34,383 nucleotides of DNA from NCBI GenBank assembly GCA_045591605.1, contig JAZNTC010000182.1, forward strand, positions 1 through 34,383, given 5' to 3'. Position numbers and translations under genes: made by a program. This document shows, one piece after another, positions 1-34,383 of the stretch. The stretch is from Acutalibacteraceae bacterium (lineage in GTDB: Bacteria; Bacillota; Clostridia; Oscillospirales; Acutalibacteraceae). Positions within the stretch are counted from its first letter, which is position 1; each line of letters opens with the position of its first letter. The notes beneath the pieces were generated by a model. That model did not search any database. It saw nothing but the letters and a program-made list of their open reading frames with translations, and was not told the DNA's origin.

Positions 1-41
1 CCTTGCGGCGGGTGTTTTTTTACGTCCGAGTAGATTTACGG

Positions 42-896
42 TCAGATTGTCCCCGTGACAATCAAGGTGGCCATACCGGGAGTGGCGGTGTATTCGCCGC
101 TTTCGGGATCCTGCGTGAAGGTGGCGGCAGGGACCGGCAAAGCGCCCGGCAAGGTGGCAAACAACCCCGTCGCTTCGTCATAGGTGTATTGCACGCTCTC
201 GGTCCACACCTCGCCGTTGAATGTGACCGCAAGGTCGGTGAGGATCGGATCAAAGGTGTCGGTGACGGCGGCGTTGTCGGTGGCGACTACCGCTTCGTTC
301 CCACGGTTTTGAATCACAAAGGTGTAGGTCACGCGGTCGTTGTCTACCACCTGCGAGGGAGTGATGGATTTCGTAATCGAGAGCAACGCGACTTCGGCGG
401 CAGTCACCGTTTCCGACGCGGTGGGCTCGGTGGACAATCCGTTGCCCCGTGCGGTGACGGTGTTGGTGATGCTCCCCTCTGCCGCAGGCGAGGCAAAGGC
501 GGTGGCGCGCGCTTGATATACCAGCACCGTGTCCCCTCCGGCAGGAACGGCAATTCCCGTGAAGGTGAGCGGAGGCCCGACCGTCACGGAAGGGGCCGCT
601 TGCGGCACACCGTCCACAAACAGCGCAGCAGAGCCTTCCCGATACGCAAGCGGATAAACGGTTGCGCCTTCAAAAATATACCCCCCAAGATCGTCGGTGA
701 GGGTAATAGCAGAAAACGGGGTGGTACCCGTGTTACGCAACGTGATCACATAGGTGACAATGCCATCGGGGGTATAGGTGCCTTCCACGGCGGTTTTGGT
801 GATGGCCAGCACGTCCAGCAATTCACCGAATGCTACGTTGGAGTTGGTGGCTACACCGTTATAGGTCAAGGTTGCTTGGTTTGAAAAGATAGCCAT
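42..896 (-). CDS. Leaderless two-domain DUF11 / 'conserved repeat domain' beta-sandwich protein (284 aa)
   Basis: ORF 42..1307 trimmed to the ATG at 896 (MAIFSNQATLTYNG...), 6 nt downstream of AGGAGG (minus strand, 904-909). Two repeats of the DUF11-type pattern: LAITKTAVEG..VTYVITLRNTG and LSITKSITPS..VTYTFVIQNRGN. No signal peptide and no Cys. Confidence 0.75.
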   Translation of the reverse strand: MAIFSNQATLTYNGVATNSNVAFGELLDVLAITKTAVEGTYTPDGIVTYVITLRNTGTTPFSAITLTDDLGGYIFEGATVYPLAYREGSAALFVDGVPQAAPSVTVGPPLTFTGIAVPAGGDTVLVYQARATAFASPAAEGSITNTVTARGNGLSTEPTASETVTAAEVALLSITKSITPSQVVDNDRVTYTFVIQNRGNEAVVATDNAAVTDTFDPILTDLAVTFNGEVWTESVQYTYDEATGLFATLPGALPVPAATFTQDPESGEYTATPGMATLIVTGTI

Positions 897-917
897 ACGC
901 ATCCTCCTGTCGAGTAT

Positions 918-938
918 TGTCGGGACAACGTCCCGACA
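918..938 (-). promoter_or_regulatory. Perfect 9-3-9 inverted repeat TGTCGGGAC-aac-GTCCCGACA at the predicted transcription start / 5' UTR of the DUF11 gene
   Basis: Read directly from the sequence. Lies between the putative -10 TATACT (minus strand, 943-948) and the SD (904-909). Confidence 0.6.
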
Positions 939-942
939 CTCC

Positions 943-971
943 AGTATATGCGTATAAATAAAAAAGGACAA
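943..971 (-). promoter_or_regulatory. Putative sigma-70-type promoter of the DUF11 gene (TTGTCC-17-TATACT)
   Basis: Minus-strand -35 TTGTCC (966-971), 17-nt spacer, -10 TATACT (943-948). The -35 overlaps the folD terminator stem. Confidence 0.4.
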
Positions 972-1008
972 CGGGGCGCTCCTTGAGCGCCCCTCGTGTC
1001 CCTTTTTG
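960..1008 (-). terminator. Rho-independent terminator after folD (has T-tracts on both strands)
   Basis: Stem GGGGCGCTC (973-981) pairs with GAGCGCCCC (985-993), extended by GGACAAC / GTGTCC. Flanked by an A-run upstream and TTTTTG downstream. Confidence 0.7.
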
Positions 1009-1012
1009 TTTA

Positions 1013-1864
1013 TTAAAGACCGTTTTGCTGTTTGGCGGCGGTCAGGGTGTTTTGCATCAACATGGCGATGGTCATGGGACCCACACCGCCCGGCACAGGG
1101 GTGATGTAACCGGCGATCGGCTCTACCGCCTCGTAGTCCACGTCGCCGCACAACTTGCCGTTTTCGTCGCGGTTCATACCCACGTCGATCACGGCGGCAC
1201 CGGGTTTCACCATGTCGGCGGTGACAAACTTGGCGCGCCCCACCGCCGCCACCAGAATGTCGGCTTCGCGGCAGATGGCGGCCAGATCCTTGGTGCGCGA
1301 ATGGCACACCGTCACCGTGCCGTTTTCGTGCAACAGCAACATCGCCATCGGTTTGCCCACAATGTTACTGCGCCCGATCACCACGCAACGCTTGCCTTCG
1401 GGAGAGATGGCGGCGCTGTGCAGCAGTTCCATCACACCGGCAGGGGTGCAGGGCAGGAAGGTGTAATCCCCCACCATAATGTGCCCCACGTTTGCCACGT
1501 GGAACGCATCCACGTCTTTTTCGGGCGCAATGGCGGCGATCACCGCCTTGTCATCAATGTGACGGGGCACGGGTAACTGGCAAAGAATGCCGTTCACCGA
1601 CGGGTCGGCGTTCAGTTTGCGGATGAGCGCCAGCAATTCCTCTTCGGTCGTTTCGGCAGGCAGGGCATACTCAAACGATTGAATGCCGCACACCTCGCAC
1701 GCCTTCTTTTTGTTGTTCACATACACGCGCGACGCGCTGTCGTCGCCCACCAGAATAACGGCGAGCCCCACCGACACACCCTGCGTTTTCAACTCCGCCA
1801 CTTCGGCCGCCACGCGTTCCTTCACCGCGGCAGAAACGGCTTTACCATCAAGAATCTTCGCCAT
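1013..1864 (-). CDS. folD: Bifunctional methylenetetrahydrofolate dehydrogenase / methenyl-THF cyclohydrolase
   Basis: MAKILDGKAVSAAVKERV..., VIGRSNIVGKPMAMLL, PVPGGVGPMTIAML. ATG at 1864 preceded by GGGAGG. The upstream part of ORF 1013..2101 is a non-coding extension. Confidence 0.93.
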   Translation of the reverse strand: MAKILDGKAVSAAVKERVAAEVAELKTQGVSVGLAVILVGDDSASRVYVNNKKKACEVCGIQSFEYALPAETTEEELLALIRKLNADPSVNGILCQLPVPRHIDDKAVIAAIAPEKDVDAFHVANVGHIMVGDYTFLPCTPAGVMELLHSAAISPEGKRCVVIGRSNIVGKPMAMLLLHENGTVTVCHSRTKDLAAICREADILVAAVGRAKFVTADMVKPGAAVIDVGMNRDENGKLCGDVDYEAVEPIAGYITPVPGGVGPMTIAMLMQNTLTAAKQQNGL

Positions 1865-2867
1865 TTTCAAAAACCTCCCCCTCTTCGGCGCCGTCCAGCG
1901 CCGCCAGTTCTGCCAAATCCTCGGCAGACACACTTTCTTCTTCCGATTCCTCATCCTCGGCAGTGCCTTCCAGCACGGCGTCGGTCTCCTGCAAGGTGAT
2001 GGTGCTCTCTGCCGCCACCAAGGTTTTGGGCGAGCGGTATTGTGCGTTGCGGAACACGGTATACAGCAACAAGCCGAGCAACACCGTGAGAATTGCCACA
2101 AAGCAAGACACCTTCATTTTGCCCAACATCAAACTGTCGGTACGGGTGAGTTCAATGAAGAAGCGCCCCACACCGTACCACACGAGATACAGAGAAAAAA
2201 TCTGCCCCCTAAATTTATACGCCTTTTTGGAAAGGACGTGCAACAGCACAAACCCGAGTGCACACCACAGCGATTCATACAGGAAGGTGGGGTGCACCGG
2301 CAACGCGGTGTCGTAACCGCTGCCGTTCACGCCGGCCTGGATGATGTCGCCCGTCATGCCCCACGGCAGATCGGTGTTGCCGCCAAATGCCTCTTGGTTG
2401 AAAAAGTTGCCCCAACGACCGATGCTCTGCCCAATCAAAAAGCCGAGTGCCGCGAGATCCATCATGGAGGGCAGGTGCACCTTGCACAGTTTGCACATCA
2501 ACACGCCACACGCGAACGCGCCGATGATGCCGCCATAAATGCCGATGCCGCCTTCCCACACGTACAAAATTGTGATGGGGTTTTCAAAATAGGCGGCGCG
2601 ATCTGCGGAAAACAGCACGTAGTACAGCCGCGCCGCTGCAAAGCCGACCACGGTGCACACCAACGCCACGTCCACAACGCGATCGGGATCAATATCCAGC
2701 GATTTGGCGCGGCGCATGCCGTAGATCATGGCGAGCAAAAATCCCAGAGCAATGATCACGCCATACCATTTGATGGAGACCTCCTGATCGAACAAGGTAA
2801 ACGTTGCCAGCGTGCTGTCGATAGCAAACCGCCATCCCAGTTTCGGGAATGCAATAAAGGAATTCAT
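1848..2867 (-). CDS. lgt: Prolipoprotein diacylglyceryl transferase with an acidic C-terminal tail of about 60 aa
   Basis: GRWGNFFNQEAFG signature, multiple TM segments, ATG at 2867 after AGGAGG. The 3' end overlaps the folD start by 17 nt. Confidence 0.9.
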   Translation of the reverse strand: MNSFIAFPKLGWRFAIDSTLATFTLFDQEVSIKWYGVIIALGFLLAMIYGMRRAKSLDIDPDRVVDVALVCTVVGFAAARLYYVLFSADRAAYFENPITILYVWEGGIGIYGGIIGAFACGVLMCKLCKVHLPSMMDLAALGFLIGQSIGRWGNFFNQEAFGGNTDLPWGMTGDIIQAGVNGSGYDTALPVHPTFLYESLWCALGFVLLHVLSKKAYKFRGQIFSLYLVWYGVGRFFIELTRTDSLMLGKMKVSCFVAILTVLLGLLLYTVFRNAQYRSPKTLVAAESTITLQETDAVLEGTAEDEESEEESVSAEDLAELAALDGAEEGEVFENGEDS

Positions 2868-2917
2868 AGTATGTAACCTCCTTAAGGTTTGAATGCTCAC
2901 CCTATGTATACCGCCCG

Positions 2918-4192
2918 TCAACGGGGGCGGATAATGGACAGAACCGTGCGGTCGCGGTTCAACGAATGGGCGAGCATCTCTTCCACGTCGTGGAGAGTGA
3001 GCGATGCGGCGGCCTCCACTTCTTCAAAGGGGGCAAGATTTCGGAAATGTCCGTTCATCAATTGGTCGCCGCAAGATTCCACGTCGTTGAGCGCCATCAC
3101 GGCCGCGCCGTACAAGGCGTTGCGCACCGCCGCGAAGGCGGCAGGGTCGATTCCCTCGCGGCGCAAGCGATCCGCTTCGTCGCAAATTGCCGCCGTCACC
3201 GCATCGGGGTCGCGGCTTTCGCCGCCAAACAGGAAGGCGGCATAACCCGGGCCGTCAAACAACTCCATTCCGAAACTGTGGTTGATCAACCCGTCTTTCA
3301 TCAAACGCGTGTACAACGGGGAGGAATGCCCTGCCAAGATTTCCAGCAACGCACCGCCGGCAATCGCCTCTTTGGCGGTGAGTGGTGCGGTGCCGCTCAT
3401 CGGGTGTTTGAATCCGAAATAGAACAGTGGTGCCGCCACCGTCATGCGCTCTTCAATGCGCGGTGTGCCCACCTCGCACGGCTCGTGCGGATCGGGACGG
3501 GTGAGATTCCACGGGGGGGCAGGTTTCAGCAAGCGATCCGCCACCGCCAACACCTGTTCCACCGTGACATTACCTGCCACCGCCAACACCATGTTGTGCA
3601 GGTTATAAAACGCGTGATAACATCCGTACAGCAAGGCAGGGGTGATTTCGGCAATGCTTTCTACCGTGCCGGCAATGTCGGTGCGCACGGGATGGGTTTG
3701 ATACATCGAACGTAACAGGTTGAAGAACACGCGCCAACCGGGTGCATCGTCATACATACGGATTTCCTGTCCGATGATACCGCGTTCCTTTTCCACCGTT
3801 TCGTCGGTGAAATACGGTGCCTGCACAAAATCCAGCAGAATTTCGAGCGAGGGGGTGATGTCCCCCGTGCCGCTGAAAAGATAGGCGGTGCGTTCAAACG
3901 AGGTGAACGCGTTGGCGTCCGCACCGGTGGCGGCGTAACGCTGGAACGCATCGCAATCCTCGTTTTCGAACAGTTTGTGTTCCAAATAATGGGCGATACC
4001 GGCAGGCACTTCGGTGTGCTTGCCGTCCAGCATGAAGGCGGCATCAATCGACCCGTAATTCGTGCCGAACACCGCGTAATGGGATTGATACCCTTCTTTC
4101 GGCCAGACGTAGATGGCAAGCCCCGAGGGGTGGTCAATCCGCGTGACCGATTCGTTGGTGCGTGGGTTGGTAAACACGGTGCGATCAGGCAT
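2918..4192 (-). CDS. M16B zinc peptidase, catalytic subunit (HxxEH present)
   Basis: GIAHYLEHKLFE (inverted zinc motif HYLEH). ATG at 4192 overlaps the stop of the upstream gene (ATGCCTGA). Confidence 0.85.
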   Translation of the reverse strand: MPDRTVFTNPRTNESVTRIDHPSGLAIYVWPKEGYQSHYAVFGTNYGSIDAAFMLDGKHTEVPAGIAHYLEHKLFENEDCDAFQRYAATGADANAFTSFERTAYLFSGTGDITPSLEILLDFVQAPYFTDETVEKERGIIGQEIRMYDDAPGWRVFFNLLRSMYQTHPVRTDIAGTVESIAEITPALLYGCYHAFYNLHNMVLAVAGNVTVEQVLAVADRLLKPAPPWNLTRPDPHEPCEVGTPRIEERMTVAAPLFYFGFKHPMSGTAPLTAKEAIAGGALLEILAGHSSPLYTRLMKDGLINHSFGMELFDGPGYAAFLFGGESRDPDAVTAAICDEADRLRREGIDPAAFAAVRNALYGAAVMALNDVESCGDQLMNGHFRNLAPFEEVEAAASLTLHDVEEMLAHSLNRDRTVLSIIRPR

Positions 4193-5477
4193 CGGCTTCC
4201 CCTCCTTCCTCGGTTTCGCCGCTCGGCAACAGGCGAAATTCACACGCGATCTCCCACGCGGCGACCGCCGCCAAAATGCGTTCACGTGTGACGGCGGCAA
4301 TGGCATCTGCCGCCTCTTCGGGCGTTTCGGGTGCTTCGGTTGCCTCCGACAGATACCACGAAGCCAGCGACGGCTGGGAATCCCCCATCGTGCAATACTG
4401 GCTGACAAGATAGCGACGGGTGTTTTCCATGTCCTCGTCGGTAAACTCGCCCGCTTTCAAAAGGGCGAGTTGACGTTCAATCTCGGCACGGGCGGCAGGA
4501 ATCTTTTCCGCCTCCACACCGCTGTCGATCATGCCGACACCTTTCAAGCGGTCAAACGACGAGGCGCAGTAATAGCAAAGACTTAACTTTTCGCGCACGG
4601 TGCAAAACAACATGGAAAAGGCGGTGCCGCCGAACAGGGCGCTTGCCATACGCGTTGCCGGCACGTCCAATTCCTCGGCGGTGCTCACCAGTCCCAGCAC
4701 CATTTTGCCCTGTGCCACCGCCATACGCTCTTCGCTGTCGAGACGTTCTCCTGTCATAATGTGACGCGTCAACACGGGGGTGAAGGGGGTGCGCTCGATC
4801 GCGCAGAAACCCTCCACAAACGGGGCGGCCACCGCTTCGGGGTCGCCGTTGCCTTGATAAATAATCTGCACACGAGCGGTACGCAACATGGCTTTCCACG
4901 CGGCGGTCACGTCGGCGGCGGAAAGTGCGGTCACCGATTCCTCCGTGCCGTACAGACGCACCGCAAACGGTTCGCCTCGGCACAGCAGTTCCATGCAACG
5001 GGCACGCGCATAGGTGCGCTTGTTATTGATTTCGGCGCGGATGGTCTCCACCAAGCAACGCCGTTCTTCTTCCATATCTTCGGCGCGAAACACCCCGTTT
5101 TCCAACACAGGCTCAAACAGCATGTCGCGCAACAGGGCGGCACACTGCGCCGCCACCGCCTCCCCATTCAGGGCAAAGCGGTCGTCCAGACAGGTCATCT
5201 GCAAAAAGAGGGAATGGGATTCCCCTGCACGCCCCACACCGGCGGAAAGGTGCGCACCGTACAAACGGTCCAACTCGCGTTTCAGTTCAGGAAAGGTGGG
5301 AAACCGACGGCTGCCGCGCCGCAACAAAAATGGCACCATCGCCTGCGCCGCCGCTACCTCTTCGGACAGCGGCATCAGCAGTTGCACCGTGAGAGAGGCG
5401 GTTTTAAACCGCCCTTCGGTATCGGGAATGGCGATCACGCGCAATCCCGCGGAAGGTTCCAATACCCTAATCGACAA
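4185..5477 (-). CDS. M16B peptidase-like partner subunit lacking HxxEH (probably non-catalytic)
   Basis: Insulinase-fold-like sequence with no HxxEH anywhere. TTG start at 5477, 8 nt after AAGGAGG. Translationally coupled to the downstream catalytic subunit. Confidence 0.75.
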   Translation of the reverse strand: MSIRVLEPSAGLRVIAIPDTEGRFKTASLTVQLLMPLSEEVAAAQAMVPFLLRRGSRRFPTFPELKRELDRLYGAHLSAGVGRAGESHSLFLQMTCLDDRFALNGEAVAAQCAALLRDMLFEPVLENGVFRAEDMEEERRCLVETIRAEINNKRTYARARCMELLCRGEPFAVRLYGTEESVTALSAADVTAAWKAMLRTARVQIIYQGNGDPEAVAAPFVEGFCAIERTPFTPVLTRHIMTGERLDSEERMAVAQGKMVLGLVSTAEELDVPATRMASALFGGTAFSMLFCTVREKLSLCYYCASSFDRLKGVGMIDSGVEAEKIPAARAEIERQLALLKAGEFTDEDMENTRRYLVSQYCTMGDSQPSLASWYLSEATEAPETPEEAADAIAAVTRERILAAVAAWEIACEFRLLPSGETEEGGEADA

Positions 5478-5615
5478 ACGTATGACCTCCTTATGATCAT
5501 ATACAACGGTAGTATATCACACATTTTGCCCCGTGAAAAGAGAAAAATGCCATATTTTTACGGCTTGGTTGATTTTTGCACAATATGCTGTGAAGAAAAA
5601 TAGTTAAACGGCTAA

Positions 5616-5636
5616 CAATCGGCAGATTGCCGATTG
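5616..5636 (+). promoter_or_regulatory. Perfect 9-3-9 palindrome CAATCGGCA-gat-TGCCGATTG overlapping the -35 box; candidate MarR operator
   Basis: Read directly. The right arm overlaps TTGAAA (5634-5639). Confidence 0.6.
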
Positions 5637-5663
5637 AAAACCACCCTCTCCTTTTGATATAAT
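5634..5663 (+). promoter_or_regulatory. Promoter of the marR-ABC operon: TTGAAA-18-TATAAT with extended -10 (TGaTATAAT)
   Basis: -35 at 5634-5639, TG at 5655-5656, -10 at 5658-5663, about 28 nt upstream of the marR SD/ATG. Confidence 0.65.
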
Positions 5664-5691
5664 AAAGAACGATGAAAAAGGAGGTGTCGCC

Positions 5692-6123
5692 ATGGGCGCA
5701 CAGGAGACCGATCGCAAACTGCACGGGTTTATGCGGTATCACCGACGGGTGATGCAACGCTTTTTTTCGGAGTGCGGCATGTTCAACGGGCATCCGTTCA
5801 TGCTGTTTTTGATTCGCCGCGAGCCGGGCATCACACCGGCCGACATTGCACGGCGGATGGAGATCACGCCGGCATCCGCCACCGTGTCGCTCAAGCGGAT
5901 GGAGGCGGCAGGCTTGCTTCGCCGCACGGCAGATGAGGCCGATCGCCGCGTGGTGCATCTCACCCTCACCCCCGAAGGCGAGCGGTTAGACGACCGTTGC
6001 CGCGCGGAACGCGACCGCGTGGTGGAGGCGACCTTCCGCGACTTCACCGCCGAGGAACTGGCGTTGTTAGACGGCTTTTTGGATCGTATGTATGAGAATT
6101 TGAAGGAGGCAGAGCACGCGTGA
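5692..6123 (+). CDS. MarR-family transcriptional regulator
   Basis: 143 aa. Winged-HTH region ITPADIARRMEITPASATVSLKRMEAAGLLRRTADEADRRVVHLTLTPEG. AAAGGAGG SD. Confidence 0.85.
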   Translation: MGAQETDRKLHGFMRYHRRVMQRFFSECGMFNGHPFMLFLIRREPGITPADIARRMEITPASATVSLKRMEAAGLLRRTADEADRRVVHLTLTPEGERLDDRCRAERDRVVEATFRDFTAEELALLDGFLDRMYENLKEAEHA

Positions 6124-7856
6124 AACGGTGGATGAAATATGTCAAGCCCTACTGGCCGTCCTTTGTGCTGGGGCCGCTGTGCATGATCGTGGAAGTGATC
6201 GGCGAAGTGTTGATGCCGCGATATTTGGCAAACATCATCAACATGGGCAAAGCCGGCACTCTGACGGTGGAACACGGCATTTGGCAAGCGGTGCTGATGG
6301 TGGTGACCGCGCTGTTGATGATGGCAGGCGGCGTGGGCGGCGCGTGGTTTGGCGCCAAAGCATCGGTCAACTTTGCCGCCGATCTGCGGCAGGATGTGTA
6401 TGCCCGCGTGCAGACCTTCTCGTTTGCCAATATCGATAAATTCAGCACGGGTTCGCTGGTCACTCGCCTCACCAACGACGTGACCCAGTTGCAGAACTTT
6501 GTGAATATGCTGTTGCGCATGTTTTTGCGCGCACCCGGCATGTTGATCGGTGCGCTGATCATGGCGATCAGCCTGCGCCCCTCGCTTGCCACCGTGTTTG
6601 CGGTGTCGGTGCCGTTAATGTTGATTGCTATCGTGTTCATTATCCGCACCGGTTTTTCCCGTTTTGCCGCCATGCAAACACGCATTGACGGGCTGAACAA
6701 CACGGTGCAGGAAAACATCACCAACGTGCGCGTGGTGAAATCCTTTGTGCGTGAAGAGCACGAAAGTGACAAGTTCGGCGCCGCCAACCGCGAATTGAAA
6801 CGCGCCGGTATGTCCGCCATGCGCGTGATGATTTTTATGCAACCCGTGATGACGCTGTTTATGAACCTCACCACCGCCGCCGTGCTGTGGCTGGGCGGTA
6901 ATATGGTGCTGTCGGATGGTATGCCCATCGGCGATCTGTCCGCGTTTATCACCTACGTCAGCCAGATCTTGTTTTCGCTGATGATGGTGACCATGATGCT
7001 GATGAACTCGTCGCGTGCGCTGGCTTCGGCGCGTCGTATCCGTGAGGTGCTGAACGAAAAAACCGACATTGCCGACACCGCCACCAAAGACCACCGTGTG
7101 ACAAACGGGCGTATCGAGTTTAAGGGGGTAGGTTTTCGCTATTATAAAAACAGCGAAGAGCCCGTTTTGCGGAGCGTTGATCTGACATTCAACGCAGGGG
7201 AAACGGTGGGCATCATCGGCTCGACCGGTTGCGGCAAAACCACTCTGGTGTCTCTGATTCCGCGGTTGTACGATGTGGACGAGGGCGCGGTGCTGGTGGA
7301 CGGCGTGGATGTGCGCGACTATCCGTTGCACGCCTTGCGCGACGGCATCGGCATGGTGTTGCAAAAGAACGTGCTGTTTTCGGGCTCGGTGGCGTATAAC
7401 CTGCGCTGGGGCGACGAAGAGGCGAGCGATGAGGAGATGATCGCCGCCGCCTGTCACGCGCAGGCGGACGGCTTTGTGCGCACCTTCAAAGAGGGATATG
7501 ACACCGTTATCGACCAGGGCGGCGCGAATGTATCGGGCGGCCAAAAACAGCGGTTGTGCATTGCGCGCGCTCTGCTGAAACGCCCGAAAATCCTGATTTT
7601 GGACGATTCCACCAGCGCGGTGGACACCGCCACCGAAGCGCAAATTCGCCGTGCGTTTGCCGAGGAATTGAACGATTCCACCAAGATCATCATTGCCCAG
7701 CGCATCTCCTCCGTGATGGAAGCGGATCAGATCGTGGTGATGGACGATGGCGCGGTGGTGGACGTGGGCACCCACGACGAGTTGCTCGCGCGGTGCGAAA
7801 CCTACGGCGAGATCTATTATTCGCAGATGGAAAAGGAGGCGAAGGGGTGTGGCTAA
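6120..7856 (+). CDS. ABC exporter permease/ATPase, subunit with degenerate nucleotide-binding site
   Basis: Six-TM domain plus NBD. Walker A GSTGCGKTT, signature VSGGQKQR, Walker B ILILDDSTSAVD (Asp in place of the catalytic Glu), switch IIAQR (Gln in place of His). GTG start overlaps the marR stop (GTGA). Confidence 0.88.
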   Translation: MKRWMKYVKPYWPSFVLGPLCMIVEVIGEVLMPRYLANIINMGKAGTLTVEHGIWQAVLMVVTALLMMAGGVGGAWFGAKASVNFAADLRQDVYARVQTFSFANIDKFSTGSLVTRLTNDVTQLQNFVNMLLRMFLRAPGMLIGALIMAISLRPSLATVFAVSVPLMLIAIVFIIRTGFSRFAAMQTRIDGLNNTVQENITNVRVVKSFVREEHESDKFGAANRELKRAGMSAMRVMIFMQPVMTLFMNLTTAAVLWLGGNMVLSDGMPIGDLSAFITYVSQILFSLMMVTMMLMNSSRALASARRIREVLNEKTDIADTATKDHRVTNGRIEFKGVGFRYYKNSEEPVLRSVDLTFNAGETVGIIGSTGCGKTTLVSLIPRLYDVDEGAVLVDGVDVRDYPLHALRDGIGMVLQKNVLFSGSVAYNLRWGDEEASDEEMIAAACHAQADGFVRTFKEGYDTVIDQGGANVSGGQKQRLCIARALLKRPKILILDDSTSAVDTATEAQIRRAFAEELNDSTKIIIAQRISSVMEADQIVVMDDGAVVDVGTHDELLARCETYGEIYYSQMEKEAKGCG

Positions 7857-9822
7857 ACGCACATTGGAAGACCTGCAAAAGCAGTATGCCCGTGCGGCGA
7901 AAACACCGCGCGGCGGCGGATTCGGCCCCGGCCCGGGCGGCGGTAGGCGCGGTCCGCAAATTCAAGGCGGCGGCAAGCCCAAGAGCACGGCAGGCACGGT
8001 GAAACGCCTTGTCGGATTCATTCATCCGTTTCGCTTTCATTTGTTGCTGGTGGTCGTGTGCATGCTGTTCAGCACGGTGGCGGCACTCACCGCATCCTAC
8101 CTCATTTTGCCCATTATCAATCGTTTAAGCGGTGTCGCCACCCTGCCCAAAGACGGCGCGTTTGCGGTGTTGGCGGACACGGTGATCGAACGGTTTGCCG
8201 GGTGGGGTCCCGTCGCCGCCGTGATGCAATCGTCCCCCTTTGCCGCCACCATGACCTATCTTTTGGCGGCGCTGATCATTTTGCTTTCGGTGTATGCGAT
8301 CGGGGTGGTGTCCACCTACGTGCAAAGCCGCTTGATGCTGATGATCTCGCAGGGCGCGGTGGAAAAGATCCGTAACGACCTGTTCCAGAAATTGCAGACC
8401 TTACCCGTGCGGTTTTTCGACCGCAACCCCACGGGCGAAGTGATGAGCCGCTTCACCAACGACGTGGACAACATCGACGTGATGCTCAACCACTCGCTGG
8501 TGCAGTTGGTATCGGGCGCTATCACATTGGTGGGTACGTTTTTGTTCATGATCACCACCAACTGGGTGCTCACGATGGTGACGGTGGTGTTCGTGCCGCT
8601 TTTTGCGTTTGGCGGCGCGGCGATCGGACGGCGCAGCGGCAAATATTACAGTGGTCAGCAAGCCGCGCTCGGTGCGGTGAACGGCTACATTGAAGAAACC
8701 GTTTCGGGACAAAAGGTCATCAAGGTGTTCAACCGTGAAGCGGCGGCAGAGGAAGAGTTTGCCCTGTTGAACGACGACCTGCGCGGCAAGCAACTCAAAG
8801 CGCAGTTTTTCGGCGGCATCATGGGTCCTGTGATGGGCAATCTGTCGCAGGTGAGTTACAGCATCACCATCGGTGTGGGTGCGGTGATGATGGTGGTGGC
8901 AGGGTTCACCCCCGGCGCGCTCACCGTGTTTGCCGGATATTCCCGTCAGTTTTCGCAACCCATCAACACCATTTCCATGCAGATGAGCACCATCTATGCG
9001 GCGCTGGCAGGCGCGGAACGCGTGTTCCGCGTGCTGGACACCGAACCCGAAGCACCCGATGCACCCGATGTGGTGCCGATGCCGCAGATGAAAGGGTTTG
9101 TGGAACTGAAAAACGTCACCTTTGGGTATGATCCCGACAAGGTGATTTTGAAGGATATTTCGCTGTATGCGAAACCGGGACAGAAAATTGCGTTTGTGGG
9201 ATCGACGGGTGCGGGAAAAACCACTGTCACCAATTTGCTCAATCGCTTCTATGATATAGATGAGGGGCAAATTACCATCGACGGCGTGGATATCCAAAAC
9301 ATACCCCGTGCCGATCTGCGCCGCAACATCGCCATGGTGTTGCAAGATACCCATCTGTTCACCGGCACGGTGATGGAAAACATCCGTTACGGGCGGTTGG
9401 ATGCCACCGACGACGAGGTCATTGAAGCCGCCAAGACCGCTTCGGCGCACTCCTTTATCATGCGTCTGTCCGATGGATACCAGACCATGCTGGAAGGGGA
9501 CGGCGCCAACCTGTCGCAAGGGCAACGGCAGTTGTTGAACATCGCCCGTGCGGCGCTTTCCAAAGCCCCCATTCTGGTGTTGGATGAAGCCACCAGTTCG
9601 GTGGATACGCGCACCGAGCGACACATCGAGCACGGTATGGATCGTTTAATGCGCGATCGCACCACCTTTGTGATTGCCCACCGCTTGTCCACCGTGCGCA
9701 ATGCCAACGCCATTATGGTGCTGGAACACGGGCGCATCATCGAGCGCGGCGACCACGAGGATCTGCTCGCGCAGAAAGGGCGGTATTACACCCTTTACAC
9801 GGGTGGTATTGAGCTGGATTGA
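7849..9822 (+). CDS. ABC exporter permease/ATPase, subunit with consensus nucleotide-binding site
   Basis: Walker A GSTGAGKTT, Walker B ILVLDEATSSVD, switch VIAHRL, atypical signature LSQGQRQL. GTG at 7849 is 7 nt after AAAGGAGG and overlaps the upstream stop. Gly-rich N-terminal extension. Confidence 0.85.
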   Translation: MAKRTLEDLQKQYARAAKTPRGGGFGPGPGGGRRGPQIQGGGKPKSTAGTVKRLVGFIHPFRFHLLLVVVCMLFSTVAALTASYLILPIINRLSGVATLPKDGAFAVLADTVIERFAGWGPVAAVMQSSPFAATMTYLLAALIILLSVYAIGVVSTYVQSRLMLMISQGAVEKIRNDLFQKLQTLPVRFFDRNPTGEVMSRFTNDVDNIDVMLNHSLVQLVSGAITLVGTFLFMITTNWVLTMVTVVFVPLFAFGGAAIGRRSGKYYSGQQAALGAVNGYIEETVSGQKVIKVFNREAAAEEEFALLNDDLRGKQLKAQFFGGIMGPVMGNLSQVSYSITIGVGAVMMVVAGFTPGALTVFAGYSRQFSQPINTISMQMSTIYAALAGAERVFRVLDTEPEAPDAPDVVPMPQMKGFVELKNVTFGYDPDKVILKDISLYAKPGQKIAFVGSTGAGKTTVTNLLNRFYDIDEGQITIDGVDIQNIPRADLRRNIAMVLQDTHLFTGTVMENIRYGRLDATDDEVIEAAKTASAHSFIMRLSDGYQTMLEGDGANLSQGQRQLLNIARAALSKAPILVLDEATSSVDTRTERHIEHGMDRLMRDRTTFVIAHRLSTVRNANAIMVLEHGRIIERGDHEDLLAQKGRYYTLYTGGIELD

Positions 9823-9873
9823 GAGTATACGCCGTTTTGTGACCATCTTTTTCAAAAAAGAAGAAAAAACCTC

Positions 9874-9902
9874 TTGCAATTATAAAAGAGATGTGGTATA
9901 GT
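9874..9902 (+). promoter_or_regulatory. Promoter of the ACT-hom-lysC operon: TTGCAA-17-TATAGT with extended -10 (TGgTATAGT)
   Basis: -35 at 9874-9879, -10 at 9897-9902. The leader to the ATG at 9962 is about 55 nt. Confidence 0.65.
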
Positions 9903-9961
9903 GTAAGCCACGACAACACAACTGTCCGCGAACAGCGCACAGTTTGGCAGGAGGTGACCGT

Positions 9962-10417
9962 ATGGGCGAAACAACAGGCGGCGGACGGCTGCTGGTGGTG
10001 GATACCCGTGCGTTACCGGACGTGTTTGAACGGGTGTTGGTGGCCAAAAAGTTGCTGTCCACGGGGGAGGTTTCCTCCGCTTCGGAGGCGGCGCGGCAAG
10101 CGGGCATTTCGCGCACCGCGTTTTATAAATACCGCGACATGGTGTTTCCGTACGAGGTGTCGGCAACGCAGGGCGAACTGCTTACGGTGCACGTGTTGTT
10201 GAACGATCGGCCGGGAGTGCTGTCCGCCTTGCTCACCGCGTTTGCGCAAGCAGGGGCGAACATCCTCACCGTCAACCAGAATATTCCGGTGGGCGGTGCG
10301 GCCACCGTGTCGGTCACGGCGCGGTGCGATCGCTTGGAAGTTTCCACCGAAACCTTTTTGTTCAACTTGGCGGCAACGCCGGGCGTGAAACGGATATTAC
10401 GCATCAACAGCGAATAG
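9962..10417 (+). CDS. UPF0735-type ACT-domain protein (PheB-like)
   Basis: N-terminal HTH-like segment (SSASEAARQAGISRTAFYKYRD) followed by an ACT fold (LLTVHVLLNDRPGVLSALLTAFAQAGANILTVNQ). ATG at 9962 is 5 nt after AGGAGGTG. Confidence 0.75.
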   Translation: MGETTGGGRLLVVDTRALPDVFERVLVAKKLLSTGEVSSASEAARQAGISRTAFYKYRDMVFPYEVSATQGELLTVHVLLNDRPGVLSALLTAFAQAGANILTVNQNIPVGGAATVSVTARCDRLEVSTETFLFNLAATPGVKRILRINSE

Positions 10418-10430
10418 GAGGATATACATA

Positions 10431-11663
10431 ATGATTTACGTGGCAATTATGGGGCACGGCGTGGTCGGCTCGGGCGTGGCGGAAGTGTTGCGCAGGAATG
10501 CCGAAAGCATCGCTCACAAAGCGGGCGAGGAGATCGCCGTTCGCCGCATTTTGGATTTGCGGGAATTTCCCGACTTGCCGTATGCCGATCTGTTCACCAA
10601 GGATTTCGAGGAGATCGTGAACGATCCCGACATCCGCATCGTGGTGGAAACGATGGGCGGTTTGAATCCGGCATACGGATTCGTGAAGCGTTGCTTGGAA
10701 TCGGGCAAAAGCGTGGTTACCTCCAACAAGGAGTTGGTGGCGACGAAAGGCGACGAATTGCTGGCGCTGGCACGGGAACGCAACCTGAACTTCCTGTTCG
10801 AAGCGAGTGTGGGCGGCGGTATTCCGATTTTGCGCCCGTTGGATCAGTGTTTGGCGGCAAACGAAGTGACCGAGATCGCCGGCATTTTGAACGGTACCAC
10901 CAACTTTATGCTCACGCGGATGATTGAGGACGGCATGTCGTTTGAAGATGCGCTGTCGCTGGCGCAGGAACTCGGCTATGCCGAGCGTGATCCTTCCGCC
11001 GACGTGGGCGGTCACGATGCCTGCCGCAAAATCTGCATTTTGGCGGCATTGGCGTTTGGTAAGCACGTGTTCCCCGAGCAGGTGTACACCGAAGGTATCA
11101 CCGCGATCACGGGCGAGGACGTGCGCACCGCGGCGGCGATGGACAGCGTGATTAAACTGATCGGTCGTGCGGTGAAGCAAGAGGACGGTCGCTTGTATGC
11201 GGTGGTCGCCCCGATGGTGATTGCCAAAAGCAGTCTGCTGTCGGATGTGAACGACGTGTTCAACGGCATTATGGTGCGCGGTGACGCTATCGGCGACGTG
11301 GTGTTCTACGGCCGCGGCGCAGGCAAACTGCCCACCGCCAGCGCGGTGGTGGCGGATGTCATCGACGAAGTGAAACACCTGAAAGCGCGCAAATATCTGT
11401 TCTGGGAATCGGGTTACGAAGGGTATGTGATCCCGTATGAGCAGGGCGCGGTGCAGATGCTTATCCGTGTGGAGAACACGGCGGATGCGGCCGAGAAAAT
11501 TGCGGCGGCATTCGGCGAGGTGACGGTGGTTGAAGGCGAAGGCGTGCCGCGCAGCGAGTGTGCGTTTGTCACCCCCGTTATGGCGGAAGCGGCGCTGAAT
11601 GAAGCGCTTTCGGCGAGCGGTCTTTCGGTGAAGAGTCGGTTGCGCGTGGCGCAACTCGGTTAA
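10431..11663 (+). CDS. hom: Homoserine dehydrogenase
   Basis: N-terminal IMGHGVVGSGV Rossmann motif, central catalytic-domain similarity (TSNKELVA..., GILNGTTNFML), C-terminal ACT-like region. AGGAGG SD. Confidence 0.9.
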   Translation: MIYVAIMGHGVVGSGVAEVLRRNAESIAHKAGEEIAVRRILDLREFPDLPYADLFTKDFEEIVNDPDIRIVVETMGGLNPAYGFVKRCLESGKSVVTSNKELVATKGDELLALARERNLNFLFEASVGGGIPILRPLDQCLAANEVTEIAGILNGTTNFMLTRMIEDGMSFEDALSLAQELGYAERDPSADVGGHDACRKICILAALAFGKHVFPEQVYTEGITAITGEDVRTAAAMDSVIKLIGRAVKQEDGRLYAVVAPMVIAKSSLLSDVNDVFNGIMVRGDAIGDVVFYGRGAGKLPTASAVVADVIDEVKHLKARKYLFWESGYEGYVIPYEQGAVQMLIRVENTADAAEKIAAAFGEVTVVEGEGVPRSECAFVTPVMAEAALNEALSASGLSVKSRLRVAQLG

Positions 11664-11682
11664 GGTAAGGAGAGTACGTAGT

Positions 11683-12891
11683 ATGTTGATTGTCAAGAAA
11701 TTCGGCGGCAGCTCGGTGGCGAATGCCGAGCGCGTATTCAATGTCGCGCGTATCATCACCGATACGTATAAAGAAGGCAACGACGTCGTCGTGGTCGTGT
11801 CCGCACAGGGCGACACCACCGACGATCTGATTGAAAAGGCGAAAGAGATCACCGCCCGTCCGAACAAGCGCGAGATGGATCAGTTGCTTGCCGCCGGTGA
11901 GCAGATTTCCATTGCGTTGCTCGCCATGGCGATCGGCGAACTCGGTTGCCCCGTGGTGTCGTTGCTCGGCTGGCAGGCAGGGTTCCGCACCAACACCACC
12001 TATTCTGCCGCGCGCATCAAGCGTGTGGAAACCGAGCGGATTCGCAGCGAATTGGAAAAGAAGCGCATCGTGGTGGTGGCAGGCTTCCAAGGCATCAACC
12101 GCAACGACGACATCACCACCTTTGGTCGTGGCGGTTCAGACACCAGCGCGGTGGCGATCGCCGCATCGATGAAAGCGGATCTCTGCCAGATCTACACCGA
12201 CGTGGAAGGCGTGTACACCGCCGATCCGCGCAAGGTGGCGAACACGCGCAAACTCGATGAGATCACCTATGACGAAATGTTGGAACTGGCGACCCTCGGT
12301 GCGCAGGTGCTCAACAACCGTTCGGTGGAAATGGCGAAGAAGTACAACGTGGAGATGGAAGTTCTCTCCAGTTTGAATCCGGTGCCCGGCACCAAAGTTA
12401 AGGAGGCTACGAATATGGAAAAAATGATGATCAGCAGTGTGGCAAAGGATGTGCACGTGGCGCGTGTTATGATCGTGGGTATCCCCGACGAGCCGGGTAT
12501 CGCGTTTAAGATTTTCTCTCGCGTGGCGCAGGCGCATATCAACGTGGATATGATCCTGCAGTCGGTGGGTCGCGACGGCACCAAGGATATCACCTTCACC
12601 GTGCCGGAAGATTGCGGCGAGGCGGCTGTGGCGGCTTTGCAGGAATATGCCGATCGTGTGGGCGCAAAGAGCCTGACCTTCGACACCACCACCGCGAAAG
12701 TGTCGGTCGTGGGTGCCGGCATGGAAACGCACGAAGGCGTGGCGGCGAAAATGTTCGAAGCGCTGTCCGAAAAGAACATCAACATCGAAATGATCTCCAC
12801 CAGTGAGATTAAGGTGTCGGTGCTGATTGCGGCGGAAGATGCGGATCGCGCCGTGGCGGCAGTTCACGCAAAATTCTTCGACGAAATGTAA
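11683..12891 (+). CDS. lysC: Aspartate kinase (alpha chain)
   Basis: MLIVKKFGGSSVANAERV..., GRGGSDTSAVAIAA, two C-terminal ACT domains. Confidence 0.92.
   Translation: MLIVKKFGGSSVANAERVFNVARIITDTYKEGNDVVVVVSAQGDTTDDLIEKAKEITARPNKREMDQLLAAGEQISIALLAMAIGELGCPVVSLLGWQAGFRTNTTYSAARIKRVETERIRSELEKKRIVVVAGFQGINRNDDITTFGRGGSDTSAVAIAASMKADLCQIYTDVEGVYTADPRKVANTRKLDEITYDEMLELATLGAQVLNNRSVEMAKKYNVEMEVLSSLNPVPGTKVKEATNMEKMMISSVAKDVHVARVMIVGIPDEPGIAFKIFSRVAQAHINVDMILQSVGRDGTKDITFTVPEDCGEAAVAALQEYADRVGAKSLTFDTTTAKVSVVGAGMETHEGVAAKMFEALSEKNINIEMISTSEIKVSVLIAAEDADRAVAAVHAKFFDEM
12415..12891 (+). CDS. lysC: Nested in-frame aspartate kinase beta subunit (ACT domains only)
   Basis: In-frame ATG at 12415 (MEKMMISSV...) is 8 nt downstream of a perfect AAGGAGG (12400-12406) inside lysC. 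Matches the overlapping alpha/beta gene arrangement known for Bacillus- and Corynebacterium-type aspartokinases. Confidence 0.5.
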   Translation: MEKMMISSVAKDVHVARVMIVGIPDEPGIAFKIFSRVAQAHINVDMILQSVGRDGTKDITFTVPEDCGEAAVAALQEYADRVGAKSLTFDTTTAKVSVVGAGMETHEGVAAKMFEALSEKNINIEMISTSEIKVSVLIAAEDADRAVAAVHAKFFDEM

Positions 12892-12921
12892 TGTGAAACC
12901 GTACACAGAAAACGGCAAAAG

Positions 12922-12968
12922 ACGAGGCACGGTGTGTTTTGAACACACACCGCGCCTCGTTTGTTTAT
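12922..12968 (+). terminator. Rho-independent terminator of the hom-lysC operon
   Basis: ACGAGGC-a-CGGTGTGT (12922-12937) pairs with ACACACCG-c-GCCTCGT (12945-12960), followed by TTGTTTAT. Confidence 0.75.
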
Positions 12969-12979
12969 CGCATTAAAAA

Positions 12980-13018
12980 GTAGGGACGGGTGTCCCCACC
13001 CGTCCGCAGGATATTCGC
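12980..13018 (+). repeat. 39-nt dispersed hairpin repeat, copy A (GGACGGGTG-TCCC-CACCCGTCC core)
   Basis: 36/39 identical to the reverse complement of 30362-30400. Lies between the convergent genes lysC and rsmB/F-like. Confidence 0.8.
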
Positions 13019-13054
13019 TGTTGACGCAAGGATGCCCTTGCGGTGGGGCTTCTT

Positions 13055-14404
13055 TTATGTCCGCAAGCCTTTGGGATAGCGGTTTTTCAGCGTGCCGTTT
13101 ACGGCTTTCCCAAAACCTACCACCGCGCCGTCAACCGCCACGGCAGCCCAGCCGTTAAGCAACGGGTCACAAGGAATGGTTTCGCCGTGCAGAAAGGCGG
13201 CCAACACAGGATCGTCGGGGGATAACACGTGCACACGGCGACAATTTTCTGCCTGTGCGGCGGCGAATATGCTGTGGGAAGGCTCTAACCGATTTTTGCA
13301 GATCTCTGCCACCGCCACCCCTGCCGCCAGCAGATGCAACGACGTGGCAGGCATGGTGGGGGGCAACAGTCGCACCGTATCGCCCACCGTCACAAAGGTG
13401 CCGCGCGGTTCGTCCGCAAAGAGTTCACGGTACAGCGTCGCGGCTTCGGCAGCGTGGAGGTCTTTCTTGGGGGGCACATAAGGGGAAACCGCAACGGGGC
13501 TGTCCCCCTTTTTGTGAAACAAGGCGAGAAAATGCCCTTCGCCGCCGTGTTGCGGCAAGATGCGCCGCCCTGCCGCCGAGGGGAATGTGTCACACAACGG
13601 GAACGCCGCTTGCCCAAACGGCAGGTGGGTAAGATCACCCGGCTCAAAACCGGGGTGGGTTTCCAAAAACCATGCCGCGTTTTGCTCGTTTTCTTCGGGG
13701 GCAAAGGTGCAGGTGGAATAGAGCAGGCGACCGCCGGGGCGCAGGGCACGGGCGGCGGCATCCAAAATGGTGCGTTGCCGCGCGGCACACAACTGCACAT
13801 TATCCAAACTCCATTCGCGCAGGGCGGCTTCCTCCTTGCGGAACATGCCTTCGCCCGAGCAGGGGGCATCGCACAGCACCGCATCAAACGCGCCTTCCAG
13901 TGCGTCCGCCAACACGGCGGTATCCAGTGAGGTGACCACTGCATTGCGCACACCGCACCGTTCCAGATTCTGCATCAACGGGGTGGCGCGTGCACGCACG
14001 TATTCGTTGCACCACAGCAATCCTTCGCCGCCGAGCGCGGCGGCGATCTGGGTGGATTTGCCGCCGGGGGCGGCGCACAGATCCAACACCCTCTCCCCTG
14101 CCTGCGGCGCCAATGCCGTCACCGCCGACATGGCCGACGGTTCTTGCCGATAATATACCCCTGCATGGTGCAGAGGGTCGTCGCCTGCTTTGCGATCGCT
14201 TTGCAGGGCATACCCGAGCGGCGCAAAGAGGGTGGGCGCGATCTCGTCCCCCAGCAATTCACGGGCACGGGCAGGATCTAACTTCAAGGGGTTTAATCGC
14301 AATCCGCGCGAGGGGGCATCTTTTTGGAATGCGGTGGCAAAGGCATCGTATTCCTCGCCGAGCAGGGCGCGCATACGCGCTTTGAATTCCTTGGGAAATT
14401 CCAT
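13055..14404 (-). CDS. RsmB/RsmF-family RNA cytosine-C5 methyltransferase (NOL1/NOP2/Sun)
   Basis: LCAAPGGKSTQIA SAM-binding motif, DAPCSGEGMFRK and LLYSTCTF catalytic Cys motifs. Start is ATG 14404 (MEFPKEF) or ATG 14413. Confidence 0.85.
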   Translation of the reverse strand: MEFPKEFKARMRALLGEEYDAFATAFQKDAPSRGLRLNPLKLDPARARELLGDEIAPTLFAPLGYALQSDRKAGDDPLHHAGVYYRQEPSAMSAVTALAPQAGERVLDLCAAPGGKSTQIAAALGGEGLLWCNEYVRARATPLMQNLERCGVRNAVVTSLDTAVLADALEGAFDAVLCDAPCSGEGMFRKEEAALREWSLDNVQLCAARQRTILDAAARALRPGGRLLYSTCTFAPEENEQNAAWFLETHPGFEPGDLTHLPFGQAAFPLCDTFPSAAGRRILPQHGGEGHFLALFHKKGDSPVAVSPYVPPKKDLHAAEAATLYRELFADEPRGTFVTVGDTVRLLPPTMPATSLHLLAAGVAVAEICKNRLEPSHSIFAAAQAENCRRVHVLSPDDPVLAAFLHGETIPCDPLLNGWAAVAVDGAVVGFGKAVNGTLKNRYPKGLRT

Positions 14405-14420
14405 GTGGGACATCCTTTCC

Positions 14421-14456
14421 GAAAAAACACGGGCGAGGTGTTCCCCGCCCGTGTTT
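14421..14456 (-). terminator. Terminator-like hairpin after transketolase, directly abutting the rsmB/F-like SD
   Basis: Minus strand: AACACGGGCG (rc of 14446-14455), 10-nt loop, CGCCCGTGTT (rc of 14426-14435), then TTTTTT, followed immediately by GGAAAGG and the ATG. Confidence 0.65.
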
Positions 14457-14463
14457 CGGTCGT

Positions 14464-15411
14464 TTACTTTTTCAGAGTCAACGCTTCGCGCACTTTTTTA
14501 ACGATCGCGTCTGCCGACAAACCGAACAGCGGCAACAGGTCGAGTGCCGGGCCGGATTTGCCGAAGGTGTCTTGCACACCCACGCGCAACACGGGAACGG
14601 GGCACTTTTCGGCCACGGCTTCCGCCACGGCACTGCCCAAACCGCCAATGATGTTGTGTTCTTCGGCGGTGACGATCGCGCCCGTTTCGGCGGCGGCTTG
14701 CCACACCAATTCGCGGTCGAGCGGCTTGATGGTTGCCATGTTGATCACACGGGCGGCAATCCCTTCGGCGGCAAGGATATCCGCCGCTTTCAGCGCTTCG
14801 CCGAGCAACAGACCGTTTGCAATGATCGCCACGTCGTTGCCTTCACGCAAGGTTACACCCTTGCCGATTTCAAATTTGTAATCCGACGGGGTGACGTTTT
14901 CCACCGCCAAGCGCCCAAAGCGCAGATACACAGGACCTTCCATCGCGGCGGCGGCAAACACCGCCTGTGTGGCTTCGTTGTCGTCGGCAGGGGAAATGAT
15001 GGTCATGCCGGGAATGGTGCGCATCAGTGCAATATCCTCACAGCACTGGTGGGTCGCACCGTCCTCGCCCACCGAAATACCGGCATGGGTCGCACCGATT
15101 TTCACGTTCAGGTGCGGATAGCCGATGGAGTTGCGGATCTGTTCGAACGCACGACCGGCGGCAAACATCGCAAAAGAGGAGGCAAACACCACCTTGCCGG
15201 TGGTGGCGAGACCTGCCGCAATGCTCATCATATTGCCTTCCGCAATGCCGCAATCGAAGAAACGGTCGGGGAATGCTTTTTTGAAACCGCCCGTTTTGGT
15301 GGCGGCGGCGAGGTCGGCATCCAGCACCACCAGGTTGGGCATGCTCTCGCCCAACGCGACCAGTACTGCGCCATAGGAGTCACGGGTTGCTTTTTTCACT
15401 ACGTCTGCCAT
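14464..15411 (-). CDS. tkt: Transketolase, C-terminal (pyrimidine-binding) subunit
   Basis: MADVVKKATRDSYG..., FFDCGIAEGNMMSIAAGLA, EDGATHQ. ATG at 15411 is 5 nt after the upstream stop. Confidence 0.9.
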   Translation of the reverse strand: MADVVKKATRDSYGAVLVALGESMPNLVVLDADLAAATKTGGFKKAFPDRFFDCGIAEGNMMSIAAGLATTGKVVFASSFAMFAAGRAFEQIRNSIGYPHLNVKIGATHAGISVGEDGATHQCCEDIALMRTIPGMTIISPADDNEATQAVFAAAAMEGPVYLRFGRLAVENVTPSDYKFEIGKGVTLREGNDVAIIANGLLLGEALKAADILAAEGIAARVINMATIKPLDRELVWQAAAETGAIVTAEEHNIIGGLGSAVAEAVAEKCPVPVLRVGVQDTFGKSGPALDLLPLFGLSADAIVKKVREALTLKK

Positions 15412-15415
15412 GATC

Positions 15416-16258
15416 TCAACCCTCCAATTCCGCAAGGCGTGCGCTCAGTTCCGCCATCGCCGCATCGTACTGTTCTTTGTTCGGTGCACTGCCGTGCCAA
15501 CCCACCTGGTTTTCCATGAAGGAAACACCCTTGCCTTTGGTGGTGCGCATAATAATGGCGGTGGGCTGACCTTTGGTGGAGCGTGCGCCCGAAAACGCCA
15601 TTTCCAACTGGTCAAAATCGTGGCCATCCACCACGATCACGCGGAACCCGAATGCCGCAAACTTTTCCGGAATGGGATGCGGATTGTTCACTTCGCGCAC
15701 CGTACCGTCGATTTGCAGGTCGTTGTTATCCACAATCACGCACAGGTTGTCCAGCCCTTTGGCCGCCGCAAACATGGCGGCTTCCCACACCTGACCTTCT
15801 TGAATCTCACCGTCGCCCAGAATGGAGTACACGCGATAATCCGCGCCGTCCAGCTTGCCGCCGAGTGCCATGCCGACCGCCGCCGAAACGCCCTGACCGA
15901 GCGAGCCGGAGGACATATCCACACCGGGGGTGCCCTTCATGTCGGGGTGTCCTTGCAACATCGCACCGATGTGGCGGAGGTTTTGAATCTCTGCACGGTC
16001 AAAATAGCCTTTTTCCGCCAGAGCGCCGTATAGCGCCGGTGCGGCGTGACCCTTGGAAAGCACCACACGGTCACGGGAAGGGTCTTTGGGATGTTTGGGA
16101 TCCACCTTCATTTCCTTCCAGTATAAGTACGTCAGCACGTCCGCAATGGAAAGCGAGCCGCCGGGGTGACCGCTTTTTGCATGGAACGTGCCCTCGATAA
16201 TGTCCATGCGGATACGAGTCGCTGTTGCCGCAAGACAAGTCTTTTCACGTGTGTCCAT
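15416..16258 (-). CDS. tkt: Transketolase, N-terminal (ThDP-binding) subunit
   Basis: SGHPGGSLSIADVL, LGDGEIQEGQVWEA. ATG at 16258 (MDTREK) is 9 nt after GGAGG. The track start at 16267 is a TTG abutting the SD. Confidence 0.9.
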   Translation of the reverse strand: MDTREKTCLAATATRIRMDIIEGTFHAKSGHPGGSLSIADVLTYLYWKEMKVDPKHPKDPSRDRVVLSKGHAAPALYGALAEKGYFDRAEIQNLRHIGAMLQGHPDMKGTPGVDMSSGSLGQGVSAAVGMALGGKLDGADYRVYSILGDGEIQEGQVWEAAMFAAAKGLDNLCVIVDNNDLQIDGTVREVNNPHPIPEKFAAFGFRVIVVDGHDFDQLEMAFSGARSTKGQPTAIIMRTTKGKGVSFMENQVGWHGSAPNKEQYDAAMAELSARLAELEG

Positions 16259-16367
16259 TACATACAACCTCCATGTTCGGTGATTACTTGTTCAGTATAC
16301 CATACCTCTTTCAAAAAAGGAAGAGCAAACCCGTAAAAATCGCGCGTTTTTTTACAAAAACCGACTC

Positions 16368-16396
16368 TTTACAATCGCCGCGGTTTCTGCTATACT
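16368..16396 (+). promoter_or_regulatory. Promoter of the CPBP-tadA operon: TTTACA-17-TATACT
   Basis: -35 at 16368-16373, -10 at 16391-16396. Confidence 0.6.
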
Positions 16397-16428
16397 AAAA
16401 GGCATTGAAAAGGAAAGGAGGTCGGGAT

Positions 16429-17427
16429 GTGAATTACGAACAAACCTTCAACGCGTATGTGCAAACGGAACGTGGCGAACGTCGATACCTGCAAAAACGG
16501 GCGTGGTTTGTGGGAATCAGTATGGTTTTGTCGTTGCCGCTGCAATTTCTGATTGCGCGCCTGTTCGGTCGGTACTTGTTGGCGGCGGAAGCGGTCATGA
16601 CCCGTTCCGTACCCGACCGCCTTGCCTATTATGCCATGTATGGCGGATACTATTGTGCCATGCTGTTGTTGCCGGTGGTGCTGTGCGCGCTGCTGTTTCG
16701 CGTGGTGCCGCGCCTGCCGCAGGCAGAACGCCGCGGTATGAACGCCTTTGCAGGGGTGCTCACGGCGCTGTTCGGCACGGGTTTTTGTCTGTTGGCAAAC
16801 TACATCACCAACTATTGGCTGGTGTTTGCTTCGCAATTCGGTGTGCAACCGCATCAGGGAGATTACCATTCCGAAGCCGGCTGGTTGCCGCTGGTGCTGA
16901 ATCTCGTCACCTATGCGCTGTTGCCTGCCTTGGTGGAGGAACTGGTGTTTCGTGGTTTTTACATCTCGGCGTTGCAACCGTCGGGCGAGCGGTGTGCGTT
17001 GGTAACCTCCGCATTGCTGTTCGGCTTGGCGCACGGCAACCTCACGCAGATGCCGTTTGCGTTTATGCTCGGGTTGCTGTTCGGTTGGCTGTTTTTGCGC
17101 ACCGGTCGTCTGTGGCCGTGCATGGTGATTCATTTTCTGAACAATTCGCTGTCGGTCGTGTTCGATTCGCTCGGCATTTATTTGCCCGAAAACACCTATC
17201 GTGTGATGCAAATGGCCGTGTATGCCGCCATTGTGCTGGCAGGCGCGTTGGCGGGTGTGCTGCTCGCGGTGTGTCCGTCGTTTCGTGGGTTGACACGTCC
17301 GCTGTGTGAACACCGCCGTGTTCTCACGGTGCGCCGCCGCCGTCGGCTGGTGTGGTGCAACCCCTCGATCATTGTAGCGGTGCTGGCATACGGCGGATTG
17401 ATGCTGTTGGAGGAATTGGTGAAATGA
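16429..17427 (+). CDS. CPBP-family intramembrane glutamic endopeptidase (CAAX protease / Abi family)
   Basis: Motifs EELVFRG, FGLAHG and HFLNN within a polytopic membrane protein. GTG at 16429 is 7 nt after AAAGGAGG. Confidence 0.8.
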   Translation: MNYEQTFNAYVQTERGERRYLQKRAWFVGISMVLSLPLQFLIARLFGRYLLAAEAVMTRSVPDRLAYYAMYGGYYCAMLLLPVVLCALLFRVVPRLPQAERRGMNAFAGVLTALFGTGFCLLANYITNYWLVFASQFGVQPHQGDYHSEAGWLPLVLNLVTYALLPALVEELVFRGFYISALQPSGERCALVTSALLFGLAHGNLTQMPFAFMLGLLFGWLFLRTGRLWPCMVIHFLNNSLSVVFDSLGIYLPENTYRVMQMAVYAAIVLAGALAGVLLAVCPSFRGLTRPLCEHRRVLTVRRRRRLVWCNPSIIVAVLAYGGLMLLEELVK

Positions 17428-17903
17428 CGCCGCAGGACTATATGCAACGGGCATTGGAATTGGCCCGTGAAGCCGCCGCCGAAGGGGAAGTGCCTGTTGG
17501 TGCGGTGGTGGTGAAAGGCGATGAGATCGTGGGCGTGGGGCGCAATCGGCGCGAATGCGGCAAACATGCGCTGGCACACGCCGAACTGGAAGCGATCCAC
17601 AATGCCTGCCGCACGCTGGGCGGCTGGCGGCTGTCGGGATGCGATCTGTACGTCACGCTGGAACCCTGCCCCATGTGCGCAGGGGCGATCATCAACGCCC
17701 GTATCGACCGCGTGTTTTACGGTGCGAAAGATCCGAAAGCAGGCAGTTGCGGCTCACTCGTCACGCTGTTCGATCTGCCGTATAACCACCGTCCCGAAAC
17801 GGTGAGCGGTGTGCTGGAAGAGGAATGCCGCGACCTGTTGAGCACGTTTTTTGCCGACCTGCGCAAACGAAAGATACAAAAATATACCCCCAAAGAAAAA
17901 TGA
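17424..17903 (+). CDS. tadA: tRNA adenosine(34) deaminase
   Basis: HAELEAI and LEPCPMCAGA zinc-deaminase motifs. The ATG overlaps the CPBP stop (ATGA). Confidence 0.92.
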   Translation: MTPQDYMQRALELAREAAAEGEVPVGAVVVKGDEIVGVGRNRRECGKHALAHAELEAIHNACRTLGGWRLSGCDLYVTLEPCPMCAGAIINARIDRVFYGAKDPKAGSCGSLVTLFDLPYNHRPETVSGVLEEECRDLLSTFFADLRKRKIQKYTPKEK

Positions 17904-17934
17904 GTTGCCTTTCAAAAAAGGCAACTCATTTTGT
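17900..17934. terminator. Bidirectional terminator between tadA and the convergent GT4 gene
   Basis: 11-bp stem ATGAGTTGCCT (17900-17910) / AGGCAACTCAT (17919-17929), A/T runs on both sides. The stem includes the tadA stop codon. Confidence 0.8.
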
Positions 17935-17937
17935 CAT

Positions 17938-19122
17938 TCAGTAGAGTGCAAGGTATTTCGCCGTCATGGTGTCGATGGCGTAGCGCTCGTGGGCTTCGGC
18001 CACCAGTTGGTCGGTGTCATAGTGGGTGTTTAATGCCGTGTGCAGTGCGGCTTCGAGCGCATCCGCGTCCCCTTGCTTCACAAAGGTGCTGAAATCGGGC
18101 AGGGCAATGGTTTCGGGTGCGCCGGCTTCATATCCCACCACGGGGGTACCGCAACACAGCGATTCCGCCGTCACCATCGAAAAGGTTTCACGCAGGCTGG
18201 TGAGCAGCGTGACGTCCGCCATGGTGTAGTATGCCGCCATTTCGCGGCGGTCGGTTGTGTGGGAAGCGGGGATTACGTTGGGCGGCAAGGCGGCAGGGTC
18301 GCTTTTGAACCCGATCACCACAAACCGATGGTGCGGCATTCTGCGTGCCATCTCCAACACGGTCTCGCCGCCTTTCAGCGGATCGTAAAAGTTCGGGGTG
18401 ACGTGCAAGATCACCTTTTCGTCGGGTGAAATGCCGTGCCGTTCACGCAGAGCAAACTCGTGGTTTGGGGAGAACACCGCGGTGTCCAACCCGTTTTCCA
18501 CCGTGACAAATCGCCGCCCTTCAAAAATGGGGGATGCCGCGGCGCGAGCGGTCAACCACGGCGAAACCCCCACCACCGTCAATTCGGGAAAGTCGGCAAG
18601 TGCCGCCTTCATTTTGCGGTAGCAATGGCGCGCATCGTCGCGCCACCAATGGGTGAGCATGCCGCGGATCTGCGGACAATCGTGACATTCCGTTCGCCAC
18701 TTCTCGCAATCCAATGCGTGGGCGCAGCCTGCCGTGTGCATCAGTTCGGCATGCAAGGTCAACACGGTGGGAATATGGTGCTTTTTCAAAAACCGCACCA
18801 AGCGATACACGTTGACAAAATGCCCGTTCAAGCAATGCAGATGCACCGTGTCGGGCTGTGTGCGGCGAATCAGGTGAAGCAGTCGTGCGGTGGCGACGGG
18901 TGAAAAACCAAATTCTACCCCCCAAAGTCGCGAGAGAACCGCGTGCACCTTGGATTCCCACTCGGAGGATGTGCGATATACGTTGTTGGCGTCGGGTGCG
19001 TGGTATCGCCCGTAACAAGCGATCATCTCGTGTCCCTCTGCTTCGGCGGTGCGATGAATGTCCGCCATAATCTTGCCGGTGCTTCCGCGATCAAAAAAGC
19101 AGTTGATCTGCAACACGCGCAT
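17938..19122 (-). CDS. GT4-family glycosyltransferase with an inserted Cys4 motif
   Basis: MRVLQINCFFDRGSTGKI..., C-terminal GT-B fold region (SLRETFSMVTAESLCCGTPVVG, the E-x7-E region). C-x5-C-x6-C-x2-C in GCAHALDCEKWRTECHDCPQ. ATG at 19122 after AGAGGTGA. Confidence 0.8.
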   Translation of the reverse strand: MRVLQINCFFDRGSTGKIMADIHRTAEAEGHEMIACYGRYHAPDANNVYRTSSEWESKVHAVLSRLWGVEFGFSPVATARLLHLIRRTQPDTVHLHCLNGHFVNVYRLVRFLKKHHIPTVLTLHAELMHTAGCAHALDCEKWRTECHDCPQIRGMLTHWWRDDARHCYRKMKAALADFPELTVVGVSPWLTARAAASPIFEGRRFVTVENGLDTAVFSPNHEFALRERHGISPDEKVILHVTPNFYDPLKGGETVLEMARRMPHHRFVVIGFKSDPAALPPNVIPASHTTDRREMAAYYTMADVTLLTSLRETFSMVTAESLCCGTPVVGYEAGAPETIALPDFSTFVKQGDADALEAALHTALNTHYDTDQLVAEAHERYAIDTMTAKYLALY

Positions 19123-19155
19123 ACGGCTCACCTCTTTCTGCTTAACGTTATTGTT

Positions 19156-19184
19156 ATTATAACGAAAATACGCCCCCTTGTCAA
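19156..19184 (-). promoter_or_regulatory. Perfect consensus sigma-70 promoter (TTGACA-17-TATAAT) for the GT4 gene
   Basis: Minus strand -35 TTGACA (19179-19184), 17-nt spacer, -10 TATAAT (19156-19161). Confidence 0.75.
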
Positions 19185-19289
19185 TGGTGAAATTTTTCGA
19201 AATATAAAGGGGCATGTTTTTGCAAAATTCTCAATATCTGTAATATTTCCGTTTAATTATACGATTTGTAAATACCAAAGCCTTTTCTC

Positions 19290-19318
19290 TTGCGTTTTTG
19301 GAGGGAATGTGGTAGTAT
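19290..19318 (+). promoter_or_regulatory. Putative rpe promoter: TTGCGT-17-TAGTAT with TGg extension
   Basis: -35 at 19290-19295, -10 at 19313-19318. Confidence 0.45.
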
Positions 19319-19371
19319 AGTAACAACCATGTAATACGCGCGAAGCGTAAACGGCAAAGGACGTGCATACA

Positions 19372-20016
19372 ATGAAGATTTCTCCCTCGGTTATGACTTG
19401 TGATTTCTCGCGCTTGGATCGTGCGGTGGCGGCGGCGGATGCGTGGGGCGCGGATCGTCTGCATCTGGACGTGATGGACGGCGTGTTTGTGCCGAACCTC
19501 TCGTTTGGTCCGCCGGTGATCGCCTCGTTGCGTCCGCTCACAACGATGCCGTTTGACGTGCACCTGATGGTGCAAGACCCTGCCGCGTTGCTGGATGCGT
19601 ATGTGAAAGCGGGCGCGGACATGATCACGATTCACGCGGAGTGTTCATCACCGCTGGAAGAAACGCTTCGTCGCATCCGCGAGGCCGGATGCAAGGTGGG
19701 GTTGTCCCTCAACCCCGGCACACCTGTGGAGGTGCTGTGGCCGTATTTGCCGCTGTTGGATCTGGTGTTGGTGATGGCGGTGCAACCCGGTTTCGGCGGT
19801 CAATCCTTCCGCCCCGAGTGCTTGTCCAAAATCACCGCGATCCGCGCACAGTGTGAACGACTTGGGTTGGATATCGACATCGAGGTGGACGGCGGCGTGA
19901 AAGCCGCCAACATCAAAGACGTGGCGGCTGCCGGTGCTTCGTCGGTCGTGATGGGCAGCGCGCTGTATGATGCGGCGGACCCGGCCCCTCTGCTCACCTT
20001 GGCGCGGTCACTGTGA
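19372..20016 (+). CDS. rpe: Ribulose-phosphate 3-epimerase
   Basis: LHLDVMDGVFVPNLSFG, DVHLMV, VQPGFGGQSF, DGGV. Confidence 0.92.
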   Translation: MKISPSVMTCDFSRLDRAVAAADAWGADRLHLDVMDGVFVPNLSFGPPVIASLRPLTTMPFDVHLMVQDPAALLDAYVKAGADMITIHAECSSPLEETLRRIREAGCKVGLSLNPGTPVEVLWPYLPLLDLVLVMAVQPGFGGQSFRPECLSKITAIRAQCERLGLDIDIEVDGGVKAANIKDVAAAGASSVVMGSALYDAADPAPLLTLARSL

Positions 20017-20523
20017 GCGTGTGCGCAAAAACAGTTGCGGCAATGCGTCGCACGTAAGCCACGCATCGCCGTGTTCCGCCACAAAGGCTTCGGTTTCGGT
20101 GGTGGGGCGTGCACATTCCGCCAGTGCCGCAAACGGCGGCACACCGCACAGAATCAGCCGAAACCCGTCGGCGGTGCGGTACAGTGAACTGCTTTCGCCT
20201 TCGGCATGGGTGGGTTGTTGCCACGCAGCGGCAATCTGCAACAGCGCATCTTCGTCGGCAATGTGAAACACGGTGGATGCACACGCTTCTTGCGGTGTGA
20301 CAAGCAGTAAACACCCGTCGGCGGTGGGGAGTGCCTCCACCGAACACGCGCCTTTGGGCGCAAACCCGACACGGCGGCGCGCCACCTGCAACACGGTGCG
20401 CAACATACGCTGTGTTTTGGGGTCGTGTGAATGCAACCTATCAAAACTGAGCCCCATGGCGGTGAGCTCATCGTCCGATAAAAGCAGTGCAAGACATCCG
20501 TTATCGGTCATGTTTACCTGCAA
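20008..20523 (-). CDS. MecA-like adaptor protein (short clostridial form)
   Basis: N-terminal pattern ..LALLLSDDELTAMGLSFDRL.., then VEALPTADGCLLLVT, SSLYRTADGFRLIL and FVAEHGDAWL. These resemble the MecA family layout from memory; no HMM was run. Start is TTG 20523 or ATG 20511. Confidence 0.55.
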   Translation of the reverse strand: MQVNMTDNGCLALLLSDDELTAMGLSFDRLHSHDPKTQRMLRTVLQVARRRVGFAPKGACSVEALPTADGCLLLVTPQEACASTVFHIADEDALLQIAAAWQQPTHAEGESSSLYRTADGFRLILCGVPPFAALAECARPTTETEAFVAEHGDAWLTCDALPQLFLRTRSQ

Positions 20524-20622
20524 TGGGATCCCTCATTTCTCGCATAAATCTACCTCCATCATACCGCAAGGCGTACCGCGTGCGCAAGTGGGGATGGTTG
20601 GAAACGAAAGGTGTGAACCCTC

Positions 20623-21870
20623 ATGTCTCTGTTTTCCCCACGTGGGATGCGCCTGCCCTCGCTGAAAGAGCCTGCGGCCGGACGCGCTGTGGAAGAGCCC
20701 CAAACCCTTACACGGGTGTATTTGCCGCTCTCTCACGGGGAAAAGACCCGTGTGAGCCTGCATCGGTACGCTTCGGCGCTGTGCGGACAAACGGTGGCGA
20801 AACCTGTCGGTAAAAAGACCGTGCCGATTCTCTCATCGGTCAGCGGTGTGTATACCGATCAAACAACCTTCTCCCACCCAGTATATGGCGAGACGACTTG
20901 TCTTGTGATGGATTGCATGGATGTGCACCGTCCGCCGGCAGGGGAACGGGCAGACGTGACCGATCTGTCCGCCGAAACGATACTGGAAGCGGCGCGCACC
21001 TGTGCCGTTCGGGACGAGTTGGACGGACGGTATCTCTATGATAAATTGCAAGAATGGGCCGCCGAAGGCTGTGACGTGTTGGTGGGCGATGCGGTGGAAA
21101 ATCAACCGTATGCTTGCGCCGCCTGGGCGGTGTTGAATGAAAGCGCAGAAGCGGTGTACGAAGGGCTTACCCTCGCGGCACGCGTGGTGGGCGCTTCGGA
21201 ATACCATTTGGCGGTGCAACCGTTGCCTGCCGATCATCGCCGTGCGTTGCGCCAACGCCTTGGCGGTGACGAAAAACTGTTTCAGGTGCGCAGTAAATAT
21301 CCGGCGGTGGATTACACCGAAAACCCTAAGGGCAAAACGGTGCGCCGCATCGGCGTGCAGGCATTGCTCGCGCTGTTGCGTGCCGCCGCGTTTGGTGAAG
21401 GACACACCTCCTGCGTGGTGACAGTAGCCGGTGAAGCGGTGGCGACACCGCGCAACCTGCGTGTGCCGTTCGGCACGCCGGCTTCGGCGTTGCTTCACTT
21501 ATGCGGTCTGTCTGCCGACCCGACGGTCATCGTCTTTGGTGATTTGATGACGGGTGTGGCAGTGACCGATGAGGAAATGCCGATTTTGGCAGGGGTGACC
21601 TGTCTGCTTGCGTTGGTCGATTCGCCCCGTCCGCCGGCGGACGTGTGCGTGGGTTGCGGTCGTTGCGTGCAGGTGTGCCACGCCGGCTTGTTGCCGGAGG
21701 CGATCGTGCAACGGTTGGAAAAAGGGCAAAACGAGTACATCAAAGCGCTTCACGCCGAACAATGCGATAATTGCGGTGCGTGTTCCGCCGTGTGTCCTGC
21801 GGGGCGTGACCTCGCGATGTCCATTGCCACGGTGGCAAAGGTGATTGCCGAGGGAGGTGTTGAGCAATGA
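20623..21870 (+). CDS. RnfC-like iron-sulfur subunit lacking the flavin/NADH glycine-rich loop
   Basis: Collinear with RnfC: an N-terminal barrel-sandwich-like segment (VYLPLSHGEKTRV...ILSSVSGVY). VVTVAGEAVATPRNLRVPFGTPASALLHLCG matches the RnfC SLBB region. Two ferredoxin motifs, CVGCGRCVQVCH and CDNCGACSAVCP. No G-x-GGAGFP motif anywhere. Confidence 0.8.
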   Translation: MSLFSPRGMRLPSLKEPAAGRAVEEPQTLTRVYLPLSHGEKTRVSLHRYASALCGQTVAKPVGKKTVPILSSVSGVYTDQTTFSHPVYGETTCLVMDCMDVHRPPAGERADVTDLSAETILEAARTCAVRDELDGRYLYDKLQEWAAEGCDVLVGDAVENQPYACAAWAVLNESAEAVYEGLTLAARVVGASEYHLAVQPLPADHRRALRQRLGGDEKLFQVRSKYPAVDYTENPKGKTVRRIGVQALLALLRAAAFGEGHTSCVVTVAGEAVATPRNLRVPFGTPASALLHLCGLSADPTVIVFGDLMTGVAVTDEEMPILAGVTCLLALVDSPRPPADVCVGCGRCVQVCHAGLLPEAIVQRLEKGQNEYIKALHAEQCDNCGACSAVCPAGRDLAMSIATVAKVIAEGGVEQ

Positions 21871-22859
21871 CGGCTTTTCGCACAACGCCGCACCTGCGGC
21901 AAACCGAATCTGCCGCCTCCCGTTGTTGGGACATGCTCATTCCGCTGGTACCGCTCACGGTGTATTCCTGTGTGTATTACGGACTGCGTCCGCTGATTGT
22001 TATGTTGATCTCGGTCGTGTCCGCGATGGTGTTTGAGCTGCTTGGCTATGCCCTGCAAATGAAACGCGCGCCCCTCACCGACGGCACCGCCGCCGTGACG
22101 GGCGGTGTGATCGGATTGGTGATGTCCCCCATCGTGCCGTACTGGTTGCCTGTGGTGGCATGTGCGGTGGCGATTTTGGCGGCAAAACTGCCGTTTGGCG
22201 GTCGCGGACGCAACCTCTTTAACCCGGCGGCGACGGGCCTTGCCTTTATCACGGTGTGTTTCCCCAATCAGATGTTCGCCTATCCCGATCCCGAGCGTCC
22301 CATCACCGAACTTTCGCAGGTGATCCCTGCGGTGTCGCCTGCCGCGTTGATCCAAACGGGAGCAACGCCGCACATCAGTCCCATGGACATCGTGCTCAGC
22401 AATTTCCCGAGCCCGATCGGCTCGGTGATGATCATTCTGGTCGGTTGTATGTTGTATCTGTTCGTGCGGCGTGCCTCGTCGCCGAGCATTGTGTTGCCGT
22501 TTCTTGCTACCTGTGCGTTGGGTGCGGCACTGTTTCCGCGTGTGAACAGCGGTGTGGGGGCAAGCGTGCTGTTGGAACTGTGTGCCGGCTATTTGATGAT
22601 CACCGCCGTGTTTTTGATCGCGGATCCCACCACCGCACCGCGCCATTGGTTAGCGCGCATCGTGTACGGCGTGGTGGCAGGCGCGCTGGTGATGGCCTTG
22701 CGCCACGTGGGCAAATTCGAAGAAGGCGCGTGCTTTGCCGTGTTGCTTTGCAACCTGTTCTCCAACATCTTGGATCGCAACTGCTGGAAACTGTGTTATC
22801 ATCTGCCGCACTTGTGGCGGCGTGAAAAGGCGACCGAGGGAGGTGACACGGATGAGTGA
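21867..22859 (+). CDS. RnfD/NqrB-family membrane subunit
   Basis: LTDGTAAVTGGVIGL, GGRGRNLFNPAATGLAF, TGATP (flavinylation-type motif), FLIADPTTAP, GKFEEGACFAVLLCNLFSNILD. The ATG overlaps the upstream stop (ATGA). Confidence 0.85.
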   Translation: MTAFRTTPHLRQTESAASRCWDMLIPLVPLTVYSCVYYGLRPLIVMLISVVSAMVFELLGYALQMKRAPLTDGTAAVTGGVIGLVMSPIVPYWLPVVACAVAILAAKLPFGGRGRNLFNPAATGLAFITVCFPNQMFAYPDPERPITELSQVIPAVSPAALIQTGATPHISPMDIVLSNFPSPIGSVMIILVGCMLYLFVRRASSPSIVLPFLATCALGAALFPRVNSGVGASVLLELCAGYLMITAVFLIADPTTAPRHWLARIVYGVVAGALVMALRHVGKFEEGACFAVLLCNLFSNILDRNCWKLCYHLPHLWRREKATEGGDTDE

Positions 22860-23508
22860 ACCGCGTGAACAAGGGCGTTTTTCCCGTTTGGCGAAGATCT
22901 TCTTTGACACCTTTCTTGTGCGTAACATCGTGCTGGTGAAACTGCTCGGTCTGTGCCCCATCGTGGTGGCGGCGGTGGATTTGAAAGCCGGTGTCACCCT
23001 TACCGCGTGTGTGGCACTCGCCTTGCTTCCCACCGCGCTGTTGATGTCCTTCGTGGGCGAAAAACTGAAACCCGTCATCCGTGTACCGCTCTATACCGTG
23101 ATCGCGTTGGTGATCCTGCTCGGTGCCGGATTTGTGCTCAACACCTACATTGAGCCGGAACTTTATGCCTCGCTGTATCTGTTTTTGCCCCTGCTCGCGG
23201 TGAATTCGCTGATGACCTATCGCGTGGGCGGTTTCGCTGTGGTGAGCCGTCCGCCCGAAGCCGTGGCGGATGCACTCGGTTCGGTGTGCGGGTTCGGGGT
23301 GGTCATCTGTGTGGTGGCGGCGGTGCGTGAACTGTTGGCCAACGGCTCGATGTGGGACGTGCGGTTGCTGTCCACGCCGCCGCTCACGGCGGCATCCTCG
23401 CCGTTCTTTGCCTTTTTGATGCTCGGTATGTTGGCGGCGTTGATGCAGTTTGTGCGCGAAATGCTTCGCCGTTTTGTAGAAGGGGAGGTGTCGGTGCCGT
23501 ATGAATGA
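22852..23508 (+). CDS. RnfE/NqrD-like membrane subunit (divergent)
   Basis: NIVLVKLLGLCPIVV (first half-motif kept), LPLLAVNSLM (Cys position is Ser). Start overlaps the rnfD-like stop by 8 nt. Confidence 0.75.
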   Translation: MSEPREQGRFSRLAKIFFDTFLVRNIVLVKLLGLCPIVVAAVDLKAGVTLTACVALALLPTALLMSFVGEKLKPVIRVPLYTVIALVILLGAGFVLNTYIEPELYASLYLFLPLLAVNSLMTYRVGGFAVVSRPPEAVADALGSVCGFGVVICVVAAVRELLANGSMWDVRLLSTPPLTAASSPFFAFLMLGMLAALMQFVREMLRRFVEGEVSVPYE

Positions 23509-24085
23509 GTTGTTGACTATGCTGTTCGCCACCGCGCTGTTCCAAAACGTGGTGCTCACCACCGGCTTCGGCAGTTCGCTGGCGTTGCGTGTGATCCACC
23601 GTAAAAGCGACATCTGGAAATTTGGGGGTATATTATCGTTCTTCCTCATCACCACCATGGCGATTGATTATCCGCTGGATCATTTGCTCGGATTCGGTGT
23701 GTGGGCGAAACTGTTGCGCCCCTTGGTGATGGTGGGGGTTGCCATGGCACTTTACTGCGCCGTTACCCTCATCACGGCACGCATTTCGGTGCCGTTTTAT
23801 CACAAGTTGAAACCCTATCTGATCCCGGCCGTGTTCAACGATCTGACCCTCGGTCTGGCAATGGTTGCCAACCACAAGGTCACCCTCACCTTCTGGGGGA
23901 CGATGGGTCTGGCGGTGGGCAGTTGCCTCGGTTTTATGCTGATGGGGTGGATCATTTTGGAAGGGCGTTTTCGCATCAATGCCCATGCCGTGCCGCGCGC
24001 CTTTCGCGGTGCGCCGGTGATCCTCATCTATCTCGGCATCGCGGCACTCGCCATGCTTGGCTTCGGCAGCAGCATTTTGCTGTGA
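23501..24085 (+). CDS. RnfA/NqrE-like membrane subunit (divergent, both conserved Cys positions substituted)
   Basis: C-terminal VPRAFRGAPVILIYLGIAALAMLGFG matches the RnfA VP.PFRG......GLMSLAFMGF region. N-terminal QNVVLTTGFGSS and central IPAVFNDLTLG replace the LGLCP and TTNC motifs. Start overlaps the upstream stop by 8 nt. Confidence 0.75.
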   Translation: MNELLTMLFATALFQNVVLTTGFGSSLALRVIHRKSDIWKFGGILSFFLITTMAIDYPLDHLLGFGVWAKLLRPLVMVGVAMALYCAVTLITARISVPFYHKLKPYLIPAVFNDLTLGLAMVANHKVTLTFWGTMGLAVGSCLGFMLMGWIILEGRFRINAHAVPRAFRGAPVILIYLGIAALAMLGFGSSILL

Positions 24086-24117
24086 GGGGCAGGTTTTCGG
24101 AAACGCTTCATAAAAAG

Positions 24118-24153
24118 AAAGTTCCCACAAGCGGCTGCTTGCGGGAACTTTTT
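24118..24153. terminator. Bidirectional terminator between rnfA-like and the convergent degV
   Basis: AAAGTTCCC-a-CAAGC (24118-24132), loop GGCT, GCTTG-c-GGGAACTTT (24137-24151), with T-runs on both strands. Confidence 0.8.
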
Positions 24154-24170
24154 GCGTTTGTATTCGGTTT

Positions 24171-25025
24171 TTATTTTGTCATAAACAGCACGCCGAGCGT
24201 TTCGGGGCCGCAATGGCAGGAGATGGTGCAACCGGCACGCGTAACGTAGATGTTTTCGAACGGGCCGCATTCCGCGACCACCTTCTTCAGCGCTTCGACG
24301 TTTTCGTCGGCGGTGCCGGAATGGGTGATGAACACCTTTTCGTAGTCGATGTTGTCATACGCCGCCAGCGTTTCGCGCACATACTGCTCGCGCACTTTGG
24401 CAAGCGGACCGCGGTATTTTTTACCCACGCCCATCGTGCCGTCGGCATTGTTCACTTCGATGCAGGGTTTGAGTTGCAACACGTTCGCGCCCATCATGGC
24501 GAGTGCCGAGCAACGGCCGCCCTTGTGCAGGAATTCCAAACGGTCCAACACAAAACTGGCATGGCAATGCGGCACCAAGGCGCGCAATTCTTCGGCAATC
24601 TGCTCGGCAGGCAAACCTGCCGCAATGCGCTTCGCCGCTTCGATCACCAGCAAGCCCGAACCGGTGGACAGGTTACACGAGTCAACAACCCACACGTTGC
24701 CCACTTCTTCTGCCGCCAATCCTGCGTTTTGGCAGGAGGAGGACAGTCCGTGTCCGAGCGAGATGTGAATCACGTCACAGCCGGTATCCACAAAACTGCG
24801 GAAGAACTCTTCATACGTGGCGATGTTGATCGCCGCGGTGCGCGGCAACTGCTTGGTCTCGCGATAAATTGCATAAATACGGTCGGGATCGATGGTGATA
24901 CCGTCGAGATATTGCTCATCCCCCAACGTCACGTTAAACGGCACGGTACGAACATTGTATTTTTCCAGCAACACATCCCCCAAATCGCAGGTGCTGTCGG
25001 CGGAAAGAATGATCGGTCTGCTCAT
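24171..25025 (-). CDS. DegV-family fatty-acid-binding protein
   Basis: 284 aa. IILSADSTCDL..., ...TAAINIATYEEFF..., ...SFVLDRLEFLHKGGR... layout typical of DegV/EDD-fold proteins. Confidence 0.85.
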   Translation of the reverse strand: MSRPIILSADSTCDLGDVLLEKYNVRTVPFNVTLGDEQYLDGITIDPDRIYAIYRETKQLPRTAAINIATYEEFFRSFVDTGCDVIHISLGHGLSSSCQNAGLAAEEVGNVWVVDSCNLSTGSGLLVIEAAKRIAAGLPAEQIAEELRALVPHCHASFVLDRLEFLHKGGRCSALAMMGANVLQLKPCIEVNNADGTMGVGKKYRGPLAKVREQYVRETLAAYDNIDYEKVFITHSGTADENVEALKKVVAECGPFENIYVTRAGCTISCHCGPETLGVLFMTK

Positions 25026-25201
25026 AATGGATTCACCTCAATCAAAATTCGGGAAAACCCCGTCCGAGGGTACTATACCACAAATGTTGTAAAAAAACAA
25101 GAGAGGACACTTGTTTTTTTGCAAAAATATGGTATGATAGATTAGTATAACTGTTGTTAACGGCATAATTTCGTGCAACAAAAAGGAAGGCAAGGTATGG
25201 T

Positions 25202-28200
25202 ATGGAACGAAACAAGATCTCTTTGAAACTCTCGTTGTGGGAGATCCTGCGCATCGTCGCGATGGTGCTGTTCTTTGTGGGCATCACGGTGCTGGGGTAT
25301 TGGTATTTCACCCACGACAACGCGCAGTTGGAAGTGCGTAACGAAGCGCAAAAACTGCTGTATCCGTTGGGGCTGGGTATGTTGCTCGGCGGTCTGCTCA
25401 CCGCCACCTTGGCGGCGCTGGCATGGAACCACAGCGAGGAACGTCCCGTGTGGTACTATCCCGTGGTGTCGGCATTTCTCACCTTCTGCGGTCTCGGTCT
25501 GGCATACGTTCTGCTGGGCATTTGGCCGATCGCGGAAGAAACCTGTATGATCGTGGATATGCACCACCAATACGGTCCACTGCTTGCCAAACTGCGCGCC
25601 ATGCTGCTTCAGGGGAACGGATTTTTCTATTCGTTTGATCTCGGTATGGGTGCGAACTTCTTACCTGCATTTGCCTATTACCTTGCCAGTCCGCTCAATG
25701 CCTTGCTTGTGTTGTTCCCCGAATCGCTGTTGCCCGAAGGCATCTTCCTCATCACCATTGTGAAGAATATGCTGATTGCGGCAAGTTTTGCGCTGTGCGT
25801 GCAATACGTTTACGGCAAACGCTCGCCCGTGGTGGTGGCGGTGTCGCTGATGTATTCCATGATGATGTACGTGTTGGCATACTCTTGGAACATCATGTGG
25901 CTGGACGGTGTGATCGCTCTGCCGCTGGTGGTGATGGGTTTTGAGCACATGATGCGTCGCGGCAAATATTTGCCCTACGTGCTGTCGCTGGCATACGCCT
26001 TGTTTGCGAACTACTACATCGGCTTTATGCTGTGTGTATTTTTAGTGCTGTATTTCTTCGCCTATCTGTTTCGCCAAAAGCGCGAAACCAAAAACAACCG
26101 CTTGGCGCTGTGGCGTTTCACGCTGGGCTCGTTGCTCGGCGGCGGTCTCGCTATGTTCTTGGTGTTGCCCACCTTCCTCGCATTGGGGCAGACCTCGGCG
26201 GCAGGCGCCCAAATGCCCGATTGGGACGTGTATTTTGAACTGTTTGACATGCTGGGTCGTCACCTCTATCGCGTGTCTCCCACCATTCGTTCCCGTTTCT
26301 TGCCCAACGTGTATTGCGGCATTGCCGCGGTGGTGTTGGTGCCGCTGTTTGCGATGAACGAGGGGATTCCCCGTCGCCGCCGCATGGTGTATATGGCGTT
26401 GCTCGCGGTGTTGGCATTCAGCCTGCCGCTCAACCAGGCAAACCTGTTGTGGCACGGCTTGCACGCCCCCAACGACCTGCCCTACCGTTTCTCCTTCCTC
26501 TATTGCTTCGTTCTCATTTTGCTCAGCTACGAAACGCTGTTGCACATTCGCACGGTGCAGCCGCGCCAAATCGTGGCCACCTTTCTCGGTGTCCTCACTT
26601 TCATTGTGTTGCAAGAGCGGTTTGGTAACAGCGAAACCTACGGGTTTCAGTCGCTGTATATCAGCTTGTTGCTCGCGGCGATTTATGCGGTGTTGTGCTT
26701 CTTGCTGTCGCAGGAAAAGGTGCGCCGCCGTGTGGGCGCGATGATGGTGCTAACCGTGGTGGCGATGGAAATGACCTTGAATGCCACCAACGTGATGAAT
26801 CAGTTGGACAGCCAGGAATATTACACCAACCACGAACACTACGTGGATAACATCACCACCGCCGGCGTGCGCGAAGCGGTGGACACGATGGAACGCAAAC
26901 TGGCGCAAAGCGGCGATTTGTTCTCCCGTATGGAGTTCATCCCTCGCCGCACCTGCATGGATACCGCCCTGTTCCAGTATAGCGGCATTACCTCGTTTGC
27001 ATCCAGCAACTCCTATCGCACCACGCGGTTTATGGGCGCGATGGGCTATGCGGTCAACGGCGTGAACAGTTATCTCTATAAGAGTTTCGTTCCCGTGACC
27101 GACTCGTTGCTCGGCATTCGCTACGTCGCGTTGGAAGGCAACCTGTCCTCCCACACCCAGTTGAAGCAGGTGGATTATGCCTACGTGTCGAACAACAAGG
27201 GCGAAGAAAAAGCGTTTTATATTTATGAAAATACGACGGCGTTGCCGATTGCGTGGCGTGCCAATGACACGGTGAAAACCTGGGCATCGTCCTATTACAA
27301 CCCCGTGGAAAGCATCAACGGGCTGTATGCCGCCATGACGGGCGACCCGTCCCCGGTGCTGGTGCCGATGCAAATTGAACCGTATAACGATATGCGCGGT
27401 GCGGTCACCGTCAACGGGACGTACGGCTTTCAGTTAAAGTCGTCCTCCTCCAAAACGGCGGAGTTCCGCGCCTACGCGGATGAAGACGGGCAGTATTTCA
27501 TTTACGTGGATTGCCGCGGTGCGGATTCCATTCAGGTGACGCAGGGCGATAACAGTTGGAGTGTCACCACCTACGAACCGTATTTCATTGATGCAGGCAC
27601 CCTTTCGGCAGGCGCCCCCGTTGCCGTGACGATCACGTCGGACACCTCTTGCGCCGGCAACGTGTACGTGGTGCGCATGGATGCCGCGGTGTTCAACCGC
27701 GCGATCGAGACCCTGCGCGCCGACGGGTTGCAGGTCACCGAGTACACCGATAACCGCATGGTGGGCAACGTGACAGCATCGGCTGTCGGTGCGATGGTCA
27801 CCTCCATCCCCTATGATGCCGGCTGGCGCGTGAAGGTGGACGGCAAGGAAGTAGCGACCTATCCGCTGGATCAAGCGGTGCCCGATGGGGTGAAACCCGA
27901 AGACAACAAGGGCGGTGCTCTGCTCGGCTTTGACATCCCGGCAGGCGCACACGAGGTGGAACTCGTCTTTGTGCCGCACGGCTTTGTGCCGGGGGTGTTG
28001 CTCAGCCTGATTAGTCTGCTGTTGATTGTGGCGGTGGCGTTGCTCACCGGCCGCAAGGCGCATTGGGCAAAGGCGACACCCGTGGCGTGGATGGTGGATA
28101 CCACCGATCTGGATGCCCTGCCGACCGCCGATGAAACGGAATCGGTACGGCTCGATGAGGAGTCGCCCCTTGCGAAAGAACCGTTGCCGGACGAAGAATC

Positions 28201-28282
28201 GCCCGTTGAGACAGAGCGGTTGACCGACGAGAGCGAGGAACAAAAACCTGCCCCCCAAGAAAGTGAGGAGACCGCCGAATGA
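25202..28282 (+). CDS. YfhO-family GT-C membrane glycosyltransferase (1026 aa) with C-terminal TM helix and acidic tail
   Basis: FFYSFDLGMGANFLPAFAYYLASPLNALLVLFPE and many TM helices, then a large extracytoplasmic domain, a terminal TM helix and a D/E-rich tail. Confidence 0.8.
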   Translation: MERNKISLKLSLWEILRIVAMVLFFVGITVLGYWYFTHDNAQLEVRNEAQKLLYPLGLGMLLGGLLTATLAALAWNHSEERPVWYYPVVSAFLTFCGLGLAYVLLGIWPIAEETCMIVDMHHQYGPLLAKLRAMLLQGNGFFYSFDLGMGANFLPAFAYYLASPLNALLVLFPESLLPEGIFLITIVKNMLIAASFALCVQYVYGKRSPVVVAVSLMYSMMMYVLAYSWNIMWLDGVIALPLVVMGFEHMMRRGKYLPYVLSLAYALFANYYIGFMLCVFLVLYFFAYLFRQKRETKNNRLALWRFTLGSLLGGGLAMFLVLPTFLALGQTSAAGAQMPDWDVYFELFDMLGRHLYRVSPTIRSRFLPNVYCGIAAVVLVPLFAMNEGIPRRRRMVYMALLAVLAFSLPLNQANLLWHGLHAPNDLPYRFSFLYCFVLILLSYETLLHIRTVQPRQIVATFLGVLTFIVLQERFGNSETYGFQSLYISLLLAAIYAVLCFLLSQEKVRRRVGAMMVLTVVAMEMTLNATNVMNQLDSQEYYTNHEHYVDNITTAGVREAVDTMERKLAQSGDLFSRMEFIPRRTCMDTALFQYSGITSFASSNSYRTTRFMGAMGYAVNGVNSYLYKSFVPVTDSLLGIRYVALEGNLSSHTQLKQVDYAYVSNNKGEEKAFYIYENTTALPIAWRANDTVKTWASSYYNPVESINGLYAAMTGDPSPVLVPMQIEPYNDMRGAVTVNGTYGFQLKSSSSKTAEFRAYADEDGQYFIYVDCRGADSIQVTQGDNSWSVTTYEPYFIDAGTLSAGAPVAVTITSDTSCAGNVYVVRMDAAVFNRAIETLRADGLQVTEYTDNRMVGNVTASAVGAMVTSIPYDAGWRVKVDGKEVATYPLDQAVPDGVKPEDNKGGALLGFDIPAGAHEVELVFVPHGFVPGVLLSLISLLLIVAVALLTGRKAHWAKATPVAWMVDTTDLDALPTADETESVRLDEESPLAKEPLPDEESPVETERLTDESEEQKPAPQESEETAE

Positions 28283-29223
28283 TTACGGTAATTATGCCGG
28301 TATATAATGAAGGCGAATTTATCTATCAAAACGTCTGCCGCGTGCGAGAGATACTCTCCGCCGCCGCGGTGGAACACCAGTTTTTGCTGGTAGACGACGG
28401 GTCAAAGGACAATTCCTTTGCCGAAATGTCCCGTCTGGCCGACGATTTCGAGGACGTATCCATCATCGGCCTGTCTCGCAACTTCGGTAAGGAGGCGGCG
28501 CTTTGTGCGGCGCTGGAAAATGCCGACGGCGATGCGGTGGTGGTGATGGATTCCGACCTGCAGCATCCGCCGAAATACATCCCCGAGATGGTGCGTTTAT
28601 GGAAAGAGGAAGGCTACGACGTGGTGGAAGGGGTCAAGGAAGACCGCGGCAAGGAATCGCTCGGCAGTAAGATTGCCGCCTTACTGTTTTATCGCACCTT
28701 TGCCAAATCCACCGGCATCGACATCGGCATCGCTTCGGATTTCAAACTGCTGGATCGCTCGGTGGTGGAAGCGTGGCGCAAACTGCCCGAACGTAATACC
28801 TTCTTCCGCGGTTTGTCCGCATGGGTGGGCTTCAAACGGTATGCCCTCCCCTTCAAAGTGGCGCCCCGTGCCGGCGGCGAAACCAAATGGACGTTCAAAG
28901 GTCTGGCGCGGTTAGCGCTCAATTCCCTCACCGCTTATTCCTCTGCGCCGCTGTTTTTGGTATTCTGGCTCGGTGTGTTGATGCTGCTCGCCGCCGTGGT
29001 GCTGACGGTGGAAACCTTGGTGATGTATTTTGCACGCCACGCCGCCCCCGGCTTTTCCACCGTTATTCTGTTGCAGTTGTTCATCGGCAGTGCCACCATG
29101 ATGAGCCTCAGCATAATCGGCATGTACATTGCGAAGATTTACGAGGAAGTCAAGGGACGTCCGCGCTACCTCATTCGTGCGGCGCGCGGTCGTGCGCTGA
29201 CCGCCTACAATAAGGAAAAATAA
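28279..29223 (+). CDS. GT2 polyprenyl-phosphate glycosyltransferase (GtrB/CsbB-like)
   Basis: VIMPVYNE, LLVDDGSKD, VMDSDLQHPP, two C-terminal TM helices. The ATG overlaps the yfhO-like stop (ATGA). Confidence 0.85.
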   Translation: MITVIMPVYNEGEFIYQNVCRVREILSAAAVEHQFLLVDDGSKDNSFAEMSRLADDFEDVSIIGLSRNFGKEAALCAALENADGDAVVVMDSDLQHPPKYIPEMVRLWKEEGYDVVEGVKEDRGKESLGSKIAALLFYRTFAKSTGIDIGIASDFKLLDRSVVEAWRKLPERNTFFRGLSAWVGFKRYALPFKVAPRAGGETKWTFKGLARLALNSLTAYSSAPLFLVFWLGVLMLLAAVVLTVETLVMYFARHAAPGFSTVILLQLFIGSATMMSLSIIGMYIAKIYEEVKGRPRYLIRAARGRALTAYNKEK

Positions 29224-29275
29224 GGAAGAAAGAGAACATTGTCGGAAAGAACTTTTAAAAATTTCACGAAAAGGC

Positions 29276-29304
29276 TTGACAGTTGCCAAAGTTCTGTGTA
29301 CAAT
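29276..29304 (+). promoter_or_regulatory. Near-consensus promoter TTGACA-17-TACAAT for the cohesin-domain gene
   Basis: -35 at 29276-29281, -10 at 29299-29304, followed by AAGGAG SD and the ATG at 29343. Confidence 0.7.
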
Positions 29305-29342
29305 GATAGCGTCCGATCATATTAAAAAAAGGAGAAGTTACA

Positions 29343-30053
29343 ATGAAAAAGATTTCTGTTATTGCACTGGTGTGCGCGTTGGCTATGATGCTGACGGTTC
29401 CGTTCGGCGCGTTTGCGGATGCGTCTTTCGCTTTCAATGCGAAGGATGTTTCCGGCAAAGTTGGCGATGAAGTTACTGTGGCGGTCGAATTCGCCATGGG
29501 TGAAGGCGTGTACCTGCTGAACGGCGACTTCGTGATCAGCTATCCCGCTGACAAACTGGATCTCGTGGTTCCTCCGAAGACCGGTGTGGCTGATCCGGCC
29601 AACAAGCTCTGCACTCTGACCGGCGTGTTTTTTGAAGTCAAGGCTGACGAAGACAAGGGCGAAATCAAGATTAACTTCGCGGATAGTTCTGCTGAAGCTC
29701 TGGCGAACATGACCGAGAAGGTCTTTGCCAAACTGCCCTTCGTCATCAAGGAAGGCGCTGAAGGCAAGATCGAGGTCGCGATCAACACCACCACCCTCAT
29801 GAGAACTGAGGATGGCATTACCGGTATTGACGCTCTGGCCGAGGAAGGCGAAATCACCGCTACTGCTGTGATCAACGTGGAGAAGGAAGCTGTTACTACT
29901 ACCACCACCAAGGCTACCACCGCTGCTCCGACCACTGCGGCTACCACCAAGGCTCCGACCGCTGCCGGCGAAGCTACTCCGTGGGCGCTGCTGGCGACCG
30001 TGACCGTTGCCGGTGCTGCTCTGGTTGTTCTGTCCACCAAGAAGAGCAAATAA
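29343..30053 (+). CDS. Secreted single-cohesin-domain protein with Thr-rich linker and C-terminal TM anchor
   Basis: Signal peptide MKKISVIALVCALAMMLTVPFGAFA. Cohesin-like pattern VSGKVGDEVTVAVEF...NGDFVISYPADKLDLV...KINFADSS...FAKLPFVIKEGAEGKIEVAI. Linker TTTTTKATTAAPTTAATTKAPTAAG. Tail PWALLATVTVAGAALVVLSTKKSK. Confidence 0.7.
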   Translation: MKKISVIALVCALAMMLTVPFGAFADASFAFNAKDVSGKVGDEVTVAVEFAMGEGVYLLNGDFVISYPADKLDLVVPPKTGVADPANKLCTLTGVFFEVKADEDKGEIKINFADSSAEALANMTEKVFAKLPFVIKEGAEGKIEVAINTTTLMRTEDGITGIDALAEEGEITATAVINVEKEAVTTTTTKATTAAPTTAATTKAPTAAGEATPWALLATVTVAGAALVVLSTKKSK

Positions 30054-30091
30054 TTCATAGATGATTGGATTAAACGGGTAACCGTTTAAGG

Positions 30092-30124
30092 AAGGGCTGA
30101 CCGCGAGGTCAGCCCTTTTCTTAT
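30092..30124 (+). terminator. Rho-independent terminator of the cohesin gene
   Basis: 11-bp stem AAGGGCTGACC / GGTCAGCCCTT with GCGA loop, followed by TTTCTTATCTT. Confidence 0.75.
30093..30121 (+). repeat. 29-nt perfect direct repeat, copy 1 (AGGGCTGACCGCGAGGTCAGCCCTTTTCT)
   Basis: Identical to 30277-30305. Confidence 0.9.
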
Positions 30125-30276
30125 CTTCTGTTGGGGTAGAAACCCAGAAAACGGAGGGAGGGGGTGTGTGCGGGGGCACCGTGAGGGTGCCCCTGCGCGT
30201 CGAGCGAGCGTACGCTCGCGGATAAACCCGTCCGCAGACGGACGGCAAGAAAGCGGTTTGCCGCTTTCGCAAGCCG

Positions 30277-30305
30277 AGGGCTGACCGCGAGGTCAGCCCT
30301 TTTCT
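30277..30305 (+). repeat. 29-nt perfect direct repeat, copy 2
   Basis: Identical to 30093-30121, located 184 nt downstream. Confidence 0.9.
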
Positions 30306-30361
30306 AATGCCTTGATGTGGCAGCAACCCAAAGAAAAACGTTACACGGATTTCGCCGCAAG

Positions 30362-30400
30362 GCGAATATCCTGCGGACGGGCGAGGACGCCCGTCCCTAC
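30362..30400 (-). repeat. 39-nt dispersed hairpin repeat, copy B (GGACGGGCG-TCCT-CGCCCGTCC core on the minus strand)
   Basis: The reverse complement matches 12980-13018 at 36/39 positions. Confidence 0.8.
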
Positions 30401-30427
30401 AACCGCAAACGTCTGTTTTCACATAAC

Positions 30428-30465
30428 AAAAAGAGAGGGTGTACCGTTCATGGTACACCCTCTCT
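30428..30465 (-). terminator. Terminator of the PAP2 gene
   Basis: 14-bp stem AGAGAGGGTGTACC / GGTACACCCTCTCT, followed on the minus strand by TTTT. Confidence 0.7.
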
Positions 30466-30492
30466 AATTTTAACCCTATGACCACTTGCCGT

Positions 30493-31410
30493 TTATTTCC
30501 TGCCCAACTTTGCGAAGAACCGGAAGGTCAGCGGCCACACACAACCGGCAAAGGCGGCAACGAGAAAATAGCGGATGCCGTCGGCCACGGGCGTGCCGCC
30601 GCACAGGGCAGTAAGCGGCACTTTCAGCCCCGATTTGATGGCGAGAAGCGGCAAAAGTCCCAACACCATCTTCAAAATTTGCGCCCACCACACGGCGGCG
30701 GTGTCAAAATGCAAGGCACGCTCATCCACTTCGAATGCCAGCCACAACCCAAGAAAACACCCCATCATTTTATGCGCCGTTTTCACACCGCTTTCGTAGT
30801 TGTGGGGGTCGATATCGGCAGGGAACGGAAACCACGTGACAAACGCCAAAAAGGCGACGGCAAGGAAGGCGCATGCCGCAAACAGTATGCGCATGCGGCG
30901 AGGACTTTGCAACGCGTTATTCACCAGCGGATACATCACCAGCACCAACGCGGTGCCCACCGCGAGGGATACGCCCACATCGAGCGGTGTGTGCACGCCG
31001 AGATACATCCGCGAAAGAGCGACCAGCGCACACAAAAGCAACAGCGCACCGCGCACCCACCACCGCGCGGCAAACCGCGCAATGCCGCCAAACAATCCCA
31101 CTGCGGTTTGGGTGTGTCCGCTGGGGAAGGAATAGCCGGTGGCGGCTTCCTTGGCATTGCCCACCACCGTAAGTGAAGGGTCTTGCACCCACGGACGCGG
31201 AATACGAACCAGCAGCTTCAAGAATTGATTCATCACCGTGCCCAAGAACCCGACAAACAGCAAATAGTAACCTTGTCGCTTGTTGATGCACCAGAAAAAC
31301 AGCAATCCTGCCACGATAAACAGCGTTTCTTCTCCGCATTGCGTCACAAGCGAAAAGAACGCATCCAAAAGCGGAGTACGCAACCCCGAAAGCCAATGCA
31401 AAAACGCCAT
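30493..31410 (-). CDS. PAP2-family lipid phosphatase (possible undecaprenyl-diphosphate or phosphatidate phosphatase) with extra C-terminal TM region
   Basis: KLLVRIPRP, PSGH and SRMYLGVHTPLD motifs. ATG at 31410 (MAFLHWL) is 7 nt after AAAGGAGG. The upstream part of ORF 30493..31650 is a non-coding extension. Confidence 0.85.
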   Translation of the reverse strand: MAFLHWLSGLRTPLLDAFFSLVTQCGEETLFIVAGLLFFWCINKRQGYYLLFVGFLGTVMNQFLKLLVRIPRPWVQDPSLTVVGNAKEAATGYSFPSGHTQTAVGLFGGIARFAARWWVRGALLLLCALVALSRMYLGVHTPLDVGVSLAVGTALVLVMYPLVNNALQSPRRMRILFAACAFLAVAFLAFVTWFPFPADIDPHNYESGVKTAHKMMGCFLGLWLAFEVDERALHFDTAAVWWAQILKMVLGLLPLLAIKSGLKVPLTALCGGTPVADGIRYFLVAAFAGCVWPLTFRFFAKLGRK

Positions 31411-31444
31411 GCGCCGGCCTCCTTTAACCCACAGTATACACCAG

Positions 31445-31473
31445 TATATACCACAAAGTTCCGCCGATGTCAA
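31445..31473 (-). promoter_or_regulatory. PAP2 gene promoter: TTGACA-17-TATATA with TGg extension
   Basis: Minus strand -35 at 31468-31473, -10 at 31445-31450. Confidence 0.6.
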
Positions 31474-31497
31474 ATGCGCGGCGTGTCGAATTTCTAC

Positions 31498-31526
31498 TTG
31501 ATATATTGGGTAGAATATGTTATAAT
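31498..31526 (+). promoter_or_regulatory. Promoter of the capD-like/degT-like operon: TTGATA-17-TATAAT
   Basis: -35 at 31498-31503, -10 at 31521-31526. Confidence 0.65.
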
Positions 31527-31601
31527 ACAGTAAATTATACTGTGTGAGTGTGCTCTTTTCGCGAAAGGCGGCGAAATGGAGCCCAAAAGGATGTGACAGG
31601 A

Positions 31602-33476
31602 ATGGCAAAAACGAGTGCGTTGCATCGTGGCGGCGCGGTGCAAAGGACAATTCATATTGCGGTTTTGGACATTCTTTCGGTCGTGGCCTGCTGGTTTGCC
31701 GCCTTGTGGTTGCGATTTGATTTTCAGTTCAGCAACATTCCTTCGGAATACATCCACGCCTATGCCGTGGGCGTTCTTCCGTGGTGTGCGGTGGTGGTGG
31801 CGGTGTTTGCGGTCTGCCGTATGTACAGTGGTTTGCTCAGCTATGCCGGCGCAGACGATCTGTTGCGTGTGCTGGGTGCCTATGCCATCTTGACGGTCGT
31901 GGGGTATTTTTTTGTTCGCGTGACGGACGTTGTGTTGCCCTACGCGTGTTACATAATCGGGTTGATGCTCAACTTCCTCCTGACCCTCGCCATTCGCTTT
32001 GCCTACCGTTTGGTGCGCAGTATGCGCATGTGGGTGCAGAATTGGAATGTGGATAAAAACTGTGAAAACGTGATGCTGATCGGCGCAGGTGAGGCAGGAC
32101 GTATGCTTGCCGCCGAATTTTTGAACAGCCGCCATTTGCACGATACGGTGGTGTGTGCCATCGACGATAACCTTGCCAAACGCGGCAAACGACTGTGCGG
32201 TGTTCCGATCGTGGGCGACCGTCATTGCATTCCCGAAGCGGTGAAGGAATATAATGTGGATAAGATCGTGTTTGCCATCCCCACCGCCCCCCCGCAAGAG
32301 CGCAAAGAGATCTTGGATATTTGCGCCACCACGGGTTGTCCCGTGCAAACCGTGCCCGGCATTTATCAACTGGCAGGCGGCGATGTCAGCGTCAGCCAAC
32401 TGCGTGACGTGGATATGGTGGAATTGTTGGGGCGCGATCCGATCCGCGGCAACGAGGAAGAAATACGGGGGTACATTAGGGGAAAGGTCGTTATGGTCAC
32501 GGGCGGCGGCGGATCCATCGGCAGCGAACTGTGCCGACAGATCGCGGCGGCGGACCCGAAGCAACTGATTGTTTTCGATATTTACGAAAACAGCGCCTAT
32601 GAACTCCAATTGGAATTGCAACGGAACTATCCCACATTGGATCTGGTGGCGCTGATCGGTTCGGTGCGCAACACGGCGCGTGTTAACGCGGTGATGGACA
32701 CATACAGGCCCGACATCGTGTTTCACGCGGCAGCGCACAAGCACGTGCCGTTGATGGAGCAAAGCCCGAACGAAGCCATTAAAAACAACGTGTTCGGAAC
32801 GTATAAACTGGCGAAGGCGGCGGACGCACACGGGGTGAAACGCTTTGTGCTCATCTCCACCGATAAAGCGGTGAACCCCACCAACATTATGGGCGCATCC
32901 AAACGGCTGTGCGAAATGGTGGTGCAGATGATGAACCGCGAAAGCGCCACAGAGTTTGCCGCCGTGCGGTTCGGCAACGTGCTGGGCAGTAACGGCAGTG
33001 TGATTCCGCTGTTCAAAAAGCAAATTACGGCAGGCGGCCCCGTCACCGTTACCCACCCCGACATCGTGCGGTATTTTATGACCATCCCTGAAGCGGTATC
33101 GTTGGTGTTGCAAGCGGGACATTATGCGCGCGGCGGCGAGATCTTTGTGCTGGATATGGGCGAACCCGTGAAGATTGATACAATGGCGCGTAACTTGATC
33201 CGCTTGTCGGGATATGAACCGGATGTGGATATTCGCGTGGAATACACGGGTCTGCGCCCCGGAGAAAAGTTATATGAAGAGATATTGATGACGGAAGAGG
33301 GGCTGAAAAGCACCGCCAACCGCCTCATACACATTGGACACCCCATTGAGATGGATGACGAACAATTCAAAGCGCAGTTGGACGAGTTGGAACAAGCGTG
33401 TTTGCAAGAAAGCAGCGATGTGAAACGGTTGGTGGCACAGATGGTGCCCACCTACACACCCGACACCACCGATTGA
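31602..33476 (+). CDS. Membrane-anchored CapD/PglF/WbpM-type nucleotide-sugar 4,6-dehydratase
   Basis: Four N-terminal TM helices, VMVTGGGGSIGSEL Rossmann motif, STDKAVNPTNIMGASKR catalytic region. The ATG at 31602 (MAKTSAL) is preferred over the GTG at 31548. Confidence 0.85.
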   Translation: MAKTSALHRGGAVQRTIHIAVLDILSVVACWFAALWLRFDFQFSNIPSEYIHAYAVGVLPWCAVVVAVFAVCRMYSGLLSYAGADDLLRVLGAYAILTVVGYFFVRVTDVVLPYACYIIGLMLNFLLTLAIRFAYRLVRSMRMWVQNWNVDKNCENVMLIGAGEAGRMLAAEFLNSRHLHDTVVCAIDDNLAKRGKRLCGVPIVGDRHCIPEAVKEYNVDKIVFAIPTAPPQERKEILDICATTGCPVQTVPGIYQLAGGDVSVSQLRDVDMVELLGRDPIRGNEEEIRGYIRGKVVMVTGGGGSIGSELCRQIAAADPKQLIVFDIYENSAYELQLELQRNYPTLDLVALIGSVRNTARVNAVMDTYRPDIVFHAAAHKHVPLMEQSPNEAIKNNVFGTYKLAKAADAHGVKRFVLISTDKAVNPTNIMGASKRLCEMVVQMMNRESATEFAAVRFGNVLGSNGSVIPLFKKQITAGGPVTVTHPDIVRYFMTIPEAVSLVLQAGHYARGGEIFVLDMGEPVKIDTMARNLIRLSGYEPDVDIRVEYTGLRPGEKLYEEILMTEEGLKSTANRLIHIGHPIEMDDEQFKAQLDELEQACLQESSDVKRLVAQMVPTYTPDTTD

Positions 33477-33508
33477 TGCAGTTGATTATGGAAAGGAACT
33501 GTTGCCGA

Positions 33509-34383
33509 ATGATGACGATTTCGTTTTCGCCGCCCGACATTACCGAAGCGGAGATCAACGAGGTAGCCGACGCACTGCGTTCGGGCTGGATCACCACGGG
33601 TCCCAAGACCAAAGAGTTGGAACGCTTGGTGGCAGAGATGTGCGGCACGGCGCGTGCGGTGTGCCTGAACTCGCAAACCGCGTGTGCGGAACTGGTGCTC
33701 CGTTTGCTTGGCATCGGCGAAGGGGACGAGGTGATCGTGCCTGCCTACACCTACACCGCCTCGGCATCGGTCGTGTGCCACGTGGGCGCACGTGTGGTGC
33801 TGGTGGATACCCAAAAGGATTCGCTCGAGATGGATTACGATGCGGTGGCGGCGGCGGTGAACGAGCGCACCAAAGCCATCATTGCGGTGGATATCGGCGG
33901 TGTGCCGTGCGATTACGACCGCTTGTATACCATTGCGGAGCAGAAGAAAGCGCTGTTCACCCCCAACGGACGTATGCAGGAAGCGTTGGGTCGCTTGGCG
34001 GTGATGGCGGATACCGCCCATTCGCTGGGAGCCACCCGTCACGGGGTGCCCACCGGTCGCTTAGCGGATTTCTCTTCTTTCTCCTTCCATGCGGTGAAAA
34101 ACCTCACCACGGCGGAGGGCGGTGCGCTCACGTGGCGTCCTGTTCCCGGTGTGTCAGATGAGGAGATTTATCACCAGATGCAACTGTTTTCCCTGCACGG
34201 GCAGTCGAAAGATGCGTTGGCAAAAACCCAGCTTGGTGCGTGGGAATACGACATTGTGGGCACGTGGTACAAGTGCAACATGACCGACGTGGCGGCAGCC
34301 ATCGGCTTGGGGCAGATCCGCCGCTATCCGGCGATGTTGGCGCGTCGCCGTGCCATTGTGGAAGCCTACGATGCGGCGTTCGT
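33509..34383 (+). CDS. DegT/DnrJ/EryC1-family PLP-dependent sugar aminotransferase (3' end outside the window)
   Basis: Hand translation of the open frame: MMTISFSPPDITEAEINEVADALRSGWITTGPKTKELE... and ...SSFSFHAVKNLTTAEGG (PLP-lysine motif). Absent from the ORF track because no stop codon lies inside the window. Confidence 0.8.
   Translation, partial: MMTISFSPPDITEAEINEVADALRSGWITTGPKTKELERLVAEMCGTARAVCLNSQTACAELVLRLLGIGEGDEVIVPAYTYTASASVVCHVGARVVLVDTQKDSLEMDYDAVAAAVNERTKAIIAVDIGGVPCDYDRLYTIAEQKKALFTPNGRMQEALGRLAVMADTAHSLGATRHGVPTGRLADFSSFSFHAVKNLTTAEGGALTWRPVPGVSDEEIYHQMQLFSLHGQSKDALAKTQLGAWEYDIVGTWYKCNMTDVAAAIGLGQIRRYPAMLARRRAIVEAYDAAF

Follow-up and report, generated by a model that had tools for sequence, protein, structure and literature searches.

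Here we describe C'D'E'A', a four-gene operon in a 34,383-nucleotide stretch of Acutalibacteraceae DNA (the window), and propose that its products form a conserved Rnf-derived membrane complex which is not Rnf and which keeps an inner wire between the Fe-S clusters of C' and the flavin of D'. No cofactor has been measured, and we consider this reading slightly more likely to be wrong than right. What is missing can be stated plainly: RnfB and RnfG are absent, as are the glycine-rich FMN/NADH loop seen in RnfC and the canonical four-cysteine ligand set of the Fe-S centre that A and E share. What selection retains is equally clear, namely the [4Fe-4S] sites of C', the serine at the FMN position of D' and the Asn and Asp of the riboflavin site. 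Since the ferredoxin end and the NAD end have both been lost, the complex must do something other than Rnf.

The C'D'E'A' operon

The four open reading frames share one strand (Table 1) and each overlaps the next, by ATGA between C' and D', by ATGAGTGA between D' and E' (8 nt) and by ATGAATGA between E' and A'. The junctions read caATGAcgg at 21867, ggATGAGTGAacc at 22852 and tATGAATGAg at 23501, and a GGAGG-like ribosome-binding site lies 5' of all three. The operon ends at a hairpin with T-runs on both strands, which it shares with the convergent degV. An earlier sequence-only reading had placed the four overlapping genes at exactly the coordinates of Table 1, followed by a terminator and degV, and the open reading frames, junction reads and terminator scan bear this out. 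That the four proteins form a stoichiometric complex, as it suggested, is inferred from translational coupling. The window ORFs scanned include none for rnfG, rnfB, ApbE or FMN_bind, the whole genome being outside the scope of this work.

Table 1. Positions of the operon and its neighbours within the window.
Feature	Coordinates	Strand	Description
rpe	19363..20016	+	Ribulose-phosphate 3-epimerase; Pfam Ribul_P_3_epim 7e-72
mecA-like gene	20008..20523	-	Pfam MecA 7e-09; divergent from operon
Intergenic region, mecA-like / C'	20524..20622	.	99 bp; upstream alignment of 9 close relatives
C'	20623-21870	+	415 aa; RnfC-fold cytoplasmic subunit
D'	21867-22859	+	330 aa; RnfD/NqrB-type membrane subunit
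E'	22852-23508	+	218 aa; RnfE/NqrD-type
A'	23501-24085	+	194 aa; RnfA/NqrE-type
Hairpin terminator	24118-24151		15 pairs, 7 GC, T-run (terminator scan and sequence read)
degV	24171-25025		Convergent with operon

Membership of the Rnf/Nqr superfamily is supported by Pfam matches above the gathering cut-offs for D' (223 bits), E' (101.5 bits; Rnf-Nqr, 7e-29) and A' (43 bits; Rnf-Nqr, 6e-11). All four proteins nevertheless fall far short of the NCBIfam cut-offs for the true Rnf subunits, scoring 149 bits against 246 for rnfC, 160 against 207 for rnfD, 74 against 213 for rnfE and 46 against 229 for rnfA.

Conservation in Oscillospirales

The block of rpe, the mecA-like gene and C'D'E'A' is present in at least 123 species genomes; the 80 that were listed are all uncultured Oscillospirales. 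We inspected 80 loci from the at least 123 species genomes with a relative. Every inspected locus long enough to hold the whole operon has the same gene order and overlapping junctions, and in approximately 70 distinct loci the C-D-E-A overlaps are -4, -8 or -11 nt, leaving no room for a G gene. No related locus could accommodate a further gene in between D and E. The C-D-E-A arrangement is thus conserved far beyond chance. Neither G- nor B-type domains were found among the Pfam-annotated genes of related loci with gene calls, nor was ApbE or FMN_bind found at related loci whose genes carried Pfam calls. All four genes are under strong purifying selection, with dN/dS values of 0.01-0.18 that are close to those of rpe and degV.

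The window matches the other members of the clade (L001-L089) in the rpe/mecA-like/C'-D'-E'-A' block, in its overlaps and in the family-specific motifs DELDG, Ser-Pro, GFGSS and FN(N/D); the exact window protein had no record in the contig index searched. Cys-poor RnfA-like proteins make up a large family, with 629 clusters at E<=1e-10. A cultured species, Acetanaerobacterium elongatum, is among its more distant members, as confirmed by sequence context, and some of these distant forms lack C'.

These surveys bear on the remaining claims of the sequence-only reading. The absence of rnfG and rnfB, which it reported for this locus, holds for the window ORFs scanned and, within annotated related loci, family-wide. 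Its view of a distinct complex on the Rnf/Nqr scaffold, rather than a spare ferredoxin:NAD+ oxidoreductase, is supported across the family. Of the profile searches that it proposed, those with Pfam models were clear for D', E' and A', and the survey of C-D-E-A loci that it called for yielded the species count above with rpe and the mecA-like gene as conserved neighbours. An assembly artefact, which would have refuted it, is contradicted by conservation across independent assemblies. Its claim of cofactor-site losses is likewise borne out family-wide, with the refinement that the losses are not total: without exception, C' keeps both of its [4Fe-4S] sites and D' has a serine at the FMN position. 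A further refinement is that the operon is part of a far larger group in Oscillospirales, with D'E'A' plus DUF4015 as the common core and with some lineages lacking C'.

Cofactor sites of the four subunits

The AF2 model of C' (pLDDT 80) has RnfC as its top Foldseek match (TM 0.71), followed by NqrA (0.55). Matches to the Pfam models RnfC_N, Complex1_51K and SLBB were all below cut-off; that to the 4Fe-4S dicluster domain was clear. The glycine-rich FMN/NADH loop, GxGGAGFP, is replaced by DELDG at residues 131-135 (context RDELDGRY), as seen both in PDB alignments to the RnfC of 9eri and 7zc6 and in family alignments. DELDG is invariant across the clade and reads DETDG in A. elongatum, and no recognisable substrate site remains in the protein. 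Both CxxCxxCxxxC motifs are kept (C342/345/348/352 and C381/384/387/391), and the eight Fe-S cysteines, which align with those of E. coli RsxC, are found in 81/81 family members.

D' carries NQR2_RnfD_RnfE as the sole Pfam domain in its 330 residues (5.5e-66) and matches PDB entry 7zc6_D at 2.9e-33. Solved Rnf structures assign covalent FMN binding to Thr153 of RnfD (C. tetanomorphum numbering) and place Asn and Asp residues around the riboflavin site (PMC9588780); the FMN of RnfD lies 7.7 A from the riboflavin, which is in turn 11.7 A from the [4Fe-4S] cluster RnfC-2 (PMC9588780). At the Thr153 position D' has a serine (AVSPAA) in 79/79 family members, followed by proline in 70/79. The preceding residue is variable (A/T/L/V/S/Q; PAVS in the window). 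Flavinylation by ApbE depends on a sequence motif, to which a serine with a variable preceding residue is a poor fit. The FNPA and ADPTT motifs, holding the equivalents of Asn124 and Asp248, are retained. Among seven aligned D' proteins from C'-containing loci, a hydroxyl residue lies at or adjacent to the FMN position, this being serine in six and an ambiguous T-S column in the seventh (L093). In the C'-less lineages L092 and L094, the hydroxyl is lost and the FNPA and TDP motifs are degraded. The D' flavin motifs thus track the presence of C', an indication that the two subunits work as a redox pair.

In canonical Rnf, four invariant cysteines, two from RnfA and two from RnfE, hold a membrane Fe/[2Fe-2S] centre (PMC9588780). 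PDB alignments and family columns show that E' and A' retain just one of the four. The first E' cysteine (C35, LGLCP) is kept in 71/75 members and the second in 0/75 (VNC has become VNS); both A' positions score 0/75 (GFGSS and FND in the window). In distant lineages, the single surviving cysteine is a different one. The Na+-gating residues RnfE-E115 and RnfA-E88 (PMC11889175) are also lost, the former being Gly in the window and G/A/V family-wide and the latter V/T/I in the family. E' has two extra cysteines, C53 (74/75) and C153 (73/75), where canonical RnfE has A/S and F/A/T, respectively. C53 is not kept in the wider family, being T in A. elongatum, S in L092 and A in L093.

Genomic neighbours and a possible DUF4015 partner

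Upstream, rpe precedes the cluster at all 89 loci but L019 and L076, whose contigs are too short to include it, and also in L091-L095. The mecA-like gene, whose Pfam match is confined to the N-terminal domain, evolves rapidly with its synteny kept and is found in most loci, including those of A. elongatum and the C'-less L092. The intergenic region contains an AAAGG ribosome-binding site before C' and a conserved TCCATCATACC block that reads TATGAT on the - strand, which is likely the -10 element of the mecA-like gene. We considered and rejected a sporulation-type promoter at this block, since the opposite-strand TATGAT most simply serves the mecA-like gene; inspection by eye gave no convincing sigma-E/K/G/F spacing upstream of C'. 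A riboswitch or leader 5' of C' was likewise rejected, as the whole window is without an Rfam match at gathering score and 20300-20800 contains no credible candidate. Envelope genes are numerous near the operon (GT4, YfhO, GT2, CapD-like, PAP2 and Lgt).

In most related genomes, a DUF4015 gene directly follows A'; this applies to nearly all of the more distant members and, within the near clade, to 37/70 loci. D'E'A'-DUF4015 is the core common to very distant lineages, two of which (L092 and L094) have no C'. DUF4015 proteins have a type-II, single-pass membrane anchor and a glycoside-hydrolase-like extracytoplasmic domain. Matches that might indicate their function were limited to the Pfam DUF itself and a single PDB entry, 4s1a, which is uncharacterised. 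The gene is absent from the window locus, and we infer that it has been lost there.

Proposed model and alternative explanations

Based on these observations, we propose that a cytoplasmic donor or acceptor would dock at the C' Fe-S clusters and that a short electron link would join these clusters to the D' flavin or flavins, reaching the outer membrane face. E'A' would serve as a cluster-free module with a structural or, possibly, an ion-conducting role. Where it is encoded, as in most related genomes, the outward-facing DUF4015 protein may take the topological place of RnfG. Several observations count against this inner-wire reading: the poor fit of the D' serine to the ApbE motif, the absence of ApbE and FMN_bind from the window and from Pfam-annotated related loci, the lack of a recognisable substrate site in C', the lack of a DUF4015 gene in the window, and the existence of D'E'A'-DUF4015 lineages without C'.

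The last of these objections leads to the strongest rival. The lineages with D'E'A'-DUF4015 and no C' show that the membrane core can work without Fe-S input, which makes a non-redox ancestral role possible for the family. D'E'A' and DUF4015 would then be, for example, a transporter or ion-driven device for envelope glycan metabolism, with C' as an optional regulatory or redox-sensing cap. In its favour are the recurrence of D'E'A' followed by DUF4015 across very distant lineages, two without C'; the position of this anchored, extracytoplasmic protein after A' in just over half of near-clade loci; the loss of the canonical Fe-S ligands and Na+-gating glutamates; the rocker-switch transporter behaviour of A/E in solved Rnf (PMC11889175); and the many envelope genes in the window. 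However, selection on C'D'E'A' is still strong in the window and its closest relatives, where DUF4015 is gone, the eight C' cysteines and the D' serine show no variation within the clade, the D' flavin motifs track the presence of C', and the common synteny may be mere vertical inheritance. On balance, we lean against it.

Alternatively, C35, C53 and C153 could bind a re-ligated cluster inside E', with electrons crossing via E'A'. C53 and C153 are near-invariant in the clade, and helix-depth arithmetic, without coordinates, infers a similar membrane depth for the three cysteines. However, C53 is replaced in A. elongatum, L092 and L093, A' offers no fourth ligand candidate (N/D/T, variable), and such a centre has nothing to feed or drain it because RnfB and RnfG are absent. 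We therefore think it unlikely.

Less likely still is an ordinary Rnf with RnfG and RnfB supplied in trans. A lone RsxB-like gene does occur elsewhere in the genome of the Acutalibacteraceae isolate BL-6, and our evidence for the absence of G and B rests on the window and related loci, not on whole-genome scans. Yet even given G and B, three of the four A/E ligands and the C' loop would be missing; all four proteins are far below the NCBIfam cut-offs, the closed BL-6 genome lists no rnfG, and the arrangement is a fixed feature of at least 123 species. Finally, a decaying rnf remnant or an assembly artefact, to which the low Rnf-model scores might point, is all but ruled out by the intact frames, the overlaps kept in about 70 loci, the low dN/dS and family-specific invariant residues, and the recurrence of the order in independent assemblies, in cultured A. 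elongatum and, by annotation, in the closed BL-6 genome.

Significance

Genes of this kind have been labelled RnfA/C/D/E by MicroScope (BL-6) and, for some family members, by JGI and UniRef, and such labels could count towards Rnf in annotation pipelines and metabolic reconstructions. An abundant group of Clostridia in the gut and rumen, among them Acutalibacteraceae, Oscillospiraceae and relatives, would then wrongly be credited with ferredoxin:NAD+ energy conservation. The family is also a natural experiment: here the Rnf/Nqr scaffold has been stripped of both substrate modules and of its membrane Fe-S centre with selection still strong, and it bears on the debate over which Rnf/Nqr subunits carry ions and which carry electrons. 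A. elongatum (sequence context) and BL-6 (annotation only) are cultured organisms in which it could be tested.

A bolder reading, which we regard as no more than possible, is that this is a third major Rnf/Nqr branch in which the ion-pumping redox loop has been dismantled and D'E'A' re-coupled to DUF4015, replacing RnfG, with C' feeding it in some lineages. If true, the complex would be a redox- or ion-driven machine of the cell envelope, characteristic of Oscillospirales in the gut, with no part in ferredoxin:NAD+ energy conservation.

Comparison with known systems

In the literature searched, the four-gene set comes up once, without interpretation, and the statement of the sequence-only reading that it knew of no assigned function held to the same extent. 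The one trace concerns BL-6 (Acutalibacteraceae, Clostridium_E), whose authors remark on "only four" Rnf genes (PMC7764203). Its closed genome lists exported protein-rnfA-rnfE-rnfD-rnfC-unknown, with the RsxB-like gene elsewhere and no rnfG (PMC7764203), and they regarded Rnf as incomplete and assigned energy conservation to Ech (PMC7764203). The locus shares family-level taxon and annotated order with the window, a comparison made from the annotation table only, without sequences. No functional characterisation of the set was found in the literature searched, and the Rnf reviews and evolution papers searched mention no reduced variants. Matches to 'rnfCDEA' proved to be fragments of rnfCDEAB, and 'Rnf-like complex' is the name of another system, one with two subunits (PMC11334425).

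Compared with Rnf itself (RnfCDGEAB; 7zc6 from C. tetanomorphum, 9eri from A. woodii and 8ahx from A. vinelandii), the four subunits are homologous and keep the relative order C, D, E, A. C' shares the RnfC fold and two [4Fe-4S] motifs, D' the flavin-site motifs, and E' and A' the broken-helix N-x motifs. In contrast, C'D'E'A' lacks RnfG, RnfB, the FMN/NADH loop of C, three of the four A/E cysteines and both gating glutamates, has Ser for the FMN-Thr of D, and scores under the NCBIfam cut-offs. The six subunits of Rnf cannot be made up at this locus, where D' overlaps E' and A' is followed by the terminator and degV.

The two-subunit Nqr/Rnf-like complexes pair an RnfD-like domain, fused to an NAD-binding domain, with an RnfG-like flavoprotein (PMC11334425). 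They resemble C'D'E'A' in their reduced scaffold, proposed one-way transmembrane electron transfer and changed flavinylation site in the D-like domain (PMC11334425). They differ in keeping a G-like subunit and a cytosolic NAD(P)H domain, in lacking C, E and A, and in occurring in other taxa, for example Ktedonobacter (PMC11334425); D' has neither a fused NAD-binding domain nor an FMN_bind partner.

Window proteins score 14-98 bits with the nqrA/B/D/E models, against cut-offs of 235-792, and no NqrC- or NqrF-type gene is present at the window locus. In Na+-NQR (NqrABCDEF), the flavoprotein NqrC and the Fe-S centre of D/E are still present, NqrF has been gained and NqrA is without Fe-S, whereas C' keeps both clusters. 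Nevertheless, Na+-NQR is likewise an Rnf derivative, one whose RnfC homologue, NqrA, has lost the NADH/FMN function, and this precedent indicates that the Rnf scaffold tolerates re-purposed ends.

Results

The window's C', D', E' and A' genes, homologues of rnfC, rnfD, rnfE and rnfA, form a conserved, selected and translationally coupled four-gene unit. The sequence-only reading had described four overlapping genes without rnfG or rnfB, followed by a terminator and a convergent degV; this observation held, and the four open reading frames (ORFs) lie exactly where it had placed them. As read in the sequence, the junctions are ATGA (21867), ATGAGTGA (22852) and ATGAATGA (23501), each preceded by a GGAGG-like ribosome-binding site. 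No rnfG, rnfB, ApbE or FMN_bind was found among the window ORFs scanned, the remainder of which are housekeeping or envelope genes, and no Rfam families are present in the window.

Positions of the operon, its neighbours and selected features of related loci (L-numbers denote loci from other genomes)
Feature	Position	Strand	Details
DUF11/DUF7507 repeat protein	42-1307	-	cell-surface-like
Lgt gene	1848-2921		adjoins M16 peptidase-like ORFs
M16-family peptidase-like ORF	2918-4408	-	adjacent to next
M16-family peptidase-like ORF	4185-5477	-	adjacent to previous
Transketolase	14464-16267	-	separate N-terminal and C-terminal genes, 20 nt overlap
GT4 gene	17938-19215
mecA-like gene	20008-20523	-	only N-terminal domain matches; divergent pair with operon in nearly every genome
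C'	20623-21870	+	ORF, 415 aa
D'	21867-22859	+	ORF, 330 aa
E'	22852-23508	+	ORF, 218 aa counted from ATG
A'	23501-24085	+	ORF, 194 aa
Hairpin	24118-24151		15 pairs, T-runs on both strands; degV converges on it
YfhO-family protein, then GT2 gene	25202-29223		1026-aa membrane protein; overlapping glycosyltransferase
Small cohesin-domain protein	29343-30053	+
PAP2 gene	30493-31650
CapD-like gene	31548-33476
C'-less relative	L092:6260-9848		rpe, (mecA-like), D'E'A', DUF4015, yajC
C'-less relative	L094:5291-8806		rpe, (mecA-like), D'E'A', DUF4015, yajC
DUF4015 protein after A'	L013:11478-12701		very basic N-tail, one TM helix, Ser/Thr/Pro/Glu-rich linker
DUF4015 protein after A'	L001:13570-14823		as L013
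DUF4015 protein after A'	L091:8827-10047		as L013

Searching for homologues of C' yielded 240 proteins, from uncultured Clostridia only, the fullest name among them being '4Fe-4S dicluster domain-containing protein'. When one genome per species was scanned, relatives appeared in 123 genomes, the closest 97% identical; the top 80 are without exception MAGs that carry the labels Acutalibacteraceae, Oscillospiraceae, Ruminococcaceae or Clostridia and were sampled from the guts of animals and humans and from other anaerobic habitats. The gene order rpe(+) / mecA-like(-) / C'-D'-E'-A' is shared by every sufficiently long locus. Of about 70 distinct loci, almost all have genes that overlap by 1-25 nt or lie a few nt apart (about 100 nt at most), and in none would a further gene fit between D' and E'. 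Compared pairwise with relatives that are 72-97% identical, each of the four genes shows a dN/dS within 0.01-0.18. Since the block and its junctions are conserved and dN/dS is low, comparable to that of rpe and degV, we conclude that the operon is neither an artefact nor a relic. The mecA-like gene evolves fast (27-45% identity in most relatives, against 40-60% for C' in the same ones), and the common intergenic region that it shares with C' (20524-20622) holds a conserved TCCATCATACC block.

D' matches the Pfam family NQR2_RnfD_RnfE (5.5e-66), E' and A' match Rnf-Nqr (7e-29 and 6e-11, respectively), and in C' a 4Fe-4S dicluster domain is recognised, RnfC_N, Complex1_51K and SLBB being only sub-threshold; all four score far beneath the curated NCBIfam Rnf cut-offs. 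Among solved structures, they are closest to the RnfC/D/E/A chains from A. woodii (9eri), C. tetanomorphum (7zc6) and A. vinelandii (8ahx). The AlphaFold2 model of C' (pLDDT 80) has RnfC as its top match (TM 0.71), followed by the cofactor-free NqrA (0.55).

In the family alignment, an invariant DELDG in C' replaces the NuoF-type FMN/NADH loop (GLGGAGFP in RnfC/RsxC), and the two [4Fe-4S] motifs retain their full set of eight cysteines in 81 of 81 sequences. The membrane iron centre of solved Rnf is held by RnfA Cys25 and Cys113 together with RnfE Cys26 and Cys109 (PMC9588780); E' keeps the first cluster cysteine in 71 of 75 sequences and never the second, which is T/S, and A' has neither, with S and N/D at those positions. 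In A. woodii Rnf, Na+ is gated by the glutamates RnfE-E115 and RnfA-E88 (PMC11889175), at whose positions the family has G/A/V and V/T/I, respectively. D' has Ser at the FMN-Thr position (Thr153 in C. tetanomorphum) in 79/79 sequences, preceded by a variable residue and followed by Pro in 70 of the 79. It also retains the FNPA and (A/T)DP motifs, which carry the equivalents of Asn124 and Asp248, residues located at the riboflavin/Na+ constriction by Vitt et al. (PMC9588780). A ferredoxin:NAD+ oxidoreductase of the known type is therefore ruled out for C'D'E'A'. Neither end of the Rnf wire is left, nor is its first membrane crossing; judged from sequence alone, what stays conserved is the inner segment from the two [4Fe-4S] clusters of C through riboflavin to FMN in D.

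Several clade cysteines, 86-99% conserved, have no canonical RnfE, RnfD or RnfC counterpart: C53 and C153 in E'; C131, C216 and C239 in D'; C93, C294 and C327 in C'. C53 and C153 of E', together with its retained first cluster cysteine, possibly lie at a similar membrane depth; a metal site, a thiol relay or simple packing are all possible roles for the new cysteines.

Searched against 1.84 billion representative proteins, an A'-like profile returned 629 clusters at E<=1e-10. The best 150 are just 22-44% identical to the window A'; the first RnfA cysteine is missing in almost all of them and the second also in about half. Distant members were then used to build another profile, which found 730 proteins, the named ones being Oscillospiraceae/Ruminococcaceae and including the cultured Acetanaerobacterium elongatum, the closest cultured carrier identified. 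A. elongatum and one relative carry rpe / mecA / C'D'E'A' / DUF4015, and another distant lineage rpe / C'D'E'A' / DUF4015. In distant lineages the single surviving cluster cysteine is A' Cys2, not that of the near clade, which supports true loss of the four-cysteine site rather than a shifted alignment.

Two distant lineages, L092 and L094, lack C', with no remnant of it present, and their D' has lost the flavin-site Ser and bears a long charged C-terminal tail. As their A' is indexed in 31 and 61 blocks of the contig collection, respectively, C'-less forms are common in metagenomes. The C' Fe-S sites and the D' flavin-site residues are conserved and co-vary, the co-variation resting on seven C'-containing sequences (from the window's 79-sequence clade, A. 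elongatum and the distant L093 lineages) versus only two C'-less lineages. In 7/7 aligned C'-containing D' sequences a hydroxyl residue occupies the flavin position or an adjacent one (Ser in six; T-S in L093, where the column is ambiguous), whereas the C'-less lineages carry D or G at this position, and their FNPA and TDP motifs are degraded.

Of 70 near-clade loci, 37 have a gene for a DUF4015 protein directly after A', as do 5/5 distant loci; the window and the two relatives closest to it have lost this gene from the locus. The protein always starts with a basic N-terminal tail, followed by a single TM helix, then a linker rich in Ser/Thr/Pro and, facing outward, a glycoside-hydrolase-like domain; the sole PDB relative is the uncharacterised protein 4s1a.

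The neighbourhood is rich in envelope functions, given its YfhO/GT2, GT4, CapD-like and PAP2 genes. The YfhO and GT2 pair resembles teichoic acid-glycosylating modules. The cohesin domain hints that the source organism has surface assemblies akin to a cellulosome or amylosome. Counted from the earliest possible start codons, the M16 ORFs overlap by about 220 nt, so the first one probably begins further downstream. The transketolase is encoded as split genes.

Discussion

The proposal that this locus encodes a distinct complex on the Rnf/Nqr scaffold, and not a spare ferredoxin:NAD+ oxidoreductase, is supported and now extends family-wide. C'D'E'A' is an Rnf/Nqr-derived complex family whose mechanism is still open. 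In the reading we prefer, which is inferred and to which we give slightly less than an even chance, C' and D' would connect a cytoplasmic partner, over a short electron path, with a flavin on the outer side of D', E'A' would be cluster-free subunits with a structural or ion-path role, and the DUF4015 protein, where encoded, would be the outward-facing partner.

The main rival holds that the family core is D'E'A' with DUF4015, that this core is not redox and that C' is accessory. The C'-less loci have this composition; the co-variation of C' with the D' flavin site stands on the other side, and we lean modestly against this rival. A re-ligated metal site in E', which would involve the new E' cysteines, is unlikely but not excluded. 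Supply of RnfG and RnfB in trans can be virtually dismissed, as set beside the altered sites within C', E' and A' themselves, and so can a decaying relic, on the conserved order and junctions and the low dN/dS.

The finding is relevant to bioenergetics and to gut-microbe annotation. The arrangement was not described in the Rnf/Nqr reviews, evolution papers and flavinylation surveys searched, and the earlier remark that no function had been assigned stands insofar as no functional study was found in the literature searched. RnfG has the same membrane topology as the DUF4015 protein. Huang, Meheust and colleagues describe 'Nqr/Rnf-like' complexes, but these have two subunits and are a different system. 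The one trace of the arrangement in that literature is the report by Liu et al. on the Acutalibacteraceae isolate BL-6 (PMC7764203), which remarks that the isolate has only four Rnf genes and whose table lists a lone RsxB-like gene elsewhere, as well as an Ech hydrogenase, and does not list rnfG. Judged by annotation only, with no sequence comparison, its order of exported protein-rnfA-rnfE-rnfD-rnfC-unknown protein mirrors the synteny of the C'D'E'A' family.

Follow-up and report, generated by a model that had tools for sequence, protein, structure and literature searches.

An Rnf-like C-D-E-A operon of Acutalibacteraceae with one of the four canonical [2Fe-2S] cysteine positions in its membrane subunit pair

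Can a complex built from Rnf-type subunits still work as an Rnf enzyme when most cysteines of its intramembrane iron-sulphur site are missing? The question is raised by four adjacent genes in the window, i.e. the whole stretch of 34,383 nucleotides of an Acutalibacteraceae contig that was analysed. They encode RnfC-, RnfD-, RnfE- and RnfA-like proteins, referred to as C′, D′, E′ and A′ (Table 1). In the canonical enzyme four cysteines, two in RnfA and two in RnfE, ligate an intramembrane [2Fe-2S] cluster, and in A. woodii the mutation of these cysteines abolishes activity (PMC11889175); the canonical need for all four is also stated in a review (PMC12174285). A sequence-only reading of the window had claimed that the E-like and A-like subunits hold only one of the four, that this argues against canonical electron transfer and that the D-like subunit keeps its flavinylation motif.

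The operon and the cysteine columns of E′ and A′

The interval to which that claim referred, 22852-24085, consists of exactly the E-like and the A-like ORF. Neighbouring genes overlap by 4 nt (C′/D′), 8 nt (D′/E′) and 8 nt (E′/A′), each of the four is preceded by a Shine-Dalgarno sequence and the hairpin listed in Table 1 forms the operon end in the window lineage, so that the proposed four-gene operon holds. At the domain level the homology of E′ and A′ (PF02508) and of D′ (PF03116) is above the Pfam gathering score; D′ is a stand-alone protein for which PF03116 is the single Pfam match. All four proteins score far under the NCBIfam Rnf cutoffs, and the Z. hominis homologues are below cutoff too. 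Where the window was scanned with Pfam, no RnfG- or RnfB-like ORF turned up; the operon contains no NqrF or NqrC gene, and we saw no gene for ApbE in the window. A search for RNA runs found none.

Table 1. Features of the C′-D′-E′-A′ locus in window coordinates
Feature	Coordinates	Strand	Evidence or context
C′, RnfC-like subunit, 415 aa	20623..21870	+	NCBIfam rnfC 149 bits vs cutoff 246; aligned to 9eri_C and 7zc6_C
D′, RnfD-like subunit, 330 aa	21867..22859	+	Pfam PF03116, 223 bits; NCBIfam rnfD 160 bits vs cutoff 207
E′, RnfE-type membrane subunit, 218 aa	22852..23508	+	Pfam PF02508, 101 bits; NCBIfam rnfE 74 bits vs cutoff 213
A′, RnfA-type membrane subunit, 194 aa	23501..24085	+	Pfam PF02508, 43 bits; NCBIfam rnfA 46 bits vs cutoff 229
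MecA-like adaptor gene, divergent from operon	20008..20523	-	Pfam PF05389, 36 bits
Terminator-like hairpin, bidirectional, 15-bp stem	24118..24151		between A′ stop codon and convergent DegV gene

We set the register of E′ and A′ with phmmer against solved chains (A. woodii 9eri, C. tetanomorphum 7zc6, A. vinelandii 8ahx and V. cholerae Nqr 7xk3) and used MAFFT alignments as a second, independent check, which gave the same result. In the first E′ column LGLC35P lies over LGMCP and Cys35 (22954-22956) is kept, and in the second VNS119 lies over VNC, with Ser119 (23206-23208) in place of the cysteine. For A′ we observed GSS26L over GICP, i.e. Ser26 (23576-23578) for Cys, and FND114 over TNC, i.e. 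Asp114 (23840-23842) for Cys. Cys35 is the sole canonical ligand left of the four, exactly as the sequence-only reading had counted. The same columns hold Cys in NqrE and NqrD. Outside the E′ family 57 of 58 other RnfE-type homologues have Cys at both columns, and the three substitutions are therefore beyond ordinary variation. Fe-S clusters are occasionally ligated by Ser or Asp. Read from these alignments, the A′/E′ pair lacks the set of four Cys by which RnfA/E and NqrD/E bind their intramembrane [2Fe-2S].

A canonical Rnf that is either mis-aligned or a decaying paralogue would explain the same count, and the low scores to the Rnf models made an alignment error possible a priori. We consider this explanation very improbable, and the results that follow refute it. 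The agreement of phmmer and MAFFT, with NqrD and NqrE included, led us to reject a mis-registration of the Cys columns, and the NxxVL motif, the G-x-C-P position and the Asn before the second Cys are all in register. The predicted fold of E′ also speaks against it: the AF2 model (pLDDT 77.9) has its top fold matches in RnfE (9eri_E, TM 0.78/0.86) and NqrD.

Conservation of the ligand loss and additional cysteines

Decay as the other half of this explanation is contradicted by the relatives of the locus. The C-D-E-A operon without RnfG or RnfB was found in 42/42 related loci that reach far enough upstream (45 loci in all), and the tight junctions leave no space for a G or B gene in those 42. 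The gene order is likewise C-D-E-A in locus L047, A. rubiinfantis and Z. hominis, and no FMN_bind or RnfB gene was present in the Pfam-annotated flanks of these three. The sequence-only reading had allowed for orthologues in which the cysteines persist and this copy is simply decaying. Among the orthologues of the operon Cys never occurs in the second E′ column or in either A′ column: the first A′ column is Ser in 46/46 and the second is Asn in 31, Asp in 8, Ser in 6 and Thr in 1, while Cys35 of E′ is Cys in 43/48 clusters. The substitutions are fixed in 45-48 orthologue clusters, dN/dS against close orthologues is 0.07-0.2 for each of the four genes and the reading frames are intact in the 45 loci, on which grounds pseudogenisation was rejected. 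By this evidence the loss of the ligand set is evidently fixed family-wide under purifying selection and is not decay.

The pattern extends well beyond the immediate orthologues. Distant members of the wider superfamily keep 0-1 of the four cysteines, the cultured Anaerotruncus rubiinfantis and Zongyangia hominis included, and the four A/E ligand columns are variable across the superfamily. At least 150 clusters at 50% identity score 92 bits or more against the A′ profile (canonical RnfA: 59-74 bits), and both A-subunit cysteines occur in only 5/295 superfamily representatives. The carriers are gut Clostridia of the Acutalibacteraceae and Oscillospiraceae (order Eubacteriales, NCBI taxonomy). 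According to the literature a canonical rnfCDGEAB is present in C. lactatifermentans, a related organism in which the C-D-E-A operon is absent next to rpe. The cysteine loss is family-wide and the complex must therefore work unlike Rnf. We found no description of the C′-D′-E′-A′ system in the literature on rnfCDEA, 'Rnf-like' or DUF4015.

Other noticeable features were cysteines at positions where the canonical subunits have none. Cys53 of E′ (23008-23010) is Cys in 47/48 clusters versus Ala in 56/58 for the canonical RnfE column, and Cys153 (23308-23310) is Cys in 48/48 clusters versus V, T or I; both are better conserved than the canonical ligand Cys35. These columns indicate that E′ has gained two near-invariant cysteines absent from canonical RnfE. 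A search for a compensating cysteine in A′ gave no invariant one; Cys142 (23924-23926) is semi-conserved (Cys in 39/46). It is conceivable that in the Acutalibacteraceae subfamily the metal site was relocated, with Cys35, Cys53 and Cys153 of E′, perhaps together with Cys142 or Asp/Asn114 of A′, ligating Fe-S or another metal and electron transfer through A′/E′ persisting in altered form. The conservation of the new cysteines and of Cys142 speaks for such a site, and in the AF2 secondary-structure map Cys35 (start of TM1b), Cys53 (10th residue of TM2, 44-71) and Cys153 (20th residue of TM5, 134-164) would share a mid-membrane depth. We nevertheless regard a relocated site as improbable. Wider-family members with the same operon lack both new cysteines (V and G in A. 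rubiinfantis, A and I in L047), so that they are dispensable for the family core function. The canonical site is built by 'inner helices' and not by TM2 and TM5 (review PMC12174285), and the operon encodes neither the donor (RnfB) nor the acceptor (RnfG).

C′, D′ and the possible working of the complex

C′ has a first [4Fe-4S] motif CVGCGRCVQVCH at 21646-21681 and a second, CDNCGACSAVCP, at 21763-21798, and all 8 cysteines are invariant in 39/39 orthologues and also in the distant members that have C′. A comparison with 9eri_C and 7zc6_C revealed that the glycine-rich FMN/NADH loop GxGGATFPT is replaced by DELDG (21013-21048; conserved form DELDGxxL). In the orthologue alignment the flanking RnfC motifs are affected as well, with AECEPY degenerate and YPQGAEKQL deleted.

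The riboflavin ligands of RnfD in A. woodii are N123 and D249 (PMC11889175). Their equivalents in D′, Asn119 (22221-22223) and Asp253 (22623-22625), are kept, and the respective columns are N in 42/44 and D in 44/44 orthologues. At the column of the FMN-binding Thr of RnfD we found Ser157 (22335-22337), which is Ser in 44/44; the two residues ahead of it are variable and the RnfD flavinylation context [ST]GA[ST] is unconserved. The TGATP string that the sequence-only reading took for the flavinylation motif does exist (residues 164-168, 22356-22370). It lies 7 residues downstream of the FMN-Thr column and varies among orthologues, and we rejected it as the flavinylation site. The contrast drawn there between depleted membrane subunits and an RnfD that 'keeps' its motif fails with it.

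Electron flow along the canonical path, Fd -> RnfB -> [2Fe-2S] -> FMN(G) -> FMN/riboflavin(D) -> FeS/FMN(C) -> NAD+, would be inoperable because the four-Cys site, RnfB and RnfG in the operon and the FMN/NADH loop of C′ are all missing. Judged from its genes, a Fd:NAD+ loop with cluster-gated Na+ pumping would not be available to the complex, and the earlier argument against canonical electron transfer gains two further legs beside the ligand loss. With both [4Fe-4S] motifs preserved in C′ and the riboflavin ligands in D′, the complex is probably still redox-active. The surviving redox arm would run between C′ (2x[4Fe-4S]) and D′ (riboflavin, possibly with FMN on Ser157) and might connect a partner in the cytoplasm with an acceptor located in the membrane or on its extracytoplasmic side. 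A′ and E′ would persist as an antiparallel heterodimer that lacks the cluster and serves as a scaffold for D′, as an ion conductor or as both; on this view the ion-conducting or structural core would have been repurposed, as the sequence-only reading had suggested. Our preferred reading, which we hold with about as much belief as doubt, is thus an Rnf-derived C′-D′-E′-A′ system, usually followed by DUF4015, that is not a canonical Rnf and combines a cluster-free A′/E′ pair with a residual C′-D′ redox arm. Locus L050, a distant member, has D′E′A′ without any C′, and A. rubiinfantis has Asn at the FMN column of D′, so that neither the C′-D′ redox arm nor covalent FMN is universal to the superfamily.

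The neighbouring genes suggest what the complex may be used for. A DUF4015 gene follows A′ after ~20 nt in 36 related loci and also in cultured isolates; in the window lineage it was lost and the hairpin stands at that place instead. For the DUF4015 protein the PDB yields a single match, which is weak and itself uncharacterised. In 26 related loci, and likewise in loci L050, L051 and L052, a MecA-like gene precedes the operon and is transcribed in the opposite direction. The linkage to a membrane-anchored, glycan-hydrolase-like DUF4015 protein and a MecA-like adaptor hints that the role could be in the cell envelope rather than in bioenergetics.

The same neighbours also lend themselves to a function without redox chemistry, in which D′E′A′ would be a transporter, an ion channel or a scaffold for the extracytoplasmic DUF4015 enzyme and/or the MecA-like adaptor and C′ would use its Fe-S clusters for structure or regulation, e.g. 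as a redox sensor, rather than for electron conduction. The close DUF4015 gene, the conserved divergent MecA-like gene, the absence of C′ from L050, the Asn in A. rubiinfantis and the A/E ligand columns that are free to vary would all suit this explanation. We think it rather unlikely: the 8 Fe-S cysteines are invariant wherever C′ is present and conservation extends to the riboflavin ligands of D′, for which retained electron transfer is the simplest account, and the window lineage, which is without DUF4015, still has its four genes under purifying selection. A wider proposal, which we offer tentatively and would not bet on, sees the complex as an order-wide descendant of the Rnf pump in gut Clostridia that lost the ferredoxin input, the NADH site, the FMN shuttle and the [2Fe-2S] and may have been exapted, together with DUF4015 and the MecA-like adaptor, for a task outside bioenergetics, e.g. 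redox-linked envelope remodelling or transport, with a new tri-cysteine intramembrane site in the E′ of the Acutalibacteraceae.

Implications and comparison with known systems

In this ancient enzyme family the [2Fe-2S] cluster within the membrane, which RnfA/E and NqrD/E carry, is considered central to redox-driven Na+ pumping. The C′-D′-E′-A′ family amounts to a natural deletion experiment on what the scaffold is capable of without the cluster, RnfB, RnfG and the NADH site, and its homologues in the cultured A. rubiinfantis and Z. hominis make the question directly testable. Our results also call for caution with 'Rnf present' calls that are based on partial matches in genomes of gut Oscillospiraceae. 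One isolate with 'only four Rnf genes' has been reported (PMC7764203), which may or may not be the operon described here.

The closest relatives are Rnf (RnfCDGEAB; Fd:NAD+ oxidoreductase; 7zc6, 8ahx, 9eri) and the E. coli RsxABCDGE, which have homologous C, D, E and A types in the same gene order. The fold of E′ resembles that of RnfE (TM 0.78-0.86), the two [4Fe-4S] motifs of RnfC recur in C′ and the riboflavin ligands of RnfD in D′ and, as read from the sequences, the positive-charge distribution of E′ and A′ would fit an antiparallel pair. Rnf differs in that six subunits (C, D, G, E, A and B) occur together, whereas only C, D, E and A are found here. Furthermore 1/4 of the [2Fe-2S] cysteines is present (0-1 in the superfamily), the FMN/NADH loop of RnfC is changed to DELDG, the ion-pair partner Glu115 of RnfE is Gly, and there is an extra linkage to DUF4015 and the MecA-like gene.

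For Na+-NQR (NqrABCDEF) the homologous subunits are NqrB, NqrD and NqrE, which correspond to D′, E′ and A′. NqrA, the RnfC homologue, carries no cofactors and is a precedent for their loss, whereas C′ appears to retain its Fe-S clusters. In contrast to the C′-D′-E′-A′ system, NQR has the four-Cys [2Fe-2S] in NqrD/E, the FMN of NqrC and the input module NqrF (FAD/2Fe-2S/NADH).

Another reduced derivative of Rnf/Nqr is the two-subunit 'Nqr/Rnf-like complex', in which an RnfD-like domain is fused to an NAD-binding domain (PF00175) and joined by an RnfG-like flavinylated subunit (Meheust et al. 2021; Huang et al. 2024, PMC11334425). Subunits of the A, E and C types are absent from it, its RnfD-like subunit is without the conserved flavinylation Thr, and one-way electron carriage has been proposed for it instead of the Rnf loop (PMC11334425). 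The two systems retain opposite subsets of subunits: the C′-D′-E′-A′ operon has C, D, E and A with an unfused D′ and no G.

The ligand columns of E' and A'

The interval 22852-24085, the subject of an earlier sequence-only reading, comprises two overlapping ORFs that close a four-gene unit encoding RnfC-, RnfD-, RnfE- and RnfA-like proteins (C', D', E' and A'). The genes overlap by 4, 8 and 8 nt at the C'/D', D'/E' and E'/A' junctions, with a Shine-Dalgarno sequence at every start. All four proteins scored far below the trusted NCBIfam cutoffs (149 against 246 bits for rnfC, 160 against 207 for rnfD, 74 against 213 for rnfE and 46 against 229 for rnfA), and we found no ApbE, RnfB, RnfG or canonical Rnf genes in the Pfam-scanned parts of the window.

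Features of the operon and its surroundings (window coordinates)
Feature	Position	Strand	Remarks
Split transketolase	14464-16267	-	N-terminal and C-terminal half each in a gene of its own
MecA-like adaptor gene	20008-20523	-	divergent from operon
C'	20623-21870	+	RnfC-like, first gene
C' DELDG motif	21013-21048		residues 131-142, D-E-L-D-G-x-x-L-x-x-K-L
D'	21867-22859	+	RnfD-like, second gene; PF03116, 223 bits
D' Ser157	22335-22337		flavinylated-Thr column
D' TGATP	22356-22370		residues 164-168
E'	22852-23508	+	RnfE-type, 218 aa; PF02508, 101 bits
E' C53	23008-23010		TM2
E' C153	23308-23310		TM5
A'	23501-24085	+	RnfA-type, 194 aa, last gene; PF02508, 43 bits
A' C142	23924-23926
Bidirectional terminator	24118-24151		15-bp stem, between A' and convergent DegV gene
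YfhO membrane protein (1026 aa), then GT2 glycosyltransferase	25202-29223	+
PAP2 phosphatase and CapD-like polysaccharide biosynthesis gene	30493-33476

In A. woodii the [2Fe-2S] 'AE1' cluster is ligated by C25 and C113 of RnfA and by C25 and C108 of RnfE (PMC11889175; review PMC12174285), and mutation of these ligands abolished activity and autotrophic growth (PMC11889175). The literature confirms the four-cysteine picture that the sequence-only reading gave for the canonical subunits (PMC11889175, PMC12174285). We aligned E' and A' using phmmer to the chains of A. woodii (9eri), C. tetanomorphum (7zc6), A. vinelandii (8ahx) and V. cholerae Nqr (7xk3), and obtained a second, independent alignment with MAFFT. 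Both agree on a single register: LGLC35P of E' corresponds to LGMCP and retains the Cys, VNS119 corresponds to VNC with Ser at the Cys column, and for A' the segments GSS26L and FND114 correspond to GICP and TNC with Ser and Asp, respectively. The four columns therefore read C35, S119, S26 and D114 and one of four ligands is kept, exactly as the sequence-only reading had claimed. Outside this family, Cys occupies both E-type columns in 57 of 58 further RnfE-type homologues. E' also retains the equivalent of RnfE R67, while the partner of this residue, E115, is Gly. In fold, E' as modelled by AF2 (pLDDT 77.9) best matches RnfE (9eri_E, TM 0.78/0.86) and NqrD.

Conservation of the operon and its cysteines

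A profile scan of species-representative genomes yielded 45 loci. Their sources are without exception gut and rumen MAGs of Acutalibacteraceae, Oscillospiraceae or related Clostridia. The order C-D-E-A was present in all 42 loci that reach far enough upstream, and in none of these is there space for G or B between the operon genes. The losses are shared by these orthologues: the first E' column is Cys in 43 of 45, and the remaining three are never Cys (second E' column: S 11, T 13, L 8, M 13; first A' column: S in 46 of 46; second A' column: N 31, D 8, S 6, T 1). We rejected decay of E' and A' given the shared gene order in 42 loci, the fixed losses at the Cys columns and dN/dS values of 0.07-0.2 for each of the four genes against close orthologues. 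Very probably, then, the operon belongs to a conserved family distinct from canonical Rnf, in which the canonical [2Fe-2S] site with its four Cys is absent.

The sequence-only reading missed two near-invariant cysteines of E'. C53 is Cys in 47 of 48 subfamily clusters (Ala in 56 of 58 canonical RnfE) and C153 in 48 of 48 (V, T or I in canonical RnfE), so that both are better conserved than the surviving ligand C35 (43 of 48). In A', C142 is Cys in 39 of 46 sequences and absent from canonical RnfA. A metal site relocated within E'/A' of this subfamily would fit the near-invariance of C53 and C153, which canonical RnfE lacks, and the similar depth of C35, C53 and C153 on the AF2 secondary-structure map; we nevertheless regard it as improbable, as the same operon occurs without these cysteines in Anaerotruncus rubiinfantis and in locus L047.

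The family is part of a far larger superfamily: we searched an A'-family HMM against 1.84 billion cluster representatives and obtained 602 matches at E <= 1e-10, the best 150 of which all reach at least 92 bits; on this profile canonical RnfA chains score 59-74 bits. Across 295 A'-type representatives gathered, the first column is Cys in 9 and Ser in 208, the second is Cys in 133, and just 5 have Cys at the two columns together. In the cultured A. rubiinfantis and Zongyangia hominis as well as in L047, rpe is followed by C'-D'-E'-A'-DUF4015, with a divergent MecA-like gene between except in L047; they keep 0, 0 and 1 of the four ligands, respectively. NCBI names the superfamily proteins just 'Rnf-Nqr domain containing protein' or 'hypothetical'.

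C', D', neighbouring genes and a possible working mode

All eight Cys of the two [4Fe-4S] motifs are kept in C' (39 of 39 orthologues and distant members). The glycine-rich FMN/NADH loop is lost: DELDGxxL, conserved in the family, stands in place of GxGGATFPT. In addition, AECEPY has degenerated and YPQGAEKQL is deleted. That DELDGxxLxxKL is conserved throughout the family suggests that the site has taken on a new function and has not just been lost. C' of A. rubiinfantis carries a low-complexity C-terminal extension of ~240 aa (5428-7344 of its locus), and in the distant, low-GC locus L050 there is no C' gene and D' is fused to a Lys/Glu-rich low-complexity tail of ~540 aa (1411-4026).

D' retains the residues that correspond to N123 and D249, the riboflavin ligands in A. 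woodii RnfD (N in 42 of 44, D in 44 of 44). The sequence-only reading had held that D' keeps a flavinylation-type TGATP. This motif resembles an ApbE target, but among orthologues its T varies to A, K, D, N, Y, Q or S. Moreover, the column that matches the flavinylated Thr is found 7 residues upstream of it; there, 44 of 44 orthologues have Ser and A. rubiinfantis has Asn, and the usual G/A-A context is missing. The interpretation given in the sequence-only reading is therefore supported in part: the contrast drawn with D' does not stand, whereas the argument against canonical electron transfer does. The operon lacks the input module and the FMN shuttle as well as the [2Fe-2S] ligands and the NADH site, so that neither the canonical electron loop nor a cluster-gated Na+ pump can operate.

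Within the window, the operon is surrounded by genes for housekeeping and for glycosylation of the cell envelope (GT4, YfhO, GT2, PAP2, CapD-like). In 36 related loci, and also in A. rubiinfantis and Z. hominis, a gene for DUF4015, a putative glycosyl-hydrolase TIM-barrel domain, follows ~20 nt after A'; one example protein, as read from its sequence, has an N-terminal hydrophobic, membrane-anchor-like segment. The gene has been lost from the window and from its two closest relatives; its place (24086-24170 in the window) is taken by the bidirectional terminator, followed by the DegV gene in convergent orientation. The divergent MecA-like gene is paired with the operon in 26 loci and in the distant L050, A. 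rubiinfantis and Z. hominis. For the system as a whole we tentatively propose a possible working mode: a short redox arm would run from the two [4Fe-4S] clusters of C' to the riboflavin of D' (with or without FMN), A'/E' may provide a scaffold or a path for ions without any cluster, and the association with DUF4015 and the MecA-like gene suggests that the complex acts at the cell envelope.

Relation to known systems

We found no published description of C'-D'-E'-A' in the literature. For BL-6, an isolate grouped with C. jeddahense and C. merdae in the same paper, 'only four Rnf subunit genes' and Ech were reported (PMC7764203); possibly the present system was taken there for an incomplete Rnf. 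A canonical rnfCDGEAB is found in C. lactatifermentans (PMC9600882), and C'D'E'A' is absent from its spoVT-rpe-hypothetical locus. The two-subunit 'Nqr/Rnf-like complex', consisting of an RnfD-NAD-binding fusion and an RnfG-like protein (PMC11334425), is distinct. C'-D'-E'-A' is a new, widespread variant within the Rnf/Nqr-type systems that can be tested in cultured gut isolates. It would work partly like Rnf but differs in its set of subunits, in the Cys site, in the FMN site of RnfC and in its scores against the curated cutoffs; likewise it would work partly like Nqr but does not qualify as an NQR.
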